From the NCBI GenBank assembly GCA_900661335.1, contig CAACVY010000003.1, positions 99 to 64,098 of the forward strand: a stretch of 64,000 bases of DNA, given 5' to 3'. Under the pieces are notes generated by a model, which was not told where the DNA came from, did no database searches, and worked only from the letters and a program-made list of their open reading frames with translations. The first letter of the stretch is position 1, and every line of letters begins with the position of its first letter. This document shows, piece by piece, positions 1 to 64,000 of the stretch. This stretch comes from an uncultured bacterium (GTDB lineage Bacteria; Verrucomicrobiota; Kiritimatiellia; PWTM01). The position numbers and the translations under genes were made by a program.

Positions 1-2171
1 ACTTTTCAAGTTCGAACGGTTTGTGGAACGAACGGCGTGCCGCTGTCGGCAGGCATCGCGGAAGGAACTGACTGTAAAGTCCTTAGATTGTGTCCTCATG
101 CTCCCAAAGAGTGATTTCGACGCATTACGAGCGGTTAGGTTCGGTGGCTGGTTGGTCGGATCGTGTTTTCGGACGTGGTTCATTCCCGATCCCCTTGGCG
201 GCACTGAAATTGCAGCCAGATAGGGCGCCGTGTGTGCTGCGATGTTGAATGGAAAATCTCAACATGCAACTTGACCACGGGAAACGTGATCCATGAACAC
301 AATGTTCCGACTGTGCCGCCGGCAAGAGCTTCTGCGCATAGTCGAGCATACCGAGGAGGATTTCCCCAACTACATTGGCGTGTTTCACCCTGAGAAAGCT
401 TTTAAGGCTGACGAGATCTATGCGACGCAGAGGTCGCCTGTCTGAGCGCGGGCCGACTGAAAAAGTGGAGGAAGATCAGGGGTCACAGTGACGGGTCGGA
501 AATCACGCTCGAATCCGCCGGACTCGGAAAGGCTCAAAAAGGGCTACTGAGACATAAGGTCGCGGCCTTGCCTGAGAGAAGTGACTCAGTAGCGAAAAAG
601 TCCGCCAATTCAATGCGAGTCTCAAAAGTGATCTCTTGAGGCCAGAAAATCTTGCGAATGTTCCAAAGTATGACCTGTTGTGCGCCGGCATGGGTGGCGA
701 TGTTTTCCATGTGGGCGGGAGCGAAAGAAACGTGGCTCGTGTTCCTGCCCCACACGTGAACCTAGATTTTCCCCGTGCGGCAGGAAGGACGGAACATGAG
801 CGAGAAACGGGCCGTCGTTAACGTCACTGCCTGTTGCGGCGGCGAAGGAATCCCCAGCTGGGTCAGACTTGGCGCTTCGCACTTCAGGTGAGCCACGGGC
901 AATCGTGGGCTGGATGAGACCTGTTCGCTTGCTATGACAAGGTCTGAAACATGGTTGCGGGGGTTGCAGCCATCATTGGGTAGGGTGGGTGCGTATGCAA
1001 AGTAAACACGAGGAGTCGGAGCCGTATGAACAGCGGTGACAGGCGAGTCGGGCCGAACCGGTTTGCAGTCGCGGTGGGGGATCGGACGCGGAGCCAAGAA
1101 TATTCTTTTCCCCGGGGACGGCGACATGATGCGGTTCGCGGCCAGCGTTTTCGGTATGCGCAGAGTGGCGCTAGCCGCTTTGGAGAGAGCGTATGACGAA
1201 GCCCATCCAGTTTCGCTGGCGGTACGGGCCTAGCCACATAAACGCGAACCACAAAAACTGCGAATCTTGCCTTGACCGAAAGGGCGGCGAAACGACTGTT
1301 TCTTCGCCGTAAATGCAACGTGCACGGTTGCCGGGACTTTCGGCGAGGATTATACTCTAGATGATGTCGGAAGCGCGGCGCATGTGCCTGACTGCGTTAG
1401 TGGACGCGTGCAGGGCCATGATGGCGATCGGATCATGTCGTTCGTGATATTTGGGGCCTTGGGCGCGCAGAGCCGCCGCGCTGGAATCGGGCCCAGACTG
1501 TTTGAGTTTGATTGTGGCCGATCCGCTGCTGGCGGGTCGGTTGGTGCGGGTGCGAGAGTTTGAGCCGGCGAAAAACCAGTTCACTTCGGTGCGGGCCGTC
1601 GCGTGAGGCCGGACGCGCCACCCGTCCAGTTGGTGATTAGTGGGAGTATAAGCCGGATGCGGCTCCAGGGGAGGTCATCGAGCTGTGACGATCGATGAGT
1701 TGGCGCAAAGCTATCGTCAGAAGATCCAGGGTCGACTGGCAGCGTTGGGGGTCGTTGTGGAGCGCCCGGCGTTCTCTGACATCGTCGGTGAAAGCCAGGG
1801 AAATCGTCGAGCTCGCCTGCAGAGAGGTTGCGTTGGGCGGGCATCGATCGTCCGGAGTGGCGTGACGTGCGGTGCCGGTGGATCGCGCACGCTTCACAGT
1901 TTCCTCATATCCGGTGGGAGGCGCTGCAGGCGATTGCGGCGACCTCGCAACGGCCGAGGAAGGAGCGAGATTTGAGCTTTTATGGAGACTTGGATTTCAT
2001 CCCAACGAATGGCCGTGGCGAGGAGGATGCGCATTGGGCGCGAGCGGCGGTGCAGTTGGCTGGCGAACTGTTGGCGAGTTGTGTGGCACGGCTTGGGGGA
2101 AGACCGGAGAGCAGTCCATAGGGCGGTCGGTGAACGCTAGGCCTGTCGGGTGTGGATCAAGGAGGTCTCAG

Positions 2172-5100
2172 GTGAATGCAGTGCACTTGCGGGTGGGGGC
2201 CTGTTGGGCTGGGTGGATTTTCGTAGCGGGACTGGCGTACGCGGGAAGTCCGACGCGATGGTGCTGGGAGGACCCCAAAGCCACCGTGATGCCTTCGGGA
2301 GATCTAGAGTGGAAGCCCGAGCGATTCGAGCCGGTCGTGCAAGAACCTGTGCGTTACATCGATTTCGAAGCAGGGGACGACACTGGACCGGGTACACGGG
2401 AGCGTCCATGGAAACACCACCCGTGGGATCCCCAGGCGACCGGGGAAGTGGCAGCGTCACGTCGAATTGCCACGTACGTGTTCAAACGCGGGGTGATTTA
2501 CCGTGGCACGTTGCTCGTAAAGGAGTCCGGCACGGCGGAGCGACCGATTCGCTTGCTCAGCTTGCCGGACTGGGGCGAAGGGGAGGCGATCTTGGCCGGT
2601 TCGGTGGCGATTACTGGTTGGCAACGAGGTGCGAAGCATCCCGATATTCCCGATCCCGAGCGTGTTTGGTGGGTGGATCTCGACTTTGCGCCGAGGAATG
2701 TCTGGTGGGTCCGCGGGATCCATGACATTGTTCGAATTCCTCTCGCCCGTACGCCGAACTGGGTGATCCGGGACTGGGATGACATCAAAGGGGAGTGGTA
2801 CCAGTTCAACAATCCGGACCGGCGCCACGTGTGGGGAACAAGTATCGAGATCCAAGGGGTTCGGCGGCCGATGGGTATAGACACCGTGCACTTGACGCGC
2901 GAGCCCACGTACTACGAAGGGGCGCTCATCTGGTCGGAGTATGGCTGGGTGATGGGTACACCGTATCCCTCGCGGGTGGTCAAGTTCGACCCAGAGCAGC
3001 GAGCCTTGGTGTTCGGCGGTCAGTGGGGCGACGCAATCGGCAGCTATCACTACCCGCGGCACACGCGGTACTACCTGGAGGACAAGCCGCACTATTTGGA
3101 CGACGGCGAGAACGGTGAATTTTGGTTCGAGCCGCGCGGGCGGGGTGGTCGGCTGTACCTCCGATTGCCCGGCGACCGCGACCCGACGAACCTTTGGATC
3201 GAAGCGGCCCAACAGATTTACCTGTTGGACGGCACGAACGTTTCGCACCTCGGTGTGTCTGGATTGGCCTTTCGGTTCACCAATGTCGCGTGGGACTTGA
3301 CGGCGTTGCCCACCCGGCGCGACGCAGAGCCGGGGTGCATTCGATTGTTGGGGACGTGTCGGGACATTCGGATCACCCACAACCGATTTGAGCATGTGCA
3401 TATGCCTATCCGGATGAAGGCGGTTGGCCCTTCGGACGAGCTCGATGACATTTGGGTGACCGACAATCTGTTCCAGTTTACCGACCACGGCGGCCTGGTG
3501 ATCGAGGATGGCGGAGCGTACAACCTACCGGATCCGGAGATCGGACGAGTCCGCGACGTGAAGGTATTGCGGAATCGGTTTCACATGATTGGCCAGCGGC
3601 CCAGCCGCTACGGACAGGGACACGCGCTGGAAGTCGTGTGCGCCGAGACGCTGGAGGTGGCGGGGAACGTTCTCGATCGTTTGTTTGGGGCTGGGATTTT
3701 CGTGTTTGGCGGCAAGCGTAACGGCAGCCGCGCAGACCGCCCGCTGACGCGACTGTTGATCCATCACAACCGGGTCGTGGATTCGCTGTTGAACAACAAC
3801 GATTGGGGTGGCATCGAGACTTGGCAGGGCGGGCCGGCCTATGTCTTCAATAACGTTTCGGGCAACCCGGGAGGGTTCAAGCTGTGGGGGCATTTGCTTC
3901 ACACCAACCGTCCGGGAAGCTCGCGGTTTGGCCATGCGTACTACCTCGACGGCGGGTTCAAGCAGTACTACTTCAACAACATCGCGTGGGGCCAGTGTTC
4001 GGATCCGTTCGATCGGCGGGGCAACACCGCGGCGTTTCAAGAGATCCACGGATTTGCGTGCCGGATCTTTAACAACACGGCATTCAATTTCGTGGTTGGA
4101 TCTCGCCGGCAGGCACCACAAGCCGGTCGGAACCAGTACCTGGGCAATATCTGGCAGCGCATCGGACACATGGTGTTTCGTCATGCAGATCCCCTCGCGC
4201 GTCCCGTGGACCCCAACGCAGCCGATGCGGGGCGACCAACCTCCGACTACCACCACGAGTCGAACGCCTATGAGGCCAACGTCTTCCACGAGATCCGTGA
4301 CCTCATCGGCGTCTTCGAGCCTGATGGGCGATGCTACTCTTCTCTGGAGGAGTTCGCCCGTGCGTTGTGTGCGCGAGGCTCGTTGGGCTCCGTAGGGTGG
4401 CTCGTAGAGACGAGTCCGCTACGCGATCCAGATCGGCACGATTTCCGCCCGACGGAAGTGGCTCGGGATCGAGGTGTGCGAGTGTTTGTGCCCTGGGGAC
4501 TGTGCGCCACTGTGGCGGAATGGGATTTCATCCCGTCGGGACGCGATCCACATTGCATTTTAGATGACCATTTTCACATGGCGCCGTACCACGTGCGTCG
4601 AGAAGAGTACCGAAAGGTGCCCACGTATCCGCTGCGGACGGTAAATATGGGACCCGAGGAGTTTGTCGAAGGCCCGTTGGAAGATTGGATTCGAGGGGCG
4701 CTTCGGTTCAACGGGCAAAACCAATACGCGGTACTCGCGCATACGGCGTGCATGGTGCGGGTCGAGGCCCCCATGGCCGCGGAACCTCGCAATGAGGCCC
4801 ATCCACGCATCGCCATTCAGGTGCCACCGAGTTGGGTGCCTGGTTCGGACGATGTCGTTCGGGTCCGCGTGCAAGGGGTGCCGGAGGGCGCTTGGCTCCA
4901 TGTGGATCTTCATGGCACCTGCAACAACGACCGGTACGTGGGAGTGGTGGCCGCCGGTCGACAGCCGCAGCAGATTCGAGGGCCGGGGCCCTACGAGTTT
5001 CGATTCCGGCCTCCCGATCGGCCGAATTTGACGCACTACGTCGTCGTTGCGTTCGTCAGCACCAACCAGCGCTGGGAGGGCCGCACCGACGTGGCACGGT

Positions 5101-5669
5101 GGTCGGTACGCGTTCGCCGGCCCGAACCGACGACGGTGTATCGGAGTCCGTCTGTGTCACGTGAGAACCTGCTCGTCGAGCTCGTGGTCCGTCCATTTTC
5201 GGGACGTTCGGGCGGCATATTGGTGCAAAAGTGGAATGGCAGCGGCTATCGGCTCAGGCTTAACGAGCACGGGAGAGTTGTGTTCGAAATCGCGGGTGAG
5301 GGCCAGCGGGCGGCCGTGGAGTCCCCGGCGCCGGTGAACGACGGAACCTGGCACCACGTGGTGGCTGAAGCGGACCGCACCCAGCGGCGATTGCGACTGT
5401 ATTTGGACGGGCGGCGGGTGGCCGAAAGCTCTGGGCTAGGGACCGTGTCGCTGGAAACGTCCGCGGATCTCTACCTAGGCGGTTCGCCGGAAGGCGGATG
5501 GTTTTGTGGAGAGATGGACTTCGCGCGGATCGCGTTAGGCACGCTGGAGGACGCACGCACGACGATTGAGGAAATGTACGCGTGGCAGTTCCATGGACCC
5601 TTTTTGAAAGATTTTCTCGGCCGTACGCCCAATGGGCGTCGCGACGCAGGGGCCTTGGAAGGCGACTAG
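2172..5669 (+). CDS. secreted right-handed parallel beta-helix repeat protein with C-terminal LamG/concanavalin-A-like domain
   Basis: The ORF spans 1872..5669. An in-frame GTG at 2172 lies 7 nt after AAGGAGG (2158-2164) and is followed by the signal-like segment VNAVHLRVGACWAGWIFVAGLAYAGS. Repeated PbH1-type motifs are present (NRFEHVHM, LRNRFHMIG, HHNRVVDS, VFNNVSGN, YFNNIAWG, IFNNTAFN). The C-terminus (DGTWHHVVAEADRTQRRLRLYLDGRRV...LYLGGSPEGG) looks like LamG. Confidence 0.75.
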   Translation: MNAVHLRVGACWAGWIFVAGLAYAGSPTRWCWEDPKATVMPSGDLEWKPERFEPVVQEPVRYIDFEAGDDTGPGTRERPWKHHPWDPQATGEVAASRRIATYVFKRGVIYRGTLLVKESGTAERPIRLLSLPDWGEGEAILAGSVAITGWQRGAKHPDIPDPERVWWVDLDFAPRNVWWVRGIHDIVRIPLARTPNWVIRDWDDIKGEWYQFNNPDRRHVWGTSIEIQGVRRPMGIDTVHLTREPTYYEGALIWSEYGWVMGTPYPSRVVKFDPEQRALVFGGQWGDAIGSYHYPRHTRYYLEDKPHYLDDGENGEFWFEPRGRGGRLYLRLPGDRDPTNLWIEAAQQIYLLDGTNVSHLGVSGLAFRFTNVAWDLTALPTRRDAEPGCIRLLGTCRDIRITHNRFEHVHMPIRMKAVGPSDELDDIWVTDNLFQFTDHGGLVIEDGGAYNLPDPEIGRVRDVKVLRNRFHMIGQRPSRYGQGHALEVVCAETLEVAGNVLDRLFGAGIFVFGGKRNGSRADRPLTRLLIHHNRVVDSLLNNNDWGGIETWQGGPAYVFNNVSGNPGGFKLWGHLLHTNRPGSSRFGHAYYLDGGFKQYYFNNIAWGQCSDPFDRRGNTAAFQEIHGFACRIFNNTAFNFVVGSRRQAPQAGRNQYLGNIWQRIGHMVFRHADPLARPVDPNAADAGRPTSDYHHESNAYEANVFHEIRDLIGVFEPDGRCYSSLEEFARALCARGSLGSVGWLVETSPLRDPDRHDFRPTEVARDRGVRVFVPWGLCATVAEWDFIPSGRDPHCILDDHFHMAPYHVRREEYRKVPTYPLRTVNMGPEEFVEGPLEDWIRGALRFNGQNQYAVLAHTACMVRVEAPMAAEPRNEAHPRIAIQVPPSWVPGSDDVVRVRVQGVPEGAWLHVDLHGTCNNDRYVGVVAAGRQPQQIRGPGPYEFRFRPPDRPNLTHYVVVAFVSTNQRWEGRTDVARWSVRVRRPEPTTVYRSPSVSRENLLVELVVRPFSGRSGGILVQKWNGSGYRLRLNEHGRVVFEIAGEGQRAAVESPAPVNDGTWHHVVAEADRTQRRLRLYLDGRRVAESSGLGTVSLETSADLYLGGSPEGGWFCGEMDFARIALGTLEDARTTIEEMYAWQFHGPFLKDFLGRTPNGRRDAGALEGD

Positions 5670-5715
5670 CCTTTCGAGTTTCCGTTGGCAGTCGTCGCCA
5701 TTCGGTGGATTCCAC

Positions 5716-7308
5716 TCAGTTGTGTTGGTAAAGTGCGATTCGAGTTTTCCCGACGCGGACTTCGCACAACGGTCGCGTAGGTTCGGGCGCCTGAGTGAGT
5801 CCTTGCATGGAACTTACGACGAGCCAGCCACCGCGGGAAAGAGCACCCCATGCGTCTTCGATAGTGCGGAATTCGCGGATCGGGCGTCCGAGGTGAAATT
5901 CGAGCGACGCTAGGTTGTCCCCGACGCCAGCCAAGGTGGATGCCTGGGCGAGGTAGGGCGCGGCAGAGCGGGCGAAGTTCATGATCACCTGTTCCCGCTC
6001 GATCCATGGCGCCATCGGGCCCGCCAATACCAGGAGCGAGGTCCAGACGCCCAATGAAAACGTAGCGCGGGGGAGCTCCGACGTTGTGCGGCGGGCGCGG
6101 AAGATGCCTACGAGTCCGCACAGACCTGTCGCAAGGCCAGCTCCTACGACCCAAGTGGGTACGGTGAGCTCGGGGACGTAGCGTGTCCATGCGGGCGAAG
6201 TGGCCAATGCGAGACCGAGGCACACCAATGCGATGTCCAGGACGAGCCCATAGGTGAAGCGAATGCGATTGGCCGCGACTGCAGAGGGGTGTGTGGCCCA
6301 GGCGCCCGCCATCAGTAAAGTCGGCGCGAGAAGTAGCGAGCAGTAGTGGATCTGTTTGTTGGCGGCGGCAGAGAGCATGAACACAGTAACGGCGAGCCAG
6401 ACCAGCAGCCATCGATCTGCGGTGTGGGAGCGGGCGCGGCGAACGGCGAGAACCAGCCCCAGCACCACCGCAGGGCTCCAGGGGAGCATAGCGACCAAGG
6501 CGGTGTAGCTGTAGTACCCGATGGGACCCGGATGCGTGGGCCGGTCCCACATCACGGACAGCTCCGAACTCACGGCGGCTTGCGCGGCCGCACGAGAGCT
6601 CCCGGACAGCCCCACGGGGACATACCAAGCCAAGGCGAGGGCGACTGCAAGCACCAGTGCGCCCACTCGGGATGGCCATGCCGTCGGCTCCTGTGTGCGA
6701 CTTTTGCGATGGCCGAACAGCATGACCGCGGCCAAGGTGAGCAGCGGTGCTGGGCTCTTTGTCAATGTGCCGAGTCCTGCCGCGGCGCCGGCGGCCCACC
6801 CCCAAAGTGGGGCGTGACCTTTGGCCCAGGCGCGCCATGCAGACCATATCGACAACAAGATCCAGAACGCTTGGGCCATGTCGGCTTCGATCCGAAAGCC
6901 AAAGCGGACGAACGCATAGCTGGTGACCAGCATGGCAGCCGCCGCCGCGGCGGCTCGGCGGCCGACCCACTCGCGCCCTGCGATGTAGACGAGCGCGATC
7001 AGTCCGACCGAAAACACGATCCCGACAGCGCGCGCGGCCAGTGGGGACTGAGTGGTGCCTGCGCACCAGTAGGAGGCGCCAGTGAGCCAATACATGAGCG
7101 GGGGTTTTTGGTAGCGAGGTTGGCCGCGAAAGGTCGGCCGAAGCCAGTGTCCTTGCTCGACCATGTCGCGCGCGGTGAGCGCGATCCGCAGCTCCTGCAT
7201 TCGCGCCAAGGGTAGCCGGGCCGCCATGTACGCGAGCACAACACCAGCGCCCAGAGCGAGAAGGCCAACCTGCACACCTGGGCGGCACCAGCAACGACGC
7301 AGATTCAC
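5716..7308 (-). CDS. ArnT/PMT-like (GT39/GT83) membrane glycosyltransferase
   Basis: The ORF spans 5716..7407. It is polytopic and hydrophobic, and its N-terminal loop (RMQELRIALTARDMVEQGHWLRPTFRGQPRYQKPPLMYWL) is typical of dolichyl/undecaprenyl-phosphate-sugar transferases. The likely start is the GTG at 7308 (VNLRRCW...), but this is uncertain. Confidence 0.7.
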   Translation of the reverse strand: MNLRRCWCRPGVQVGLLALGAGVVLAYMAARLPLARMQELRIALTARDMVEQGHWLRPTFRGQPRYQKPPLMYWLTGASYWCAGTTQSPLAARAVGIVFSVGLIALVYIAGREWVGRRAAAAAAAMLVTSYAFVRFGFRIEADMAQAFWILLSIWSAWRAWAKGHAPLWGWAAGAAAGLGTLTKSPAPLLTLAAVMLFGHRKSRTQEPTAWPSRVGALVLAVALALAWYVPVGLSGSSRAAAQAAVSSELSVMWDRPTHPGPIGYYSYTALVAMLPWSPAVVLGLVLAVRRARSHTADRWLLVWLAVTVFMLSAAANKQIHYCSLLLAPTLLMAGAWATHPSAVAANRIRFTYGLVLDIALVCLGLALATSPAWTRYVPELTVPTWVVGAGLATGLCGLVGIFRARRTTSELPRATFSLGVWTSLLVLAGPMAPWIEREQVIMNFARSAAPYLAQASTLAGVGDNLASLEFHLGRPIREFRTIEDAWGALSRGGWLVVSSMQGLTQAPEPTRPLCEVRVGKTRIALYQHN

Positions 7309-7450
7309 AGTGCACAGTTTAGCATACGGCCGTGGTCGCTGACGCGTTCCGAGCCGCGCCGCTCGGCTGTCCGAAGTCGGGTGGGCAGAGTTTGAGCACG
7401 TGACCAAGTGGTTGGCATAGCTGAAACGCCGTGTTTATGCTGAACGTAGC

Positions 7451-8200
7451 ATGGAATTGGTCGGTACGGTTTCATTGATTACTGGGGGGGCGGTGCGGAT
7501 CGGCCGAGCCATCACGATGGCGTTGGCGAACGCGGGCTCGCACGTCGTGATTCATTATCGGCAGTCTGCAAAGGAGGCTCGGGAGTTGGTGGAGCAACTC
7601 TGTCTCCACGGCTTGCGTGCGTCGTGCGTGCATGCGGACTTAAGCCGGCCCAGCGCGGCGGAGCGACTTATGGAGCGAGTCCGGCGGGAGGTGGGGCCGG
7701 TGGACGTGTTGGTCAACAACGCGGCAGTCTTTCACAAGCGGTCATGGTGGGACCTTACCCCACAGGACCTTCGGGCCGAGTTGGCCGTGAACTTGGAATC
7801 CCCGCTGGCGCTGATGGTGGCCTTCGCACATCAACGGCGGGCGGGAGTGATTGTCAACCTGCTCGATCGTCGAATCGTGGGGTACGATCCTTCCTGCCCT
7901 GCGTACGAGCTCTCCAAGAAGGCGTTGGCCGAGGCAACGCGTGCGGCGGCGCTCGCGTTGGCACCCGACATTCGAGTCAACGCCGTGGCTCCGGGTGTCG
8001 TGCTGCCGCCGCCCGGCAAAGGAGAGAAATACCTCCGCGACCGGGCCGGAAAGATTCCGCTCGGGCGTCGGGTCCGACCAGAAGAGATCGCCGATGCGGT
8101 GATGTGTCTTATACGGGCGGACTCCGTGACCGGGCAAATCCTTTGGGTGGACGGCGGGCAGCACTTGCTGGGTAGCGCGGCGAACCTGATGCCGACGTGA
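7451..8200 (+). CDS. short-chain dehydrogenase/reductase (pteridine-reductase-like SDR)
   Basis: TGGAVRIG Rossmann motif, NNAAVF, a YELSKKAL catalytic Y-x3-K, and a length of 249 aa. Confidence 0.8.
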   Translation: MELVGTVSLITGGAVRIGRAITMALANAGSHVVIHYRQSAKEARELVEQLCLHGLRASCVHADLSRPSAAERLMERVRREVGPVDVLVNNAAVFHKRSWWDLTPQDLRAELAVNLESPLALMVAFAHQRRAGVIVNLLDRRIVGYDPSCPAYELSKKALAEATRAAALALAPDIRVNAVAPGVVLPPPGKGEKYLRDRAGKIPLGRRVRPEEIADAVMCLIRADSVTGQILWVDGGQHLLGSAANLMPT

Positions 8201-8331
8201 GGCTTCTCGCTCGCGCGGTACAACGTCCGTGGGCGGACTCGACCGCTGGAACATTCGATCGAGCCCAACGCGACGGTGATTGCGCCGACGCAGGTCGAGG
8301 TTCGCTAGGGTGAATGAGCTATGGGCTGGCT

Positions 8332-9714
8332 CTACCGTGCCGTGCGCGCGAGTTCCAAGGCGCGGGTCGTCGTGTAGTACTTCGTGATCATGTTCGGCAC
8401 TTCCCAGTCCGGCATTCGACCCTCGCGAAGGAACCGCAGAAACTTCTCGGCTACTTGGGCGAAATGCGCTTCGTGCCCCACATGATATTTGTCGGGCACG
8501 ACCACCGTCCAACCGCGCTCGTTCGGCTGGAGATCCACCCCTGGATAGCGAGCTTGGATCTTTGGCAGAGCGCGCGTCAGCGCGGCCTGTAGGTCTTCCT
8601 TGCTCACCCCGGGCGCAGGCTCGATGTACAAGACCGGCTTCCAGTTCTGTTCAGCACCTTGACGAATCACCAAATGGGCGCGGGTTCCGCGTAGGATCGA
8701 GAAGTGCGTGTCGCCACCCCCTGGGGGTGCTTCGAAGTTCCAGATGACCGAGACCTTGGCATGGATTCCCCGCAAGCGGTAGATCATTTCGCCATTCGCA
8801 TAGACGTGCAACTGGCCATTGGTCACGTCCTTCAGCAAGTAGTCCGGCCACGGATCTTTGCGGGTGACTTGTCGGAACTGCTCCGGTGTCAGTACCGTGG
8901 GCCAACGTCGCGCGCGAAGCATCTCGACGTCTTTACGCCAGTCCAGGCTTTGTTCCGGGAAGCACTCCCATTGGATCAAGTCCACCAGGTGGGTGGTGAC
9001 GTCCACAAGCCCTTCGCCTTGTTGGGTGACATCGAAAAACCATGGAGGCCGGACCAGCGGGGATCCGCTGACCATCTTGGAGAAATGGTGGACACTTTCT
9101 TTCGTGACGGCCGGTTCCTCCGGGGTTCCGGTTACCAGCGTGCCGAACACTTCGGGAATCATCGAGAATTCACGTTGCAGAATGGTCGTGATTTCGTATC
9201 GTTCGGTCATGATGTCGTAGAGCAGGACGTTATTTCGCCGCGCGACCTCGAATGCGCGGCACAGGCGGTGGAAGCTGTCGCTGTCGATGGCCATCGGCTT
9301 GTCGGCCAACACGTGGAGCCCGGCTTGGACGCAGGACTCGATGTACTCGATCTTGCGCCGGTTGTTGCCGGAGATGACGACGACATTGCCAGGCCGCTCG
9401 CGAATCATGCGCTCGAGATAATCGGGACCGCGGTAGACGACGGTTTTCCAGGCCGTGGGATTTTCCGCGCGGGTGTTGTAGGCCTCGATACGTTTGAGGT
9501 GCGCTTCAAGCTCTTCGCCGTCCGGTGCGTAGACGTGCACCACTGGGGAGACGCCGGGGAGCATGGTTTTTTGCACCAAGGCCGCATGGAAATGTCCTGG
9601 ATCCAAGGTCATCAACCGGATCTCACCGCGCAGGCCCATGGTTTGGCAGGCCACCAATCCGCACGCGAGCGCGCTCAACCCGAGCGCGGCACCGCTGATT
9701 AGAACGGACCTCAT
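8332..9714 (-). CDS. Gfo/Idh/MocA-related oxidoreductase, probable lipoprotein
   Basis: The ATG at 9714 is preceded by GAAAGGAGAAAGGAG. The signal/lipobox is MRSVLISGAALGLSALACGLVAC, followed by LDPGHFHAALV and a GNNRRKIEYIE...VLADKPMA Rossmann-type N-domain. Confidence 0.7.
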   Translation of the reverse strand: MRSVLISGAALGLSALACGLVACQTMGLRGEIRLMTLDPGHFHAALVQKTMLPGVSPVVHVYAPDGEELEAHLKRIEAYNTRAENPTAWKTVVYRGPDYLERMIRERPGNVVVISGNNRRKIEYIESCVQAGLHVLADKPMAIDSDSFHRLCRAFEVARRNNVLLYDIMTERYEITTILQREFSMIPEVFGTLVTGTPEEPAVTKESVHHFSKMVSGSPLVRPPWFFDVTQQGEGLVDVTTHLVDLIQWECFPEQSLDWRKDVEMLRARRWPTVLTPEQFRQVTRKDPWPDYLLKDVTNGQLHVYANGEMIYRLRGIHAKVSVIWNFEAPPGGGDTHFSILRGTRAHLVIRQGAEQNWKPVLYIEPAPGVSKEDLQAALTRALPKIQARYPGVDLQPNERGWTVVVPDKYHVGHEAHFAQVAEKFLRFLREGRMPDWEVPNMITKYYTTTRALELARTAR

Positions 9715-9739
9715 ACGCAACTCCTTTCTCCTTTCGAAG

Positions 9740-11101
9740 TTAGACCGCCCACGCAGGTCGCATGGGCAACTTGAGCATGGCGTTGGCTTGATCGTCGTTG
9801 ACAAACCGTTCCGCGCTCGGATCGAACCGCAATGTGCGTCGCAGTTTCATCGCAATATGCGCGAGGTTGCACGCGGCCGTCGAACGGTGACCGACTTCCA
9901 TCGGGCAGATCGCACGTTGTTTTGTGCGAATGCACTCCAACCAGTTCTGGTAATGGTTCTTGCTTTCGTAGAGCCGCACGGAAGGGTTCGCGGGAAGTTC
10001 GAGCAGCTTCGGGTTGCTCGCGTCCAGAGCTCGCAGGCTCTGGGTACCGGTGGTGGGGTCGCTGGCGGTGGCCTTCTGCGCGCCGCGGGAGACAAAAATC
10101 CAACCTTCGGGGCCGATGAAACGGATGCCGTTGGGGTAGGTGTTCCGAATCCGAATGATCACGCCGTTGGCGTACTTCATTTCCACATGGTACGGGCCGT
10201 GCACGGTCCACAGCCCCTGGGTAGGGAATTCCGCCTCCGCCGTGATTTCCACCGGGCCGGTCAACTCGGTGTCCATTCCCCAGTGGGCGATGTCCACGTG
10301 ATGGACACCCCAACCGGTGATCATGCCGCAACAGTATTCTTCGCACCGCAACCATCCGGGGCGGCCAAATCCGTTTTGGGGATGCACGCGGTCTTCGGTG
10401 TAGGGGACCTCGGGCGTCCACCCCAACCACATGTCGTAGTTGAGGTTCGGGGGAACCGGCATGGGGTTCGGGTTCCCACCGGGTGGATCGGTGGGCAATC
10501 CGATTTCGATCTCCTTCACCGGCCCGATGCGGCCGTTCCGCACCAGCATGCAGGCTTGATAGAACTGGCGGCTCGACCGCTGTTGGGTTCCGAACTGGAC
10601 CACGCATTCGGGATGGGCGCGGGCGGCGGCCACCATGGCCAAGCCTTCGTGGTACATCCGGCCCGCCGGCTTCTGGACGTATACGTGCTTGCCGGCTGCG
10701 AGGGCGTCCACGGTTGGCTTGGCATGCCAGTGGTCTGGCGTGCTCACCGTGACCGCATCGATGTCGCTGCGTTTCAGCATCTCCCGATAGTCGGTGTAGA
10801 CCTCGATCTTGGGGACGGGCTGATTGCGCTTGCGGCACCACTCTTGGATGAACTGGCGCCCCAGTTCCGCGCGTTTGGAGTCCACGTCGCAGACCGCTAC
10901 GTACACGCCACCGGCGGCGAGCACTCCTGGGATGTCGGCCTCACGGGCAATGCGGCCGCATCCAATAGCCGCCACTTGGATTCGTCCTGAGGGCGCCTCG
11001 GCCCCCAGCAGCCTGGAAGGAATGATCGTCGGTGCGACCACTGCGCTTCCACCGATCAAGCTGGTCCGGATGAATTCCCGCCGTTTCACTCGATGTTTCA
11101 T
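9740..11101 (-). CDS. Gfo/Idh/MocA family oxidoreductase with twin-arginine (Tat) signal
   Basis: MKHRVKRREFIRTSLIGGSAVVA is a Tat-type signal. AAIGCGRIAREA, DAVTVSTPDHWHA and KHVYVQKPA are the family's NAD-binding and EKP-type motifs. Confidence 0.85.
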   Translation of the reverse strand: MKHRVKRREFIRTSLIGGSAVVAPTIIPSRLLGAEAPSGRIQVAAIGCGRIAREADIPGVLAAGGVYVAVCDVDSKRAELGRQFIQEWCRKRNQPVPKIEVYTDYREMLKRSDIDAVTVSTPDHWHAKPTVDALAAGKHVYVQKPAGRMYHEGLAMVAAARAHPECVVQFGTQQRSSRQFYQACMLVRNGRIGPVKEIEIGLPTDPPGGNPNPMPVPPNLNYDMWLGWTPEVPYTEDRVHPQNGFGRPGWLRCEEYCCGMITGWGVHHVDIAHWGMDTELTGPVEITAEAEFPTQGLWTVHGPYHVEMKYANGVIIRIRNTYPNGIRFIGPEGWIFVSRGAQKATASDPTTGTQSLRALDASNPKLLELPANPSVRLYESKNHYQNWLECIRTKQRAICPMEVGHRSTAACNLAHIAMKLRRTLRFDPSAERFVNDDQANAMLKLPMRPAWAV

Positions 11102-11336
11102 GGCCTCAAATACTCCTTATTACTTGCGCCCGCGCAGCGTCATGCAGTCTGCCATTGACGCACCAAGCGGTCAAGGACTTGCGGGGAACAATGCGGCCGC
11201 CCTCCCATACGCGCGGATACTTGCCCAGCACGTCGTTGCAAACAACGAGAACCGGAGGATCGTGTCACTTGAAGTCGGGGCTTGTCCTATAGCCGCACCT
11301 AATCGGCCGGGCAGATCGAAGCTGGCAACGGCAGGG

Positions 11337-12497
11337 TCAATGATATGGACGCGACAATCGGATTCCACGACGGAGGAAGGTGGGGATGTCCAGGTCCTCG
11401 CCTTGGTAGGAGGTCGTCGGGGTGGATTGGAAAATCCGCGGCTTTTCTTCTTCCATCCATTCGAACTCTGGTTGGAGCGGTTTGCGTTCGGCCGTCCCCG
11501 AAGCTGCCGCGGCGGGTTCTTGTGCGGGCGTCGCCTCGGCCGCCGGTGGCGTTGCTTGGTGCGGCGTCCATTCTGCGATCAGCAATACGACGCCCAGACG
11601 GCCTGCGAATGCTGGATCGATCACTGCTCCTAGAGTGAGGTCGGTCTCCACGGGTAGCTCGTTGGCCACCGCCATGGAAAGCTCGTTGAGTTCGCGGAGA
11701 GTCAAGTCCTCACCGCCGACCACTCCGAGCAAGACGGCGGGGGCTTTCGACAACACGGCGCCGTGGTCCAGTAACGGCGAGGAAAAGAGTTCGCGGACTG
11801 CGTGGCTCACCCGATCCGAACCTTCCGTTTCGACCGCCGCCAACGACACTGGGGTGCCGGTCTGTGGGACGAGCCGCCGTAGATCGGCCAAGTCGAGCAC
11901 CAGGACCCCACGCCCGCTCAAAAGCCTCCACAACAGATGGAGCGACCGGCCCACGGCGGAACCGACCAGATCGAACGCCATGGCCAACGGCGTGCCATCC
12001 GGGATCCGTTCCATGATTCGTTGGTGGGACAGCTCGATCAGTACGTCGCAGGTCTGGGCGAGGGCGGCGCGTGCTTCGTTGGCGATTTGGCGCGTGCGCG
12101 TTCCTTCGGCGAAAAATGGAAGTGTCACGATGCCGACGGTGAACACGCCGAGCTCGCGAGCCACCTCGGCGAGGACTGGGCTGATTCCGGATCCGGTTCC
12201 GCCCCCGAGTCCAGCGAGGATGAACACGGCTCGGTAGTCGCGAACCAAGTCGGCCAGTTCCGCGCGCGCGGCCTGGGCGGCGGCTCGCACCGTGGCCACG
12301 TTGCCCGCGCTGCCGAGCCCTTCATACACGCCGCGCAAGTGATAGTGGCGGGTGGCCGGCAGTCCTTCGAACATATCGTCACGCACGTGGATCGCCACAG
12401 TGTCGGGGCGGTCCGGGAGCCCGGCCAGCATGGTGCGTAGCATGTAGATCCCAGCGTGGCCCACTCCGAACCACGCGATATGCGTCGAGGGGCTCAT
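11337..12497 (-). CDS. ftsZ: cell division protein FtsZ (divergent)
   Basis: Tubulin signature GLGGGTGSG, a T7-like VLDLADLRRL, and the C-terminal conserved peptide DLDIPTFLRRG. The ATG at 12497 overlaps the ftsA stop (ATGA). The part of the 445-aa ORF upstream of this ATG is not FtsZ-like. Confidence 0.85.
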   Translation of the reverse strand: MSPSTHIAWFGVGHAGIYMLRTMLAGLPDRPDTVAIHVRDDMFEGLPATRHYHLRGVYEGLGSAGNVATVRAAAQAARAELADLVRDYRAVFILAGLGGGTGSGISPVLAEVARELGVFTVGIVTLPFFAEGTRTRQIANEARAALAQTCDVLIELSHQRIMERIPDGTPLAMAFDLVGSAVGRSLHLLWRLLSGRGVLVLDLADLRRLVPQTGTPVSLAAVETEGSDRVSHAVRELFSSPLLDHGAVLSKAPAVLLGVVGGEDLTLRELNELSMAVANELPVETDLTLGAVIDPAFAGRLGVVLLIAEWTPHQATPPAAEATPAQEPAAAASGTAERKPLQPEFEWMEEEKPRIFQSTPTTSYQGEDLDIPTFLRRGIRLSRPYH

Positions 12498-13702
12498 GAT
12501 CGGACTTTTCTCCGAAGCCGCCAAGGCCAACGGAACCCACCTCGCGAAGCCGCGTGACTCAGCCCGGGGTCCGCCATCGCGACGTATTTCAACATCCCGG
12601 CCACCGTGGCGTACGAGGTGGACGCAAAGCGATCCGGCAGTCCGGCCAATCCCACGATGGACCCGATGGAGCAAGGAAGATCCAACACGTTCTCCACCAG
12701 CTCTTGGATGCCCTTCATTTGGGCGCTGCCGCCGGTCAGTACCACCCCACTGCCGAGCACATGGTGCACGTTGAGTTCGTCAAGCTTGTTGCGAATGAGC
12801 TGAAGAAGTTCCTCGAGCCGTGCGTGGATGATCACATGGGCGTCCCGCAAGTTGACCGTGCGTTCGCCCAGGGGCGATTGGGTGGGCACGCTCACCACCT
12901 GGTCGCGCCCGTCGGGTCGTGCGCAGCCACATCGGACCTTAAGAATCTCCGCAGCGGCCGAAGGAATTCGCAATCCCACGCTGAGGTCATTGGTGACGTG
13001 GTCCCCACCAATGCCGATGGACCCAGCCAACAAAAGTTTCTGGTGGGCATAGAGCACATACCGGGTGCCTCCGGCGCCGAGATCGAGCACCAGAACCCCG
13101 CCGCGCTTTTGCTCAGCGGTCAGCACCGCCATCGCCGCGCAGAGTCCGCCGAAGGCGCAGTCTGCCACATCCACGGGCACATTGGACACCGCGTTCACCA
13201 AATTTTCGATGAGCGTTCGGTCGCCATGGATCAGCAACATGTGTTGATCCAGTTGCGAGGCTTGCATCCCGGTCGGGTTCACCACCTCCGCGCGGCGGTC
13301 CAGTACATAGCATTGGTGGATGCTATGGATGACTTCGCGGTCCGGCGGCAGGTTGGCGGCCCGGGCAACCTCACGGACGCGTTCCACATCTTCCGGCTGG
13401 ACTTCCCGATCCCGATGGGTGATGTGAACGGTGCCCTTGCTGGAGACGCATTCGACCCCCGGCGGCGACAGCACCAAGTGGACTTGGTGAATATCCACTT
13501 GGGAGTCGTGTTCCGCGGCCTCGAGGGCGGCTCGGCACGCTGCGACCGCAGGTTCCAGTTCGAGCACACAGCTTTTCCGCAGTCCCTGGGAGGGCTGTTC
13601 CGCGGAACCGAGCACGACAATTCCACCGTCCTCGTGCGGTTCACCAACTAGCACGCGGACCCGGTGGGTACCGACCTCGATGGCTGCAATGGGAGCGGGC
13701 AT
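12494..13702 (-). CDS. ftsA: cell division protein FtsA (actin-like ATPase)
   Basis: N-terminus IAAIEVGTHRVRVLVGE, plus VLDLGAGGTRYV and VLTGGSAQMKGI phosphate-binding motifs. It sits between ftsQ and ftsZ. Confidence 0.9.
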   Translation of the reverse strand: MPAPIAAIEVGTHRVRVLVGEPHEDGGIVVLGSAEQPSQGLRKSCVLELEPAVAACRAALEAAEHDSQVDIHQVHLVLSPPGVECVSSKGTVHITHRDREVQPEDVERVREVARAANLPPDREVIHSIHQCYVLDRRAEVVNPTGMQASQLDQHMLLIHGDRTLIENLVNAVSNVPVDVADCAFGGLCAAMAVLTAEQKRGGVLVLDLGAGGTRYVLYAHQKLLLAGSIGIGGDHVTNDLSVGLRIPSAAAEILKVRCGCARPDGRDQVVSVPTQSPLGERTVNLRDAHVIIHARLEELLQLIRNKLDELNVHHVLGSGVVLTGGSAQMKGIQELVENVLDLPCSIGSIVGLAGLPDRFASTSYATVAGMLKYVAMADPGLSHAASRGGFRWPWRLRRKVRS

Positions 13703-13709
13703 AGCGGCC

Positions 13710-14585
13710 TCAGGGTAGGAGGTTGCGGATGCTGTAATTCACTTCGCCGGTCATGTCAATGCGCACGGGCGGCGAACCTTCGTGGCGGGGATAGTTCCGG
13801 ACGCGGCGAAGAATATCGGGGAGGTAGTCGAGGCAACTATGCATCGTTCGGCGCGGCATCAACACTTCCTCTCCCGTGGCCAACGTCAGAAGAAAGGTTT
13901 CCGCGTCACGGCGGTGCACGCGTAGGATCCCCACGCTCCGTAGCGTGACATCCTTGGCCACGCGCGAGAGGAGTGCAAGGGCGTCGAGAAGATCCGGCGC
14001 AGCCAGCCGAATGCCTGGACGAAGTCCCAACGGATGAAACCCTGTGAGTTGCGGCAACGCCTGCGTGGAGGCGTCGCCGATCCATACCCAACCCTCGGCG
14101 TCCACGGCCAACGGGAGCTCATACCCGGGCAGCACGATTCGCGCCAGTGGCGTGCGTTCGACTACGCGTACCTCGAGGGTGTCGGGTAATAGTCGCCGGA
14201 CCTGCACGTCTTTCACCAGCGGTACGCTTCGCAGTCGCTGGCAGATCTCCTCGGAGCTTACGCGGAACAGGTTCTCCCCTTCGCGGAGTTCTGCGTAACG
14301 TTGCAAGAGCTCCGGCGTCAAGCGGCCATCGGAGGACAGGTCGAGGTTGCGGATCGTGAAGAACGGGTTCTCGGTGAACAACGTGGCCGTGGCCTTTCGA
14401 AAGCCGAGGAAAAGGACCATGCCCGTCGCCGCCAACGTGACTCCCACCAGCACGAGGGTGCGCCAGTGGTCAGTGGAGATCGCCGGAGCCCATCCGGCGC
14501 GGGTTCGCGCCCACACCGGTACGTGCTGCGGCGCCCGCCGTCGGCCATTCCACCATCGAGCCCACCATGACTGATACGTGCCCAT
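13710..14585 (-). CDS. ftsQ: cell division protein FtsQ (POTRA domain)
   Basis: A single N-terminal TM segment (LVLVGVTLAATGMVLFLGF) followed by FTIRNLDLSSDGRLTPELL...VKDVQVRRLLPDTLEVRVVERTP, a POTRA-type sequence. It sits in the ddl-ftsQ-ftsA order. Confidence 0.8.
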   Translation of the reverse strand: MGTYQSWWARWWNGRRRAPQHVPVWARTRAGWAPAISTDHWRTLVLVGVTLAATGMVLFLGFRKATATLFTENPFFTIRNLDLSSDGRLTPELLQRYAELREGENLFRVSSEEICQRLRSVPLVKDVQVRRLLPDTLEVRVVERTPLARIVLPGYELPLAVDAEGWVWIGDASTQALPQLTGFHPLGLRPGIRLAAPDLLDALALLSRVAKDVTLRSVGILRVHRRDAETFLLTLATGEEVLMPRRTMHSCLDYLPDILRRVRNYPRHEGSPPVRIDMTGEVNYSIRNLLP

Positions 14586-14597
14586 GCGGATGGCAAG

Positions 14598-15494
14598 CTA
14601 ACATGGGCAGCGCGCGAGATTCAAGATCTCTTCACATAGTCTTGGGAACTCGATGCCCGCGGCGGCCGCCGCTTTGGGGAACAGGCTGGTTCGAGTGAAC
14701 CCGGGAATGGTGTTCAGCTCCAGGATGTACACCTCTCCGCGTGGTGTGAGGCGAACATCCACGCGCCCGAATCCCTCCGCGCCCAATGCGCGGAACACCT
14801 GCAGCGCGAGGTCGGAGATCTTTTCGGTCAGCCGAGTGGGCAATGGGGCGGGGCAGAGATAACGGCTCATGCCCTCGGTGTACTTGGCTCGATAATCGTA
14901 CATCCCACCGATGGGACGAATCTCGACGAGCGGCAACACGCGCTCGCCGAGGATCGCCGCCGTGATTTCCTTGCCCGGAATGAACTCCTCGATGACGGCC
15001 TCGGAGTTGTACGAGAGCGCGTCGCGGATTGCCGCGGGCCACTGATCAGGGCCCGTCACCCGGTGGCAGCCGATGCTGGAGCCTTGACGCGTCGGTTTGA
15101 CGATGACGGGCCACGGAAACGGCGGGGCCTCGATGGGCCGGTTCACGACCACGCCCCTGGGCATCGGCAGCCCACGGGCGGTCAGAATCTCGCGCGTCAG
15201 CTTTTTGTCGTACGCGCGTCGGGAGGCCTCCGGGCCTGACCCGGTGTAAGGAATGCCACGCCGTTCCAAAGTTTCTTGGACCGTGCCGTCTTCGCCAAAG
15301 TCGCCATGCAGTGCGATGAAGACCACATCGGTGTTCGGCGGTAGAACCAGGTCTGTCGTCTGAACATCCACCTCTTCGACTTCATACCCGGCTTCCGCCA
15401 ATCCGCGCGCGACAGCTGCGCCCGAGCGCAGTGAGACGCTGCGCTCCGCCGATATCCCACCCTCGAGGACTGTCACGTGTCGAAATCGCTTCAC
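14598..15494 (-). CDS. ddl: D-alanine--D-alanine ligase
   Basis: VTVLEGGISAERSVSLRSG, IALHGDFGEDGTVQ, VKPTRQGSSIG and LELNTIPGFT are Ddl/ATP-grasp motifs. The likely start is the GTG at 15494, preceded by GGAG; the ORF extends to 15527. Confidence 0.88.
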   Translation of the reverse strand: MKRFRHVTVLEGGISAERSVSLRSGAAVARGLAEAGYEVEEVDVQTTDLVLPPNTDVVFIALHGDFGEDGTVQETLERRGIPYTGSGPEASRRAYDKKLTREILTARGLPMPRGVVVNRPIEAPPFPWPVIVKPTRQGSSIGCHRVTGPDQWPAAIRDALSYNSEAVIEEFIPGKEITAAILGERVLPLVEIRPIGGMYDYRAKYTEGMSRYLCPAPLPTRLTEKISDLALQVFRALGAEGFGRVDVRLTPRGEVYILELNTIPGFTRTSLFPKAAAAAGIEFPRLCEEILNLARCPC

Positions 15495-15786
15495 GCAGTG
15501 AACTCCAAAACGTTCCACGCATAGCAAACAATCGTCCCGGCTTCAATGCGCATGGAACACCGTTCACGGGTCCAGCACAATCCCAGCGGGCTGGAACTTG
15601 GTTCCCCTGGGTCGCCAAGGCGAAGTGGGCGAGAAACGGATGTCGCGAATGTTGTGGCGGCCAGGCTCTCCCAACGACCGCTTGGCTTGGGGGACTGGCG
15701 CGATTGCTCGGCCGCGGATGGGCCGCGTTGACGGCACGGACCTTGACGACTACCATGCGCAGGCACGTTGCCCTTGGGCTGGACTC

Positions 15787-17151
15787 ATGCTGCTGAAGTA
15801 TTTGCTCAAGCCAGAAATTCTCGAGCTCATCGACTCCGGCGAATGGAGCGAACTGCGCGCGTTCCTCATGCAGCAGCCGGCACCGGAAATCGCCGAACTG
15901 ATGGGCGACCTGGAGCGACGCTACCGCGTGGTCGTGTTTCGGTTGCTGCCTCGAACGTTGGCCGACGAAGTGTTTGCGCTCCTCGACGCGGACCTCCAGA
16001 ACGAGCTGCTAGAAGCGTTGGCGAGTGACGAGGTCAAGGCGTTGTTGTCCAGCTTGTCGCCCGATGACCGCACGGCGCTTTTCGAAGAGCTTCCTGCAGA
16101 GGTTACGCGCCGGTTGTTGGAACTCTTGCCCGAGTCCAAACGGCGAGAGACCCTGGCCCTGTTGAGCTATCCACGGGATAGCGTGGGCCGGTTGATGACC
16201 ACGGCCTACGTGACGGTCCGCCCCGAGTGGTCCGCGGCCGATGCCATCGAACATGTCCGCAAAAACGGGCAGGACAGCGAAACGCTGGCGGAGCTCTATG
16301 TGACGGACGACCATGGGCGCCTGACCGCCACCGTGTCGTTGCGTCGGTTGATCTTGGCCTCACCGACGGCGCGTGTGGCGGAGCTGATGGAGTTCAGGCC
16401 CGAGCGGGTGTTGCTTTCCCAAATGGACCGCGAACTTGCGGTGCGAATGTTCCGTCGGTTGGGCGCGCACGCGCTTCCTGTCACGGATGCTGATGGAATC
16501 CTGCTGGGCGTAGTTACGATCGACGACATCCTCGATGTGGAAGAGGAGGAGACGACGGAGGATTTCCATAAGTTGGCCAAAGTGGTTCCCATCGAGGGCA
16601 GCTTTCGCCGAGCGTCGATATTCGAGCTGGTGTACAAGCGGGCGGGCTGGCTCGTGGGGTTGGTCTTTCTAAATTTATTTTCCGGGGCAGCCATTGCACC
16701 GTTTGAAGACCTAATTCGGCGTCGTGCCGTGTTGATCACACTCCTCCCGCTGCTGATCGCTAGCGGTGGCAACGCAGGTTCGCAATCGGCCACGTTGGTC
16801 ATTCGCGCATTGGCGCTGGGTGAACTCACCGCGCGCAACGCGCGGCGGCTCCTGCTCCGAGAGTTATGGGTCGGCGTTGGGTTGGGTGCCATCCTTGCCT
16901 GCGTGGTCTTCGGCTTGGGGTACCTGCGCGGGGCGTGGTCGCTTGGGGTGGTAAGTTCGTTTTCGATGATGGCCATCATTTGGGTGGGCTGCTTAGTAGG
17001 GTTCTTGCTGCCGGTCGGCATTCGCCGGCTCGGCATGGACCCTGCGACGGCGGGGGCCCCACTGATCACCACCGTGTGCGATGTGCTCGGAATTCTGGTC
17101 TACTTCATCGTGGCCACGTGGGTGTTCAACATGGTGGGAGGTGGGCGGTGA
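15787..17151 (+). CDS. mgtE: magnesium transporter MgtE (copy 1)
   Basis: The ATG at 15787 gives MLLKYLLKPEILELIDSGEW. There is an MgtE N-domain, a CBS pair (ELMEF...LPVTDADGILLGVVTIDDILDVEEEE), and a TM domain with GGNAGSQSATL. The upstream part of the 517-aa ORF is not MgtE-like. Confidence 0.88.
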   Translation: MLLKYLLKPEILELIDSGEWSELRAFLMQQPAPEIAELMGDLERRYRVVVFRLLPRTLADEVFALLDADLQNELLEALASDEVKALLSSLSPDDRTALFEELPAEVTRRLLELLPESKRRETLALLSYPRDSVGRLMTTAYVTVRPEWSAADAIEHVRKNGQDSETLAELYVTDDHGRLTATVSLRRLILASPTARVAELMEFRPERVLLSQMDRELAVRMFRRLGAHALPVTDADGILLGVVTIDDILDVEEEETTEDFHKLAKVVPIEGSFRRASIFELVYKRAGWLVGLVFLNLFSGAAIAPFEDLIRRRAVLITLLPLLIASGGNAGSQSATLVIRALALGELTARNARRLLLRELWVGVGLGAILACVVFGLGYLRGAWSLGVVSSFSMMAIIWVGCLVGFLLPVGIRRLGMDPATAGAPLITTVCDVLGILVYFIVATWVFNMVGGGR

Positions 17152-18500
17152 GCGATATCCTCCGCACGGTCCTAAAACCGGACATCTTGGAGCTGGTGGA
17201 GCTACGAGATTGGGCGACCTTGCAGGAGGTCCTCCGTCACCAGCCGGCGACAGATATCGTCGAATTGCTCGATGCTGTCTCCGATTCGGATGCACTGATT
17301 CTCTACCGATTGTTGCCGCGCAAGCTCGCCGAGGACGTGTTCGATCTTTTGCCGGTGGAGTTGCAGAACCGCCTCGTGCGTCTCATGAGTAGCGACGAGG
17401 CCGCGGCCATCGTCGAACAAATGTCACCCGACGATCGCACCGCGTTACTCGAAGAATTGCCTGCCCCGGTCGCCCGGCGCTTGCTCGACATGCTGCCCGA
17501 AGGCCAGCGGCGCGCGGCGCTGGCGCTGTTGAACTATCCCGAAGATTCCGTGGGCCGTTTGATGACGACGGCCTACGTGCGCGTGCGGCCAGAGTGGACG
17601 CGGGAACAAGTACTCGAGCACATCCGACAATATGGTGCCGACAGCGAAACGCTCGAAATGCTTTACGTAACGGATGAGCGTGGCCGATTGATGGACGACA
17701 TTCGGTTGCGACAGATCATTCTAGCCAATCCTGGTGCCCGCGTGGCGGATCTGATGGACCATCGTTTTATTGCGTTACGGGCCGACCAGGACCGTGAAGC
17801 TGCGGTGCACGAGTTCCGCAAATACGATCTCTACGCCATGCCCGTGGTGGACTCCGAGGGTCACTTGCTTGGGATTGTCACTCACGATGACGTGTTGCAA
17901 GTCGCCACGCAGGAAGCGACCGAGGACTTCCACCGGATTGGCACGGTTCAGCCGTTGCATACACGCTTTGCTATGGCCGGGGTCGGCTTGCTCATTCGGC
18001 GGCGGGTCAGCTGGCTGCTGGCGTTGGTGGGAGCCAATCTAATTTCCGGTAGCATCATCCACAGGTTCGAGGACTTGATCGCGGCCAATATCGTCCTCGC
18101 GTTCTTTTTGCCGTTGCTGGTCGACAGCGGCGGCAATTGCGGATCCCAGTCCTCGACCCTCGTAGTGCGTGCGCTGGCCACTGGGGACATCACCCCGCGA
18201 GACGCAGGGCGCTTATTGGCGCGCGAACTGATGGTGGGTCTTTTGCTCGGGGTGCTGACGGCGGCGGCGGTGTTCGTCTTGGGATGGTGGCGCGGCGGCC
18301 TCCCGATCGCCGAGATCGTCGCCCTCGCGATGGCCACCATCGTGGTCGTCAGCAGTGTGATCGGCTTGATGCTTCCGTTCCTGCTTTCGTGGCTTGGGTT
18401 CGATCCGGCGATGGCCAGCGCGCCGTTGATCACGACTTTGGCCGACATCACAGGCATCACCATCTATTTCCTCATCGCATCGCGCTGGCTCGCGTGCTGA
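17148..18500 (+). CDS. mgtE: magnesium transporter MgtE (copy 2)
   Basis: The GTG at 17148 overlaps the stop of copy 1 (GTGA). The architecture matches copy 1 (VSDILRTVLKPDILELVELRDW..., a CBS pair, GGNCGSQSSTL). Confidence 0.85.
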   Translation: MSDILRTVLKPDILELVELRDWATLQEVLRHQPATDIVELLDAVSDSDALILYRLLPRKLAEDVFDLLPVELQNRLVRLMSSDEAAAIVEQMSPDDRTALLEELPAPVARRLLDMLPEGQRRAALALLNYPEDSVGRLMTTAYVRVRPEWTREQVLEHIRQYGADSETLEMLYVTDERGRLMDDIRLRQIILANPGARVADLMDHRFIALRADQDREAAVHEFRKYDLYAMPVVDSEGHLLGIVTHDDVLQVATQEATEDFHRIGTVQPLHTRFAMAGVGLLIRRRVSWLLALVGANLISGSIIHRFEDLIAANIVLAFFLPLLVDSGGNCGSQSSTLVVRALATGDITPRDAGRLLARELMVGLLLGVLTAAAVFVLGWWRGGLPIAEIVALAMATIVVVSSVIGLMLPFLLSWLGFDPAMASAPLITTLADITGITIYFLIASRWLAC

Positions 18501-18882
18501 AGGACGTTGCGTTGGCCTCCCCCGGAGGTCTAGGCTGTCTAGATCGGTGGTTTGGATCTCGGTCGCCGCATGATGTTCGAACGAACCTCGGTCGGCCCCC
18601 GTCGGTGCTCGTTGCCAAACGCCCGTCCAAGAGTTGGACTCTCCATGGCCGATGTGGTCCAAGGCTTGGACAAATCGCCGCACAGAGGTGCGCCCGGGGA
18701 CTTCCAGGTTGTTTGAGCGACCCGACTGGACGACCCGACTGGTTGACCTTCGCGGCGTCTGACAGCCCACGCGGTTCTTCGGATGAGCGCGGGTGGCGAA
18801 CAAGTCCGGTCTCATGCTTGTGTCGTGGAATCAAGGGACGTCGCATGGCACTTGAGCGTGGAGAAGGCGTGCGCAGGAAGGT

Positions 18883-19818
18883 CTACGGCCGCATTGGACC
18901 GATGTACTCAGTCGCCACTACAACGTCGTCAAAGCATACCCACTGCTGGTCGGGCCAATGCTCGCGAGTGGGATCGCTTTCGTCCATGCCGTAGTACTGA
19001 AGCCAAAGGCAATTGATTTTGAGCTCTGGTCCCAAGCGCCACCGAAGACCGGTGAACTCTGCGATTTGGCGGCCATCCAACCACATGGCTTGACGGCCAT
19101 CCGCATGGTCCGCATCGCGGTTGGCCTCGATCATGAATTCCCAACACTGCCATCGACCCAACGCGGGTAGGACGCGAGTGGGTTGGGCGGGCCGCCCGCG
19201 ATCGGGCCCAGGAGGAAAGAACATGTTACCCCAGTAGCGTCGCATTTTGGGGTCCATGTCCATGTCGAGGAAGTAGCTGTACATCATGAGCTCGCCCGGG
19301 GGAGGGTTGCGGCCCCAGGCGAACCACGGTTCCATGCCCGAGCAAAACCACCGGCCGTCGGGTTTGGTGCCAGCCTTACCGAACGCAGCCCAGCGGTTAC
19401 CCGGCTCGTTGGCCAACAACGTCACGAAGTGGTGCAGGTAACGGTGGTCGGGCGAGAACTTGACGTAGAATCGGACAAAGACTCGGTCCGCTCCTGCAAA
19501 CCATTTCTTGAGGTCCGCACCCGTGTTCGAGCCCCGCTGCATCTCCATTCGCACGCAATAGCGGCCGGCGTGAGGATGCAGGTTCGTCAGGACTGGGTGG
19601 CCACGAATGTTGTCCCAGCGATCGAGCCGCCCACGTTCGAAGTCCTCGTGGAACAGCACGGCGGGATCCTGCTCGATGCCTTGGTCGCCTGGGTACCGCG
19701 CGGCGAGCCCCGTCTCCGCGCTCGCTTGGCGCATGGTTGGACTCATACTCGTGCCGAGTACAACCGTGAACCAACACACGAGGCGTCGGACCTGTCGGTG
19801 GGTCGTGCACTGAGTCAT
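18883..19818 (-). CDS. secreted protein of unknown function (possible jelly-roll/lectin-like fold)
   Basis: The N-terminal hydrophobic signal is RRLVCWFTVVLGTSMSPTMRQASA. The sequence is well formed and Trp/Asp-rich (FHEDFERGRLDRWDNIRG...). It lies 36 nt downstream of the ArnT-like gene on the same strand. The fold call is inference only. Confidence 0.55.
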   Translation of the reverse strand: MTQCTTHRQVRRLVCWFTVVLGTSMSPTMRQASAETGLAARYPGDQGIEQDPAVLFHEDFERGRLDRWDNIRGHPVLTNLHPHAGRYCVRMEMQRGSNTGADLKKWFAGADRVFVRFYVKFSPDHRYLHHFVTLLANEPGNRWAAFGKAGTKPDGRWFCSGMEPWFAWGRNPPPGELMMYSYFLDMDMDPKMRRYWGNMFFPPGPDRGRPAQPTRVLPALGRWQCWEFMIEANRDADHADGRQAMWLDGRQIAEFTGLRWRLGPELKINCLWLQYYGMDESDPTREHWPDQQWVCFDDVVVATEYIGPMRP

Positions 19819-19854
19819 GGGCGCTCTCCAAGCTGAACAGAACCATTCACCATG

Positions 19855-21624
19855 TCAACGCTCTGGGATCGTTGTGGGACGCGGGGTGGAACGAGGTTCA
19901 TCGGCGTGCAGATCCGGAAAGCCGGAAAGGTTTTCAAACACCGCTAGGGTACACCATGAGCCGGTGGCGACGTTGAGAACCCTGAGCTCGTGAAGGCGAT
20001 ATCCGGAACGTTTCAACTGCTCGACTTCGGACCGGTAGTCCGACGTGGGACTACGCGTGGGCCGGCCGAGCCACTGGGCAATGCGCGCGCGAATCAAGTC
20101 ATCGAGATCGGTGCGCTCGGCGAGCATTAAGACCACGCGCGGCCCGGGCCTTCGCATGGCCACGCGCAGGGCATCCACGCTGCCCGGTTCTTGCCAGATG
20201 TGAGAGGTGTAGAAGACCACGCTGGGCTCCGTGTAGCGGTGCCACAAGCACTCCACGTGGGCCGGGAGGGGCCCGAGCAGAGAACGGAGCTTCGGGCCTG
20301 CCGCGTGTTCTCGGAGGGTGCGGGCGGCGAGACTCGTCCCAATTGCCAAGAGCAGGGTGCTGGCGGTCATCGCGACCGAGTTCGGCCGCGGGTACATCCG
20401 CGAGGCCCATAGCAGTCCTGTAGTGACAGCCAAGACAGCCCAGCCCAGCCGGCGCAGCGGGGCGAGCCACGGATCACGCGCGGCCAATCCCACAAACAGG
20501 ACACCGGCGACCCCAAGGGCTACGCCCAGACCCAAAACGGCAACGCGCCACCATCGGCCCCAGCGGGGCAGTTCGGACAGTTGGACCGGTGAGGAGAGCG
20601 CGGCGCCGCGTCCGAGCAGCAAGAAAAACGCCGGCATGCCGGGCAAGATGTAATGCGGCAACTGGGTCGAATAGAAGGAAAAAATCACGTAGGGAGCGGC
20701 CAGCCATGAGAGCAGAAAGGCGCTCAGTGACGTGGAGTCGCGTCGCACAACGCCCCACACGGCTCCGAGCCAGGCGATCCAAGGGAAGTAGCTAAACAGC
20801 GCGGTGGGGAGGTAGAAGAATGGGATGAAGCGGCGCCCATCGAAGGCTTCCAGACCTCGGCGCACGACGTGGTAGCCTATTCCGATCTTCAAGAATTGGC
20901 CTTCGGTTCTCCACAATGCCCACAGTCCCCACGGGGCGATAACTGCCAACGTGACCGCGATGCCGGCTGGAATGCGCAACCGCCGCCAGGGCAACGGGCG
21001 CCGGAGAAAGACCCAACGCCAAAGGAGTAGGCTCATCGCGGGCACCATCCACGCCACGGGCCCCTTGGCGAGAAAGCCGAACCCCAATGCAAGATAGAGC
21101 GTCCACCACGAGGTTAACCAGGACGGCGAGGATTCCGAGAGCAGGTCCCACAGGGCACCATGGGCGACGGCCACGCAAAGAACCATGGGCATGTCGGCGA
21201 CGGCGGCTCGGCCGTGGATCAAGATTTGGAGCGTGTACAGAAACGTCAAGCCAGTGGCCATGCCCGCGCTGACATCCCACCAGCGGGCGGCGCGACGGGC
21301 CAGCCAAATGGCTAGGAAGGTGGTCGAGAGGATCGAGTGGAGCCGGGCACCCAGTTCGTTCACGCCCAGCGCCAAGTAGCCTAGCCGCATGAGCCAGTAG
21401 GTGAGAATGGGCTTGTCGAACCGGTACTGTCCGTTGAAAAACGGGACGGTCCAGTCGCCACGTTCCATCATTTCCACGGTGGCGCGGGAGAACCGTGGTT
21501 CGTCCCGATCCAGCAAGGGGAGTGTTGCGCTGCCTGGCAGAAGTAACAGCATGGCCAGCAAGGCCAGCGCCGCCACGCCCATTTCCCGAACTCGTTCACG
21601 GTGGAGATTGCGCGTGTCCATCAC
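19855..21624 (-). CDS. ArnT/PMT-like (GT39/GT83) membrane glycosyltransferase with C-terminal soluble domain
   Basis: The first loop (LLDRDEPRFSRATVEMMERGDWTVPFFNGQYRFDKPILTYWLMR) carries the DxD/E motif typical of this family. It has more than 10 predicted TM segments. Confidence 0.75.
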   Translation of the reverse strand: MMDTRNLHRERVREMGVAALALLAMLLLLPGSATLPLLDRDEPRFSRATVEMMERGDWTVPFFNGQYRFDKPILTYWLMRLGYLALGVNELGARLHSILSTTFLAIWLARRAARWWDVSAGMATGLTFLYTLQILIHGRAAVADMPMVLCVAVAHGALWDLLSESSPSWLTSWWTLYLALGFGFLAKGPVAWMVPAMSLLLWRWVFLRRPLPWRRLRIPAGIAVTLAVIAPWGLWALWRTEGQFLKIGIGYHVVRRGLEAFDGRRFIPFFYLPTALFSYFPWIAWLGAVWGVVRRDSTSLSAFLLSWLAAPYVIFSFYSTQLPHYILPGMPAFFLLLGRGAALSSPVQLSELPRWGRWWRVAVLGLGVALGVAGVLFVGLAARDPWLAPLRRLGWAVLAVTTGLLWASRMYPRPNSVAMTASTLLLAIGTSLAARTLREHAAGPKLRSLLGPLPAHVECLWHRYTEPSVVFYTSHIWQEPGSVDALRVAMRRPGPRVVLMLAERTDLDDLIRARIAQWLGRPTRSPTSDYRSEVEQLKRSGYRLHELRVLNVATGSWCTLAVFENLSGFPDLHADEPRSTPRPTTIPER

Positions 21625-21880
21625 ATCCGAGTATCGGTGGAGCGACCGGGATGAACAAGCCGCGCGGGGACGGTCAACGCGGCCGGGCCAAGCGCTCGGG
21701 AATCCTTGCGCATGGGTGAGGCTAAGTCCGAAGCGGACCGGCAGCGGATCCCATACGCCCGAGCCGGGGGGGCCTGGACGCTTGATTTTGCGGCGAGGTC
21801 ACCGGATAATTTGGTACGCCTCGCCAGAAGTTGATCTCACTTCCATGGGTCTTCATTCCGGTGAGTAGGTTTTGCGAATC

Positions 21881-22771
21881 ATGGCACAGTGTTTGACACG
21901 ACAAAATTTGCGTGGGGTGTACACCGCGCTGGTCACGCCGTTTACGCGGGAAGGCGATGTAGATTTTCCGAGGTTGAAGGACTTAGTGGAGTGGCAGATC
22001 GCCTCGGGCGTGGCGGGGCTTGCTCCGGTGGGGACCACCGGCGAGTCGCCCACGCTTTCGATGTCCGAGCACAAAAAAGTGATCGACGCGGTTATCGAGT
22101 ATGCGGCGGGCCGAGTGCCGGTGTTGGCCGGCACTGGGGCCAATGCGACCAGCGAGGCGATCGAGCTGACGCTCCATGCCCGTGACGCGGGCGCGCAGGG
22201 GACGCTCCAGGTCACGCCCTACTACAACCGGCCCACCTCAGAGGGGCTGATCCGACACTTCGAAACCGTCGCAGAGTTGGGCTTGCCGGTGGTATTGTAC
22301 AACGTGCCAGGCCGCACAGGGCGCGAGATTCCGTTGGAGGTCGTGTACCGGTTGGCACGTCATCCGATGATCATCGGGATCAAGGAGGCGGCGGGGAATG
22401 TGGACCGCGTCAGCCACATCGTGCGAAACTGCGACTTGGCGGTGATGTCCGGCGACGATGCGCTGGCGCTGCCGATGATCAGCGTGGGGGCGGTGGGCGT
22501 GATTAGCGTGGCCTCGAATGTGATTCCTGAGGTGATGGCGCGCATGATCGAGCATGCACTTCGGGGGGAGATGGCCGAGGCTCGGGCGCTGCACCTGAAG
22601 TACCACGGGTTGTTCAGCGACCTGTTCATCGAAACCAACCCCATCCCCGTCAAAGCGGCATTGGCCATGATGGGCCGTTGCGAGGAGGCCTACCGGTTGC
22701 CGCTATGTTCGATGGCGGCGGCCAACCGCGCGCGATTGGAACAGACGTTGAAGAGCCTCGCGTTGGTTTGA
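21881..22771 (+). CDS. dapA: 4-hydroxy-tetrahydrodipicolinate synthase
   Basis: GVYTALVTPFT, PVGTTGESPTLS, YNVPGRTG and IIGIKEA (Schiff-base Lys). The ATG is at 21881; the ORF track starts at the TTG at 21872. Confidence 0.9.
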   Translation: MAQCLTRQNLRGVYTALVTPFTREGDVDFPRLKDLVEWQIASGVAGLAPVGTTGESPTLSMSEHKKVIDAVIEYAAGRVPVLAGTGANATSEAIELTLHARDAGAQGTLQVTPYYNRPTSEGLIRHFETVAELGLPVVLYNVPGRTGREIPLEVVYRLARHPMIIGIKEAAGNVDRVSHIVRNCDLAVMSGDDALALPMISVGAVGVISVASNVIPEVMARMIEHALRGEMAEARALHLKYHGLFSDLFIETNPIPVKAALAMMGRCEEAYRLPLCSMAAANRARLEQTLKSLALV

Positions 22772-22880
22772 CCGATCGGTTCGGGTGGACAATCCGGGCC
22801 GAGGCAGCTAGACTGTGCGGTCTTGCGAACGGCGCCGGGAGGCAACTCGGCGTTCAAAATTTCGGGAAGGCGGTGATGCC

Positions 22881-23075
22881 ATGCCCAAGATGAAGACACG
22901 AAAATCGGTGGCGAAACGGTTCAAGATTACGGCAACTGGCAAGATCCGGCGGACCCGCGCGGGCCGACGGCACCTGCTTTCGGGGAAATCCCGCAAGCGG
23001 AAGCGCAATTTGCGGCGCGCAGCGCTAGTGTCGCCCGCGGACTTCCGTCGCATTGCCCAGGCGTTCGCACGCTAG
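22881..23075 (+). CDS. rpmI: 50S ribosomal protein L35
   Basis: [24 protein letters not shown]... is the canonical L35 sequence. The ATG is at 22881. Confidence 0.92.
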
Positions 23076-23102
23076 AACGGATTCAGAAGGAGGATTCTGT
23101 AC

Positions 23103-23456
23103 ATGCGCTCGACCAATGCTCCGGCATCCCGTCGTCGCCGAAAGCGGTTTTTGAAGGCTGCGGCCGGCTACTATGGCGCGCGGTCTCGGTTGTACCGCAC
23201 CGCCCGCGAGACCGTGGAGCGTTCGATGGCGATGGCCACGGCGCAACGCCGCGTGAAAAAGCGAGATTTTCGGCGGCTCTGGATTACGCGACTGTCCGCG
23301 GCGGCGCGACTGCGGGGGATGACCTATACGCGGTTGATTGAGGGCTTGACAAAGGCCGGGGTAGCGCTGAACCGAAAGATGCTCTCGGAAATCGCGATCC
23401 ACGACCCGGCCGGCTTTGACCAAATCGCAGAACTAGCCCGCGCCCACCTGGCCTGA
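23103..23456 (+). CDS. rplT: 50S ribosomal protein L20
   Basis: RRRRKRFLKAAAGYYGARSRLYRTA...RRDFRRLWITRLSAAAR is the canonical L20 sequence. It lies immediately after rpmI. Confidence 0.92.
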   Translation: MRSTNAPASRRRRKRFLKAAAGYYGARSRLYRTARETVERSMAMATAQRRVKKRDFRRLWITRLSAAARLRGMTYTRLIEGLTKAGVALNRKMLSEIAIHDPAGFDQIAELARAHLA

Positions 23457-23504
23457 CCCGTCCGCTTGCAGCCGGCCCGACTCTGTCAGTAGCATGGAGT
23501 GCGG

Positions 23505-23587
23505 GCCCGGGTGGCGGAATGGCAGACGCAACGGACTTAAAATCCGTTTCCGTTTTCGGAGTGCGGGTTCGAGTCCCGCCCCGGGCA
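23505..23587 (+). tRNA. tRNA-Leu (anticodon UAA), class II with long variable arm
   Basis: Acceptor stem GCCCGGG / CCCGGGC with discriminator A. The anticodon loop is CTTAAAA. The T-arm is GCGGGTTCGAGTCCCGC and the variable arm is TTCCGTTTTCGGAGT. CCA is not encoded. Confidence 0.85.
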
Positions 23588-23975
23588 CGCCCGTGGGCGC
23601 TTCTGATCCTCTGCGACTGGGTTTCGCCGTCCGCAGTGACTCGTCTCGACCCCCATGACTTCTCCGCCGCGTGTGGAAACCGCGGCGAGTTCGATGCAAG
23701 GTGCCCGAGCCAATGGCGGCATCTACGTGAGTGGGACGAATGCGTCGAACAGTTGCGCCGCTCGGTCGCCGGCTACCACTTGCGAAAAATCGGTGGAGGG
23801 TCGTAGTCACGGGTCGCTCGGCCCGAGCGTCGGTTGGCCAACGAGGTAGCCTCGGTGAAGTGGCGTGCCGGTTGGCCTGGAAAATTGCGGGATTGAACTA
23901 CCGCGTCCGCCGGGCAGGATCCGCTCGTGAAGTCTGGGTGGCGCTGAGGCGATCGCGAGGATTACGCAAGTTTGG

Positions 23976-25694
23976 CTAGCGCGGTTTCGGCTCGGGATGT
24001 GCCTGCCACGTGTTCCAAAGCATCTCCACGATCACCCACAGCGCGAGTACGAGGATCGTCAGTGAGAGGGTGCCAACGAACCGGCTGCCGCCCCTGACCA
24101 AATGGTGCCAAGATAACTGTAGCAGGGCGGTGGTGGTGGTCACCACCATGAAGGTCATCGGAATCGCTACAAACGCGGCACGGCGTCGTTGAGATCGTAG
24201 CCAGGCGAACACGACCACCAGCGCCAGGGCGGCCAACAGTTGGTTGGAGGCGCCGAAGGCCGGCCAGATGACTTTCCACGCGGGCATCATGACCCCGTTG
24301 GGGCCGGGGAGCTCTCGGAAGACCATGAAAGCCGGAACCACGAGGACCGCCAGGCTGGCCGTGAGCCGGCTGGCGGTAGTCCCGCGCCACTGGGTGAGTT
24401 CTTCGAAAAGGAACCGCGCTAGGCGCGTACAAGTATCCAACGTAGTGAGGAGGAAGGTGCTCACGGCCATCATGCTAAAGACTCGGGCCGCTTCGGGCGG
24501 AAGTCCGACCGCACTCAACAGGCGGCCCAGTCCGCCGGCAAAAACCTGGACCGGTGTCGCATCTGTACGCTCCTTGAGCAGCATCACCGTCATGACCGCC
24601 AGCACCGCCAACACTCCTTCCACGAGCATGGAGCCATAGCCGACCGGTTGCGCCGAGCTTTCGCGGTCCAGCTGCTTGGCGGTCGTGCCTGAAGCCACGA
24701 TCGAGTGAAATCCGGACACTGCGCCACACGCGATGGTGACGAACAACGCTGGGAACACAAAGCCCAAGCCGGCGTCGTGATTGAACAAAGGGCGCACCGC
24801 AGGCCAGGAGACCGTGGCCATCCCGCGCACACTCGCACCGAGCACGCCGACGACCCCGCCCAAAAGGCATCCGTAGAGAAGGAATGAAGCGAGGTAGTCG
24901 CGCGGCTGAAGCAAGAGCCACACGGGCAAGACGGATGCGCCCCAACAGTAGATGAGCAGGGCCACATTCCAGAAGTGCTTCTGCGAGCCGAACACCTCCG
25001 GCACTAGATCTGCGGTCAGCGGCCATCGCAGACCGATGAGCACCGCGGCGAATACAAGCGGGACGAACACGAGAGTCAGAGGCCCGACCCGGAATCTAGC
25101 TCGGTAGTGAGCCAACCCGAATAGCACGGCGAGCAGCATGTAGAGCAACGAGGCCGTGGCCACGGCTCCGCCCTCGCGAACACTCAGGCGCGCCGCGTCG
25201 GGGAGGTCCGGGCCCACCTTGGCGATCGGTGCGAACGTCGAAGAGGTCAGGTCGAGGAACACGATGATCACGTAGATCATCGTCAGCAAGATGAACAGGA
25301 GAAATGCTCGGTAGGCGGCCCAGGACAACTGATGACGACTAATCTCCGCGATCGATCTGGAGCCATGGCGCACGCTGGCTAGCAACGACGTGAAGTCGTG
25401 CACTCCGCCTACGAAGATCGCCCCGAGAAGGATCCACGCCAAGGCCGGCATCCAGCCGAAGGCCATGGCGGCGATCACCGGTCCGACAATCGGCCCCGCT
25501 CCCGCAATGGAGCTGAAGTGGTGGCCGAACAGGATCAATGGCCGTGTGGGAACGTAATCCACCCCATCGTAGTGGGTGAACGACGGGACGGGATGGGTGT
25601 CATCCACATCCAGATGCCGGGCGATCCACCCCGCGTAAAAACAATAGGCCGCGCCGAACGCTAGAACCATCAGCGCTAGAATCGCGATGTACAT
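23976..25694 (-). CDS. cstA: carbon starvation protein A (peptide/pyruvate transporter family)
   Basis: LFGHHFSSIAGAGPIVGPVIAA is the CstA signature. The protein is 572 aa and polytopic. Confidence 0.88.
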   Translation of the reverse strand: MYIAILALMVLAFGAAYCFYAGWIARHLDVDDTHPVPSFTHYDGVDYVPTRPLILFGHHFSSIAGAGPIVGPVIAAMAFGWMPALAWILLGAIFVGGVHDFTSLLASVRHGSRSIAEISRHQLSWAAYRAFLLFILLTMIYVIIVFLDLTSSTFAPIAKVGPDLPDAARLSVREGGAVATASLLYMLLAVLFGLAHYRARFRVGPLTLVFVPLVFAAVLIGLRWPLTADLVPEVFGSQKHFWNVALLIYCWGASVLPVWLLLQPRDYLASFLLYGCLLGGVVGVLGASVRGMATVSWPAVRPLFNHDAGLGFVFPALFVTIACGAVSGFHSIVASGTTAKQLDRESSAQPVGYGSMLVEGVLAVLAVMTVMLLKERTDATPVQVFAGGLGRLLSAVGLPPEAARVFSMMAVSTFLLTTLDTCTRLARFLFEELTQWRGTTASRLTASLAVLVVPAFMVFRELPGPNGVMMPAWKVIWPAFGASNQLLAALALVVVFAWLRSQRRRAAFVAIPMTFMVVTTTTALLQLSWHHLVRGGSRFVGTLSLTILVLALWVIVEMLWNTWQAHPEPKPR

Positions 25695-27881
25695 ACCGCT
25701 ACACTACTACGTTCGCGGGTCACTTCCAATCCTGGAGCTGCGGCACGAAGGGTCGGCGGCGCGAACGGAATCGCGGCTGCAACAGAGAACGCTCGGTCCG
25801 GACAAGTGAGCAGATGAGCCCAGGCTTGGCCGGCAGGTTGGCGGACTGCCTCTTGGTGATGACGCCGCGATCATTTTCGGGATCGTACGCGTTCGGGTCG
25901 CCATTTTGATCGGCGGCGCAGCAGGCTGGAACTGGGTGCGGTCCATTTGGGCGGCGAGTAGCGTGGTGACAACACAGACTTGGTTAGGCAGGCTTTGTCC
26001 GTTGACAGTTTGGGTTGACCCATTGCGGCAATGGATGGATCGACCGGGCTATCCGGGCGGTTTTATTGCGTAGTGGCTCCACCGGCTCGTCTACGTAGAG
26101 GCGCCTCCGGTTGTAGACTTCATGATCTGCACACTGTTCGGGATGCTGGTGGTGGCCGCGGGGTGGATTGTGCCGCCGCGCATTCGACGCGTCAGGCGCG
26201 ATGGACATTGGCTGCGGCAAGGCCTCGCCAGGGACCTCGTGGTCGAACGTTAAGTGCGATCAAGGCGTGGAAGCCGCGTAGAAACCCACACTGTCGCTTT
26301 CGTGATCCACGATCCTTGAAATGGTGGGGCACGGTTCACTGCGCGAGGGACACTCTCACTCGGAACGAACCTCGGGCAGTGCCCGCCGCATGATCACGTG
26401 AACGAGGATGGGGAGTGGGTGGCGGCGGACTCAGAGAAGTTCATCCCTGTGTCACTGCAGAAACAAGAGCGCCGGGAGGACGGATCCGGCATCGAGCGTA
26501 TTGGCGCCCGGGGCCGTTGTGGCGGGATATCGGGTGGGTGAAGAACAACGAGGATCACGATTCTGAAGAATTACCCTCCGCGTGGCAGGGAGCCCGCCCA
26601 CCCGAAAACAAGCGATACTACCGCCTTGTCACGCAGGTTCGGTTCTAATTTTCGCGATGACCTCGCCGGCTGCGCCAGTGCGATACGGTTTCATCTCGTC
26701 ATGGCCGCGCTCTCCTATACTTAACCAAGAAAGAGTCCATATTTGAGAATTTCCGCGGACACTTGACCCGCCGTCCATGCACAGGCCTGCCAAAAGCCAG
26801 AGCAGGGAGTCGCCTAGCCCAACACCGTGCATTCGAAATCCCCTGCAACCCATTGCGGCTCAATGTGTTCAGCGAACTTTTCAGTAGTGTCTGGCACCAC
26901 TGGCAGCACCACTGGCAGCCCACCGGCACCACCGACGTCGAGTGCAGGCGATGGGATCTGCCGAGGTGACGGGTCCTTGGGGGGTCTCGTGGATATGCCG
27001 TCCAAGCTTCTTTGGAAAGCTGCACCCCTCGTTCGTCCAAGGCTTGGAACCGCACCAAAGCATATCATCCAAACCCTGGAACGAGCCACGGTCTCGCTGC
27101 CCAAATCTTGCATACAAAAGCCCTGGGTCATCCGCCTCTTGGAAGAATCGAAGCTGAATTTTCCAGAGATCCGACGGGACTTCGGACCGTGACGCTGGCA
27201 ACCCGCTAGAGCAGGTGAATACCGGGTTACGAGTTATTACCACGAGAACGCGGCGTGCTCTCGATCCCAACCGCCGAGGCTTCCTCGCGGACGCATAGGC
27301 GGGTCCCATACCACCGGCGGCGCTAGCACAGGGACACCCCGACACCGGCAAGGCTCTGCCTTAACGTTGTCGCAGTCTCTACCGCGACGGTTGCAGACCG
27401 TGCCCATCCTCGGGAGTTCCGCGTGACATGCGAGCAGCCTACCGCCTTGCGCCGGGTCCTCCGCCCCCGCCCTTGCGATTTTTTGTGCCCGGTCTACCGG
27501 CGCGATAGCGGTCATCTTCTCATCGCGGTGGTCTCTTCCTGCCGAAGCAAAGGACGTGCCCACGAGAATTTCCGCACATGGTGTGGGCGAATATTCCGCC
27601 CCGGGCTCATGTGGAGAAGAGCGGAGATCAAGCGCCTCGGGCATCGGAACCCCCGAACCGTTCGGTGTGGCGTGCGTCTTGGCCCATGTTGGGTAGGTGG
27701 CGCGACCGTCGCGTCTTTTTGCGCCGATGACCCGGCGACAGTGCGATGGAACCACAGGATGCACAGGTGGCCATATCGCCGCGTCATTTCGCGCCCGGCC
27801 CGGTGGCGAAACCGGTTCGGTCCGTCGACTGTCAAATTTGCACGGCTGGGGTGGGGCGTCTACGATGAAATACCTTGACGC

Positions 27882-30095
27882 ATGGAGACTAATCGACCGA
27901 TCAAAACCATTTTGTTCGTCTGCACCGGCAATTCCTGTCGCAGTCCGATGGCGGCGGAGTTGTTCCGGTTGCGCGCGGGTCCGCAAGCCCCATGGCAGGC
28001 GAGTTCGGCCGGTTTGGCGGCGTTGGACGGCGCACCAGCGACCCCGGAGAGCGTCGAGGTCATTCGTGAGGTTGGAGGTGACCTGTCCGCGCACCGTGCG
28101 CGAAGAGTCACGAGGGAGATGGTGGAGTCGGCGGATTGGATCATCACATTCACCGCGAGTCAGGCTCGAGAGCTGCGACACATGGTGCCGGCCGCCGCGC
28201 CCCGCATCCGAACATTGGGCGAGTTTCGCTTGCGCGGCGCCGAGGGCGATATTCCTGACCCGATCGGCCAGTCTATCGAGGTGTACCGAGCGACTCGGGA
28301 TGCGATCGATTCCGCGATCGCCGACCTGTTGGTGGTGTTGTACGAACAAGATTCCAAAGCGCGGACCGAGAGCGCCTCGGCGTGGGCGTCGTCCGCCGCA
28401 GGAGGTTCGAGGACGATGAGAGTGGCAGTTGGGTGTGACCACGGCGGTTGGAAATTGAAACAGCAAGTGTTGGCGTGGTTGCGCGAGCACGGCATCGAGG
28501 CCGTGGACGTCGGGCCAGCAGCGGAGGAGCCGGTGGACTACCCGGACTTCGCGGCGGAAGTTGCGCGACGCGTGGAGCGCGGGGAAGTGGAACACGGGGT
28601 TGTCATTTGCACGACGGGGATCGGGGTGAGCATTACCGCCAATAAGTTTCCGGGGGTTCGGGCCGCGCTCTGCCTGTCTCCGTACATGGCCGAGATGGCA
28701 CGGCGCCATAACAACGCAAACGTTCTCGCGCTGGGCGGTAAAACGACGGATGTCCATACCCTTCCTGCCTTGCTCGAGGCATGGTTCTCTGCGCAGTTCG
28801 AAGGTGGCCGGCACGAGCGACGGGTGAACAAGATTGGGGCGATCGAAGCCGAGGAATCGGAGTTGGCCACCGTGACGCGCATGGATCCTGAAGTGGCCGA
28901 CGCGCTCCGAGCGGAATGGCGACGGCAGCGTGAGAACTTGGAGCTGATTGCGTCAGAAAACTACGTAAGCCGGGCCGTGCGCGAAGCCGTCGGGTCTGTC
29001 CTCACCAACAAGTACGCCGAGGGCTACCCTGGGCGCCGTTGGTACGGTGGGTGCGAATATGTGGACGTCGTCGAGCGGTTAGCGATCGAGCGGGCGCGGG
29101 CGTTGTTTGGAGCGGAACACGCCAACGTGCAGCCGCATTCGGGCAGTACGGCCAACATGGCGGTGTACTTCGCCTTGCTCCAGCCCGGCGACACCGTGAT
29201 GGGCATGAGTCTGGCCGAGGGGGGTCACCTTACCCACGGGCACCCCATGAACTTCTCTGGGCGGTTTTTCCGGATCGTGCCGTACGGGGTGCGGCGAGAT
29301 ACTGAGCAAATCGATTACGATGAGCTTGAGCGAAAGGCGCAAGAAGTCCGCCCGCGCATGATCATGGCTGGGGCGAGCGCCTATCCTCGCGTGATTGATT
29401 TTCAGCGTTTGCGTCGGATCGCGGATTCCGTCGGCGCGTACCTGGTCGTGGACATGGCGCACATTGCCGGGTTGGTGGCGGCGGGCGTTCACCCAAGCCC
29501 AGTCCCATGGGCCGATGTGGTCACCACCACCACCCATAAAACGTTGCGAGGTCCTCGCTCCGGGATGATTCTCTGCCGGGCCAAGTTTGCCGAGCTAATT
29601 GACAAACAATGTTTCCCGGGCATTCAGGGTGGGCCGCTCATGCACGTGATCGCGGGCAAAGCCGTGTGCTTGCGCGAGGCCACCACGAGCGAGTTCCGCC
29701 AGTACGCGCAGCAAATCGTGCGCAACGCGCAGGTGTTAGCCACACGCTTGGCGGAGGGTGGGCTGCGCATTGTGTCGGGTGGGACCGACAACCACCTGTT
29801 GCTGGCCGACGTCACCGGATTCGGATTGACAGGCAAAGAGGCAGCCGCGGCCCTGGATCGCGCGGGCATCACCGTGAACAAGAACACCATCCCATTCGAC
29901 ACGCGTTCGCCGTTTGTGACGTCCGGCATCCGCATCGGCACGCCGGCGGTCACGACTCGCGGCATGAAGGAGCCGGAGATGGAGGTGATCGCGGACTGCA
30001 TCCTCCAGGTACTACGACACCCGTCGGATGAAGCCGTCCTCACCCTTGTGCGCGAGCGGGTGCGAGAACTGACGTCACGGTTTCCGGTGCCGTGA
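27882..30095 (+). CDS. glyA: single-ORF fusion of a low-molecular-weight protein phosphatase, ribose-5-phosphate isomerase B and serine hydroxymethyltransferase
   Basis: Residues 1-150 carry the CX5R(S) loop VCTGNSCRS and DIPDP. Residues 179-318 match RpiB ([35 protein letters not shown]). Residues 334-737 match SHMT ([31 protein letters not shown]). There is no stop codon between the modules. The internal ATGs are at 28416 (preceded by GGAGG) and 28881. Confidence 0.85.
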
Positions 30096-30165
30096 ACCAG
30101 GGTCAGGTTCGGAGACCTGTCTCGCGCCCACGCATTCAGGAAAGGCGGTGTTGGAGGAAGACCCG

Positions 30166-31239
30166 ATGAGCTTTGTGCGAGGACGAGCATCGTACCGGGT
30201 ATTTCAATTGGCCGCGTCGTGGCCGAGTCGGTTCGCCGAACGGTTGCAATCGGCGGCCCTGCCCTCGCTGGATCATCTTGAGTCACAGCCGTTGGCGGGC
30301 TGGACTGGTGGACGGCATCCGTTGGATGTGCCCGTGCGCGAGGAGCATGTCGCCCGTGGCGGGTTGTACCGGTGGCACTTTGTCGAGGTGCGCCGCCGGA
30401 TTCCAGCGTCGTACTTGAGGGCGATGATCGAGGTTGAAACGCTGGCCCGAATGGACGCGGAAGGAGTGCCCGTCCTCCGTCGGGCCGCGCGGTCTGAAGT
30501 TCGCCGTCAGGTGGAAGAACGCCTGTTGGCGCAGGCGCAGCCTACGCTTCGGGTCATCGAGCTGGTTGGCGACGCTGCCGCGGGGTTGGTATGGGCCTCA
30601 GCACTTTCGCCGTTGCAGGCCGACCGGATTGGTGTGGAGTGGCACCGAACGTTCGGCCAGAAGCTTGAACTCCTGGACCCAGGGGGCGCGGCCATGCAGC
30701 TGGGGTTCGCAGACCCGAGGCGATGGCCGGCCGGGGAGCGGGCGGAGGTAGACCCGGGCGCGGAATTCTTTACCTGGTTGTGGTTTCGAATGGAAATCCA
30801 GGGCGGCGACGTACAGTCGGCCCGACATGGAAGGTTCGCATACCTTCTCGAAGGGCCCATCTGCCTCGGCTACGACGAAGGCGACGGCGCCTTGGAGCTG
30901 GTGGCCCGGAAGGGCGATCCAATGTCCAGTGCCGACACCCGTGCGGCGTTGCGCAGCGGCAAATATCTGTTGCGGTGCCGGGTGACGCTCGCACGAGGCG
31001 ACCGCCAGTGGAGCGCGACGATCGAGGCACGGTCGTTCGCGGTCCGTTCTGCGCGGTGGGCCGAGGACGGCGAGCGCGATTCGACGGGCGATCCGCTCGG
31101 TGAGCGCATCAGCCAGTTGCGGGAATTTCACGAGCTTTGGATGGACCTGTACCGTAGTTTTCTCGAAGTTCGGACCGATCCGCGGCGCTGGTCGTCCGAA
31201 GTTTCGGAGTTGCGCCGTTGGCGAGAAAGGACGCGATGA
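30166..31239 (+). CDS. hypothetical protein, possibly RdgC-like recombination-associated protein
   Basis: The ATG at 30166 follows GGAGGAAG. The N-terminus SYRVFQL...LAGWTGG and a later block RSEVRRQVEERLLAQAQPTLRVIELVGD...GLVWAS loosely follow the RdgC layout. The similarity is weak. Confidence 0.5.
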   Translation: MSFVRGRASYRVFQLAASWPSRFAERLQSAALPSLDHLESQPLAGWTGGRHPLDVPVREEHVARGGLYRWHFVEVRRRIPASYLRAMIEVETLARMDAEGVPVLRRAARSEVRRQVEERLLAQAQPTLRVIELVGDAAAGLVWASALSPLQADRIGVEWHRTFGQKLELLDPGGAAMQLGFADPRRWPAGERAEVDPGAEFFTWLWFRMEIQGGDVQSARHGRFAYLLEGPICLGYDEGDGALELVARKGDPMSSADTRAALRSGKYLLRCRVTLARGDRQWSATIEARSFAVRSARWAEDGERDSTGDPLGERISQLREFHELWMDLYRSFLEVRTDPRRWSSEVSELRRWRERTR

Positions 31240-32393
31240 ACGCGGACCACTCACCGGTGTCGATGGACCTGGGCCAGGGGAGCCGTCCCACCCGGCCGTT
31301 TCCTGCGGAGGAGTACGTCGCTCGGATCGAGCGCCTTCGCACGCGGTTGAAGGAACGAAAGTTGGATGTCGCCATACTTGCGTCGCCCGTTCACCGGGTA
31401 TACTTCACCGGATTTCAGTCCAGCCAAGGGCTGCTGGTCGTGTTCGCCGATGGGAGAGCACAATTCTTCACCGATTTTCGGTATCTCGAGGCTGCGCAAT
31501 CTGCACTACGGTTTCTCGATGTGCGCGCATGGCCGAAAAAGCTCTCGGCTATATTCGCACGGCTCAAGGGAGTCCGGCGGGCCGGCTACGAGGGTGCGGT
31601 GGTGTCCGTGCGTACCTGGCAACAATGGCGGCGCGAGTGGCCAAGCCTCCGGACCTGGGCGGATCTCAGCGAGGATCTTGGGACGTTGCGGGCAGTCAAA
31701 AGTCCTAGGGAGCTTATGGCGATTCGGGCGGCTGCGGCCGCGGCGGATGAAGCATTCCGCCGGTTGACGGCGGAAATAGCGCCCGGCATGACGGAGTGGG
31801 AGATTCGGGTCCGTTTGCGACATCACCTCGACGTGCTGAGTCAAGGCGAGTCGTTCGCGGTGATCATCGCTGCGGGGCCCAACGCGTCGCGCTGTCATCA
31901 CAGTCCCACCATGCGTCGTTGGCGGGCGGAGGAACCCTTGTTGATCGACATGGGCGCGCTGGTGGATGGATACCACTCCGATCTCACTCGCGTGGTCTTT
32001 GCCCGTCCGCCGAGCCGCCGCTGGTGGACGATCTACGCAGCGGTGTTGGAGGCCCAGGAGGCGGCGATCGGCGCGATTCGAGCTGGCGTGCCGTGCGTGG
32101 AGGTGGATCGGGCCGCTCGCCGTGTACTCCAACGATATGGCTGGAAGAAAGAGTTCGGTCACGGAACGGGTCATGGCGTGGGGCTCGAAATTCACGAGTC
32201 GCCTTCGCTGGCGCCGCGACGGCCGCGGACGGATCTTTTGGCAGCCGATATGGTCGTCACCGTCGAACCCGGCGTGTACATCCCGGGGCTTGGGGGTGTG
32301 CGGATCGAGGATATGGTCCACGTCACCGAACGGGGGCCGGAGGTTTGGACTGCCGCGCCCAAAGGTTTCGAGCAGGCAATTCTAAGTTCTTAA
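31236..32393 (+). CDS. M24 family Xaa-Pro aminopeptidase
   Basis: [31 protein letters not shown] and [17 protein letters not shown] are the metal ligands of the pita-bread fold. The ATG at 31236 overlaps the upstream stop (ATGA). Confidence 0.85.
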
Positions 32394-32615
32394 AGCTGAT
32401 TCCGTTGCATGTCGCACGGCCGACCGCAGGCGTGAGGGGCACCCCAACGCTTGTGCGCGGCGTGCGGTGGGGTGGAGCGTCCCGAGATCCCACCTGTGCG
32501 CCGGATCCTGTTGTTGAATCGCCTCTGCGCAACGGTTCGAACGATCTGCCGAACGGCGTAGGCAATCGTTGGGTAGGTCTGCCAGCATTCTAGAGAGCCG
32601 ACGGAATCGGACGAC

Positions 32616-33380
32616 TCAGTTCGCAGCCGAATCTTGGTGGCCGGGGTTCGAGCACCCCTTCACGGATTCGTCCCTATGCGGTTCGGGTAAGTCGGGCTCG
32701 GTGCTGCGCAGGTCGGGCGGCGCGAGGACCACGGTGTACTCTCCGCGGGCGGGGCGGGTGGAGAGCCGTGCGCGTACGTCGGGTACGGTGCCTTCGATGG
32801 TCTCCTCAAACAATTTGGTGAGTTCACGGCACACACAAACCCGCCGCTTCGGCGCCCGCGCCTCTAGCTCTTCGAGGAGTCGGAGGATTCGGTGCGGCGA
32901 TTCGAACAACACGAGGGTCTCGGGCCGTTGAAGCAACTCCTCCAGCACCACTTCACGGCGATGGCCGTGCGAGGGAAGAAACCCACCGAACGTGAACCGG
33001 TCGGCGGGATATCCGCTGATGGCCAACGCAGCGGTCAACGCCGAAGGTCCAGGAACGACCCATACTCGAATACCGGCTTGGCGGCAGGCTCGAACGATCC
33101 GCGCGCCAGGATCCGAAATGGCTGGCATGCCGGAATCCGTAACCAAAGCCACCGGCTCGATCGCCGCGCGGCGGCACACGGATTCGACTTGCGAAGCCTC
33201 GGAAAACTTATGACAGGACTGGAGTGGGACGGACAACCCGTACCTCGCGAGCAATTTGCGAGTGACCCGCGTGTCCTCCGCGAGAATCCAGCGGACTTGC
33301 CGCAGTACCTCCACTGCGCGCACGGACAAGTCTGCCAGGTTGCCGATCGGCGTGCCCACCACGTACAGCCCCGGGTCCAT
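32616..33380 (-). CDS. rsmI: 16S rRNA (cytidine1402-2'-O)-methyltransferase
   Basis: MDPGLYVVGTPIGNLADLSVRAVEVLRQV..ILAEDTR and PAISDPG are RsmI/tetrapyrrole-methylase motifs. The ATG is at 33380. Confidence 0.88.
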   Translation of the reverse strand: MDPGLYVVGTPIGNLADLSVRAVEVLRQVRWILAEDTRVTRKLLARYGLSVPLQSCHKFSEASQVESVCRRAAIEPVALVTDSGMPAISDPGARIVRACRQAGIRVWVVPGPSALTAALAISGYPADRFTFGGFLPSHGHRREVVLEELLQRPETLVLFESPHRILRLLEELEARAPKRRVCVCRELTKLFEETIEGTVPDVRARLSTRPARGEYTVVLAPPDLRSTEPDLPEPHRDESVKGCSNPGHQDSAAN

Positions 33381-33426
33381 GGCAAAACTCCCCGCCCGCG
33401 GCCGGGCCGGAGCGAGTCGATCCCGA

Positions 33427-35226
33427 CTACACTCCGAGCGCCCGGCGAAGATGGTCCAGCTGCTGCCAAAGTTCTTTGGGCAACCGGTCCCCGAAGGTCT
33501 GGTAATGCCGCTCGATGTCGTCCAACTCCGCCACCCATTCGTCGGGTCGAACGCTGAGGAGGGTTTCAACCGAGTCGGTGGAAAGGTTCAGTCCGGACAG
33601 GTCGAGCGCGTCGGGGGTGGGCACGCGCCCGATCGGAGTTTCCACTGCAGATGCTGTACCTTCGAGCCGCTCCACGATCCATTTCAACACGCGGATATTT
33701 TCGCCGAAGCCCGGCCACAGGAATTTACCTTCGGGCGATCGGCGGAACCAATTGACGTAGTACATCCGTGGCAGATTTTGCTCCGAAGTTCGCTGTCCCA
33801 TGCGGATCCAGTGCGCGAAATAATCGCCCATGTGGTAGCCGCAGAACGGGAGCATGGCCATGGGGTCACGGCGCAGTGTGCCGACCCGGCCGAAGGCGGC
33901 GGCGGTCATTTCGCTGCCCATGATGGAGCCCAGGAACACGCCATGAACCCATGACCGGGCTTCGGTCACCAGCGGCACAGTAGTGGCGCGCCGGCCTCCA
34001 AAGAGGATCGCGCTGATGGGAACGCCGGCGGGATCCTCCCACTCGGGTGCGATGACCGGGCATTGACGCGCCGGTGCGGTGAACCGCGCATTGGGGTGAG
34101 CGCCTTTCCGACCACAGTCCGGCGTCCATTCCTTTCCTTGCCAATCCACGCCGCGCGGCGGCGGCTCGGCGGTCATGTCCTCCCACCACACGTCGCCGTC
34201 CGGGGTCAGCAAGCAGTTCGTGAAGATGCAATTCCGCTCGAGCGTGCGTATCGCGTTGGGATTGCTCTTCATGCTCGTGCCGGGGGCGACACCGAAAAAG
34301 CCGGTTTCGGGGTTAATGGCGTGGAAGCGTCCATCCGGCCCCAACTTCATCCAGCAGATGTCATCGCCAATGGTTTCCAGCTTCCAGCCGGGCAGGGCGG
34401 GTTGCATCATGGCCAAATTGGTCTTTCCGCATGCCGATGGAAAGGCCCCGGCGATGTAGTACGTGCGCCCGCGAGGGCTGACGAGCTTGAGGATCAGCAT
34501 GTGCTCCGCCAGCCATCCTTCGTCGCGTCCTTGGACTGACGCGATCCGGAGGGCGTGGCATTTTTTGCCGAGCAGGGCATTGCCACCGTAGCCGGATCCA
34601 TAGGACCAAATCTCGCGAGTGTCGGGGAAATGGGTGATGTATTTCCGCTGGACGTCTGGGTTGCATGGCCATGGGCCGTCGGGTTGACCCGGTTCGAGTG
34701 GAGCGCCGACCGAATGGAGCCCGCGCACAAATTCGCCGTCCTCCCCCAATTGTTCCAACACACGGGCTCCCACGCGCGTCATGATGTGCATGTTGCACAC
34801 CACGTACGGGGAGTCGGTGAGTTCTACGCCAATGTTCGAGATGGGGCTGCCCAGCGGGCCCATGCTATAGGGGATCACGTACATTGTGCGCCCGCGCATA
34901 CACCCATCGTACGCCTGCCGCATCGCCGCGCGAATCTCCTCCGGATCTGCCCAGTTGTTGGTCGGTCCCGCATCGGCGCGATTACGGGGGCAGACGAACG
35001 TTCGCTCTTCTGTCCGCGCGACGTCGCTAGGATCGGATCGAAACAGAAAACTGTTAGGTCGTCGCGCCGGGTTCAGCGGGATGGCAGAACCGGAACGGAC
35101 CATCTTCTGCATCAAGCGGTCATACTCTTGGGGCGATCCATCGCACCACACAATGCGATCCGGCTTGCACATGCAAGCCATTTCTTCCACCCACTTGACC
35201 AATGTACGGTGACGAATTTCGTGCAT
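33427..35226 (-). CDS. pckG: phosphoenolpyruvate carboxykinase (GTP)
   Basis: [10 protein letters not shown] kinase-1a loop, [15 protein letters not shown], and FHVNWF-like YYVNWFRR. The ATG at 35226 gives [15 protein letters not shown]. Confidence 0.9.
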
Positions 35227-35568
35227 GACAGTTTCTCCGAGATGTGGTTGCCCGCATCCGCGGGTCCGCAGAGTGTAGTCACGAGGTACGCGCTTGGCAA
35301 CCGGATCGTACAAAGCGCGCTGGGGAGGGCGAGCCAAAGGTTCGCGCGGAAGGGCAGATTCTGGGCACCATGCCCGGTGGGTTCAAGCAACCTGTCCGGG
35401 ACGATTGCGGAACGTTTTCATCTACGGTGCGGTCGGCGGGTGCGGTCATGGAATCAACATCCGCCCGAACTCCACCAATTGCCTTGATCGTGCCTGAACC
35501 ACATTCGAACAGATGAGTTCGGCCAGACACGCTTGACGAGCGGCCAGTGTCCCGGCAGGCTAAGAGCC

Positions 35569-35862
35569 ATGGGACAACAACTTCGAGTTCGAGTCAAACG
35601 GAAGGCGCGCAAGCGGTATTGGAAGCGGAAGAAGGCCCAGTTGAAGGAGCAGGCGGCGAAAAAAGCGGCGGCCCGGAAAGCGGCCCGCGCTGCGGTGGAA
35701 GCCGCCACGCGTGCAGCGGAACCCGTGGCGGCACCGGCCGAGCCCGCCGCGCCGTCTTCGGCGAGCAGCGTCGCTTCTCAGGAGTCAGGGCCGAGCCCCG
35801 AGAATGCGGGGGCCGCTCCCGTGAGCGCGTCCACGGACGCGACGAATGATTCTGGTAGTTGA
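35569..35862 (+). CDS. small basic Lys/Arg/Ala-rich low-complexity protein
   Basis: MGQQLRVRVKRKARKRYWKRKKAQLKEQAAKKAAARKAARAA..., followed by an Ala/Pro/Ser tail. Third-position G/C is high. It overlaps the next gene by 17 nt. No family was recognised. Confidence 0.45.
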   Translation: MGQQLRVRVKRKARKRYWKRKKAQLKEQAAKKAAARKAARAAVEAATRAAEPVAAPAEPAAPSSASSVASQESGPSPENAGAAPVSASTDATNDSGS

Positions 35863-36232
35863 CGACGATCCTGGCTGCACAGAACTCCTCCGGGAGCTTC
35901 TGGAGAACGAGGGGTATGAGGTGCGCGTGGCGTACGACGGAGCCGCGGCGTATCGCCATCTGCGCGATCCGAATTGCCGTGGGATGCTCCTCGACATTCA
36001 TATGCCAGGGGTCAACGGAGCGGAACTGTTGATGCTGATGGAGGCGGACGGGATTCCGCTTCCGGTGATTGTGCTTACGGGAGATCCCGATTTCGACGAA
36101 ACGGAAATGCGGCAGTTTCGCAACGTTCGGCGGCTCTTTCATAAACCGCTCTATCCCGAAGAGGTTCTCGCCGCCGTGCGGCAATTCTTCGAGCGGCCCC
36201 CGCAACGGACTCGCACTAAGACGGGTCATTGA
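35846..36232 (+). CDS. stand-alone response regulator receiver (CheY-like)
   Basis: ILVVDDDP, the phospho-acceptor LLDIHMPG, VIVLTG and FHKPL form the complete receiver motif set. There is no output domain. Confidence 0.85.
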   Translation: MILVVDDDPGCTELLRELLENEGYEVRVAYDGAAAYRHLRDPNCRGMLLDIHMPGVNGAELLMLMEADGIPLPVIVLTGDPDFDETEMRQFRNVRRLFHKPLYPEEVLAAVRQFFERPPQRTRTKTGH

Positions 36233-36775
36233 AGCCGGCGCGTTTCCCACCTGGCCGAAATCGGTTTTGCATAAACTGTATGGCATCCGCGGGTGTGCCT
36301 GTCGGGGTGTGCGTGGAGGATCATTCCCCTAACTTCTGCTGGGCGAGGGGAACGTGATTCGAGCTAGCTGGGTAGCTTTCGCGGGTGGTCGAGCGCGCTC
36401 TTCGACGATTCGGCAGGAGCTTTTACTGGGCAGACATTGGGCCTGATGCGCTACGTTGCGCTCCGATGGGCAGGGACCTTCGGCTTGCGCCGCACGCGCT
36501 CGGGTGGCGCCAGGCACGTCCGGCGTATGCAGTCCAAATTCTCACGACAGTCGCAGCGCGTGCCTGCTGACGCCCAGAATTCCTTCGACAATTCGCGCGC
36601 GGCTTGCATCCGACGCAGGGACTGGGGCGTAGGAGCGAAGGTCGGAATGGTCAGCCCGTCGGGCGTGACACCACTTTGCCGTTCTGACTCGGCGTGTTAT
36701 GGAGGGTGAAACCCCAGGTCTCGGGGCCCTCGCGCGGGCTTGACACGCGGTCAGGGCCGGGTGAACGTTCCCTGT

Positions 36776-37516
36776 GTGAAGTGGGCGCAGTGGAAACGGA
36801 TTCTGTGGGTCATGGCCCTATTCAGTGGATGGGATCTGCCGGCCGCGGAGGCACAGACGCCTCCGAACGATGAGCGGGCCGAGGAGCGGGCTGCAATGGT
36901 CCGCCAAATTCGGGCCTACGGCGTGACCAACGAAGCGGTGTTGGCCGCGATGGCGCGCGTACGCCGGCACCGGTTCATTCCTGAAGCCTATCGCGGACCG
37001 GGAGACTACGGAGATCATCCTTCCCCGATCGGGTTCGGCCAGACCATTTCTCAGCCGTACATCGTGGCCTACATGACCGAACGGCTGCGCGTTCGGCCTG
37101 GCATGAAGGTGCTGGAAGTTGGCACAGGTTCAGGCTACCAAGCCGCCGTGTTGGCCACGATGGGCGCGGAGGTCTACACGATCGAAATTATCCCCGAGCT
37201 GGCCGAACATGCGCGCAAGGTTCTCGCCGCGGAAGGGTTCAGCCAGGTGCGCGTGCGGACGGGCGATGGGTATGAAGGCTGGCCGGAGGCAGCGCCGTTT
37301 GATGGAATTATCGTGACTTGTGCCCCTCCGGAAATCCCGCGCAAATTGGTCGAACAACTGGCGGAAGGTGGGCGGATGGTGCTGCCGGTAGGCCCGAGTG
37401 GCGGCACGCAAGATCTGATCACGTTGCGCAAGGAGGGCGGCGAGCTCGTAAAAGAAGATGTGCTCCCTGTCCGATTTGTTCCGATGGTACCTGGAAGTTC
37501 TCGGCCGGCTCGCTGA
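36776..37516 (+). CDS. pcm: protein-L-isoaspartate O-methyltransferase, apparently exported
   Basis: ISQPYIVAYMTE, VLEVGTGSGYQAAVLA and DGIIVTCAPPEIP. The N-terminus KWAQWKRILWVMALFSGWDLPAAEA is signal-like. The start could be the GTG at 36776 or the TTG at 36740. Confidence 0.85.
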   Translation: MKWAQWKRILWVMALFSGWDLPAAEAQTPPNDERAEERAAMVRQIRAYGVTNEAVLAAMARVRRHRFIPEAYRGPGDYGDHPSPIGFGQTISQPYIVAYMTERLRVRPGMKVLEVGTGSGYQAAVLATMGAEVYTIEIIPELAEHARKVLAAEGFSQVRVRTGDGYEGWPEAAPFDGIIVTCAPPEIPRKLVEQLAEGGRMVLPVGPSGGTQDLITLRKEGGELVKEDVLPVRFVPMVPGSSRPAR

Positions 37517-37715
37517 CCGCCGTCAGCCCGTGCCGTGGGTGCGGAAGGTACGCCACTGCGGTGATGTTCAGCGCCGGGTAGGACTGGGCCGCCGTCTATG
37601 CTGGAACGCTGCCGCGGGTCTACAACGAATCCGCCGTTGGGCACGAGCGAGGCGGCCATGTTGCCCGCCCGTCCGCCGTTGGTGTCGTATTTCGTGCGGT
37701 CTCGCGTTTGCGGGG

Positions 37716-38738
37716 ATGCTCGAGATCGTGCCCGGCCCGTATGCCCGAGAAGACTTCACGTTCTTTGTAGTGGCGGACACGCACTATGGCACGGATCCTG
37801 TGGCGGACGCCACGACGTCACGCCTCGTGGATCAAATGAATGGCTTGCCGGGAACGCCTTGGCCGGCTCCACTGGGCGGGCATGTAGACCCACCGCGTGG
37901 GGTGGTTCACCTGGGCGACATCACCAACGACGGCCGCGCGGAAAGCCTGAGAACATATTGGGCGGACTACGGGTGGACTGGACAAGACGGTCGCCTTCGT
38001 TTTCCCGTGTTCGAAATGTGGGGCAACCATGATGGAGGTCCGCGGCAGCCTGTCCAGCTGGCCATCATCGAGCGGAACCGTCGCCGGGAAAGTGCGGCCG
38101 TGCACGTGTCGTCGAACGGCCTGTTTTGTTCGTGGGATTGGGGTGGCATTCACTTCGTGGCGTTGGGGATCTTTCCGGGCACCTCGCAGAAGACGTACGA
38201 CCCACAAGGTAGCCTTCCGTTTCTGGTCGCAGATTTGGCGCGCCACGTGGGCTCCTCGGACCGCCCGGTGATCTTGCTGCACCATTTTGGATTCGACCGC
38301 CACAGCGTGGGATGGTGGTCGAACGAATTTTGGGTGGCGTATCGGGACGCAATTCGGCCGTACAACGTAGCGGCCATCTTTCATGGCCATTCGCACGAGA
38401 CGCTCGGATATGAGTGGGAAGGCATTCCGGTGTTCTCGCCGCCACACCTTCGGCGTTCTCGGCCTGGCACGGAACCTCCGTTCACTCATGGGTTTTTCGC
38501 GGTGCGCGTGGAAGGCGGTGAAATGTTCGTGGTCGAGCGCAGAGTTGACGGCACTTGGGGGCGTACATTCCGTGTGAAGATTCGGTGGCCGGCAGAGGAA
38601 GGGGCTCCGCCGAGTGCGAAGCAAGCTCCATCCTCATCCCATCGGCTGCTTCCGATCCAAAATTTGGCTCCGGTGGCCTCGGTCCCCGTCGGGGTCTCCA
38701 ACTACGCCCGGCGTTGTGCCGTCGTAGCGATCCCTTGA
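37716..38738 (+). CDS. metallophosphoesterase (calcineurin-like)
   Basis: VVADTHYG, GDITNDG, WGNHDG, LLHHFG and FHGHSHE are the phosphoesterase metal-ligand motifs. The start is uncertain: the ATG at 37716 is the first in-frame start after the pcm stop region. Confidence 0.75.
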   Translation: MLEIVPGPYAREDFTFFVVADTHYGTDPVADATTSRLVDQMNGLPGTPWPAPLGGHVDPPRGVVHLGDITNDGRAESLRTYWADYGWTGQDGRLRFPVFEMWGNHDGGPRQPVQLAIIERNRRRESAAVHVSSNGLFCSWDWGGIHFVALGIFPGTSQKTYDPQGSLPFLVADLARHVGSSDRPVILLHHFGFDRHSVGWWSNEFWVAYRDAIRPYNVAAIFHGHSHETLGYEWEGIPVFSPPHLRRSRPGTEPPFTHGFFAVRVEGGEMFVVERRVDGTWGRTFRVKIRWPAEEGAPPSAKQAPSSSHRLLPIQNLAPVASVPVGVSNYARRCAVVAIP

Positions 38739-39033
38739 GAGTGCGGACTGGATCGCTCCAAGCTTTCTGCCCGGCATCGTACGATTGGGGCCGAATAGTT
38801 GCGCCGCCCTCCGTGGAGAGTGGGTGCAGCGAGGGTTCGCCGGAATGATCGCGAACCACAACGCTGTCGAGCCGTTCCGCGCCGGAGCCTTTGGGCCGTC
38901 GTTTCGCAGATAGTCCGACTCGAATTCGGAACGACAGTCTCCGAACCTTTGGGCATTTGCATTAGGCCAACGCTTTGGAAAACGCACGCCGATCCCGGCC
39001 CACCACTGGTCTGACGAGCGAAGCTCCCGCGTA

Positions 39034-39348
39034 CTAGCTCTGGGAACGGCTCGCGAGAAGTGCTCCGACGGCATCGAGAATAGACGGAACGTCCGCTTCC
39101 GTGACTTGCGAGAACCAGAGTCCCGTCGGGTGGATGATAACGTTCGGTCCACGGGCGCATAGGCCCATGCAGCCGGAGTACGAGACCCGCACCTTCCCTT
39201 TCCAGCCGCGCGCCTCCGCGCCTTCCTTGAGCAAATCTTTTAGGCGCATGCCCAGCCCATTGCCGCAGGCCTTCGAGCCGTCCGACTTGGTGTGAACGCA
39301 CACCCAGATGTGAGCCACGTAGGGCGAACGAGCTTGTTGCATGGGCAA
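39034..39348 (-). CDS. thioredoxin-like [2Fe-2S] ferredoxin domain protein
   Basis: HIWVCVHTK...KACG...YSGCMGLCARGPNVIIHP shows the Cys pattern and GPN motif of the (2Fe-2S) ferredoxin family. Confidence 0.7.
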   Translation of the reverse strand: MPMQQARSPYVAHIWVCVHTKSDGSKACGNGLGMRLKDLLKEGAEARGWKGKVRVSYSGCMGLCARGPNVIIHPTGLWFSQVTEADVPSILDAVGALLASRSQS

Positions 39349-39358
39349 CCTGGAGACG

Positions 39359-40114
39359 TCAGAAGGTCCGCACTAGTTTGAACGCGCCGATGAAGTTTTC
39401 ATCGATGTCACTGCCGGTCTCGACGCCCCCGTAGACTCCGAACAGCCACGCTTCAGTAGGCCGGTAGAGGAAGCCACCGAGCACGGTCGCGCGATCCGGG
39501 ACGTTTTCGTCCGTGGAGGTTTCGAACATGATTTCGCCCAGCAGTTGGAACTGCGGCCGGAACGTGTAGATGACTGCCGCGCCCAATTGTACGCTGTTAT
39601 CTGTATCGGCGCGTGCCACGAACCCGGCGCTGGCCACGAAATCCCAGTCATCCTCCACCGTGGTGCCGGCGGCAAGTCCCACTTTGAACTGCGTTTCGCC
39701 GCGGCCGAGACGTTTCTCATCGTCGCCGGTGGGAAGCGCGAGTCGGGCGAAAGGCATCAGATAGGGATAGCCCAAAGCGCCGCGATATCCAATAAGGTCC
39801 AACCCCACTTGAATGTCGCCGAGCCCGACCTCAACATCGTCGGAAACTTCGGAGCGCCCGAACGGCACTTGCAACGACGCGGCCAACTCTGGGGTTAAGC
39901 CTAGCCGCGCCATGGGCACGAGCCAGCCGACGTTGTCGTTGGCATTCGGTTTGTTTTGCTCGGTGATTTCCTGATAGAGGACCCAACCACCCACCTCGAG
40001 CTGGCCTTGGTCCGGGAGTTTTCCTTCTTCCACCAACAAGGTTCGGGTGGGCTCCGCCAGTGCCGCCCAAGTTCCCATCCCTACTGTCACGCACACCACA
40101 GCTAGTTTTTTCAT
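39359..40114 (-). CDS. outer-membrane beta-barrel protein (MetA-pathway/transporter-like family)
   Basis: The signal is MKKLAVVCVTVGMGTWAALA. The sequence shows an alternating amphipathic beta-strand pattern and ends in a terminal aromatic residue (...KLVRTF). Confidence 0.6.
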   Translation of the reverse strand: MKKLAVVCVTVGMGTWAALAEPTRTLLVEEGKLPDQGQLEVGGWVLYQEITEQNKPNANDNVGWLVPMARLGLTPELAASLQVPFGRSEVSDDVEVGLGDIQVGLDLIGYRGALGYPYLMPFARLALPTGDDEKRLGRGETQFKVGLAAGTTVEDDWDFVASAGFVARADTDNSVQLGAAVIYTFRPQFQLLGEIMFETSTDENVPDRATVLGGFLYRPTEAWLFGVYGGVETGSDIDENFIGAFKLVRTF

Positions 40115-40305
40115 GGTTCGATCCTTTTCACAGGCCTTGTCACCCATCGGCCTGAACACCTTTATTCAACAAGATCCTCCGTTCCAAATCAAGTGCCACT
40201 ATGGACAGCCACCTCCAACGCCGGGCAGGACGGTGTCCCGCCTTTGGAGTGGGAGCCATCGCGTGCCAAGGGTGTCCTCGGCTTGGGAAGGTCGGCCGCG
40301 GCCTT

Positions 40306-41664
40306 TTATTCGGTGTGTCGGAGGCGATAGAAGACGACGTTGGTGGCGAAGAGCTGAGGCAGCTCGAGACCGGTCAGTCCGTTGACTGCCGAGGTGACGG
40401 ATGCAAGGGGGAGCCAAGGCATCGAGCACGGCGTGAGGGTGATTTCGACGTGGTACACGCGCCCGCTGATGGCCAACCACTGGAGACGATGGCGTCCGTC
40501 AGCGATTTGAAGCCCTCGAATCTCAGGCGGGGGAAAGCTCGGATCGGTTATAACGCGGTACACGTCCGTGAGATGCCGCGCGCCTAGTGCACGGGCCGCG
40601 CCGGCTCCCCATGCGTAAAGCCCCACCCGGGCAGCCGTATGGCCGGTGGAGTTCCAACGCACCACGGGAAGTTGTCCAGCTCCCCGCTCTTCGAGCACTT
40701 CGAGCCCTCCGGTTTCGTGGTCGGCGGTGACCAGAACCAGCACGTCGTCCCGCGTGGACGCCCAGTCCAACACCTCGCGCGTGGCCGCCTCCAGTCCGAC
40801 CACCTCGTGAATGCAACGGACCAAGTCGTTGGCGTGAGCTGCGTGATCGATCCGCCCGCCCTCGATCATCAGAAATATCCCTTCCGGATGTTTGCCAAGC
40901 ACCGCCAGAGCGGTTCGTGTCATGGCCGCCAACGACGGACAGTGTCCGAGCCCATCGTGCTCGTAGGGGATGACCCCGACATCGAAGGCGGAAGCGATTC
41001 GCGAGGCACCGTTGGCGACCGCCGTGGCAAGCGAAAAGGAGTCGGTGACCACCGTAAAGCCCGCGGCACTCCATTCCGCAGCGGACGGCAAGGTGCCACC
41101 GCCAAGAACTACGTCCAGCGACGAGGCCGATAAGTACTGATCGGCGATGGAGGTGTAATCGTAGCGGCTACTCGTGTGGGCGAGCCAGGCCGCGGGTGTG
41201 GCGTCCACCATGTAGGACGTCGTCAACAGGCCGATGCGGCGGCCGCGGGCTGCCAAAATCTCCGCCGCCGTGAGAAGGTTGGAGCCGGATCCGGGGATCT
41301 CGCGGCTAATGACCCCATTGGCGACGCGGCGTCCTGTGGCCATCGCCGTGGCGCCCGCGGCCGAGTCGGTGATTTCCGAGCCTGCGGGAGTTGTGTCGAG
41401 AAAGGTCGCAAAGGGAAACGTCTCAAAAAGCAATGGGCGGCCCAGCCAAACCCGCGCGGCCGCCACTTGTCCCGTCCCCATACCGTCCCCGATGATCAAC
41501 ACCACGTGGCGGGGTAACGAATCTGCCCATAGGGCGATCGCCCACGCGCACCATGCCCATCCGAACGCCCAGCGCCACAGGCGCGTTACGCATCGGGGAG
41601 TGGGCGAACGACTTCGACCATTTTCACGTAGCCGATACGCCAACCCACGGACTGCCGGATCCAT
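40306..41664 (-). CDS. alkaline phosphatase (PhoA family) with extra C-terminal beta-sandwich-like tail
   Basis: IGDGMG, ITDSAAGATAMATG (nucleophile Ser), MIEGGRIDHAAH and VTADHETGG. The ATG at 41664 overlaps the upstream ORF by 79 nt, and no GTG or TTG alternative is visible before the signal-like WAFGWAWCAWAIALWA. Confidence 0.8.
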   Translation of the reverse strand: MDPAVRGLAYRLRENGRSRSPTPRCVTRLWRWAFGWAWCAWAIALWADSLPRHVVLIIGDGMGTGQVAAARVWLGRPLLFETFPFATFLDTTPAGSEITDSAAGATAMATGRRVANGVISREIPGSGSNLLTAAEILAARGRRIGLLTTSYMVDATPAAWLAHTSSRYDYTSIADQYLSASSLDVVLGGGTLPSAAEWSAAGFTVVTDSFSLATAVANGASRIASAFDVGVIPYEHDGLGHCPSLAAMTRTALAVLGKHPEGIFLMIEGGRIDHAAHANDLVRCIHEVVGLEAATREVLDWASTRDDVLVLVTADHETGGLEVLEERGAGQLPVVRWNSTGHTAARVGLYAWGAGAARALGARHLTDVYRVITDPSFPPPEIRGLQIADGRHRLQWLAISGRVYHVEITLTPCSMPWLPLASVTSAVNGLTGLELPQLFATNVVFYRLRHTE

Positions 41665-42098
41665 CGGACCTCCACTTCAGTGGTACCCCGTTCTGACCGA
41701 TCGTGCAATCGTCCGACCGCGCGCACCGTACAGCGCTGCACCGCTGTAGTGCGCCCAGGTTCTAACTTTGTGTTTACGTCGAACAGGTCAATCTGCAATT
41801 CGTGGACGCTGGCCCGAACCTGGGCGACCGCTTGACGAACGTCAGCTCGCCCGTGCACGGTTCCCAATTCCGGACGGCCGGATTCGACGATGACATCCTC
41901 GGCCATCGCGTTGGCCACGGCCGTGGCTCGTTGGGCGGTCTCGAACACCGACTCCGGTCCCGATTTTTCGAGCGTGCGCGCTAATCGCACCAATTGGGAC
42001 TTCAGATACCGTTCGTCGCACGGCCGTGTCAGCCACCAGCCCAACGCTCCCGCGCCCGCGAGCACGGCCGCTATCCATGTGCGGTTCCGAACCACCAT
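41586..42098 (-). CDS. membrane-anchored hypothetical protein
   Basis: The N-terminal TM segment is RTWIAAVLAGAGALGWWL, followed by a soluble domain of about 140 aa. It lies between lepB and the phosphatase on the same strand. No family was recognised; an NTF2-like fold is only a guess. Confidence 0.5.
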   Translation of the reverse strand: MVVRNRTWIAAVLAGAGALGWWLTRPCDERYLKSQLVRLARTLEKSGPESVFETAQRATAVANAMAEDVIVESGRPELGTVHGRADVRQAVAQVRASVHELQIDLFDVNTKLEPGRTTAVQRCTVRAVGRLHDRSERGTTEVEVRWIRQSVGWRIGYVKMVEVVRPLPDA

Positions 42099-42592
42099 AG
42101 GAGCTTTCCTGCGATACGGTCACGTCGGACCACTCCGCCCGTGTGCGAGGAGCGGGGCATGTCGCGGCGATCACCCATGACCAAGTACTCGTCTGGTCCT
42201 AACCGGAGGGGGGCGGAGTTCCAATCCCACTTCCAGCGGACATAGGGTTCGGGCCGAGGTTGCCCATTGACCCACAGTTCCCCGTGGCGGAATTCCACGA
42301 GCTCCCCCGGCTGGGCCAAGACCCGTTTCAAAAACAGGACGTGATCGCCCGCCAGCCGAATCATGACGATGTCGCCCACTTGGGGCTCGCGCCACCAGTA
42401 CGCACCCATCCAGCCAATCCCGAACGCGCCATTGGGAACGGTCGGCTCCATACTGGCGCCATCCACCCGGAACGGCCGTAACCCATGGCGGACCACCACC
42501 CACGCCACGGCCCCGAGGACGGCCGCTCTCCATAGCGTTCTTCGCGCCGAACGACCCCAGATCCATCGAGACCAATCCACCACACCATTCAC
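42071..42592 (-). CDS. lepB: signal peptidase I
   Basis: The catalytic Ser box is RVDGASMEPTV, followed by GDIVMI, FLKRVLAQPGE (the Lys box) and VMGDRRDMPRSSH. Only the C-terminal 170 aa or so of the 428-aa ORF is LepB-like. The start is probably one of the GTGs at 42592-42578. Confidence 0.75.
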   Translation of the reverse strand: MNGVVDWSRWIWGRSARRTLWRAAVLGAVAWVVVRHGLRPFRVDGASMEPTVPNGAFGIGWMGAYWWREPQVGDIVMIRLAGDHVLFLKRVLAQPGELVEFRHGELWVNGQPRPEPYVRWKWDWNSAPLRLGPDEYLVMGDRRDMPRSSHTGGVVRRDRIAGKLLWWFGTAHG

Positions 42593-42922
42593 TATCGTCG
42601 GGAAGTTGGCTTGGCGCAACACATGCTGAGGCTCGGCCCTCCGCGGCGCGTGGGCGTCAGGAATCCGTCCCTGCCCGGGACCCCGCGCAGGTTGAAGTGG
42701 CCTCCATGGCGAGCGTCGAATCCTTTCCAAGGCCGTGCGGCACCGCGGACTTTTTCGAGCCATCCAAGGCTTGGACGCGCTGAGCCCGTACTCGTCCAAG
42801 GCTTGGAAGAGATCTGCCCGTCCGGTTCCAAGCGTTGGACAGGTGCCGGCCACGGCGTGCGCGGGACGTGCGACAGGTCCCGAAGTGCACGCGACCGCAT
42901 TTTTTGATACTCTGGCGGTGGC

Positions 42923-43345
42923 GTGAAAAAGGTCTTGATCATCGACGACGACCCGGTCATCGGCCGGGTGTTGATGACGCCATTGCGGGCGCGGCAGCAC
43001 CGGGTGATCATGGCCCACGATCCTGTGCAAGGAATCCGCCTCGCGTTGACCGAGCGACCAGATCTCATCCTTTTGGATTGGAAAATGCCCGCGGGCGGTG
43101 GGCAAATTGTACTCGAAGCGCTGCGCAAGAATGTGTTCACCGCGATGATCCCAGTCATGATCATCACGGCGTTCGACGCGCCGGAGCTTGATAGCATCCA
43201 GCAGATGGGAAGCGTGGTGGCGTTCGTTCGAAAGCCGTTTGACCCATCCCAAGTGCTTCGACAGATCCTGACGGTCCTCGGAGAGCCCGACGCGGCGGGG
43301 CCCACGTCGACTCGGGGTTCGACCGACACCAGCCGGTCGTCGTGA
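42923..43345 (+). CDS. stand-alone response regulator receiver (CheY-like)
   Basis: GTG start. VLIIDDDP, the phospho-acceptor LILLDWKMP, VMIITA and FVRKPF. Confidence 0.85.
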   Translation: MKKVLIIDDDPVIGRVLMTPLRARQHRVIMAHDPVQGIRLALTERPDLILLDWKMPAGGGQIVLEALRKNVFTAMIPVMIITAFDAPELDSIQQMGSVVAFVRKPFDPSQVLRQILTVLGEPDAAGPTSTRGSTDTSRSS

Positions 43346-43355
43346 AAGGATCGGC

Positions 43356-44420
43356 ATGGCCTTGGCGCTCTATTTGATCGGCGCTCCCCGCAGCGGAAAG
43401 TCCGCGGTGTTTGACGCATTGACCCATACGCCGTCCGGCCCGCATTTTGCGACCAAAGGTGGGCATCGGATCGGTACGGTTAAAGTGCCCGACGAGCGGT
43501 TGGACGCGCTGAGCGAGCTGTTTCATCCGCAACGCACCGTGCCCGCCGAGGTGACGTTTGTGGACGTGGCGGCACCTGGCGGTGAAGCGGCGGCGTTTCG
43601 AGATTTGTTCCCTGTGTTGGGTACGGCCGATGCATTTGTCTTGGTCGTGCAGGCGTTCGGCGACTACGACTTCGAAGGGCGGCCGCTCGATCCGGTGGCG
43701 CAGCTGGAGGCAGTCCTGTTGGAGATGGCGTTGGCCGACTACGAAAAGTTGGACCAGCGACTGGAGCGAATCCGGGCCGATCAGCGGCACGGGGCGAAGG
43801 TTTCTCCGGCAGAGGTCAAGGTGCTGGAGGCTTGTCATGCTCACTTGGCGGCCGGGCGGCCGTTGCGTGCGTTACCGTTGCGCGAGGATGAGCTCAAGGT
43901 GTTGCGCACGTATCAGTTCCTCACGCTCAAACCGGTGCTGGTGGTGGCCAACATGGGCGAGGAGCGGTTGCGCGAGCCGAAGCCGGACGGCCTCGACGAA
44001 GCGGTGGCGGCGGCGGGCTTGGAGTTGATTCGGTTTTGTGCACCGTTGGAGGCGGAACTGGCGTTGCTGGAACGGGAGGATCAGCAAGCGTTGGCGGCAG
44101 AGTATGGCATTCGCGAGCCGGCCCGTACGCGATTGATTCAGGCGGCCTACCGAATCCTTCGCTTGATCAGCTTCTTCACCTGCGGCGAGGACGAGGTGCG
44201 GGCGTGGACGATCGTCGAGGGAACCACCGCGGCGGCCGCGGCGGGAAAAATCCATACGGATATGGAGCGGGGGTTCATTCGCGCGGAGGTCGTCCCGGCG
44301 GAAATGCTGCTTCAACGGGGGAGCTTGGCCCGCTGCCGCGAAACCGGCGAACTGCGGATCGAAGGCAAGGAGTACGTCGTACGTGACGGCGATGTGCTCC
44401 ACGTTCGGTTCAACGTGTGA
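43356..44420 (+). CDS. ychF: YchF-like (Obg-family) ATPase, divergent G motifs
   Basis: The C-terminal TGS/DUF933 block (FFTCGEDEVRAWTIVEGTTAAAAAGKIHTDMERGFIRAEVV...VVRDGDVLHVRFNV) matches YchF closely. The P-loop is GAPRSGKS and the G3 region is DVAAPGG rather than the canonical DIAGL. Confidence 0.8.
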   Translation: MALALYLIGAPRSGKSAVFDALTHTPSGPHFATKGGHRIGTVKVPDERLDALSELFHPQRTVPAEVTFVDVAAPGGEAAAFRDLFPVLGTADAFVLVVQAFGDYDFEGRPLDPVAQLEAVLLEMALADYEKLDQRLERIRADQRHGAKVSPAEVKVLEACHAHLAAGRPLRALPLREDELKVLRTYQFLTLKPVLVVANMGEERLREPKPDGLDEAVAAAGLELIRFCAPLEAELALLEREDQQALAAEYGIREPARTRLIQAAYRILRLISFFTCGEDEVRAWTIVEGTTAAAAAGKIHTDMERGFIRAEVVPAEMLLQRGSLARCRETGELRIEGKEYVVRDGDVLHVRFNV

Positions 44421-44489
44421 TCATTCGAACCGCGAGGTGTCCCTCTGAACTCCGTGTAGAGCCCTGCGAGGGCCGACCGGAGGCCGCCA

Positions 44490-47400
44490 TCAGTGCGAAG
44501 TAACCTCGACGCGGAGCTCGTTCGCGCTCAGATCCAGCGGCTCGGGCCACTCGATGCGGAGGCGTCCGTCGGCCTCCCACTCAGGGCTCATGGGGGTGAG
44601 TTCTCTTCCGATCCATGCGCGCACCGAGCCACGGAAGGGCGGGCTCAATCGCAGCGTGCGGATCCGCACGAGCCCTTGGCGCACGCGGAGACCGGCATGG
44701 AACTGGGATCCCTGCACGGTTTGCCAGTACGTGCCCCATCCCCCTGCGGCGGTGAACGGTGCACGGAAGTTTTCCGGACGCAACCGTGGCGCGAACGCCA
44801 GTTCACCACGTGGACCATGGTGTTCGTAGCCGCTGAGCGCAAGTAGCAGGGCGTAGGACGACATCGCTCGCGCGTAGTGGTCGCCGCATTCGACCTCGTT
44901 GTACGGATTCCGTCGGAGCGGTGAGTAGCGGTCGTGAACTGCCCTCGCGACGGCCAAGCCTTCCATCACCAGACCTTCCCAAATCATGTGGCTGGCAGCG
45001 GCGTATTCGAATCCGGTCATGCATTCATTGAAGTACCCGGCCGCCCAGTCGGGCCCGCGGCCTTTGGCCCGATCGTAGTCCCAGTCGTCCAGCGGAAAGG
45101 TGCACATGAGCAAGCCGGCCTCCCCGGCTGCAGCAAACCAACGCCCGGTGCGGTAGACTTCGCGGTATGCGCCGGCATCGGTCGTGAAGTTGTACGTCCA
45201 CAGCGCACGCAAGGCCGAGCGCGTGGCGGCTTCGTCCCACAGGCGCCCAAGTCCAACTTGCCAGGCCCACCACTGGCCGAGCACTTGGTCGATATGGCAC
45301 CCGCTGCCGGAGTTGATGGCTTCGGGATGAGCCGAGTCGGGAAGGTTGATGAAGTACTCGCCGTTAAACAGACGCCGCACGAACTGCTCTGCGCCCGCCG
45401 TGCCGATCGTTTCGCAGGTACGCGCGAAGTCTAGATCGCCCACCTCGCGGGCCATGACGGCGCCGGCCCGGAGCGCGGCCAAGTACATGCCGCTGAGCCA
45501 GGCGACCGGCCCGTACCAGTCGGTGTCCAACGTGTTGGGTTGGGCACCCTCGATTAGGCCGTCGCCGTTTTTATCCATGGTGGAGATCAGAAACTCCAAC
45601 GCTTTGCGTGCCCGGGGCCACACGGAGCGGAGCCAGGAATCGTCTGAGCACAGCCGATGCTCGCGGAGCGTGCGGAGGACCACACCCGCTTGAGCGTCCA
45701 CGGCCGGTCCTCGATTGAATTCGCCGCGGAATCGAATGGCGCCGGTGGAGTCGTCCATCGCCAGGCCGAAGTCGACCTGGGTGCGGAGGCGGCGTTCGAA
45801 CGTGGGAAATAGCCACGCCACCGCCTGCGCGTAGTGCCAGACGTGCGCGCAGGTGCCGGGGCAACAGCCCACGCCCTCCCAGCCATAGAACCGGCCATCG
45901 TCGAACAGGTAGCAGGTGTTGGTCGCGAGCGTTGCAATGTTGGCGCCGATTCGGTCCAGCAACCATCGAGGCAGCGTGGAGTCGTACCACGTGTCACGCC
46001 ACCGACGCGTGGCGCTCCACAGCTCGTCGTGACGCGCGACCAAGTGCTCGGCCACGGATCGAGCTCCGGTGAAGCGCGTGGCATAGGCTCGTCGCTTGGA
46101 GGTTTGAAGTGCTCGAAATTCTCGGACGTGGGTCAGGTTTGGAAAATACCACGCCAGAACGAAGGTCGTGTTCACGCGTTCGCCCGCCCGCATCCGGTGC
46201 GACTGCCATACAGCGCCGGTAGGGCTGGCCCCACTGGCGTGGGGGCACGCATTGGTGGCCATCCAAGCCAGCGGGCCGGCCTCGAAAGATACATGAGCGC
46301 GCGCGTCTCCACCTCCGATCACCGCCAACAGAATCTCGCCGAAATCGGGGCGCTCGCGTAACGGGGGACTGGTCGGGCCACGGTCGGTGAACACGATGCG
46401 GTCCACGCCAATGTTGCCCCAGCCGCCCGTGGCACGGTCGGCGATGCGTAGCTGCGCCTGGCGTCCCTCCCAGTCGCGAACATCGATCCACACCGGTTCC
46501 ATGGCATTCTGGTTTCGGCCGGCGACCGAACGCACGACTCGGCCTTCCACCAGGAGCTCCACGCACGTGGCGCCTTCATGCGCTCCGCCGCCGACCAGGA
46601 GCTGGATGTACCGGCGTTCGATCCGGAACGGCGGGCTAGTCAATGTTCCGACTGCCCGGTCTTTTTCTGCGACCGATTGGCCCGGGGCGGAGGCGTGGGA
46701 ATTGACTGCTCGCTCTCCCGACATTCGGAGGTCTCCCTGATAGGCCGGCACGTCGCTAGCGCGGACCGGTCCAGTCCCGAATGCCGTGCCCTCGGCAGTC
46801 CACGGCTCGTAACGGCCGCGCTCGAAATCTTCCCACACGATATCCGGCCGCGCGTCGCCGGTGACTTCGGGACCTTCATCAGCCGAGCACTCGATCCCGA
46901 CGCCCCAAGGCATGTGCGTCACGCGATTGATGCGGCGCTGCCCAGGTCCGAGTCCACTGTACAGAGCCACGGGGTTTTGCAACCATCCCACTAGATGCAC
47001 TTCGACCGGTTCTGTGCCGAGGTGGTGCAGCTCGTACCGCAGCACGGTCACTGGAAGTGTGGACGAAGCCTCGTCGAGTGGCACGAACGGCGCCCAAGCC
47101 TCCAGGGTGACTTCGATCGGGCAGTTCGGGTCGCGGTAGGTGACACGTCCGATGGGATATTCACCGAGAAACTCCACTTCGGCCCAGTCGTCGGCGGAAA
47201 GGCGCCGGGTGTACACGCCGGCGGGTCCACGCACGACGACGGAGAACCCCTGGTGGATTGGACTGAATGGCTCCATGGGGCGGAGATAATGCTCCGCGCC
47301 CGTTTTGGTTACTTCATTGAAGATTCCCCAGTACCACAGACGGCCGTCGCCTCCCAGGTACAATTGGCCGCACCCGATTCCGCCAATTGGCATACCGATC

Positions 47401-47597
47401 CATCGAGATTGAGGCCAGCGGACTTTCAAGGGTTCAGAATGAGTTGCTAACGAGGCTACCCATGTGGGGTCCAGCTTTTTCTCAGGGGGAACTAGCTTGG
47501 AAAAATCGGGTCGCAGTCGTCCGCCGCACCAACCCGAGCGCGTGTGCCCGAGCCATACACCTGCGAGCACGCCGCGAAGCCAATCCCGCCGTTTCAT
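44490..47597 (-). CDS. GH116-type beta-glucosidase (GBA2-like) with Tat signal and an inserted beta-sandwich module
   Basis: The ATG at 47597 follows GGAGGA. MKRRDWLRGVLAG is Tat-like. The GH116 N-domain motif is MPIGGIGCGQLYLGGDGRLWYWGIFN. The C-terminal (alpha/alpha)6 region contains WEGVGCCPGTCAHVWHY and GLIEGAQPNTLD. Confidence 0.8.
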   Translation of the reverse strand: MKRRDWLRGVLAGVWLGHTRSGWCGGRLRPDFSKLVPPEKKLDPTWVASLATHSEPLKVRWPQSRWIGMPIGGIGCGQLYLGGDGRLWYWGIFNEVTKTGAEHYLRPMEPFSPIHQGFSVVVRGPAGVYTRRLSADDWAEVEFLGEYPIGRVTYRDPNCPIEVTLEAWAPFVPLDEASSTLPVTVLRYELHHLGTEPVEVHLVGWLQNPVALYSGLGPGQRRINRVTHMPWGVGIECSADEGPEVTGDARPDIVWEDFERGRYEPWTAEGTAFGTGPVRASDVPAYQGDLRMSGERAVNSHASAPGQSVAEKDRAVGTLTSPPFRIERRYIQLLVGGGAHEGATCVELLVEGRVVRSVAGRNQNAMEPVWIDVRDWEGRQAQLRIADRATGGWGNIGVDRIVFTDRGPTSPPLRERPDFGEILLAVIGGGDARAHVSFEAGPLAWMATNACPHASGASPTGAVWQSHRMRAGERVNTTFVLAWYFPNLTHVREFRALQTSKRRAYATRFTGARSVAEHLVARHDELWSATRRWRDTWYDSTLPRWLLDRIGANIATLATNTCYLFDDGRFYGWEGVGCCPGTCAHVWHYAQAVAWLFPTFERRLRTQVDFGLAMDDSTGAIRFRGEFNRGPAVDAQAGVVLRTLREHRLCSDDSWLRSVWPRARKALEFLISTMDKNGDGLIEGAQPNTLDTDWYGPVAWLSGMYLAALRAGAVMAREVGDLDFARTCETIGTAGAEQFVRRLFNGEYFINLPDSAHPEAINSGSGCHIDQVLGQWWAWQVGLGRLWDEAATRSALRALWTYNFTTDAGAYREVYRTGRWFAAAGEAGLLMCTFPLDDWDYDRAKGRGPDWAAGYFNECMTGFEYAAASHMIWEGLVMEGLAVARAVHDRYSPLRRNPYNEVECGDHYARAMSSYALLLALSGYEHHGPRGELAFAPRLRPENFRAPFTAAGGWGTYWQTVQGSQFHAGLRVRQGLVRIRTLRLSPPFRGSVRAWIGRELTPMSPEWEADGRLRIEWPEPLDLSANELRVEVTSH

Positions 47598-47959
47598 ACA
47601 TTCCTCCGATCTGTGGTTTATAACATGATCGGCGATCCGCATGCCACTTCGCGAGCTGCGGGCGCGACTGGAGGGGAGCGAGCAAGGGCGCGGGATGGAC
47701 ATTTCCAACACTTCATGGTTTCGGCCGCGCGAAGTGCCCACAAACCCGCGAGCTTGTCTTCTTCGCTGGCCGGGCAGCGGCGGCCGGGAGAGCCCCTCCG
47801 CGAGGATGGGTTCACATCGAAGCTGGTGGGTTCCCGCACCAGTGCGGGCCGTTGCGCCGGTTGCGCCAGAGAAGCATGCTCGCTCTGAGGACCCCTGCTA
47901 GGATCTCGGGCGGCAGAAATTTGGCTTGGCATGGAGCATCAAGCCGGTATGTTGTGGTC

Positions 47960-48820
47960 ATGGCCGAGACGGTACGAAGGATTGCACCCGCCCCGTTCTG
48001 GGCGCATGTGGCGCCGTTCGCAGCGTTCGGTCTGATCTCGTATTTGGGGGATCATGGATGGGCGGCGTGGGGGATCGGTGCAGTGGTCGCGGTGGCACTC
48101 GCGTGGCGCTGGCAGCCGTGGCGGAGCGATCCTGCGACGTGGGCCCACGTGGCCCCGTTCGCGTTATGGATCACATTGATGATGTCGGTGACGGAGGCCT
48201 CCGCGGCGAACTACACCACCCGTACCGTTCTATGCGCTGCGCTTTGGATTTCGGCGCGTCCTTGGCGGTGGTACAACTGCCCGCACTGGGACCGGTGGCC
48301 CTGGGCCGTAGTCGTTGGAGTGGGGATGTGGGTCGTCTGGGTGGGGTTGGAAAGCGACTGGGCGCGTTCCGCGTGGCCAGCGTTGAGCGAGTGGTACGAA
48401 CGCTACGCGGTGGGACCGTTCCCCTCGGGTTGGGGGAAGCTCCGACCGAGTCTGGAATCCTACCCGTACTTGCCACAGCAGACCGGATGGATCCACTGGA
48501 GCATCCACATGCTGGGCACCTCCGTGGTGATCGCTACGATCGAAGAGTTTTTCTGGCGTGGATTTCTGTACCGTTGGCTGTGCGCCCCGCGGTTCACCGA
48601 CGTGCCACTCACCCACCGTGACGTGCCGATGATGTGGGCGGTGGCGGTTCTGTTCGGTCTGGAACACACGGAATGGGTGGCCGGCATCGTGACCGGATGG
48701 GCCTACGCCCTGCTGTTGCAGAAAACGGGAAACATTTGGATGCCGGTAGTGGCCCATGCGATCACGAATTTTCTTCTCGGCATTTACGTTCTCCGAACGG
48801 ACTCATGGTGGTTTTGGTGA
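47960..48820 (+). CDS. CPBP family intramembrane glutamic endopeptidase (CAAX protease/Abi-like)
   Basis: Motif 1 is IEEFFWRGFLYRW, motif 2 is FGLEHTEW and motif 3 is VAHAITNFLLG. The protein is polytopic. The ATG is at 47960. Confidence 0.8.
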   Translation: MAETVRRIAPAPFWAHVAPFAAFGLISYLGDHGWAAWGIGAVVAVALAWRWQPWRSDPATWAHVAPFALWITLMMSVTEASAANYTTRTVLCAALWISARPWRWYNCPHWDRWPWAVVVGVGMWVVWVGLESDWARSAWPALSEWYERYAVGPFPSGWGKLRPSLESYPYLPQQTGWIHWSIHMLGTSVVIATIEEFFWRGFLYRWLCAPRFTDVPLTHRDVPMMWAVAVLFGLEHTEWVAGIVTGWAYALLLQKTGNIWMPVVAHAITNFLLGIYVLRTDSWWFW

Positions 48821-48843
48821 CCTCGGGTTGCTGAAAGGCTCGC

Positions 48844-51800
48844 GTGCGCTCTGGGTTTGTCCATTTGCACGTCCACACGGAATTTAGCTTGCTCGACAGC
48901 CTCGTTCGAATTCCCGCGCTCGTCGAGCGAGTGGCGCAGCTGGAGATGCCCGCGGTAGCGATCACGGACTCGGGCAACCTGTACGGCGCCGTCCGCTTTT
49001 ACCGCGAGGCGCGCCGCCGAGGGTTGAAGCCGATTCTGGGTGTGGAGCTTGAAGTCGCGCCGCTGGTCTATTCGCTGCAGCTTGAAGCGGAGTCAAATCC
49101 CGACCTGGTGTTGCTGGCGGAGACGCCCGAGGGGTGGAGTTCATTGCGCGAGCTGGTGAGCGAAGCGCACTGGGTGAACCCGCCGCCGGCCCGGCCTGTG
49201 GCCACGGTGGACATGCTCGCCCGTTGGACGCGTGGGCTAATCGTGTTGACGGGAGGCAACAACGGAGAGATCGCGCGGCTTTGTCGCGCCGGGCAACTCG
49301 ATGCAGCGGACGCCGCGCTGCGACAGCTGGTCGAGCTATTCGGCCGCGAGCAAGTGTTCGTGGAACTGGCGAATCAAGGGCTGCCCGGACAAGCGGAACT
49401 TCGGCAGGCGCTTCGGGAGCTCGCGCGCCGTGTGGGTGTCGCATGCGTGGCAACCAACAACGTTCACTATCTCTCGCCCGCGGACGCGACCGCGCACCAG
49501 CATCTCCGTAGCTGGCGCCGGGGGGCCACATACCGGGAGCTGGGGTATTCGGACCAGTTTCATCTCCGGTCGGCCGAAGAGATGTACGCGGCGTTTGTAG
49601 AGGATCCCGCCGCGGTCCAGCGCACTTTGGACATCGCCGAGCGCTGCCAAGCCACCCTGTACGTAGGCGATGGCCCGTCCGTCCCGGGCGTGGAGCTGCC
49701 CGCCGACCTGCAGCCCGAGATGCCGGCCGCGTACCGTGAGGAGTTGTACCTGCGGCGGTTGGCCACGGAGGCATTGCGCCGCCGCGCGCCGCACCTGCAA
49801 GGAGGCCTCGCCCTATACGAACGGCGGCTGGCCGCGGAGTTGGAGGCCGTGGGGCGCGCGGGGGCCGTGCGGCGCGTGTTGTGGTTCCGGGAGATCGTCC
49901 ACGCGGCGCGACGCGATGGATGGTCGTTGGGCGTGGCCCGGCCCAGTTGGACTTCGAGCTTGTTGTCGTGGCTGTTCGGGCTCACTGACGTGGATCCCGT
50001 GGACGAGGATGTTCCCCCGGACTCCTTCATCAACACGGAGCGGCCCGAAGCTCCCGAGCTCGCCTTGGAAGTCTCCCCGCTGCATCGAAGTGCGTTCGTG
50101 CGGTGGTTAATCAGGCGGATCGGGACCGACCGCGCCGGCCACACGATCACGTTCGGCGTGTTTGGCTGGCGGTCGGTGTTGCGAGAGCTGGCGCGGGGCC
50201 AAGGTTGGTCGCCGTCGGACACCGACGCGTTCATTCGGCGGATTCATGTGGACGACGGAGGACCGCTGGGGGCGACGGTGGCGGCGGTCAGTCGCCAGCT
50301 TGCGGAGCTTGGTCGGGAGGAGTGGGCCCGGATCCTGACGGCCGTGGCGGGTCTGCCTCGGAATCCGTCGGCGCACCCGACTGCGCTGGTGGTGTCGGAC
50401 CGTGCCCTGCGTACGCACGTTCCGGTTGCACGCACACCGGAGGGATTTTTGATTACGCAGTGGGATGCGGAGACGGTCGCACGTATGGGACCGGTTCGGT
50501 TGGATGTGGTTTCCCATGCAGGGGCGGTGTGGCTGAGCCCCGGCCCGGACGCGGAGGTGGGGCCATGCGAATCGAATGAACTTTCGGCCACACTGGCCGC
50601 GCTCGCCATGGGCGATCTGGTCGGCATTCCCTACGTGGACGCACCTGCGATTCGAGAGCGGCTGCGTCGAGAAGGCCTTCGCCATTGGCGCGAACTCGCC
50701 CAGTGGTTTGCGTGCGCGCCCTCCGAAAACCGCGACGCGACCGCAGCGACGTCCAAGCGGACCCCACTGGCCGAACCGGGCCGCGGCCGTCGCGCGCGAT
50801 GGTGGGGACTGCTGCGGGGCACGAATGGCCAGCTGCTGTTCGTGGAGCAGGCTCAGCGGTGGGCCGAGTGGATTGGCGGCTTCACTCCGGCGCGATCGGA
50901 CTTGCTGCGCCGTGCGGTGGTATCCCGCGACGAGGAGCTGATCGCGCGACTTTGGAAGTTGTTCGTTCGTGGCGCCTCCCAGCGGAAACTTTTGTCCGAC
51001 GAAGCGCGGTGGTACTGGGAACAGATTCTCGATACTTTAGCTCGACGCGTCAGCCGTACGCGGTTCTTGGCACAAGCTCGAGCGGTATGCCGCGCGGTGC
51101 GAACTCGCGAGCGCGACCCGTGGTCATGGCTGGCCCAGGCCTTGGACGCGCACGAAAGTGGGTCTCCCATGCGCCTGTGCTTGGTCCGCGAGGCACTGGT
51201 CCGCGGGTGGGTCCTTCGTGGGCCGGACTTGAATCAAAGTCGCGCGGTGACGGTACGCGAAGCTGATGGCGTTCGCCTCGGTCTTCTCGGCGTGCAGGGA
51301 CTGAACGAGCACGCGGTCGATGCCTGGCTGCGCGAGCGTGACCGTCGGGGACCATTCCGTAGTGTCGCCGACTTCATCCAACGGGTGGACATGCAGCAGT
51401 GGACTCGGGCTATGGCCGGGGCGTTGGTCAGCAGTGGGGCGTTGGACGGCTTAGGTGCTTCTCGCGATGCCGCGGCCGTGGAGTTAGAAGCGGGTTTGTT
51501 CGGGGCAAGTTCGGGCCGAGCGGTGGAGATGCCTCGGCGCACGCGATGGAGCGAGGAGCGAGAGGTTCTGGGTTTTCCGGTGAGCCCGCATCCTCTGGCC
51601 GAATGGGCGTGGCTTCTGTCGTTAGCAGGATTCCTCGGATGGGCCTCCGCGGACGCGGGTGTGGGAATGTGCGTCCCCTTGGCCGGAGTACTGGTGGAGC
51701 GGCGTACCGCGGGCGGGCGGGAACAGATTCGGTTCGACTGGTGGTCTGGCGAGGCCTGGGTCGACATGGAGGAAGGGGGAGATTCCAACGTGGAGGTGTT

Positions 51801-52137
51801 GGACGGCGAAGCCGGATGGGTAGTGGCCACCCAGGTGAGGGAAGATCTTTGGCGAGCCCGGGGCCCGATACGTCGGATCGACGAAATCGACGCGCATCTG
51901 CGTCAGTTGCACATTTCGCCGCCGAGCTGGATGACATGGCGGCAGATCGCCAAGGCGTTGGAAGAGGTCGTTGCGCAATGGCCAGGGGAGATCCCGGTGT
52001 GCGTCAACGCCGTCGGCCAGCGCGGATCGCGGCGAAACGGTGCGCGCGTGAGGCTGGGTTGCGAATGCGTGAGAGCATTGGCCCGAGCGTTCGGACTTGC
52101 CTCGCTTCAGGTGAAGCTTGACCTGGGAAGAGAGTAA
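48844..52137 (+). CDS. DNA polymerase III alpha (DnaE)-like protein with intact-looking PHP domain but degenerate polymerase active site
   Basis: GTG start. The PHP N-terminus is FVHLHVHTEFSLLDS...AITDSGNLYGAVRFY...KPILGVELEV...VATNNVHYL. The palm/fingers are colinear with E. coli DnaE but the key blocks are altered: GPGRGSGAGS becomes GVARPSWTSS, FERFLNPERVSMPDFDVDF becomes PDSFINTERPEAPELALEV, HAGGVVI becomes HPTALVV, and GFNKSHS becomes RVSRTRF. Confidence 0.75.
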   Translation: MRSGFVHLHVHTEFSLLDSLVRIPALVERVAQLEMPAVAITDSGNLYGAVRFYREARRRGLKPILGVELEVAPLVYSLQLEAESNPDLVLLAETPEGWSSLRELVSEAHWVNPPPARPVATVDMLARWTRGLIVLTGGNNGEIARLCRAGQLDAADAALRQLVELFGREQVFVELANQGLPGQAELRQALRELARRVGVACVATNNVHYLSPADATAHQHLRSWRRGATYRELGYSDQFHLRSAEEMYAAFVEDPAAVQRTLDIAERCQATLYVGDGPSVPGVELPADLQPEMPAAYREELYLRRLATEALRRRAPHLQGGLALYERRLAAELEAVGRAGAVRRVLWFREIVHAARRDGWSLGVARPSWTSSLLSWLFGLTDVDPVDEDVPPDSFINTERPEAPELALEVSPLHRSAFVRWLIRRIGTDRAGHTITFGVFGWRSVLRELARGQGWSPSDTDAFIRRIHVDDGGPLGATVAAVSRQLAELGREEWARILTAVAGLPRNPSAHPTALVVSDRALRTHVPVARTPEGFLITQWDAETVARMGPVRLDVVSHAGAVWLSPGPDAEVGPCESNELSATLAALAMGDLVGIPYVDAPAIRERLRREGLRHWRELAQWFACAPSENRDATAATSKRTPLAEPGRGRRARWWGLLRGTNGQLLFVEQAQRWAEWIGGFTPARSDLLRRAVVSRDEELIARLWKLFVRGASQRKLLSDEARWYWEQILDTLARRVSRTRFLAQARAVCRAVRTRERDPWSWLAQALDAHESGSPMRLCLVREALVRGWVLRGPDLNQSRAVTVREADGVRLGLLGVQGLNEHAVDAWLRERDRRGPFRSVADFIQRVDMQQWTRAMAGALVSSGALDGLGASRDAAAVELEAGLFGASSGRAVEMPRRTRWSEEREVLGFPVSPHPLAEWAWLLSLAGFLGWASADAGVGMCVPLAGVLVERRTAGGREQIRFDWWSGEAWVDMEEGGDSNVEVLDGEAGWVVATQVREDLWRARGPIRRIDEIDAHLRQLHISPPSWMTWRQIAKALEEVVAQWPGEIPVCVNAVGQRGSRRNGARVRLGCECVRALARAFGLASLQVKLDLGRE

Positions 52138-52156
52138 AATAAAATTCAACGAAGTA

Positions 52157-54920
52157 ATGCGCCGTTTATTGTCCGTTGCTTTCGTGGTCGGCCTGTCGGT
52201 GTCGGGCATGATCCCGATCGCCCTCGGGCAAGACACATATAAGGAGACGTGGGCCGCGGCCGCCTCCGCGCTGGCGCGCGGAGCGTACGAGGATGCGATC
52301 CCGCCGCTGCGGAAGCTGATCGAGTGGTTCGGCGACACGGACAAGGCCAGCATGAAGGCTGAGATGGAGTCGGTGTACTACCATCTCGGGCTGTGCCACT
52401 TGTTTCTTGGCCAGTTCAGTGAAGCCCGCGAGGTGTTCAATACATACCTTAAAAAATTTCAGTACGGCGCCCACGCCTCGTTGGTGGCAATTTTCATCGG
52501 CGACACCTATCGGTACGAAGGCAAGACGGGCGACGCATTGGGTGCGTACGAAAAAGCCCTGAAGTCCTACGAGTACAACCTGGATCTGAAGACGGATCTC
52601 TGGGTGTGCATGGCTAAGTGCCACTTGGCGACGGAGAAGTGGTCGGCGGCCGAACCGCTGTTGCTGCAGGTCTACCGGAATGCGCCGGATGGCTATCGTC
52701 GGAACTGGGCAGCGGCGATGTTGGCCACTGCGTACTTAAAGGACCACCAGCCGGACAAGGTGTATCCGATGGTCCCGTTGCTGCTGCAGCGGGATTCCTT
52801 TGCTGCGCGTAGTGTGGCGCTGAACATGGCGGCCTTGGAGGAGGGCGACCGGCTGTTCATGGAGGACAAATATCGCGACGCGTTGTGGGTGTACCGGGTT
52901 GGTGTATCCCCACGACCTCTTGCGCCTCAATGCCCAGACCCAACTCGAGCGGTGGCGGTTGCAAGTTCGTCGGTTCCAGCGGTACCTGGGGTTCGCACGC
53001 GAACTGTTGCGGGCGCAGGAGACGGTTTCCGAGATCGAGAGCGAGCTCCAGGCGATCGAGAAAATTCCGAACTACGATGTGGAGCTTCAGTACCGCATTG
53101 CGCGCGGGTACATGGAAACGCGTCGGCTTCGCGAGGCCTCCGAACTTTTCTACGCATTGTACAAGGATGCGCCACCGGAAAAGAAAGAAGAGACGCTGTA
53201 CCTCTCGTTTTTGTGCGCGCTTCGAATTCGGCCGGCCGACCGGTGTCTGGCGCGCGGGCATGAGTACATGGACCGATACCCCGGGGGGCCGCACTACGAT
53301 GCGGTGTCGTTGGGTGTGGGGCAGATCTACGCGGCGGAGCAGAACTGGCCCAAGGTGTTGCAAGTGCTCACGAAAGCCCTGGAGGTGCATCCCAAGCACG
53401 AGGACATTGCGGAGGTGCTGTTCTTGCTCGGCTATGCATCCTTCATGGAGGAAAAATTCGCCGACGCCCAAGGGTATTTGGGGCGCATTGTGAAGGAGTA
53501 TCCGGGCAGCGAGCGCGAGGTGGACGCGCTGTACTGGCTGGGCATGGCGTACATGTTCGACCGAAAGTACGAGGAGGCGCAGCCGAACTTCGATCGAATT
53601 TTGCGCGACTTCGGAACCGCCATGTATGCGGAGGACGCACTGTTTCGCTCCGCCACGTGCGACTATGCGCTGAGCCGATTTGAGGAGGCGGAGCGCAAGC
53701 TGCTGCGCTTCTTGGAGCGGTATCCCGAGAGCCGACTCAGGGGCGAGGCGCTCGTGACGCTGGGCGACATTTCTGGCGCGCTGGGTGAGTTGGAGGAAGC
53801 CGTGCGCCGGTACAAGCAGGGGATGGAGGTCCCGGACCTGAACATCGAACTCTACAACCATGCCGCGTTCCGTGCCGGCGAGATGCTGCGGGAACTTCAA
53901 CGTTACGACGATGCCATCCGGCACTTTGAGGACTACATCGCTCGCGCTCGGCCGGAGTCGAACATTCCGCTCGCGATTTATTGGATCGGCGAATGCTACT
54001 GGGACAAAGGCGAGCCCGAGGTGACGCTCGCGCGCTTTCTCGAGGCGGTGGAAAAGTACGGCGGCGATCGCACCGAACTGGGCGTGGATTTGATTCTGGA
54101 GAAGTGGGTGGACCGCACGCGCGGCGCGGGATCCCATGGTCGGGCGGCTTGGAGCCGGTTGCGCGACCTGCTGCGCCGCGCATTGGAGTCCCGGCAGTAC
54201 ACGTTGGCGCTTCGGCTAGAACGCGTGTTGATGTATTCGCCGGAGACCTCGGACACTGAAAAAGAGGCGATGCGGAAGTTCATCTTGCGCCCGGAAAGCC
54301 TCAAGTGGGCCAGCGCAGGCGTTCTCGAGTGGATCGTGCAAGAGGCGGCGGCGAGTCAACCCCAGCTGGCGCGAGAGGCGGCGGAAACACTCGTCCGCGA
54401 CTTCACCGAAACGGACTACGCGTTGAGCGCGCGGCAACTCATTGCGGAGCAAGCAATCGCGGAAAAGAACTGGGACCTGGCCATCGTCCAGTACAACATT
54501 ATCCGCGAAGTGTTTGCGACGTCCGACGCCGCCGCGGATGCGCTGTTGAAGCTCGGCAAGCTGTATCAGGAGAAAGGGGAGTATGATCTGGCGGACCAGG
54601 CGTACCGCGATTTCCTGGCGGCCAAGGAGTGGAAGGCCCGATGGCCCGAGGCCCTATACGAGCGTGGGCGGCTTTGGATGGCCCGGGGGCGGTACGAAGA
54701 AGCCGCGGCGTACTTCGAACGCATCTACGTGCTTTATGGCGGACACAAGGAATGGGTCGGGCGGGCGTACCTGGCGCGCGCGGAATGTCTTGCCAAGTTG
54801 GGGCGGTTCCGCGGTGCCATTGAAACGTTGGAGGAGTTTGTTGGCCGACCAGAGTACGCGGATCTGCCCGAGGTGGCCCAAGCCCGTGAGATGCAAGAGC
54901 GATTGAAGGCCAAGCTGTGA
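52157..54920 (+). pseudogene. large secreted TPR-repeat protein interrupted by a +1 frameshift near 52895-52899 (or a sequencing error)
   Basis: Frame A (52157..about 52897) encodes the signal MRRLLSVAFVVGLSVSGMIPIALG plus TPR-like helices, ending in ...DKYRDALWVYR. Frame B is open from 52824 and continues LVYPHDLLRLNAQ... with TPR repeats to 54920. After the junction, frame A becomes a Pro/Arg/Ala-rich sequence that does not look like protein. The junction lies in the run CGGG TTG. Confidence 0.65.
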
Positions 54921-55990
54921 TCCGAGCAACTTCCATCCTCGGCGGTTGGATCTGTGGGGCCTTGGTGGCCTATGGTCAAGGCGCCAGTGGGCCGCAGACG
55001 GCCACCGTCGCGCGGGCCGCCGCCGAACCCGGGGTGTTGGTGCGTCTGGTCAAGGAAAACGAAGCCCAACGCGAAGTGCTGTTGGTCCGGCGGCAGGGCG
55101 ATGTAATCTTCTTTCGGCTGACGAACTCGCCGCCAGGGGTGTACTCGCAGTTCAAAGCCGCAGACTGGGATGAGGCAGAGTTTAAAATCCAGATTCCGGA
55201 ACAAGCGGCCTACCTGGAGGCATCGCGTCGCCAGTGGGCGTCCGCCGCGCGTCGGCTGCACGTGGCCATTGCGCCGGCGTTGCCGTTTTTGGACTTGCCT
55301 CAGAACAACGTGTTCGAGCCCGCGGTGCGCACGGCGTGGTACTATGTGCGAGCGGCGCAGCAAGCGGCGCGCCGTGGCGAGGGCGGGCAAGCGGACGCAC
55401 GTACGTACTACACCGCCGCCTACGAGGTGTTTCGTGAGGCCGGGCGTGCCGCGTCGTGGCATCCGTACGGGCAGTGTGCCGCCATCCGCGCTACGCTGTG
55501 CCTCGTGGAGTTGGGGCGGCTCGACGAGGCCGAGGCCGGGTTGGCGAAACTTCCCGAGCCTGAGATCGGCGACACGGCCTGGGGCGTGTACTGGTTGGCC
55601 CGTGCGCAGCTCTACTACGCGCGCGAACAACCCCGCTACGCGCTGGAAGCGGCCATTCTCTCCTACCTGCACGAGAACAAGGACGTGGAAACTTTCCCCG
55701 ACGCCCTCATGTTGGCCGCGCAGTGCTACGAAGACGTCAACGAGGTCCATCGCGCGCGCGACGTCTACTACGAAGTCGCGCGGCTGTTCCCGGGCACGGA
55801 TTGGGGGGATGAAGCGCGGGCTAGGTTAGTAAACATCATGGAACGCCGCATGACCGAGCGCCCCGAGGACCCCAACATCGCCGGAATTTTCTTTGGCACC
55901 GAAGAGGACATGAACGAAAAGGTCCGGAAGTTCTTGAAGGAGACCGAACCGAAACTGAATAGTTCCACGACAGGAGACAAGCAACCATGA
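54917..55990 (+). CDS. secreted TPR-like helical repeat protein
   Basis: The GTG at 54917 overlaps the upstream stop (GTGA). The signal is SILGGWICGALVAYGQG. Helical repeats are present (YYTAAYEVFREAG..., WLARAQLYYAREQPRYALEAA..., AAQCYEDVNEVHRARDVYYEVARLFPGT). Confidence 0.7.
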   Translation: MIRATSILGGWICGALVAYGQGASGPQTATVARAAAEPGVLVRLVKENEAQREVLLVRRQGDVIFFRLTNSPPGVYSQFKAADWDEAEFKIQIPEQAAYLEASRRQWASAARRLHVAIAPALPFLDLPQNNVFEPAVRTAWYYVRAAQQAARRGEGGQADARTYYTAAYEVFREAGRAASWHPYGQCAAIRATLCLVELGRLDEAEAGLAKLPEPEIGDTAWGVYWLARAQLYYAREQPRYALEAAILSYLHENKDVETFPDALMLAAQCYEDVNEVHRARDVYYEVARLFPGTDWGDEARARLVNIMERRMTERPEDPNIAGIFFGTEEDMNEKVRKFLKETEPKLNSSTTGDKQP

Positions 55991-56868
55991 CCCTACGAAC
56001 CTCACGCAGCATCGGAGTTTGGATGTTGGCGATCGCTCTCGGCTGGGGCGCGATGGCTTGGGCCCAGCAGGCCTCACCGGCGGTCGCCCAGCCACCCCCC
56101 ACCAAAGATGTGGAAGTGAAGATCACTTTGTGGGACCTCTGGGTGACGGGCGGGTGGGCGATGTATCCCATCGCACTCCTCTCTATCCTGGGGGCGGCGC
56201 TGACTGTGCATGGGTTCCTGTTCACGCGCCCGGAGAAAATGGTCCAATCGCACCTGGTGCCGATATTGCAGTCGCACATCAACAACCTGGATTTTCGTGC
56301 GGCCAGCGCGCTGTGTGCACAGAACCCCGGGGTCTTGACCAACATCGTCAATGCCGGCCTGCTTCGGTTGGCGGACGGCATTACGGACGTCGCCGTGCTA
56401 GAGAAGGCCATGGAAGAGGCCGCGGTGGAGGAAAACACCAATGGCCTGCGGCCTATCAGTTACCTCTCGATCTTCGCGTCCACCGCGCCAATGTTCGGAC
56501 TGCTGGGTACGGTGAGCGGTATGATCAAGGCGTTCCAAAAAATCGGGTTGGGGGCGATGGGCAACCCTGAAAAGCTTGCCGGAAACATTGGCGAGGCCAT
56601 GATCACCACGGCGTTTGGGTTGATCGTGGGCATTCCGCTGATGTTCTTCTATTTCTACCTCAAGTCTAGGTTTCAAGGGAACATGGCGCGCATCGGGCGC
56701 TTGGCGGGCAACCTCACCCACCACATGTCCTCGATCTTTGACCGACTCCGTACCGGCGAGCTGCCGTTGGATCGCGTGACGTTACCGGAACTGATGATGC
56801 CGTTGCCCGCGGCGAGCCCCGCGCCGGCTACATCGCCAGCCCCAACGACGTCGACCCCCGGAGCTTGA
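55987..56868 (+). CDS. exbB: MotA/TolQ/ExbB proton-channel family protein
   Basis: The ATG overlaps the upstream stop (ATGA). APMFGLLGTVSGMIKAF...NIGEAMITTAFGLIVGIPLMFFY is the canonical ExbB/TolQ TM2-TM3 block. Confidence 0.88.
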   Translation: MTLRTSRSIGVWMLAIALGWGAMAWAQQASPAVAQPPPTKDVEVKITLWDLWVTGGWAMYPIALLSILGAALTVHGFLFTRPEKMVQSHLVPILQSHINNLDFRAASALCAQNPGVLTNIVNAGLLRLADGITDVAVLEKAMEEAAVEENTNGLRPISYLSIFASTAPMFGLLGTVSGMIKAFQKIGLGAMGNPEKLAGNIGEAMITTAFGLIVGIPLMFFYFYLKSRFQGNMARIGRLAGNLTHHMSSIFDRLRTGELPLDRVTLPELMMPLPAASPAPATSPAPTTSTPGA

Positions 56869-56870
56869 CC

Positions 56871-57296
56871 ATGAGGCTGATCCGCGAAGACGTCGAAGAA
56901 GCTAAGTTCCAGATGGCGCCCATGATCGACATGGTGTTTCTGCTGTTGGTCTTTTTCATGTGCGCCTCGCAGATCAGCCAGAACAAGGCATTGCAGCTGG
57001 AGCTTCCCGTGGCGACCAAAGGCGTCGTTCCCAAGGAACGACCCACTCGTTGGATCGTCAACATCTTCGCGGATGGACAATTGTTCAGCGGCGATCGGCC
57101 GTGTTCAGTGGACGAGCTCAAGGCCGAAGTTTCTCGACGGCTTCGAGAAGAGCCGAATACGAAGATCTACCTGCGCGCGGACGCCAAGGCAGAGTACCGT
57201 CACATCAAAAAGGTGCTCGAGGCCATGGCCTCGATCGGCGTGGATGATTTCATTTTTGCCGTGTTCAACCCCAGCGAGAGTGCACTTTCCCCATGA
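56871..57296 (+). CDS. exbD: ExbD/TolR biopolymer transport protein (copy 1)
   Basis: FQMAPMIDMVFLLLVFFM contains the conserved TM Asp, followed by the periplasmic domain KIYLRADAKAEYRHIKKVLEAMASIG. Confidence 0.85.
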   Translation: MRLIREDVEEAKFQMAPMIDMVFLLLVFFMCASQISQNKALQLELPVATKGVVPKERPTRWIVNIFADGQLFSGDRPCSVDELKAEVSRRLREEPNTKIYLRADAKAEYRHIKKVLEAMASIGVDDFIFAVFNPSESALSP

Positions 57297-57730
57297 AGTT
57301 CCCTACGTTCGAGATCGAAGACCCGGACATCAACGTCTCCTCGCTGATTGACATGGTGTTCCTCCTGTTGTCCTATTTCATTGTGTCGGCCAGCTTGGTC
57401 CGCTCCGAGGCGGATCTCGGGATTCGCCTGCCGGGCATGCTGGCCCAAGCGCAGACGGTGGACATGGCCGACGAACAGATCATCGAGATCCGTGATACCG
57501 GTCGAGTGGTGCTGAACGGGTTGGAGTACGACTCGCCCGACTCGACGGAGCTGCCTCAACTGGTCCAGGTGTTGACCCGGTACCGATTAGCCTCCGAGGC
57601 GGCGCGCGCCGAGCCAATGATCACATTGCAACCCGACGACAAGGCCCGCCACCAACGGGTGGTGGACGTAATGAACGCCTGCGCGCGGGCAGGGATCAAG
57701 AACGTGACCTTCGCCGCCGGAGGTGGCTAA
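57293..57730 (+). CDS. exbD: ExbD/TolR biopolymer transport protein (copy 2)
   Basis: ATGA overlap with copy 1. INVSSLIDMVFLLLSYFIV contains the TM Asp, followed by ITLQPDDKARHQRVVDVMNACARAG. Confidence 0.85.
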   Translation: MKFPTFEIEDPDINVSSLIDMVFLLLSYFIVSASLVRSEADLGIRLPGMLAQAQTVDMADEQIIEIRDTGRVVLNGLEYDSPDSTELPQLVQVLTRYRLASEAARAEPMITLQPDDKARHQRVVDVMNACARAGIKNVTFAAGGG

Positions 57731-57747
57731 GCTAGGAGGGTCGCGCA

Positions 57748-59106
57748 GTGAAATCGGCTGTGCCATTGGATGTGATCCTCTCGGGCTTCGGATACCTGAA
57801 GCTCTCCGAGGAGCGGCGCCGAACGCTGTGGACCGTGGGGTTGATCAGCCTTTTGCTCCACGTGGCGGCGTTGCTGGTGTTCGGCTCGTGGGTAGTCATC
57901 CGTTCGTTGTTGGAAGAGCGCACGGTCTTCACCGCTCCGCCGCCCCTCAAAACCTATGAACCGCGCAAGCTGGAACATCAGGTGAAGGTGACCAAGCGGC
58001 AGCGCAGTTCTAGCCGACCGGCGGTCATGCCCCGAATGGTCGCGGCGCGGCCGTCGAGCCTGGCGTTGCCGGAAATCAAAGTGGATCCCAAAGTGGTCCG
58101 GACCAGTTTCCAGCCGAAATTTAAGGCGATCACCGGCATCGGGCTCGGCGCGGGCCTGGGGCAGGGCTACGGGCTGGGAGGCTTCGGCGAGGGCGTCTCG
58201 GCCTTCGACTTCTTCGGCATCCGTGGCCGCGGTGAAAAGATCATGATTTGTGTGGACGTGTCCATCAGTATGGTGGAGGAAGAGCGCGGTGGGTTCGAAG
58301 GGTTCGATCGAGTCCGTGCGCGACTCGGCCAGGTGATCGATGCGCTGACGGAGAAGACGTTGTTCAACGTTGTGGTCTTCGCCGATGCCGCGCAGACGTT
58401 CCGGGACGAGATGGTGCCGGCGACGGACGCGAACAAGCGGGAGGCGAAGAAGTTTCTAGCCCAGTTCAACACTCCCAAGAACTACGGTTTGACTTCGGGC
58501 AACGTCCGGTCCGTGGACCTCGGGCTGAAGGCGAAAGGCGGCACCACCCGGCTGGACTTGGCCCTCACGGCGGCGTTCCTCCAAGGCGCCGATACGATCT
58601 TGATCATTTCCGACGGACTTCCTCGCGTGGCCAAAGATATCACGGCGGATCAACTGGCCGCGTGGAATGCGCGGTTGGAAGAGTGGCGCAAAGCGAACGA
58701 GGCCGCGCTCCGTGCTTATGACGAAGCCGTAGCCAAGATGGAATGGCGCGAAGAGCGCGTGTGGATTCCACCGAAGCCGGCTCAACCCGCCAAGCTGCGC
58801 GAGAACGGCGGCTCGGGCGGTTCGGGACCTACGGAGGGCCATTGGGCAACTCGACGGGTACCCACGCGCCCATTGCCACCGCGGCCGAAGCCGCCCGAAA
58901 TGCCGGAGAGCATGAAGTGGTGGACATTGGAAGATTTCTTTGAACATTTCCGGCTGTTGCACGAGCAATGCTATGTCAAGAAAGGCAAGAAGCCGCCCGT
59001 CGTGCACGCCATCGGCTACGGTATTGACAAGGAAGGCGCGGATTTCTTGCGCGAGTTCACCAAGAAGTACAACGGCTCGTTCCGCAGCATCAGCCGAATT
59101 CAATGA
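57748..59106 (+). CDS. membrane-anchored vWA (MIDAS) domain protein with TonB/TolA-type SxxxH transmembrane helix
   Basis: The GTG lies 7 nt after AGGAGG. The TM helix is LWTVGLISLLLHVAALLVFGSWVVI, with S34 and H38 in SxxxH spacing. The vWA domain has MIDAS residues CVDVSISM (DxSxS), GGTTRLD and IISDG. Its last strands (VVHAIGYGIDKEGADFLREF...) are separated from the core by a coiled/Pro-rich insertion of about 110 aa. Confidence 0.8.
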   Translation: MKSAVPLDVILSGFGYLKLSEERRRTLWTVGLISLLLHVAALLVFGSWVVIRSLLEERTVFTAPPPLKTYEPRKLEHQVKVTKRQRSSSRPAVMPRMVAARPSSLALPEIKVDPKVVRTSFQPKFKAITGIGLGAGLGQGYGLGGFGEGVSAFDFFGIRGRGEKIMICVDVSISMVEEERGGFEGFDRVRARLGQVIDALTEKTLFNVVVFADAAQTFRDEMVPATDANKREAKKFLAQFNTPKNYGLTSGNVRSVDLGLKAKGGTTRLDLALTAAFLQGADTILIISDGLPRVAKDITADQLAAWNARLEEWRKANEAALRAYDEAVAKMEWREERVWIPPKPAQPAKLRENGGSGGSGPTEGHWATRRVPTRPLPPRPKPPEMPESMKWWTLEDFFEHFRLLHEQCYVKKGKKPPVVHAIGYGIDKEGADFLREFTKKYNGSFRSISRIQ

Positions 59107-60323
59107 CGCGCCGCCGGCTCGGCGGTCGTGATGAACTCGAGGTAGTCGTGGAACACCTCCACGAGGCCGGCACCGAATTCCTCCCACAGCGCGCCGGAGG
59201 GCGGACAAGACCGATTCGCAATCCAGTTGGCGTTCAACTCCAACACTACGGCATCCAGCCCATAGCGCGTCCAAATCCCTTCACCAAAGGTGCCGGGATT
59301 GGAGAAAATCGAGTGGCCTTCAGAAAACCATGTGTATTGGCGTAGCGCGGCCTCCAAACGTTCCATGCGACTGCGAAACTCTTTCAGCGCGGGTTCGTCG
59401 CCGGCCGGCAGGTGGAGTTTACCGTGGCCATCGTTGTGCAAATCAATGAGTAATGCAGGACGGCGATTTGCGGCCAGTTCGCGTTCGAGCCATCGCTCGA
59501 ACGCTGCGTTCTCGGGTGCTACTTCGGGGTCGGCGGGAACGTCCCACTTTCGATTGAGGTCTGCCCCACGGGCGTTGAACCGAGTCCAGCCGGCGACGAC
59601 TCCGTCCTTGTTCGCCATCGGCAACACGCAAACTTTGCACCGAGTCAACAACCGCTGAGAGGCGACGTCCATGGACACCAATCGTCGCAGCAGCCCTTGA
59701 ACCACCCAGTTGCCGCCGGACTCCCACGGATGTGCCCGCGCGCGCAGCACGATGGAACATGTCGTCGTCGGCGCGCCCACGGTCACCATTTCTAGCGGCC
59801 GTCCCTGTACAGTTTGGCCGACGACTTCAACGGTGACCCGTGGGCTGCGGCGGAGTTCTTCGAGCAGTCGTTCTAGGTCGGAAAGCCGGTATGGCTCCAC
59901 GCGCGCGATGTGTAGGCAGGGGCCGGGCATGGTCACCGCAAGGCGCACGCAGTTGGAGTGGAGGATTTCGGTCGCCACGGGACTCCATTCGCGCCCATTC
60001 GGCGACACGTAGAGAGTGCTCATTTCGTTCGCTGCGGAACTTGATCGTCCGTTCCACACGTTCAGCAAGTTCGTGAACTCCAGTGTCCAGGTGGTGCCCG
60101 AGGGAGCATGCAGCACCGTATAGATATGCCCAGCTGCGCGGTTGGGAGAGTTCCGTTCCTGGTCGTAGACAAGGTGGATCCGAATCTGTCGCTCCCCGAT
60201 GAGCTCCCACCACAGCGGCGAGCCGTTTTCCATTTTGGTTTCTAGGTAGGGTAGCTCTGGCTGGGCCATCGCGGCAACGGACAGGGCAGCCAGGGTTAGG
60301 AACTCCTGCGTGGTGCGTGTCAT
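59100..60323 (-). CDS. M14 family zinc carboxypeptidase with N-terminal beta-sandwich domain
   Basis: The signal is FLTLAALSVAAMA. The zinc and substrate motifs are RAHPWESGG (HxxE), GADLNRKW and LIDLHNDGH. The ATG at 60323 overlaps the upstream stop (ATGA). Confidence 0.8.
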   Translation of the reverse strand: MTRTTQEFLTLAALSVAAMAQPELPYLETKMENGSPLWWELIGERQIRIHLVYDQERNSPNRAAGHIYTVLHAPSGTTWTLEFTNLLNVWNGRSSSAANEMSTLYVSPNGREWSPVATEILHSNCVRLAVTMPGPCLHIARVEPYRLSDLERLLEELRRSPRVTVEVVGQTVQGRPLEMVTVGAPTTTCSIVLRARAHPWESGGNWVVQGLLRRLVSMDVASQRLLTRCKVCVLPMANKDGVVAGWTRFNARGADLNRKWDVPADPEVAPENAAFERWLERELAANRRPALLIDLHNDGHGKLHLPAGDEPALKEFRSRMERLEAALRQYTWFSEGHSIFSNPGTFGEGIWTRYGLDAVVLELNANWIANRSCPPSGALWEEFGAGLVEVFHDYLEFITTAEPAARH

Positions 60324-61477
60324 TGGGGTACTGCTCCAACGGATCCGACGCGCGAGCGGTAACCTTGTTCCAGATCTGCGGTGGTGGCGAGATCGTAGTA
60401 CATGCCCACGGGGCCATGGGGGCGCAAGGCCGCCTGAACGTTGGCCTCCTCGGATGCCCAAACGCTCAGCAGTTCTTTCGGTACGAAATCGCGCAGGGAC
60501 GCCGCCTCGCCGAACGTCCGCTGGGCGCGCGTGAATTTTCCCGCGGCGCTCAAGGCCAGAGCCAGACGCACAGTGGCTTCAGCTTCAATGGACCGCGCAG
60601 CGTTCCCGGCTTGGCGTGCGCGCTGCCGGGCTTCTTCGTAGGAGGCGATCGCATCTTCGAGTCGGGATTTGCCCTGAAACGCTCGCCCCCGCAATAGAGC
60701 GATGTCCGCAGCCTCCGTGTCGGCCAGCGTAGGATCGCCGATGTCCTGCACGGCCTCCAGCGCGCGCTCGGGTTGACCTGCGGCCAGCCACGCGCGGGCT
60801 TCTTCCCGACGGGCCTGTCGCCAGAGCTCAGTTTGGCCCACGCTCGGAGCCACCGCCAGCGCGGCGACGTTCGACCAGGCTACGGCCGCGTCCACATGCC
60901 GACGTTGGCGGGTGCGTGCACGTGCCAGGATTTGCGCCGTGGGCAACTGCACGGCCGCGTTGGTTTGGGATGAGCGGTTCCAGGCTTCCAACGCCCGGCT
61001 GGCAAAGTCTGCAGCTCGCTCGTCGTCGTTCAGTTCGGCAAACACCCACGCCGCTTCGGACAGGAGCTCACCCACCAGCTCTGGTGACTCGACCCGCAAC
61101 GCGTGGGCTTCGTCCAATGCGCGTTGCAACCAACGGAGGGCTTCGACGCGGTCGCCGGCCCGGTAGGCCAGGCGAGCGCGGACGCGATAGATCCGCGGCC
61201 TCGTTTCGGGTCGGAGCGGTTCGCGACAGGATTCGAGCCGTTGCAGAGTAGCGGCGGAGAACGTTGCATCGCCCAGTTCCGCGGCCATTTCGGCGATCTG
61301 AATCCAACACGTGTCGGGGGCAGGCTCGCCCCGCTGCACTTCCCAATGTTCCGCCGCTGAACGCCATGTGGCCAACACTTCCTCGCGCGAGCGGCCGACC
61401 GCCCAGCGCGCGTTGCCAAGTTCGAACTCTACCGGCGCCTGGGATCTCACCAAATTACGGGACTGTAGCTCCGACAA
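60320..61477 (-). CDS. TPR-like helical repeat protein
   Basis: Repeated A-x-x-x-A-L helical pairs are present (RARLAYRAGDRVEALRWLQRALDEA, AADFASRALEAW, EARAWLAAGQPERALEAV, LLRGRAFQGKSRLEDAIASYEEARQRA). It is translationally coupled to the M14 peptidase. Its 5' end overlaps the last 31 nt of pnp, so the true start may be internal. Confidence 0.6.
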   Translation of the reverse strand: MSELQSRNLVRSQAPVEFELGNARWAVGRSREEVLATWRSAAEHWEVQRGEPAPDTCWIQIAEMAAELGDATFSAATLQRLESCREPLRPETRPRIYRVRARLAYRAGDRVEALRWLQRALDEAHALRVESPELVGELLSEAAWVFAELNDDERAADFASRALEAWNRSSQTNAAVQLPTAQILARARTRQRRHVDAAVAWSNVAALAVAPSVGQTELWRQARREEARAWLAAGQPERALEAVQDIGDPTLADTEAADIALLRGRAFQGKSRLEDAIASYEEARQRARQAGNAARSIEAEATVRLALALSAAGKFTRAQRTFGEAASLRDFVPKELLSVWASEEANVQAALRPHGPVGMYYDLATTADLEQGYRSRVGSVGAVPQ

Positions 61478-63342
61478 GGCGTTCTCGCACTCAACATCCC
61501 GATCTCGCGGCGGGCGGCTTCCATGCCCTCTTTCGAAACGCTGTACACGCGAACCGTGCCGTCGTCCTCCACGTCAATCTGGACTTTGTACGTTTCCGTG
61601 ATACGACGGATGTTCTTGCCGCCCGGTCCGATCAAGGCGCCAATTTTGTCCACTGGAATTCTGAAGACTTCCACCCGCGGCGCATAGGGCGAGAGCTCCG
61701 GGCGGGGCGCGGAGATCACCGAGTCCATCACGTCGAGAATTTTCAGCCGCGCCACACGCGCCTTCTCCAAGGCACGTTCCGTGATCTCCCAATCGAGCCC
61801 CCGGAGTTTCAAATCCACTTGAAAGCCCGTGATACCTTGCCGCGTGCCCGCCACTTTGAAGTCCATATCGCCGCAATGGTCTTCCGTGCCCAGGATATCG
61901 GTCACCAACACGGGCTCGTGACCGGGCCCGGTGAACAATCCAATCGAGATTCCCGCGACGGGCTTGGCCAACGGCACTCCGGCATCCATCAGCGCTAAAC
62001 TGCCCGCGCACACACTGGCCATCGAGGAAGAGCCATTCGACTCCATGATCTCGACGACCACCCGGACGGTGTAGGGATAGTCTACGGGCATCAGTGGCCG
62101 CAGACTTCGCTCGGCCAGCGCACCGTGTCCGATCTCGCGACGGCCCACGGGGCCCAGACGGCCCACCTCGCCCACGGAGTACGGCGGGAAGTTGTAGTGA
62201 AGCAAGAAGCGCTTCTCCTCCGGCCCCCCGGCAATGGCATCCAAGTCCTGAGCGTCTTCGGTCGCACCGAGGGTCACCGTGGCCAGCGCTTGGGTTTCCC
62301 CGCGCATGAACAGAGCCGACCCGTGGGTCCGCGGCAACACGCCCACCTGGCAGTACATCGGTCGAATCTCGTCCAACCCCCGACCGCCGACTCGCACCCC
62401 CCGCTCCAACACGCGGCGGCGGACGACCTCGATCTCCAACCGGTCCGCCACGTTCCGAATGTCGCTGGAACTCAACCCCGGCTCGACCTCCAACAGCCGC
62501 TGCTGCAGCTCTTCCCGAATCTGCTCGACGCGTTCTTCCCGAGCCTTTTTCTCGGCAATGTCCATGGCGGCGTCCAACGCCGCGCCAACCCACTCCCGCG
62601 CCCGCGCCAACCGCTCCGGCGGCACCAGTGGGTGTTCCTCGATCACCTTGTCCGGCAGCCCCATCATCCGCCGTAACTCGATCTGCGCATCGCAAATCTT
62701 GACCACTTCCTGATGCGCCAGCTTCATCGCGGCGAGGATGTCGGCCTCGGAAATCTCCTTCGCAGAGCCCTCCATCATGATGAACTTCTCGCGTGTCCCC
62801 GCGTACACCAGGTCCAGGTCGCTCTGCGGCAACATCGACTGACTCGGGTTGATCACCCACTGTCCGTTCACCCGGCCGACCCGCACCGCGCCGATGGGAC
62901 CAAGGAAGGGGATGTCCGACAACATCAACGCAGTGGACGCCGCGATGATGCTCAACACGTCGGACTCGTTCTCTCCGTCCGCGCATAGCAGGGTGTTGTT
63001 CACCTGCACATCATTGCGGTAGTTCTCGGGGAACAGCGGCCGAATTGGACGATCGGTCATCCGCGCCACTAGAACCTCTCGTTCCGTAGGACGCGACTCG
63101 CGTTTGAAATAGCCGCCAGGCATCTTGCCCGCCGCGTAGAACTTTTCGCGGTACTCGACCTGGAGCGGAAAGTAGTCGATATCCTCCCGCGGCCGGTCGG
63201 TGCGCGTAACGGCGGAGAATACCACCGTACTGCCCTGTCGAGCCAAGGCAGCGCCCGCCGCTTGACGGGCCAGTAAACCAGTTTCGAGCGTAAGGGTTCC
63301 CGTACCAACGGGAATTTGGACGGACTTCGACGAATTCATCAT
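61447..63342 (-). CDS. pnp: polyribonucleotide nucleotidyltransferase (PNPase) lacking the C-terminal S1 domain
   Basis: Both RNase PH cores are present (FPLQVEYREKFYAAGKMPGGYFKRE; HGALAERSL; GSSSMASVCAGSLALMDAGVP), as is the KH domain (IPVDKIGALIGPGGKNIRRI). The ORF stops 14 codons after the KH-flanking helix, at 631 aa. Confidence 0.88.
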   Translation of the reverse strand: MMNSSKSVQIPVGTGTLTLETGLLARQAAGAALARQGSTVVFSAVTRTDRPREDIDYFPLQVEYREKFYAAGKMPGGYFKRESRPTEREVLVARMTDRPIRPLFPENYRNDVQVNNTLLCADGENESDVLSIIAASTALMLSDIPFLGPIGAVRVGRVNGQWVINPSQSMLPQSDLDLVYAGTREKFIMMEGSAKEISEADILAAMKLAHQEVVKICDAQIELRRMMGLPDKVIEEHPLVPPERLARAREWVGAALDAAMDIAEKKAREERVEQIREELQQRLLEVEPGLSSSDIRNVADRLEIEVVRRRVLERGVRVGGRGLDEIRPMYCQVGVLPRTHGSALFMRGETQALATVTLGATEDAQDLDAIAGGPEEKRFLLHYNFPPYSVGEVGRLGPVGRREIGHGALAERSLRPLMPVDYPYTVRVVVEIMESNGSSSMASVCAGSLALMDAGVPLAKPVAGISIGLFTGPGHEPVLVTDILGTEDHCGDMDFKVAGTRQGITGFQVDLKLRGLDWEITERALEKARVARLKILDVMDSVISAPRPELSPYAPRVEVFRIPVDKIGALIGPGGKNIRRITETYKVQIDVEDDGTVRVYSVSKEGMEAARREIGMLSARTPCRSYSPVIW

Positions 63343-63369
63343 GCTGTGTTCGACGGTACGAGCCCGGCA

Positions 63370-63389
63370 CTCGCGCTCGATTCCGCGAG
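63370..63389 (-). promoter_or_regulatory. hairpin in the rpsO-pnp intergenic leader (candidate RNase III / attenuation site)
   Basis: CTCGCG-N8-CGCGAG forms a perfect 6-bp inverted repeat, 28 nt upstream of the pnp ATG and 30 nt after the rpsO stop. The functional suggestion is by analogy with the enterobacterial pnp leader only. Confidence 0.25.
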
Positions 63390-63418
63390 AACCGTCCGAA
63401 CGTTGCGGTCATCCATGC

Positions 63419-63682
63419 TCAATGGCGCAGGCCGAGGTGCTCAATCACCTTCAAATACCGGGGGTGATCGGTTCGGCGAAGGTACTCGAGCAAGCGGCGA
63501 CGCTTGCTCACCATGAGGATCAATCCTCGGCGGGAAGCGTGATCCTTCCGGTTCCGCTTCAAATGCTCCGTCAACGCGTGGATCCGCGCCGTCAGCAGTG
63601 CGATCTGCACTTCTGACGATCCCGTGTCGCGTTCGTGACGTTGCAATTCTTTCGGTATCTTCCCGCTCACTGCACTTTGCAT
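63419..63682 (-). CDS. rpsO: 30S ribosomal protein S15
   Basis: [50 protein letters not shown] is the canonical S15 sequence. Confidence 0.92.
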
Positions 63683-63918
63683 GAATGTGCCCGTTTCCGT
63701 CTTGGTTCCTCTCGTTGTTTGTTATTTGCCTGTTGTACTGTACCAAACAGCGCGCCGCCTGTAAAGTCCGAGCTCGAACGCGTCCGTGGCCGCCCATCGG
63801 ATCCGACGGCACAAAGTCGAGCCGGGGCAAGTCCCACGCGGGTCGTTCGGCTGGGCCCTCGGTTTGCATGTCCCTCCCCGCAGTTGTTCAACCACTAGCT
63901 TTCCAGTATCCTCGCCGC

Positions 63919-64000
63919 ATGAAACCAGTTCGGTATAGCTGGCTGGCCCCGCTCTTCGCAGTCCTGGCTTCGCTGGCTGACCTCCATGCGGCGTCGCCGA
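63919..64000 (+). CDS. 5' end of a secreted protein gene (truncated by the window edge)
   Basis: The ATG at 63919 gives MKPVRYSWLAPLFAVLASLADLHAASP, a signal-peptide-like sequence. The frame is open to the end of the window. Confidence 0.4.
   Translation, partial: MKPVRYSWLAPLFAVLASLADLHAASP

What the first reader, a model, noticed from the sequence alone, without database searches (positions are those of the whole stretch)
48844..52137. DnaE paralogue with a mutated catalytic Asp pair: a probable polymerase-dead pseudoenzyme that keeps its PHP domain
The 1097-aa ORF is colinear with Pol III alpha from the PHP domain to the OB region. The palm motif that reads PDFDVDF in E. coli (catalytic D401 and D403) reads PELALEV here: E405, A407 and E409 at nt 50056-50070. 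The glycine-rich GSGAGS loop, the HAGG block and the fingers motif GFNKSHS are also replaced. The third Asp may survive, in RLDVV where E. coli has KFDFLGL. The ORF still has no stop over 3.3 kb, and the PHP motifs (HLHVH, ITDSG, GVELEV, NVHY) are well kept. That pattern suggests selection for a non-polymerase role, for example as a scaffold or a PHP phosphoesterase/exonuclease. It lies 23 nt after a CPBP protease gene and 19 nt before the TPR/ExbBD/vWA operon.
Basis: partly seen in the sequence, partly recalled or inferred. Interest (0 to 1): 0.66.

Follow-up and report, generated by a model that had tools for sequence, protein, structure and literature searches.

The report
Polymerase-dead DnaE copy in Kiritimatiellia
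This gene encodes a full-length, correctly folded relative of the bacterial replicative DNA polymerase that has lost the residues needed to make DNA yet has been kept intact by selection in several related bacteria, which makes it the first conserved "dead" member of this polymerase family that I could find described.

Summary
The 1097-aa ORF at 48844-52137 is real and is a complete Pol III alpha (DnaE1-type) homologue. An AlphaFold model (pLDDT 86.6) matches Taq, M. tuberculosis and E. coli alpha over their full length. Two of the three catalytic Asp are replaced (PDxDxDF becomes PELALEV). The GRGS nucleotide loop, the HAAG block and the NKSH steric-gate motif are also lost. Four of nine metal ligands are gone, and one of these changes (Asp to Asn) is the difference seen between two Taq alpha crystal-structure sequences. 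The internal clamp-binding QxxLF motif is deleted in this lineage.

The gene belongs to a rare divergent clade nested in Verrucomicrobiota/Kiritimatiellia DnaE1. Seven further members also lack at least one catalytic Asp. All six examined lie in the same eight-gene block: CPBP protease, DnaE-like, YbgF-like TPR, a ~357-aa protein, ExbB, ExbD, ExbD, vWA.

dN/dS against a 91 %-identical orthologue is 0.26 (CI 0.19-0.34). It is nevertheless the fastest-evolving gene of the block.

Best reading: a non-catalytic DnaE1 paralogue. I could not show a canonical dnaE in the same genome. That step rests on inference.

The parts
48844..52137 (+). DnaE-like gene, 1097 aa, GTG start, TAA stop. It is a full-length Pol III alpha homologue with a disrupted polymerase site.
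   Evidence: ORF listing and translation. Pfam finds PHP, DNA_pol3_alpha, HHH_6 and a weak finger domain. It scores below every NCBIfam cut-off. AF2 model has pLDDT 86.6 and pTM 0.81. Foldseek top hits are Pol III alpha with TM 0.69-0.74.
48844..49713 (+). PHP domain (aa 1-290). The fold is kept, but the metal site is degenerate: H7 H9 D18 S43 E68 D87 G138 N206 H208.
   Evidence: Pfam PF02811 at 1.6e-37. Alignments to Taq and E. coli alpha. Column states across 268 homologues. Lowest dN/dS of the protein, 0.10.
49933..49962 (+). Degenerate nucleotide-binding loop VARPSWTSSL, in place of the canonical PGRGSAAGSL (GS motif).
50053..50073 (+). PELALEV in place of PDxDxDF. The catalytic Asp pair is replaced by E405 and A407, and the DnaE-specific third Asp of the motif by E409.
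   Evidence: phmmer alignment to 2hpi. MAFFT alignments. Coordinates.
50374..50394 (+). HPTALVV in place of HAAGVVI. P512 is a clade-specific invariant.
50497..50514 (+). RLDVVS. The third catalytic Asp (D554) is retained and the preceding Lys is replaced by Arg.
51046..51066 (+). RVSRTRF in place of GFNKSHS. The steric-gate His is replaced by R740. R735, V736, S737 and R740 are invariant in the eight inactive-clade sequences.
   Evidence: H760 of E. coli is reported as invariant in Pol III alpha (PMC8485763).
51214..51471 (+). Helix-hairpin-helix / beta-binding domain (aa 791-876), retained.
   Evidence: Pfam HHH_6 at 3.5e-18. Model pLDDT about 90.
51493..51534 (+). Site where the internal clamp-binding motif (GQxLLF) of relatives is deleted (GLFGASSGRAVEMP). 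The model is poorly ordered here.
   Evidence: Segment comparison. pLDDT below 50 at residues 890-898.
51670..52134 (+). OB-like beta-barrel (about aa 943-1011) and C-terminal alpha/beta domain (about aa 1019-1092).
   Evidence: Secondary structure of the model. Full-length superposition on Taq alpha-tau complex 4iqj, plus weak OB-fold hits. No Pfam PF01336 hit.
47960..48820 (+). Upstream gene of the conserved block: a CPBP (Rce1-like) intramembrane protease of the PEP-CTERM-associated type. The start is uncertain, because the longest ORF begins at 47852.
   Evidence: Pfam PF02517. TIGR03008 scores 122.5 bits against a cut-off of 81. It has the same position in L001, L002, L006, L089 and L092.
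52157..54920 (+). YbgF/CpoB-like TPR gene. In the window it is split by a 1-nt insertion near 52896, whereas relatives have a single 911-933 aa gene.
54917..59106 (+). Rest of the conserved block: a ~357-aa protein, ExbB/TolQ-like, two ExbD/TolR-like proteins, and a 452-aa membrane-anchored vWA protein.
   Evidence: Pfam and NCBIfam. MIDAS-like DxSxS...T...D motif in alignment A5. Synteny in six genomes.

Best explanation
The gene encodes a non-catalytic descendant of the Kiritimatiellia/Verrucomicrobiota DnaE1 lineage, in other words a Pol III alpha pseudoenzyme.

Shown: it folds as a complete alpha subunit (PHP, palm, thumb, fingers, HhH/beta-binding, OB, C-terminal domain). It lacks two of the three metal-binding Asp of the polymerase site, the GS nucleotide loop and the steric-gate His. 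It also lacks four of the nine PHP metal ligands. It is kept as an intact ORF under purifying selection. It sits in an operon-like block that is conserved in six genomes.

Inferred: it can neither polymerise nor proofread. The genome replicates with a separate canonical DnaE1. The protein is retained for a binding role, namely DNA binding through the HhH and OB modules and protein contacts through the well-conserved PHP and palm half. Sister lineages keep a QxLLF clamp-binding motif, so the ancestral role probably involved docking on the beta clamp, as the dead Y-family polymerase ImuB does. The window's lineage has deleted that motif, and its C-terminal half is under weaker constraint. It is therefore the most reduced member, with function probably concentrated in the N-terminal half.
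For: Fold: AF2 pLDDT 86.6 and pTM 0.81. Foldseek matches Taq, Mtb and E. coli alpha at E 1e-64 to 1e-52 with TM 0.69-0.74.

Dead polymerase site: the triad is E/A/D, against D/D/D in 255 of 268 homologues. GRGS, HAAG and NKSH are replaced. It scores below all NCBIfam DnaE cut-offs, 414.6 against 1002. The literature states that D401, D403 and D555 are absolutely conserved in the whole C family, and that H760 is invariant (PMC3919608; PMC8485763).

Dead PHP site: 4 of 9 ligands are lost.

Selection: dN/dS is 0.26, bootstrap CI 0.19-0.34, with 0 of 2000 replicates at or above 1. The N-terminal half gives 0.125 and the C-terminal half 0.39. 202 positions are invariant among 8 inactive-clade sequences that share only about 40 % identity, including clade-specific RVSxxR and N206. 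The ORF is intact in all six contigs examined. GC3 is native.

Family: it forms a distinct clade in an exhaustive search of 1.8 billion representatives. That clade is nested in Verrucomicrobiota DnaE1. One member is labelled Kiritimatiellae.

Conserved block.

Canonical DnaE1 proteins that carry the OB domain are abundant in Kiritimatiellia MAGs and lie in other contexts.
Against: No canonical dnaE was shown in any genome that carries the dead copy. The 64-kb window has none. The three candidate partners failed or were inconclusive.

Acidic residues persist at 405, 409 and 554, and R552 and R689/R690 persist too, so residual metal or nucleotide binding is not excluded.

The gene evolves three to four times faster than its operon neighbours: 37-45 % identity where neighbours are 57-90 %. 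It has lost the clamp motif. It is almost free of Lys (0.5 % K, 12 % R). All three points also fit slow decay.

dN/dS rests on a single close pair. No binding partner or expression data exist. The neighbouring genes are envelope genes and give no functional clue.
Confidence: 0.7

Rival explanations
1. A relic in slow decay: a redundant dnaE copy that has lost function and has simply not yet been interrupted. The apparent constraint would come from selection against toxic misfolded or truncated products, or from operon read-through.
For: It is the fastest-evolving gene of the block. The C-terminal half has omega 0.39, and the fingers, HhH and OB/CTD parts have upper confidence limits of 0.65-0.80. 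The clamp motif is deleted in this lineage only. Composition has drifted to 12 % Arg and 0.5 % Lys. The triad has eroded independently in several branches: DGD, EDD, LEN. The adjacent TPR gene carries a frameshift in this assembly.
Against: A 3.3-kb ORF is intact in six contigs whose products are 37-69 % identical, and 91 % for the closest pair. Omega is 0.26 overall and 0.125 for the N-terminal half, with no bootstrap replicate reaching 1. 202 positions are invariant, including replaced motifs that are themselves conserved. The position inside the block is unchanged while both flanks differ in every genome.
Confidence: 0.13
2. It is still a DNA (or other nucleotidyl) polymerase that uses a non-canonical metal site built from E405, E409 and D554.
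For: An acidic residue is kept at positions 405 and 409 in every inactive-clade member: EAE, ES(D), EG(D). D554, R552 and the DLLRRA motif are kept. The palm is under strong constraint, omega 0.15.
Against: The second Asp is A, S or G. The GS loop that holds the triphosphate is gone, as are the steric-gate His and the neighbouring Lys. The Asp triad is reported as absolutely conserved in all C-family polymerases (PMC3919608). The clamp motif is deleted.
Confidence: 0.06
3. One reading: the protein is kept as a PHP phosphoesterase or 3'-5' exonuclease.
For: PHP is the best-conserved domain: 55 % identity to clade members, against 27-37 % for the other domains. It has the lowest omega, 0.10. Five of nine ligands remain. 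In PolX the PHP exonuclease does outlive the polymerase site (PMC12926913).
Against: H43S, H87D, C138G and D206N remove four ligands. D206N is invariant in the clade and matches the Asp/Asn difference between the sequences of Taq entries 2hpi and 3e0d. By the published criterion, any deviation from HHDHEH[C/H]DH counts as inactive. E. coli alpha has a similarly degenerate PHP that serves only as the epsilon-binding module (my knowledge).
Confidence: 0.06
4. It is the only C-family polymerase of the genome, and replication depends on some other enzyme.
For: I found no canonical dnaE that could be assigned to any genome with this gene. The DDD-bearing sister group (P0003 and relatives) shows that very divergent DnaE1 forms exist in related organisms.
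Against: Every one of about 2000 and 3070 complete bacterial genomes surveyed has a DnaE1 or DnaE3 (PMC3919608, PMC12926913). Canonical DnaE1 is common in Kiritimatiellia MAGs. My searches listed only 120 of about 8000 hits, so absence from them says nothing. A rate three to four times that of its neighbours is not how a replicase behaves.
Confidence: 0.02

Closest known systems
DnaE1, the replicative Pol III alpha subunit (E. coli DnaE, Taq 2hpi/4iqj, M. tuberculosis 7pu7)
   Same: It has the same domain order and fold from PHP to the C-terminal domain. It is nested phylogenetically in Verrucomicrobiota DnaE1. The third catalytic Asp, the HhH domain and the DLLRRA motif are kept.
   Different: Two catalytic Asp, the GS loop, HAAG, the NKSH steric gate and the clamp motif are lost. 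It scores below all curated family cut-offs. It evolves three to four times faster than neighbouring genes. It lies in an envelope-gene block, not in the contexts seen for canonical Kiritimatiellia dnaE1.
[quoted passage not shown]
   Same: It is a polymerase homologue that has lost its catalytic carboxylates but keeps the fold and is maintained by selection. Sister members of this clade keep a QxLLF clamp-binding motif, as ImuB does (PMC12926913, PMC11791113).
   Different: It belongs to a different polymerase family (C, not Y). No imuA, dnaE2 or recA-like neighbours are present. The window's copy has lost the clamp motif. No partner is known.
Bacterial PolX proteins with an inactivated polymerase site, and PolX-like proteins (PMC12926913)
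   Same: The polymerase site has decayed in a protein that also carries a PHP domain, and the PHP domain is the better-conserved part.
   Different: In PolX the PHP exonuclease ligands are conserved and active. Here four of nine are lost. The polymerase fold family and the size also differ.
Inactivated B-family polymerases (C-terminal module of Pol epsilon, archaeal inactivated PolB, poxvirus F12; PMC2669801, PMC4304020)
   Same: This is the general phenomenon of a replicative-polymerase fold kept as a structural or scaffolding module after catalytic death.
   Different: The fold is unrelated, the organisms are eukaryotic, archaeal or viral, and those proteins have known structural roles.
DnaE2 (ImuC), the accessory error-prone C-family polymerase
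   Same: It is presumably a second, non-essential DnaE-type gene in a genome. The PHP site is degenerate.
   Different: DnaE2 keeps the Asp triad and is active. The window protein scores 266 bits against a cut-off of 939 on the DnaE2 model. It has a C-terminal domain after the OB fold, which by my recollection DnaE2 lacks. It is not linked to imuA/imuB.

Membership tests
C-family DNA polymerase, DnaE1 (Pol III alpha) | Pol III alpha fold and domain order: PHP, palm, thumb, fingers, HhH/beta-binding, OB, CTD | tested here: met
   Pfam domains. AF2 model pLDDT 86.6. Foldseek TM 0.69-0.74 to full-length Taq, Mtb and E. coli alpha.
C-family DNA polymerase, DnaE1 (Pol III alpha) | Catalytic Asp triad (E. 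coli D401, D403, D555), reported as absolutely conserved in the whole family | tested here: not met
   The window has E405, A407 and D554. 255 of 268 homologues have D/D/D. Literature statement in PMC3919608.
C-family DNA polymerase, DnaE1 (Pol III alpha) | GS nucleotide-binding loop (GRGSxAGS) and fingers NKSH motif with the steric-gate His | tested here: not met
   ARPSWTSS and RVSRTRF. His to Arg is invariant in the inactive clade, while canonical sequences have His in 100 %. PMC8485763.
C-family DNA polymerase, DnaE1 (Pol III alpha) | Score at or above the curated NCBIfam cut-off for a DnaE model | tested here: not met
   NF004226 gives 414.6 against 1002. TIGR00594 gives 422 against 434.35. 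All other models fall far below their cut-offs.
C-family DNA polymerase, DnaE1 (Pol III alpha) | Internal beta-clamp-binding motif Qxx(L/M)F after the HhH domain | tested here: not met
   It is deleted in the window and in P0001. It is present as GQxLLF in P0004, P0007, P0008, P0009, P0125 and the P0003 group, and as QGLLF in P0002.
C-family DNA polymerase, DnaE1 (Pol III alpha) | Role as the genome's essential replicase | not testable with these tools
   The window's own genome could not be retrieved. No second dnaE could be assigned to a carrier genome.
DnaE2 / ImuC error-prone polymerase | Match to the DnaE2 subfamily model, intact triad, linkage to imuA/imuB | tested here: not met
   NF004225 gives 266 against 939. 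The triad is broken. No Y-family or RecA-like genes lie within 10 kb in six contexts.
Active PHP 3'-5' exonuclease / phosphoesterase | Nine metal ligands H H D H E H C/H D H | tested here: not met
   The window has H H D S E D G N H. The criterion comes from PMC12926913.
Non-catalytic polymerase homologues (pseudo-polymerases such as ImuB) | Loss of catalytic carboxylates with the fold retained and purifying selection operating | tested here: met
Non-catalytic polymerase homologues (pseudo-polymerases such as ImuB) | A demonstrated binding partner or adaptor role (clamp, active polymerase) | not testable with these tools
   There is only sequence evidence for a clamp motif in sister lineages. 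No interaction data exist.

The most novel reading that the evidence does not exclude
This clade is a previously unrecognised class of C-family pseudo-polymerase: a dead Pol III alpha that still docks on replisome parts (the beta clamp through QxLLF in most members, and possibly tau and epsilon through the retained CTD and PHP surfaces). It would act as a placeholder, brake or adaptor. It would be co-expressed with a Tol/Exb-like envelope machine and so link replication status to envelope or division functions. The window's lineage would be a derived form that has given up clamp binding.
Probability: 0.2. Interest if true: 0.75.

Novelty: new variant of a known kind. Interest (0 to 1): 0.58.

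Why it matters
Two systematic surveys of bacterial polymerases report that the catalytic Asp triad is absolutely conserved throughout the C family. They describe inactive homologues only for the Y, X and B families (PMC3919608, PMC12926913). A conserved, selected clade of Pol III alpha homologues without that triad is an exception. It would add the C family to the list of polymerase folds reused as non-enzymatic modules.

It also has a practical consequence. These genes are annotated 'DNA polymerase III subunit alpha' in MAGs. They would therefore be counted as the replicase in marker-gene or completeness analyses, and in DnaE-based phylogenies.

In E. coli, most attempted steric-gate dnaE variants could not be cloned, which the authors put down to dominant-negative toxicity (PMC8485763). 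How a cell tolerates a natural dead alpha is therefore a concrete, testable question.

Tried and rejected
1. Looking for a canonical dnaE in the same genome.
- The window holds none.
- The window's own record could not be retrieved.
It returned only one clade member (L009, in the P0003 group) among canonical DnaEs of unrelated taxa.
- Accessions of ten named Kiritimatiellia/Verrucomicrobiota DnaE1 did not match the MAG of P0004, whose accession is MCX7818540.1.
- P0295 lies in the same ENA assembly (ERZ6863929) as P0008. However, its tetranucleotide correlation is 0.94, its GC is 65 % against 69 %, and no relative is above 66 % identity. It probably belongs to another organism.
- P0428 is in a different MAG from P0002.
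- P0341 has a tetranucleotide correlation of 0.90 with the window, against 0.97-0.98 within the window.

2. The supplementary tables of the 2026 polymerase survey list Kiritimatiella glycovorans, but the per-genome polymerase table is truncated.

3. A metagenome scan with the vWA protein, meant to sample the block with and without the dnaE-like gene, gave five loci that were too short or cut upstream.

4. Defence-system reading of the ExbB/ExbD block: no PADLOC hits.

5. DnaE2 identity was rejected.

6. Recent horizontal transfer was rejected, because GC3 equals that of the neighbours.

7. The promoter and terminator scans inside the block gave counts at chance level.


Full report
OBSERVATION

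The ORF is as described. It starts at GTG 48844, stops at TAA 52135-52137 and encodes 1097 codons. Pfam finds PHP (aa 7-176), the Pol III alpha palm/NTPase domain (302-555), a weak finger match (652-714) and HHH_6 (791-876).

A phmmer alignment to Taq Pol III alpha (2hpi) puts PELALEV (aa 404-410, nt 50053-50073) on PDIDTDF. The other correspondences are:
- ARPSWTSS on GRGSAAGS;
- HPTALVV on HAAGVVI;
- RVSRTRF on GFNKSHA;
- RLDVVS on KMDFLG.
MAFFT alignments with 16 and then 267 homologues give the same columns. At the three catalytic columns, 255 of 268 sequences read D/D/D and the window reads E/A/D.

The PHP statement is not correct at residue level. The nine metal ligands (H H D H E H C/H D H) read H7 H9 D18 S43 E68 D87 G138 N206 H208. 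N206 matches the Asp/Asn difference between the sequences of Taq entries 2hpi and 3e0d. In addition, the internal clamp-binding motif GQxxLF, present in canonical DnaE1, is deleted here.

WHAT THE PROTEIN IS

It scores below every curated NCBIfam DnaE model: 414.6 bits against a cut-off of 1002 for NF004226, 422 against 434 for TIGR00594, and 266 against 939 for the DnaE2 model.

It is nevertheless a complete alpha subunit. An AlphaFold2 model built on a 63-sequence alignment has mean pLDDT 86.6 and pTM 0.81. It shows an OB-like barrel (about aa 943-1011) and a C-terminal alpha/beta domain (about 1019-1092) that Pfam does not detect. Foldseek against the PDB returns full-length Taq alpha, M. 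tuberculosis DnaE1 and E. coli alpha first, with E 1e-64 to 1e-52 and TM 0.69-0.74.

THE FAMILY

A word-indexed search of 5.8 billion proteins found one 91 %-identical relative (P0001). It then found nine proteins at 35-40 % identity (419-583 bits). Ordinary DnaE1 proteins followed at about 28 % identity and 370 bits or less.

An exhaustive profile search of 1.84 billion representatives shows the same step and a few intermediate sequences. In a neighbour-joining tree of 281 sequences, these form a 19-sequence clade nested within Verrucomicrobiota DnaE1. Its successive sister groups are P0166, P0130/P0134 and then a clade that includes Victivallales.

Triad states within the clade:
- E/A/D: window and P0001;
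- E/S/D: P0004, P0007, P0008, P0009;
- E/G/E: P0002;
- D/G/D: P0125 and P0144;
- E/D/D: P0010;
- L/E/N: P0138;
- D/D/D: P0003/5/6 with L009, and P0126, P0127, P0129.
Catalytic residues have therefore eroded more than once in this clade.

P0004 comes from an NCBI MAG labelled Kiritimatiellae (GCA_026417735.1). L009 comes from a MAG labelled Verrucomicrobiota. The family is rare: about ten 90 % clusters.

SELECTION

Against the P0001 contig (L002), Nei-Gojobori dN/dS for the gene is 0.26. The bootstrap 95 % CI is 0.19-0.34, and 0 of 2000 replicates reach 1. By part:
- PHP: 0.10;
- palm/thumb: 0.15;
- fingers: 0.37;
- HhH: 0.34;
- OB/CTD: 0.44.
Neighbouring genes give 0.01-0.16.

Across deeper comparisons the gene is by far the fastest-evolving member of its operon. 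It shows 37-45 % identity where the seven neighbours are 57-90 %, and 63-69 % where they are 81-97 %.

All six copies examined are nevertheless uninterrupted. 202 positions are invariant among eight inactive-clade sequences. These include replaced motifs that are themselves fixed: N206, P512 and R735-V736-S737...R740.

GC3 (0.75) equals that of the neighbours, so the gene is native. The protein is 12 % Arg and 0.5 % Lys, a drift expected for a weakly constrained protein in a GC-rich genome.

The picture is reduced but real purifying selection, strongest on the N-terminal half.

CONTEXT

The gene order is identical in the window and in five other contigs (L001/P0004, L002/P0001, L006/P0002, L089/P0008, L092/P0009):
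1. CPBP protease (TIGR03008, the PEP-CTERM-associated type);
2. DnaE-like;
3. YbgF/CpoB-like TPR protein of about 920 aa;
4. a ~357-aa protein;
5. ExbB/TolQ-like;
6. ExbD/TolR-like;
7. ExbD/TolR-like;
8. a ~450-aa membrane-anchored vWA protein.
Gaps or overlaps between genes are short, while the flanks differ in every genome.

Terminator-like sites in the scanned block region are no more frequent than in shuffled sequence. No defence-system models hit.

The D/D/D sister group (P0003) lies elsewhere. Canonical Kiritimatiellia dnaE1 genes lie next to fusA or behind a GNAT gene, never in this block.

The block looks like an envelope (Tol/TonB-like) module. This says nothing obvious about DNA. E. 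coli dnaE also sits among envelope-synthesis genes (my knowledge), so I do not read a functional link into the synteny.

IS THERE A CANONICAL dnaE IN THE SAME GENOME?

This is the weak point. The 64-kb window has none, and the window's own record could not be retrieved.

A profile of the nearest canonical sequences retrieved many DnaE1 proteins of 1170-1185 aa, most with an OB-domain hit. Seven are named Kiritimatiellae or Kiritimatiellia by NCBI. The class therefore has an ordinary replicase lineage distinct from this clade.

None of the candidates I could test belongs demonstrably to a carrier genome:
- The accessions do not match the MAG of P0004.
- P0295 is in the same ENA assembly as P0008. 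It differs in GC, its tetranucleotide correlation is 0.94, and it lacks the close relatives that the P0008 host has.
- P0428 is in another MAG.
- P0341 has a tetranucleotide correlation of 0.90 with the window, against 0.97-0.98 inside the window.
The hit lists show only 120 of about 8000 matches, so this failure is uninformative rather than negative.

The paralogue status therefore rests on inference. Every complete bacterial genome surveyed has a DnaE1 or DnaE3 (PMC3919608; PMC12926913). In the 2014 survey the catalytic Asp triad was absolutely conserved throughout the C family (PMC3919608).

HOW IT MOST LIKELY WORKS

Shown:
- the fold is kept;
- the polymerase metal site, the triphosphate loop and the steric gate are lost;
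- the PHP metal site is lost;
- purifying selection operates;
- the operon position is conserved.

Inferred: the protein has no polymerase or proofreading activity and acts by binding. The retained HhH and OB modules suggest DNA binding. The strongly constrained PHP-palm half suggests a protein-protein surface; in E. coli the degenerate PHP domain is the epsilon-binding module (my knowledge).

Most clade members keep GQxLLF, so the ancestral dead form probably still bound the clamp. This is the logic of ImuB, the dead Y-family polymerase that serves as a clamp-bound adaptor. The window's lineage has deleted this motif, and its C-terminal half is more relaxed.

In E. coli most steric-gate dnaE variants could not be cloned, which the authors attributed to dominant-negative toxicity (PMC8485763). 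By my inference, losing clamp binding could relieve such interference.

I give this non-catalytic, binding-protein reading about 0.7. The alternatives are slow decay at about 0.13, residual non-canonical catalysis at about 0.06, a PHP hydrolase role at about 0.06, and sole polymerase of the genome at about 0.02.

COMPARISON WITH WHAT IS KNOWN

By fold and descent it is a DnaE1 derivative. By the defining catalytic features it fails membership of the active family.

It is not DnaE2. The model score is low, there is no imuA/imuB linkage, the triad is broken and a CTD is present.

It works most like known pseudo-polymerases: ImuB in the Y family, PolX with a dead polymerase site, and inactivated B-family modules (PMC12926913, PMC2669801, PMC4304020).

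Full-text searches found no description of a catalytically dead C-family homologue. The 2014 survey states that the triad is absolutely conserved in the entire family. I therefore rate it a new variant of a known kind.

LIMITS

- dN/dS rests on one close pair.
- The tree is neighbour-joining on a fast MAFFT alignment.
- No expression or interaction data exist.
- The key paralogy step is inferred.

Noticed in passing
window 52157-54920 (break near 52896): The YbgF/CpoB-like TPR gene just downstream is split into two overlapping ORFs by a single extra base relative to the 93 %-identical L002. Relatives have one 911-933 aa gene. This is either an assembly error or a genuine frameshift or pseudogene.
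   Followed up: partly
window 27882-30095 (+): One uninterrupted 737-aa ORF carries three normally separate domains: a low-molecular-weight phosphotyrosine phosphatase (aa 10-150), RpiB (181-318) and serine hydroxymethyltransferase (332-707). It may be an unusual triple fusion.
   Followed up: no
window 15598-18500 (+): Two tandem MgtE-type magnesium transporter genes, each with MgtE_N, CBS and MgtE domains. Their longest ORFs overlap by about 290 nt.
   Followed up: no
proteins P0138, P0144, P0125, P0010 (no window coordinates): Other branches of the same divergent DnaE clade have different broken triads: L/E/N, D/G/D, D/G/D and E/D/D. P0127 and P0138 have a degenerate clamp motif (QxLLP). 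Catalytic erosion therefore seems to have happened repeatedly.
   Followed up: partly
P0003/P0005/P0006 and L009:10001-13285: The sister group keeps D/D/D but has GRG(P/A)V instead of GRGS, an altered NKSH motif (LSKAH and similar) and the same degenerate PHP site. It lies in a different context, with uvrC and GH127 nearby. It is unclear whether it is the sole replicase of its hosts or an active second copy.
   Followed up: partly
window 57748-59106 (+): The last gene of the block has no Pfam hit at 1e-3. The alignment of its six orthologues shows an N-terminal hydrophobic stretch that looks like a membrane helix, and a vWA-like MIDAS pattern (CVDVSISM ... GGTTRLD ... ISDG). It is 78-97 % conserved among the six genomes.
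   Followed up: partly
window 52118-52145 (+): A 10-of-12 sigma-70-like hexamer pair lies inside the last codons of the DnaE-like gene, 12 nt upstream of the TPR start codon. The number of such sites in the region is at chance level.
   Followed up: no
L093, L102 and L095, L096: Canonical Kiritimatiellia dnaE1 genes show two recurrent contexts: with fusA (EF-G) upstream on the opposite strand, or directly after a GNAT acetyltransferase and followed by a large protein with no Pfam hit.
   Followed up: no
window 48844-52137: The DnaE-like protein is almost devoid of lysine (0.5 % K against 12 % R; FYMINK 9.6 %). Its GC3 matches that of neighbouring genes.
   Followed up: yes

Follow-up and report, generated by a model that had tools for sequence, protein, structure and literature searches.

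A probable vWA force transducer and its dedicated ExbB/ExbD-type motor in a Kiritimatiellota single-cell genome

What does an ExbB/ExbD-type motor drive when the gene that follows it encodes a membrane-anchored vWA protein? To our knowledge, TonB and TolA were long the sole known carriers of force from such motors across the periplasm. The question is raised by a gene cluster in a 64,000-nucleotide stretch of contig CAACVY010000003.1 (the window) from an uncultured Kiritimatiellota bacterium. In order, and all on the plus strand, the cluster encodes two TPR proteins (TPR-A and TPR-B), ExbB, two ExbD proteins (ExbD1 and ExbD2), and a 452-residue membrane vWA protein. The locus probably belongs to the TonB/TolA-like vWA force transducer family and encodes a transducer together with its dedicated motor.

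The genes are tightly packed. TPR-A and TPR-B meet in GTGA at 54917, and TPR-B and ExbB in ATGA at 55987. The TTG start of ExbD1 at 56865 overlaps the stop of ExbB, and an ATG at 56871 is a possible alternative start. ExbD1 and ExbD2 share ATGA at 57293. Between ExbD2 and the vWA gene lies a spacer of 17 nt that holds GGAGGG ahead of the GTG at 57748. These junctions agree exactly with a preliminary description of the locus, which had also claimed six coupled genes. That claim holds for TPR-B, ExbB, ExbD1, ExbD2, and the vWA gene, all of which are intact and coupled, but a single extra G divides the first TPR gene. Read by eye, TPR-A, TPR-B, and ExbB have signal-peptide-like N-termini. The preliminary description saw no TonB C-terminal domain, TolA, or TolB/Pal in the operon; likewise, Pfam and NCBIfam profile searches of the six proteins gave no match to TonB_C, TolA, TolB, or Pal/OmpA models.

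The motor genes are readily recognized. ExbB (55987..56868, 293 aa) is an ExbB/TolQ-like proton-channel subunit (Pfam MotA_ExbB, 8e-28) that has a signal peptide and is extended into the periplasm at its N-terminus; its top-scoring model is TolQ. ExbD1 (56865..57296) has 143 residues from the TTG or 141 from the ATG and matches Pfam ExbD at 3e-27. ExbD2 (57293..57730, 145 aa; Pfam ExbD, 5e-19) is a divergent paralogue, 28% identical to ExbD1. ExbB was aligned to E. coli TolQ and ExbB and to the long Serratia ExbB (6YE4), and ExbD1 aligns with E. coli and Serratia ExbD, transmembrane Asp included. In alignments of the motor proteins to the solved TolQ and ExbD structures, the catalytic residues are correctly placed. 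Thr175, Glu203, and Thr208 of ExbB are kept in 68-69 of 69 relatives, Asp22 of ExbD1 in 69/69, and Asp20 of ExbD2 in 72/72. From these conserved Thr/Glu/Thr and Asp residues, the motor appears functional.

The vWA protein (57748..59106) was assigned as a transducer from its AF2 model, Foldseek matches, and homology to the published Tichowtungia transducer. It has a short cytoplasmic N-terminus, a TonB-like transmembrane helix, a linker, and a periplasmic vWA domain with a MIDAS. The helix (aa 27-52; 57826..57903), defined by the alignment of relatives and the AF2 model, contains S34-L-L-L-H38, with the S34 codon at 57847-57849 and the H38 codon at 57859-57861. S34 is found in 72 and H38 in 75 of 79 relatives. 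Of the four positions of the SHLS motif, only S and H are retained, and F45 and V49 occupy the other two, L and S. In the AF2 model, the helix spans residues 21-57 with a pLDDT of ~90.

The vWA domain (aa 151-447; 58198..59088) was delimited from the AF2 model, whose pLDDT exceeds 90 across most of these residues, and from Foldseek. Pfam VWA models match the protein only below threshold (E ~0.003). The top 30 Foldseek PDB matches are all vWA domains, and matches include ITIH1/4, PilB pilin, Cav alpha2delta, RrgA, GBS104, and LapA. The MIDAS consists of D170-x-S172-x-S174 (58255-58269), T267, and D289, present in 80-81 of 81 relatives. An insert at residues 297-392 forms a helical hairpin and a Pro-rich loop.

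Between the helix and the head lies the linker (aa 53-150; 57904..58197), recognized by invariant alignment columns and AF2 disorder. Residues 59-148 have a pLDDT <50, and the AF2 monomer model has no DSSP strand there. The linker is the best-conserved region of the protein (0.77-0.83). Its boxes are RTVFTAPPP, a motor-box candidate with an invariant F61; YEPRKLEHxVKVxKRQRSSSRP; FQPKFK; and a Gly-rich GxGxG run. By position and conservation, EERTVFxAPPP was assigned to the place of the published motor box (~residues 55-60 in Tichowtungia). Paralogues of the PA14 and toroid types, encoded in the same cassette, have this linker module as well. Because it is best conserved and common to paralogues with other heads, the linker probably interfaces with the motor or a scaffold.

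These features resemble the Ton system in part. Shared are an ExbB/ExbD-type motor with conserved Thr/Glu/Thr and transmembrane Asp, and a partner that crosses the membrane once, has S-x3-H in that helix, and continues into a long periplasmic linker. Unlike Ton, the window has no TonB C-terminal domain or TonB-box logic, its head is a MIDAS vWA domain, it has two different ExbD genes, and no TonB-dependent receptor gene lies nearby. A Ton system proper was rejected: TonB_C (PF03544) is absent from the six proteins at E<=0.01, and the model shows a vWA domain only.

The preliminary description was not aware of any account of the arrangement. It is already in print, and the vWA protein shows full-length homology to the published seed (E=1e-32). 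vWA force transducers were described from sequence analysis with Tichowtungia aerotolerans (Kiritimatiellota) as the seed, and AF3 models put their conserved His at the TonB/TolA site on the motor (Williams-Jones et al., 2025; Mol Biol Evol 42:msaf138; PMC12204202). BLASTP against Tichowtungia transducer 1 gave 26% identity over residues 33-448, and hhalign, run with the family alignment on the Tichowtungia sequence, gave a probability of 99.8%; this sequence is an OCR copy of the paper's supplement in which single residues may be missing. The two loci share their phylum and gene order (TPR gene, tolQ-like, two different tolR-like, and vWA gene), as well as the S-x3-H transmembrane helix, disordered linker, and C-terminal vWA domain. 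However, the two Tichowtungia proteins lack a MIDAS, with D-A-D-K-R in place of D-x-S-x-S and C-S-G in place of the S-D-G of the window family. Tichowtungia has two tandem transducer genes, whereas the window locus has one, and the paper mentions one TPR gene, whereas the window cassette has two conserved ones. The Idiomarina-type family from the same paper also couples a vWA domain to a 5:2-type motor. In that type, however, a TolQ-like pentamer works without exbD/tolR genes, and paired vWA proteins contribute a TolR-like trans-pore helix that bears an Asp and lies inside the pentamer. The window has two ExbD genes and an S-x3-H helix without Asp.

Comparison across PVC genomes, suggested in the preliminary description, bears out the gene order. 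Among 52 species-level loci with enough upstream sequence (Lentisphaerae, Kiritimatiellia, and Verrucomicrobiota), 49 keep the full TPR-TPR-ExbB-ExbD-ExbD-vWA order, and one more has a frameshifted ExbD1 (50/52). This conservation is far beyond chance expectation. In three related genomes, the vWA gene stands apart from any motor gene. The cluster is near-universal in the Kiritimatiellota/Lentisphaerae lineages, among the genomes retrieved. PA14-like or alpha/alpha-toroid heads replace the vWA domain in otherwise the same cassette, and vWA and toroid cassettes are sometimes found in tandem within one genome. In about half of the loci, two more genes follow downstream, one for a small protein with a signal peptide and one for a protein with a PEGA domain. 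In Williams-Jones et al. (2025), we found no mention of an intact MIDAS as in the window subfamily, of the other heads on the same cassette, of the linker as the most conserved part, or of these downstream genes.

How might the parts work together? The preliminary description proposed a machine driven by the proton motive force (PMF) with the vWA domain as its output. As far as sequence analysis reaches, the S-x3-H, the gene order, and the invariant motor support the vWA protein as the energy-receiving partner of a PMF-driven ExbB/ExbD machine, with the periplasmic TPR proteins in an accessory role. The preliminary description had overlooked the TonB-like helix and linker, on which the case for coupling actually rests. 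As to stoichiometry, docking, force transmission, and the TPR role, we infer the following. ExbB would be the proton channel, a pentamer by analogy with solved ExbB/TolQ complexes. ExbD1 and ExbD2, each with a proton-binding transmembrane Asp, would form the inner dimer, presumably a heterodimer. The N-terminal helix of the vWA protein would dock outside ExbB via His38 of the S-x3-H, as in the published AF3 models of its 26%-identical relative. A putative RTVF strand just past the helix, the candidate motor box, could be offered to the ExbD periplasmic domains. Proton flow would then pull on the linker of ~100 residues, and the pull would be passed on to the ligand bound by the MIDAS of the periplasmic vWA head. 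Both secreted TPR proteins would be fixed parts of the machine, probably binding the conserved linker or the target.

The state of TPR-A complicates this picture. Its N-terminal part (52157..52897), with the signal peptide and first TPRs (TPR_19, TPR_12, and TPR_2 matches), begins with MRRLLSVAFVVGLSVSGMIPIALG followed by QD and sits in an ORF at 52118-53263, whose frame continues past the frameshift to the stop at 53263. The C-terminal part (52899..54920, 673 codons) has repeated YbgF/CpoB-like and BamD-like TPR units by profile matches, including Pfam TPR_6 at 1e-31 and YfiO at 1.4e-12. The two parts, from 52157 and from 52899, occupy different reading frames. Thus, the single TPR frame of about 920 residues in the preliminary description does not exist here: 52157-54920 spans 2764 nt, which is no multiple of 3, so it is not one ORF. 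Both parts could be scored in 54 relatives, and in every one of them the halves share a frame and form a protein of 926-943 aa. DNA alignment with three relatives places the frameshift at 52889..52900, with one extra G (TACCGGGTTGG). Near 52,895, the window reads TACCGGGTTG, and the relatives read TACC-GGCTG.

Since TPR-A is split in this single-cell genome, the system may be impaired in this particular genome. A stronger reading is that the cluster is a decaying remnant and no longer functions in this organism. Three assemblies from at least two sequencing runs carry the extra G: the NCBI assembly and two Logan assemblies, each of a separate run. By eye, the site has no obvious slippery heptamer. 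Together with the unbroken frame of the relatives, these observations speak for decay. However, the remaining five genes are intact, with every key residue present. The halves could also be separate proteins, with a TTG or GTG start at 52899 or 52902 and a 672-aa product annotated. Moreover, the assemblies may share an amplification or sequencing artefact because single-cell amplification of nearly identical strains underlies all of them. We judge decay unlikely.

The TPR proteins also invite comparison with Tol-Pal. TPR-B (54917..55990, 357 aa) was characterized by its AF2 model (pLDDT = 89.4), Foldseek, and conservation. Its signal peptide is followed by a small beta domain of five strands (aa 40-90) and a TPR-like solenoid (aa 95-343). 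Foldseek matches TPR-B to the OGT TPR, BamD, and LapB, and the protein is kept in every complete cassette. The cluster could be a Tol-Pal surrogate for envelope maintenance and outer-membrane constriction in Kiritimatiellota/Lentisphaerae, with the vWA domain in place of TolA domain III and the TPR proteins as CpoB/YbgF-like parts. TPR-A reaches 152 bits on TIGR02795 (tol_pal_ybgF) in six stretches and also matches CpoB, TPR-B matches tol_pal_ybgF weakly, and for the motor, TolQ and TolR models give slightly higher scores. As in Tol-Pal, periplasmic TPR proteins of CpoB/YbgF-like units lie beside the motor. The near-universal presence of the cluster fits this role, as does the presence of tolB-pal, with no recognizable tolA, in Kiritimatiella and a Lentisphaerae MAG (supplement of PMC12204202).

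Other observations make a Tol-Pal surrogate quite improbable. The YbgF match reflects generic three-TPR units, to which BamD (102 bits for TPR-A), LapB, and PilW models match too, and the window TPR proteins (about 920 and 357 aa) are far bigger than CpoB. The cluster lacks TolA domain II/III, TolB, Pal, and YbgC, and tolB and pal adjoin none of the examined loci; tolA, tolB, and pal are not annotated in the flanks of five of them. TolA binds TolB through beta-strand addition, not through a MIDAS. Exchangeable heads and tandem cassettes suggest diversification for ligands rather than one housekeeping task. Direct linkage to Tol-Pal was rejected, with TolA, TolB, and OmpA/Pal models unmatched in the cluster.

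Motors of the TolQR type also drive gliding, as AglQRS does. The vWA head could engage an outer-membrane or surface adhesin complex, like Agl-Glt with the vWA lipoprotein CglB in Myxococcus. Such a role in adhesion or gliding was proposed by Williams-Jones et al. (PMC12204202), and the adhesin and pilus-tip vWA domains among the Foldseek matches (PilB, RrgA, GBS104, and LapA) are consistent with it. However, Glt-like genes are absent in and near the cassettes examined, and the vWA domain is tethered to the inner membrane by ~100 residues, so it cannot itself be surface exposed. Gliding is not known to have been reported for Kiritimatiellota or Lentisphaerae. Overall, this role seems very unlikely.

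Equally hard to credit is a mere co-transcription, in which ExbB/ExbD serve a conventional TonB or TolA from another locus and the vWA protein is a passive, membrane-anchored periplasmic binder or scaffold of the BatA type. BatA-like membrane vWA proteins exist, and PDB 4jdu ranks 35 in the Foldseek list and matches weakly by sequence. The three genomes with a vWA gene away from motor genes would fit, and the single-cell genome is only ~39% complete, leaving room for tonB elsewhere. However, an S-x3-H helix and a post-helix strand are hallmarks of motor-coupled transducers that a passive anchor does not need, and both the helix and the candidate strand segment are conserved here. The vWA gene directly follows exbD2 in 50/52 loci, and the transducer N-terminal module stays with the cassette despite head exchange. 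In addition, neither TolA nor TonB was found in Tichowtungia (Williams-Jones et al., PMC12204202).

The Bat aerotolerance operon (MoxR, DUF58, BatA-BatE), named as an alternative in the preliminary description, likewise combines a membrane-anchored vWA protein with TPR protein(s). It differs from the window, which has an ExbB/ExbD motor, a TonB-type His in the helix, and no second vWA gene. Since no MoxR AAA+ ATPase or DUF58 gene lies in the cluster or its immediate flanks, the cluster is not a Bat operon. Anti-phage systems with MotAB-like motors, such as Zorya, were dismissed, with no PADLOC match for ExbB, ExbD1, ExbD2, the vWA protein, or TPR-B and a generic TPR match only for TPR-A.

If the vWA protein is a motor-driven transducer, what would it pull? 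Because the cassette carries other heads and two cassettes can lie side by side, we consider a ligand-specific capture or pulling function, periplasmic or located at the outer membrane, more likely than one housekeeping role. The heads are modular; the functional reading of this modularity is speculation. A tentative possibility, which we hold to be rather doubtful, is that TPR-TPR-ExbB-ExbD-ExbD serves PVC bacteria as a general, modular platform for pulling, with an exchangeable C-terminal head. What stays constant would be the motor, both TPR proteins, and the transducer N-terminal module (the S-x3-H helix and the extremely conserved, disordered linker of ~100 residues). The MIDAS-vWA, PA14-like, and alpha/alpha-toroid heads, all ligand- or glycan-binding folds, would be swapped, and a genome could hold several cassettes, as with multiple TonB systems. 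If true, this would point to a TonB-independent route by which the PMF is coupled to capturing, importing, or handling particular macromolecules in these polysaccharide degraders, which often have no recognizable TonB or TolA.

The window is not the first sighting of a vWA transducer; what it adds is a clean example in the single-cell genome of a Kiritimatiellota bacterium from the deep subsurface. It also extends the published picture: most of the family has an intact MIDAS, unlike the published seed, the conserved linker is a likely interface with the motor or scaffold, and the same cassette carries other heads. A third transducer class with a metal-dependent adhesion head would widen the scope of ExbB/ExbD-type motors, and vWA transducers may explain how Kiritimatiellota and Lentisphaerae live without a recognizable TonB or TolA.

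The six-gene cluster, which encodes two TPR proteins (TPR-A and TPR-B), ExbB, two ExbD proteins and a vWA protein, is real and strongly conserved. When one genome per GTDB species was scanned, 80 related loci came up, all from Lentisphaerae, Kiritimatiellia or Verrucomicrobiota MAGs and none from a cultured strain. The order TPR-A, TPR-B, ExbB, ExbD1, ExbD2, vWA, which the preliminary description had read from one sequence, recurs in full in 49 of the 52 loci whose upstream sequence exceeds 6 kb, and one further locus has the same order with ExbD1 split. At the related loci L001/L010 (about 8142-8533), ExbD1 lies in two frames on a 2.16-Mb MAG contig and the gene caller reports only 81 aa; this split is probably an assembly indel. 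Two Lentisphaerae MAG loci, L048 and L072, carry approximately 1.35 kb of extra sequence between exbD2 and the vWA gene (about 8650-10001). The vWA gene stands alone beside unrelated genes in three genomes.

Both the ORF list and the sequences at the junctions bear out the coupling of these genes as first described. At 54917 the stop of TPR-A overlaps the next gene's GTG. The overlaps at 55987 and 57293 read ATGA, and the one at 56865 reads TTGA, with 56871 offering an ATG as an alternative. The vWA-gene GTG at 57748 follows a 17-nt spacer that contains GGAGGG. Upstream, a DnaE-like gene (1097 aa, 48844-52137) stops only 19 nt before the TPR-A ATG (52157); the cluster may be co-transcribed with this gene or may have its promoter inside it.

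The first gene of the cluster, originally taken as an ORF of about 920 aa, is broken by a frameshift in this genome. The interval 52157-54920 is 2764 nt long, and its N- and C-terminal parts lie in different frames. A DNA alignment with three relatives locates an extra G in the window (TACCGGGTTG versus TACC-GGCTG). The two parts are in frame in 54/54 related loci where both can be scored, with gene callers giving 926-943 aa. A sequencing error is not supported as the cause: three assemblies, built from two or more runs and all of amplified single cells, share this base. The extra G is probably real in this population, since it is common to the NCBI assembly and the Logan assemblies of two separate runs, all of these data again coming from amplified single cells. 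By Pfam and NCBIfam, TPR-A is composed of repeated YbgF/CpoB-like and BamD-like units. In the confident predicted model of TPR-B (pLDDT 89), a small beta domain of five strands leads into a TPR solenoid that resembles the OGT TPR, BamD and LapB in Foldseek. Read by eye, the N-termini of TPR-A, TPR-B and ExbB are signal-peptide-like, ending in A-x-A/G|Q.

Contig CAACVZ010000001.1 of assembly GCA_900661315.1 matches the cluster region at 100% identity. This assembly represents an uncultured Kiritimatiellaeota bacterium (single-cell genome AH-151-C14, approximately 39% complete) from a depth of 752 m, at 57 C, in the BLM1 borehole of the Death Valley flow system (PMC6424206). The NCBI contig matches the window in one orientation to 61490, and for window positions 62446-64000 the match to this contig runs in the reverse direction; one Logan contig stops exactly at 61490. 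The junction 61490|61491 shortens a TPR gene from 860 to 385 aa (60320-61477, minus strand) and PNPase to 631 aa (61447-63342, minus strand). A search for inverted repeats at this junction found short, chance-level pairs only and no long repeat. The junction resembles a chimeric inversion or a branch point in the assembly, as amplified single-cell genomes often show. In a Pfam survey, the 31 remaining large ORFs in the window are housekeeping and carbohydrate genes; TonB_C, TolB, OmpA and TonB-dependent receptor are absent from the 25 of 43 Pfam families listed for these ORFs.

The three middle genes encode the ExbB-ExbD-ExbD motor that had been proposed, with Pfam matches to MotA_ExbB (8e-28), ExbD (3e-27) and ExbD (5e-19). 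In NCBIfam they fall between the TolQ/TolR and ExbB/ExbD equivalogs, under every trusted cutoff. When aligned to solved TolQ and ExbD structures, the motor has its functional residues in the correct places. Thr175, Glu203 and Thr208 of ExbB are kept in 68-69/69 relatives, Asp22 of ExbD1 in 69/69, and Asp20 of ExbD2 in 72/72. A phmmer search of ExbD2 against the PDB gave no match at E<=0.01, and its identity is based on the Pfam match (5e-19) together with 28% identity to ExbD1. ExbD1 and ExbD2 share only this 28% identity, and because both are always present, they are suggested to pair as a heterodimer.

The vWA protein (452 aa, 57748-59106, plus strand) was modeled with AlphaFold2 from 28 homologues. 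The model has a helix at 21-57 (pLDDT ~90), a low-confidence stretch at 59-148 and a confident domain at 151-447. Pfam detects the vWA domain below threshold only, and the best Foldseek PDB matches of domain 151-447 are all vWA (ITIH1/4, the PilB minor pilin, Cav alpha2delta, RrgA, GBS104 and LapA). As the preliminary description had noted, the domain carries a MIDAS, whose residues D170, S172, S174, T267 and D289 are kept in 80-81/81 relatives. A feature passed over in that description is the TM helix, LISLLLHVAALL, which contains S34-x3-H38. In TonB and TolA, an S-x3-H motif in the TM helix is the signature of binding to the motor. S34 is kept in 72/79 relatives and H38 in 75/79. Conservation within the protein is highest in the stretch that AlphaFold predicts as disordered, with a mean majority fraction of 0.77-0.83 over residues 67-150 versus 0.74 for the vWA core. 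The invariant boxes of this stretch are TVF, YEPRKLEHxVKVxKRQRSSSRP, FQPKFK and a GxGxG run.

Several other identities were considered for this system. No match to a Zorya-type defence system was found by PADLOC for ExbB, ExbD1, ExbD2, the vWA protein or TPR-B. A Bat aerotolerance operon, which also had been raised as an alternative, is rejected because the cluster has no MoxR or DUF58 gene. A TonB_C or TolA domain hidden in the 452-aa protein is ruled out by Pfam, NCBIfam and the structure model, in line with the original reading of the sequence.

The arrangement was first thought to be undescribed, and this does not hold. Williams-Jones et al. (PMC12204202) described, in silico only, a family of proteins that are tethered to the inner membrane. 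These proteins combine an SHLS-type helix with a disordered region that holds a motor box, a domain II about 100 residues long, and a vWA domain at the C-terminus. In the AF3 models of that study, the conserved His falls on the motor's TonB/TolA site (PMC12204202). The window protein aligns with a Tichowtungia transducer, whose sequence was taken from the supplement of that paper (PMC12204202), from the helix to the C-terminus (26% identity, E=1e-32; hhalign probability 99.8%). Because of this full-length alignment, the locus is assigned to the already described family. Unlike the window's family, which keeps the MIDAS without exception, Tichowtungia transducers 1 and 2 are without it, having DADKR or DANKL for DxSxS and CSG for SDG. 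A literature search combining ExbD with PVC phylum names returned nothing relevant, and a search for later work on vWA transducers returned the 2025 paper only.

The first 160 residues by themselves, searched against 1.84 billion representative proteins, retrieved 291 relatives. The 111 full-length relatives include 69 with vWA-like C-terminal heads, 26 with PA14-like heads and eight with alpha/alpha toroids of the squalene-hopene-cyclase or prenyltransferase type. Of the 111, 95 carry S-x3-H, with His38 nearly invariant. Members of the PA14 type (protein P0136; L087, 2108-9146) and of the toroid type (protein P0142; L088, 2200-9434, and L089) have the same six-gene cassette and share the N-terminal helix and linker module of the vWA family. 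Their order is a TPR protein of 935-943 aa, a 359-368-aa protein, ExbB, ExbD, ExbD and the transducer. vWA and toroid cassettes also occur in tandem, the second being directly downstream and paralogous, in L071 (second cassette 12928-20041) and L011 (about 10592-14257). This second cassette encodes two TPR proteins (951 and 269 aa), ExbB, ExbD, ExbD and, in the place of a vWA protein, one of 547 aa that has an S-x3-H helix (GSIILHILILVIL) together with a squalene-hopene-cyclase/prenyltransferase-like alpha/alpha toroid. Because PA14 and toroid members share the same cassette and tandem pairs exist, the cassette is a constant chassis with exchangeable heads, a point not found stated in Williams-Jones et al.

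In P0126, P0256, P0167, P0227 and other relatives, a long extension at the N-terminus precedes the transducer module. Among the 111 proteins, Pfam detects SAM domains in six and protein kinase domains in two; these could be cytoplasmic fusions. In 27 of the 59 loci with enough downstream sequence (for example, L001 10396-12713, L002 10424-12645 and L071 10423-12864), the vWA gene is followed by two further genes, which the window and its closest relatives, L004-L009, do not have. The first encodes a signal-peptide protein of ~170 aa with no Pfam match, and the second a protein of 570-634 aa (~600) with a PEGA domain. Their products are candidate partners or ligands.

The initial reading of a motor driving the vWA protein is reasonable, and the mechanism is most likely that of Williams-Jones et al. 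The motor would grip the transducer helix via His38 and the strand following the helix, and proton flow would pull on the linker and on a head-bound target. In addition, we infer that the conserved linker may be an interface to the ExbD periplasmic domains and the peptide-binding TPR proteins, and that the intact MIDAS may hold an acidic residue of a protein ligand. The system could act in the envelope in the manner of Tol, in adhesion or gliding, or in capturing and importing a ligand. A ligand-specific role is favoured, because the heads are diverse and cassettes occur in tandem.

Follow-up and report, generated by a model that had tools for sequence, protein, structure and literature searches.

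A predicted vWA force transducer with a TonB-style anchor and an intact MIDAS, encoded behind an ExbB-ExbD-ExbD motor in a Kiritimatiellia genome

TonB and TolA were long the only known carriers of inner-membrane proton-motive energy across the periplasm. In 2025 a vWA force transducer family was predicted in PVC bacteria (Williams-Jones et al. 2025, Mol Biol Evol 42:msaf138; PMC12204202). The published operon comprises a gene encoding a TPR protein, a tolQ-like gene, two heterologous tolR-like genes and the vWA gene, and the transducer was described as a helix with the His of the SHLS motif (defined as Ser-3x-His-6x-Leu-3x-Ser in PMC12905483), a disordered linker in which a motor box is set, a domain II roughly 100 residues long and, at the C-terminus, a vWA domain (PMC12204202). 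The same authors presented an AF3 model of docking on a TolQ-type pentamer for their own examples, and noted that no deletion phenotype was known for vWA transducers (PMC12204202).

The gene analysed here lies in a 64-kb window (i.e. the whole stretch of DNA under study, 64,000 nucleotides), and the first-pass annotation had read its product as a TonB-style anchor and spacer joined to a split vWA domain, a reading that is supported by the present results. Judged by its sequence, the product is a member of the vWA force transducer family. The same reading had already been published independently in 2025. BLASTP against the reference transducer of Tichowtungia aerotolerans, used as printed in the supplement of the 2025 paper (our genome scan did not return Tichowtungia), gave 28% identity over 319 aa (E 6e-28). 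This alignment extends from the helix through the linker into the vWA domain, of which it covers the first two-thirds, and it places S34/H38 of the window protein on S31/H35 of the reference.

Both T. aerotolerans transducers (1 and 2) resemble the window protein in their SxxxH helix, linker of about 100 residues, candidate motor box a few residues past the helix and vWA domain with an inserted helical segment, and the published family shares the operon as well as the occurrence in Kiritimatiellia, Lentisphaerae and Verrucomicrobiota. In contrast to the window subfamily with its invariant DxSxS, T and D, the Tichowtungia pair have DANKL and CSGYG at the MIDAS positions; furthermore, Tichowtungia carries two transducer genes in tandem (the window one), and the window linker is distinguished by an alternating-glycine tract and a basic helix.

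Like E. coli TonB, the window protein has an N-in single-pass Ser-3x-His anchor, a motif approximately 10 residues past the helix and a long periplasmic linker, and its gene is associated with an ExbB/ExbD-type 5:2 motor. Unlike TonB, it has a vWA domain instead of PF03544 and lacks the Leu and the second Ser of SHLS; its motor contains two different ExbD subunits, and there is no TonB-dependent transporter nearby. TolA shares the anchor logic (S18/H22 in E. coli), a TolQ/TolR-like motor and a CpoB-like TPR protein in the operon, but the window protein has no domain III, no tolB or pal is adjacent, and the TPR genes precede the motor instead of following pal. The TPH-vWA proteins, the second family of the 2025 paper, which occur with TolQ-like genes only, likewise combine a membrane-tethered vWA domain with a TolQ-like pentamer (PMC12204202). 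They lack the Ser/His pair, are paired, have an ExbD-like pore helix with an Asp and replace ExbD/TolR, whereas the window has two genuine ExbD genes and no Asp in the transducer helix.

Two further systems are comparable in part. BatA/BatB of Bacteroides and Leptospira are membrane-anchored periplasmic MIDAS vWA proteins with TPR proteins in their operons and similar folds (3ibs, 4jdu); in contrast to the window protein, they lack an SxxxH helix and a conserved linker, and they are encoded with a MoxR ATPase and DUF58 and without ExbB/ExbD. The window cluster and five related loci contain neither a MoxR-type ATPase nor DUF58. The Agl-Glt machinery of Myxococcus combines a TolQR-type motor, the periplasm-spanning TonB-like GltG/GltJ and the vWA adhesin CglB as final effector. 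There, the TonB-like and vWA parts are separate and CglB is an outer-membrane lipoprotein, whereas in the window protein they are fused and anchored in the inner membrane; the cluster showed no Glt homologues. Searching the literature for Kiritimatiellia in combination with TonB-dependent transport yielded nothing useful.

Organisation and synteny of the gene cluster

The transducer is encoded by the last gene of a cluster with the order TPR, TPR, exbB-like, exbD-like, exbD-like, transducer:

52118..54920, + strand: first cluster gene, large CpoB/BamD-like TPR protein with a signal peptide (Pfam TPR families, TIGR02795)
54917..55990, + strand: second TPR-like periplasmic protein, 357 aa (weak TPR_19 and ANAPC3 matches)
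55987..56868, + strand: ExbB/TolQ-like proton-channel subunit, 293 aa, whose N-terminus includes a signal-like segment (PF01618, 8e-28)
56865..57296, + strand: ExbD/TolR-like subunit 1, 143 aa, with D22 in the TM helix (MIDMVFLLL; PF02472, 3e-27)
57293..57730, + strand: ExbD/TolR-like subunit 2, 145 aa, with D20 in the TM helix (LIDMVFLLL; PF02472, 5e-19)
57734..57739, + strand: Shine-Dalgarno-like AGGAGG, 8 nt ahead of the GTG start codon (seen in the sequence itself)
57748..59106, + strand: vWA force-transducer gene, 452 aa plus stop, start codon GTG

The AGGAGG precedes a GTG start 18 nt past the exbD2 stop. The large TPR gene is frameshifted in the window near 52899-52921, where a tblastn alignment of the L005 orthologue changes frame; in loci L001, L002, L003 and L086 it is one gene of 926-943 aa. 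The ORF 52899-54920 scored 152 bits on TIGR02795 (tol_pal_ybgF; cutoff 90.1), with 6 matched stretches. An orthologue of the 357-aa protein was detected between the large TPR gene and exbB in nearly all loci. The ExbB-like protein falls below the equivalog cutoffs of TolQ and ExbB alike; it scores slightly higher on the TolQ than on the ExbB model, as does ExbD on the TolR relative to the ExbD model, with all TolQ/TolR scores far under the equivalog cutoffs. TM1 of ExbB contains GG..M.P....S66, conserved in 71 orthologues. ExbD subunit 2 is a heterologous partner of subunit 1, and both paralogues keep the transmembrane Asp.

The first-pass annotation had tied its reading to the presence of exbBD beside the orthologues. 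Synteny analysis bore this out: exbB-exbD-exbD was located directly upstream of the transducer gene in 66 of the 72 assessable loci, and the motor was within approximately 2 kb in 4 others. The cluster occupies a core chromosomal region between dnaE and pnp, and the window as a whole represents ordinary core chromosome. In the window, as in the other loci that were examined, neither tolB nor pal adjoins the cluster. A search of the cluster and the 30 largest remaining ORFs of the window detected no TonB_C, TonB-dependent receptor, TolB or Pal/OmpA domains, and an outer-membrane barrel, an adhesin or a TonB-dependent transporter was recognised neither in the cluster nor elsewhere in the 64 kb. 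Assignment to anti-phage defence with MotAB-like parts (e.g. Zorya) was considered and rejected, since PADLOC returned no match for five cluster proteins.

Genes for two secreted proteins follow the transducer gene in 44 of 76 loci; one protein has approximately 170 aa and the other is a PEGA-domain protein of 570-830 aa. The PEGA domains scored above the Pfam cutoff, and one of three examples had a C-terminus with a weak, sub-threshold similarity to PA-IL/LecA. Both genes are absent from the window and its closest relatives (L005-L010), which indicates that they are not obligatory partners.

Anchor, linker and vWA head of the transducer

The following parts of the protein were distinguished:

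57748..57831, + strand: cytoplasmic N-terminal tail, aa 1-28, with the basic cluster EERRR (positive-inside count; kinase/SAM domains at this place in relatives)
57832..57900, + strand: sole transmembrane helix, aa 29-51, TVGLISLLLHVAALLVFGSWVVI (helix in both models)
57916..57933, + strand: candidate motor box (D-box/R-box equivalent), aa 57-62, ERTVFT, with F61 about 10 residues past the helix
57928..58197, + strand: periplasmic linker, conserved, aa 61-150 (invariant columns of the alignment most densely packed here)
58198..58635, + strand: N-terminal two-thirds of the vWA domain, aa 151-296 (MIDAS conservation, fold matches, ITIH4/ITIH1 profile match)
58636..58926, + strand: clade-specific insertion, approximately aa 297-393, about 95 aa (models, alignment length variation, the relative P0169)
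58927..59103, + strand: C-terminal third of the vWA domain, aa 394-452 (models; conserved PPVVHxIGY and G443/R446)

The reading frame, the single transmembrane helix and the S34xxxH38 pair of the first-pass annotation were confirmed, and all the strings that it quoted were located in the sequence. GLISLLLHVAALLV corresponds to aa 31-44; the codons of S34 (nt 57847-57849) and H38 (nt 57859-57861) both fall inside the helix. As had been anticipated, the SxxxH pair is conserved in orthologues. Among 149 non-redundant relatives in the window family, S34 was retained in 89% and H38 in 92%, making them the two most conserved residues of the helix (the most frequent residue at neighbouring positions reached approximately 25-70%), and among 141 representatives of the wider family (clusters at 50% identity or less) the values were 91% for S and 93% for H. 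On this alignment evidence the pair is more than a chance occurrence. Of the complete SHLS motif only S and H are kept, the Leu position being taken by F45 (85% F) and that of the last Ser by V49.

Approximately 8-10% of the relatives are devoid of S or H (G/L, A/T, S/F and S/Y variants) and nevertheless retain the operon, which shows that the Ser/His pair is not indispensable. The idea that these variants are the motor-unlinked members was discarded: the unlinked L034 and L064 keep both residues, and several of the S/H-less variants keep the operon. The similarity of the N-terminal profile to TonB and TolA that the annotation had proposed as a check was not obtained. A profile of aa 1-163 compared with all PDB chain sequences (E up to 10) gave two chance matches and neither TonB nor TolA; therefore, homology of the anchor is not demonstrable by sequence.

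The 15 residues ahead of the helix contain four K/R and two D/E, which is a modest positive-inside bias. In some relatives, Ser/Thr-kinase or SAM domains are located N-terminally to the same helix, and this places the vWA head in the periplasm, i.e. outside the cytoplasm, as the earlier reading demanded. As shown by these comparisons, the transducer is a predicted type II single-pass inner-membrane protein with a short cytoplasmic tail and a periplasmic head.

The linker had originally been described as Pro/Lys-rich. This description hardly fits its composition of 11% P (10 prolines among 90 residues), 9% K and 12% G. Its first part, APPPLKTYEPRKLEHQVKVTKRQRSSSRP, corresponds to aa 63-91, and the conserved features comprise a basic helix at 72-88 (PRKLEHQVKVTKRQRSS), the invariant P91, R96, L107-P108 and the alternating-glycine tract of aa 130-149. 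In the first AlphaFold2 model the pLDDT of the linker was below 50; with a deeper alignment the helix 72-88 appeared, and residues 89-148 stayed at low pLDDT, which leaves most of the roughly 90-residue linker without predicted structure. The alignment shows, as a new observation, that no other part of the protein is conserved as well as the linker, which is not rich in proline; the TonB linker, in contrast, is Pro-rich and variable. Such strong conservation suggests a binding surface rather than a passive spacer. Given the 11% Pro, a conservation far above that of TonB spacers and a possibly helical part (72-88), the linker may have a role other than that of spanning the periplasm.

The candidate motor box contains F61, which was invariant in the window-subfamily alignment and present in 89% of the wider family. 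The region aligns with the published "stator box" of Tichowtungia (residues 55-60), the position of F61 agrees with the D-box spacing of PMC12905483, and it lies where the D-box of TonB and the R-box of TolA lie. In both monomer models no beta-strand was formed at this segment, and the linker (aa 61-150) had low pLDDT.

The complete MIDAS that had been noticed in the split vWA domain was confirmed in the sequence, and the vWA fold was confirmed by two AlphaFold2 models and Foldseek. The quoted strings DVSIS, GGTTR and SDG are located at aa 170-174, 264-268 and 288-290, respectively, and contribute D170/S172/S174 (nt 58255-58269), T267 (within 58537-58551) and D289 (within 58609-58617). These residues were invariant in 33 sequences and at least 90% conserved in 144. 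Sequence comparison indicates that the MIDAS is invariant in the window subfamily and lost in the reference pair, which has not been described before. It is degenerate in many relatives, the published pair among them, and so a mechanism common to the whole family cannot rest on metal-dependent binding.

The two models reached pLDDT values of 78 and 86.6, with more than 90 over aa 150-448 except for the insertion loop. Foldseek matched them to the vWA domains of ITIH1/ITIH4, PilB, alpha2delta-1, LapA and BatB (E down to 2e-7), and a profile match to the ITIH4/ITIH1 vWA domain was obtained as well (E 5e-4). In the Pfam and NCBIfam searches the transducer gave only sub-threshold vWA scores (VWA_2 18.7 bits, VWA_3 17.0 bits; cutoff 27), which reflects the divergence and splitting of the domain, and it matched no TonB, TolA or Bat model. 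The C-terminal third consists in the models of helix 394-408, strand 418-424, helix 428-440 and strand 445-448. The C-terminus is therefore the remainder of the vWA fold, as first proposed, with no match to PF03544 or the TIGR TonB models.

The insertion in the vWA domain, together with its helical segment and Pro tract (RPLPPRPKPPEMPE, aa 374-387, nt 58867-58908), proved to be real and spans approximately 95 aa. In the compact 340-aa relative P0169, which lacks it, the alignment runs as far as the SDG strand, beyond which only approximately 46 residues follow, and the Foldseek alignments extend over about 300 columns as compared with vWA targets of 190 residues. In the models the insertion is built from a helical hairpin (300-330), a beta-hairpin (333-340 and 365-372) and a variable loop (341-364), with pLDDT above 90 except in the loop; its length varies across the alignment, and the Tichowtungia proteins carry a related helical segment. 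According to the models, the insertion is thus a compact subdomain and not the extended rod that had been envisaged, which is also new.

Other heads on the same anchor and linker

The same anchor-plus-linker, with F61, the basic helix, P91, R96, L107-P108, the alternating-Gly tract and FFG as its linker features, was found to carry other heads, namely compact vWA, PA14-like and alpha/alpha-toroid-like, which has not been reported previously. In the case of the PA14-like head, Pfam PA14 scored just below the cutoff in one member, and the remaining assignments are based on the sequence pattern. The cassette is present in at least 393 sequence clusters, and cytoplasmic Ser/Thr-kinase or SAM domains are joined to it in approximately 12% of cases.

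Distant relatives with other heads are also encoded directly after exbB-exbD-exbD. In the PA14-head group this applied to approximately 44 of 65 assessable metagenome loci, and two ExbD genes, which are likewise a feature of the window-family loci, were present in 24 of the 25 adjacent PA14-group loci with enough upstream DNA. About one-third of the PA14-group genes have no adjacent motor. The location of the other-head relatives behind the motor indicates that it is the anchor-plus-linker cassette, and not the head, that travels with the motor.

Proposed mechanism, rival explanations and significance

The most probable interpretation, to which we assign a probability of roughly 0.7, is that the protein acts as a periplasm-spanning force transducer driven by the proton motor encoded just upstream. 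By analogy with the TonB-ExbBD and TolAQR structures, the helix would dock through its Ser and His on TM1 of one rim subunit of the ExbB pentamer, and the segment around F61 would be captured as a motor box by an open ExbD1/ExbD2 heterodimer. Proton flow via the ExbD aspartates D22 and D20 would then turn the motor and pull the linker, and the vWA head would grip an acidic residue of an envelope partner through its MIDAS metal and pass on the pull. This partner may be an outer-membrane or periplasmic protein, possibly one of the co-encoded CpoB-like TPR proteins.

A specific version of this mechanism, which we regard as rather unlikely, holds that the cluster is the Tol system of its lineage. 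The vWA transducer would replace TolA, its head would engage TolB/Pal or another outer-membrane tether, and together with the CpoB-like TPR proteins it would stabilise or constrict the outer membrane at division. Such a role is consistent with the score of the large TPR protein on the CpoB/YbgF model, the slightly better fit of ExbB and ExbD to the TolQ and TolR models and the position of the cluster in the core chromosome. It also agrees with the 2025 catalogue, in which Kiritimatiella glycovorans and a Lentisphaerae MAG have tolB-pal but lack a recognisable TolA, and Tichowtungia has neither TolA nor TonB (PMC12204202). However, tolB and pal do not adjoin the cluster in the window or in the examined loci, the TolQ/TolR scores are far too low for an equivalog assignment and the matches to the CpoB model reflect in part generic TPR similarity; moreover, TolA binds TolB by beta-strand addition, which is not an obvious option for a vWA head.

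The same motor coupling might instead have a surface output, either adhesion or gliding, or the capture of glycans and their import across the outer membrane. The 2025 paper made this suggestion, gliding included, by analogy with Myxococcus Agl-Glt and CglB (PMC12204202). The vWA domain is an adhesion module whose closest folds belong to adhesins and pilus tip proteins, the two secreted proteins encoded downstream in 44 of 76 loci (one of which has PEGA domains and, in one of three examples, a weakly PA-IL/LecA-like C-terminus) would fit such an output, and so would the PA14-like head of sister subfamilies. Nevertheless, we consider it improbable, as the window lineage and L005-L010 lack both downstream genes and no outer-membrane barrel, adhesin or TonB-dependent transporter was recognised in the window. 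To our knowledge, gliding has not been reported for these taxa.

A function without any force transduction appears more improbable still. According to this explanation, the protein is a static, membrane-anchored vWA scaffold like BatA/BatB, or else it regulates or senses the motor, and its Ser and His serve helix packing or oligomerisation and information flows inward, from the envelope to the cytoplasm. BatB and an "aerotolerance-related membrane protein" are indeed among the fold matches, the kinase and SAM domains of some relatives suggest signalling, S or H has been lost in some members, and part of the PA14 group is encoded away from a motor. On the other hand, the single helix is not the Bat arrangement, the MoxR ATPase and DUF58 are missing from the window cluster and the five related loci, and it is difficult to account for the near-universal placement behind exbB-exbD-exbD across very different subfamilies unless the protein is physically linked to the motor. 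Furthermore, the motor-unlinked transducer copies still keep S and H. The tonB gene of E. coli is similarly unlinked from exbBD, and its product keeps the Ser/His pair.

Taken jointly, the data allow a tentative reading, in our estimate somewhat short of even odds, in which the anchor-plus-linker is a portable motor-coupling cassette and, next to TonB and TolA, defines a third broad class of transducers driven by the PMF. If so, the same ExbB-ExbD1-ExbD2 motor would both exert a pull on targets in the envelope and inform the cytoplasm of mechanical load, and the intact MIDAS of the window subfamily would provide a grip that depends on metal and is possibly strengthened by force, as in integrins.

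The basic idea is already in print (PMC12204202), and our analysis confirms and refines it rather than constituting a discovery. The window locus provides a clean example with an intact MIDAS, and recognition of the cassette, not the head, as the conserved element may guide the choice of mutations and bait. Kiritimatiellia and Lentisphaerae include important degraders of sulfated polysaccharides. A third transducer class with an adhesion-type head, present where TolA or TonB has not been found, would point to an unrecognised energised process in the envelope of these bacteria.

The predicted transducer gene and its cluster

The gene encoding an SxxxH helix, a linker and a split vWA head is genuine, and the first-pass annotation is confirmed: every string that it quoted was found in place in the ORF, which was read from the window sequence with a GTG start and 452 residues. 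AGGAGG lies 8 nt before the GTG and the stop codon of the upstream exbD 18 nt before it. The gene is the last member of a tightly packed, co-directional cluster.

Features of the cluster and of the transducer (window positions; aa, transducer residues)
52118-54920, +: large CpoB/BamD-like TPR protein, first cluster gene, frameshifted in the window
54917-55990, +: second TPR-like protein
55987-56868, +: MotA/TolQ/ExbB-family protein (PF01618, 8e-28)
56865-57296, +: ExbD/TolR-family protein 1 (PF02472, 3e-27)
57293-57730, +: ExbD/TolR-family protein 2, different from protein 1 (PF02472, 5e-19)
57748-59106, +: predicted transducer
aa 29-51, +: hydrophobic segment TVGLISLLLHVAALLVFGSWVVI, with S34 (nt 57847-57849) and H38 (nt 57859-57861)
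aa 63-91, +: linker tract APPPLKTYEPRKLEHQVKVTKRQRSSSRP
aa 170-174, 264-268 and 288-290, +: MIDAS strings DVSIS, GGTTR and SDG of the vWA domain
aa 374-387, +: Pro tract RPLPPRPKPPEMPE, in the vWA insertion

The transmembrane aspartate is retained in both ExbD proteins (D22, D20), and S66 in TM1 of ExbB is a Ser conserved across 71 orthologues. The first TPR gene, a single gene of ~930 aa in relatives, is split over two reading frames (tblastn with the orthologue from locus L005 matched in frame 2 as far as 52921 and in frame 3 starting at 52899); the switch near 52899-52921 reflects either a true frameshift/pseudogene or an assembly error. PADLOC gave no match on the cluster.

Upstream of the cluster lies dnaE, and on the opposite strand 3' of the cluster are genes for an M14 peptidase and a TPR protein, pnp and rpsO. 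The convergent M14 zinc-carboxypeptidase gene (59100-60461, -) and the transducer gene share 7 nt at the 3' end of the latter. The remaining window is core chromosome (ddl-ftsQ-ftsA-ftsZ, mgtE, PEPCK and others), in which no TonB_C, TonB-dependent receptor, TolB or Pal domains were detected among the 30 largest ORFs outside the cluster. It includes two tandem MgtE-type magnesium transporter genes (15598-17151 and 16866-18500, +); since the mechanically called ORFs overlap by ~285 nt, the second probably starts further downstream than called. Low-molecular-weight phosphatase, RpiB and serine hydroxymethyltransferase are encoded by adjacent yet separate genes in some bacteria; here, these domains share one 737-aa ORF (27882-30095, +), which may be a genuine fusion or arise from a miscalled start codon.

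Family membership, conservation and structure

A search of a large protein collection identified 394 relatives, the best 120 of which (48–100% identity, 392–508 aa) derive from metagenome-assembled genomes of Kiritimatiellia, Lentisphaerae/Victivallales and Verrucomicrobiota, where they are labelled hypothetical or 'VWA domain-containing'. The 'vWA force transducers' of Williams-Jones et al. 2025 comprise an SHLS helix (His35), a disordered stretch that holds a motor box, a ~100-residue domain II and a C-terminal vWA domain; the authors take as reference two tandem transducers of Tichowtungia aerotolerans (Kiritimatiellota), where they found neither TolA nor TonB, and no phenotype has been reported for them (PMC12204202). 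Using the sequences from the supplement of that paper, we aligned the window protein with Tichowtungia transducer 2 (28% identity over 319 residues, E 6e-28), which placed S34/H38 on S31/H35 and F61 on the 'stator box' at residues 55-60. On the basis of this alignment and these correspondences the protein can be assigned to the family. The first-pass interpretation is supported and matches the published one; this kind of system is known, though only from computational descriptions.

In contrast to the Tichowtungia pair, which reads DANKL and CSGYG at the MIDAS positions, the window subfamily retains the motif: D170, S172, S174, T267 and D289 are invariant in a 33-sequence alignment and at least 90% conserved in a 144-sequence alignment. 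The MIDAS is degenerate in many other relatives too, and its invariance here is new with respect to the published family.

According to cryo-EM evidence, the Ser and His of TonB/TolA contact TM1 of ExbB/TolQ, and, 10–15 residues C-terminal of the helix, a D-box/R-box binds the ExbD/TolR dimer in its open form (2026 review, PMC12905483); F61 of the window protein compares with this box in lying 10 residues past the helix end. The SxxxH spacing proved conserved in orthologues: among 149 non-redundant transmembrane regions, in which the surrounding helix positions vary freely, S34 was retained in 133 and H38 in 137. S or H is replaced in ~8–10% of relatives (G/L, A/T, S/F or S/Y), several of which remain in the operon; at loci L041, L045, L051 and L059, which have lost the anchor Ser and/or His, exbD is still directly upstream. 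Such lineages may form the contact in another way, or may not need the His; the pair is strongly favoured, not indispensable. The variants detected were G/L (proteins P0086, P0093 and P0095, loci L045 and L059), A/T (L041, L051), S/F (P0013, P0014, P0087) and S/Y (P0072, P0107).

Unexpectedly, the densest run of invariant residues lies in the linker (F61, P64-66, P72, E76, V79-K80, Q85, S87-P91, and further P95-R96, L107-P108, F121-P123, the alternating-glycine tract G130...G149 and F155-F156-G157). The linker is the most conserved portion of the protein, which we regard as new. Its composition (11% Pro, 9% Lys, 12% Gly) and dense conservation exclude a TonB-like polyproline spacer or a free-drifting tether. 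The glycine tract, GxGxGxGxGxGxGxxGxGxG (aa 130-149; 58135-58194), is almost invariant and directly 5' of the vWA domain; even distant relatives conserve it at 85–89%, although the models give it a pLDDT <50.

Two AlphaFold2 runs, one on 33 sequences (mean pLDDT 78) and one on 144 (86.6), both gave a long N-terminal helix with the membrane segment, low confidence at ~61-148 and a high-confidence alpha/beta domain at 150-448; the deeper alignment added a basic helix at 72-88. Foldseek against the PDB returned vWA domains only (E down to 2e-7), namely ITIH1/ITIH4, PilB minor pilin, alpha2delta-1, a Catenulispora vWA protein, LapA, RrgA and BatB; the ITIH4/ITIH1 vWA was also reached by a sequence profile. 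The insertion noticed in the first pass is real (~aa 297-393, confidently modelled, placed after the SDG strand and ahead of the helix that leads into the next one) and contains the helical segment and Pro tract described. It does not form an extended rod: it is modelled as a compact subdomain, in which a helical hairpin (300-330) is followed by a beta-hairpin (333-340, 365-372) that has a variable loop, and then by the Pro tract. A compact 340-aa relative lacks it, and the Tichowtungia proteins carry a related helical segment at its position.

The vWA head is periplasmic. In distant relatives a SAM and/or Ser/Thr protein kinase domain precedes the same helix and linker; these are cytoplasmic modules, which places everything C-terminal to the helix in the periplasm. 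A modest positive-inside bias (4 K/R vs 2 D/E before the helix, 2 vs 2 after) is the lesser evidence.

Motor linkage and exchange of heads

Gene context was compared at 83 distinct loci, drawn from species-representative genomes and assemblies, 72 of them with enough upstream DNA to assess. In 66/72, the transducer gene follows immediately on the end of exbD, which is itself preceded by exbB; linkage to the ExbB/ExbD1/ExbD2 motor is near-obligate. Of the others, two have an extra 1.35 kb between motor and transducer gene, two carry this gene just upstream of the cluster, and in two it is unlinked, both copies retaining S and H.

A profile of residues 1-163 alone, which cover the helix and linker (the cassette), matched 393 clusters (50% identity) at E <=1e-3 and 122 at E <=1e-10. 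Of 141 aligned representatives, 91% have the S and 93% the H; also kept are F61, P91, R96, L107-P108, the glycine tract and FFG. The heads included split vWA, compact vWA, PA14-like (one Pfam PA14 match, just below cutoff) and alpha/alpha-toroid-like (weak squalene-hopene-cyclase matches, 1/3 above the Pfam cutoff). The toroid-like branch (P0140/L086, P0152, P0171), in which this domain replaces the vWA head, has the same operon, with exbB, two exbD and genes for a TPR protein of 943 aa and a protein of 368 aa. In 17/141, the cassette comes after SAM and/or kinase domains, which are cytoplasmic. The combination of such domains with a PA14-like head (P0198/L085, P0218, P0126, P0234/L089, loci L091-L170), which we did not find in Williams-Jones et al. 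2025, is still encoded directly 3' of exbB-exbD-exbD and suggests motor-linked signalling. In a metagenome scan, ~44/65 assessable loci of the PA14 group had this placement and 20 lacked an adjacent motor. Examples of four of these architectures directly follow exbB-exbD-exbD, and it is therefore the anchor-plus-linker cassette that travels with the motor, the head being exchangeable.

Proposed mechanism and alternative roles

S/H conservation, the exbB-exbD-exbD linkage and the periplasmic head support a TonB-style anchor fused to a vWA domain, and we give a motor-coupled transducer a probability of roughly 0.7. By analogy, its helix would dock at the rim of the ExbB pentamer via S34 and H38, and the ExbD heterodimer would capture the F61 region; proton flow would turn the motor and the linker would be pulled, while the vWA head may use its MIDAS metal to grip a partner at an acidic residue and pass on the force.

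Were the protein such a transducer, it might replace TolA, a tentative proposal favoured by the CpoB-like TPR proteins of the cluster and by tolB-pal without TolA in related genomes. Surface adhesion or uptake is unlikely. It is supported by two secreted proteins that, in 44/76 assessable loci, are encoded 3' of the transducer gene (L001 11396-13713; L002 9424-11645; L004 9572-12682), the first of ~170 aa with no recognised domain and the second of 570–830 aa with PEGA domain(s) and, in 1/3 examples, a weak sub-threshold PA-IL/LecA-like match at the C-terminus, but neither the window nor L005-L010, its closest relatives, contain this pair. Set beside the motor linkage, a non-motor scaffold or an inward-signalling role seems improbable. 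The central idea of a motor-coupled vWA transducer is not new; its biology is testable.
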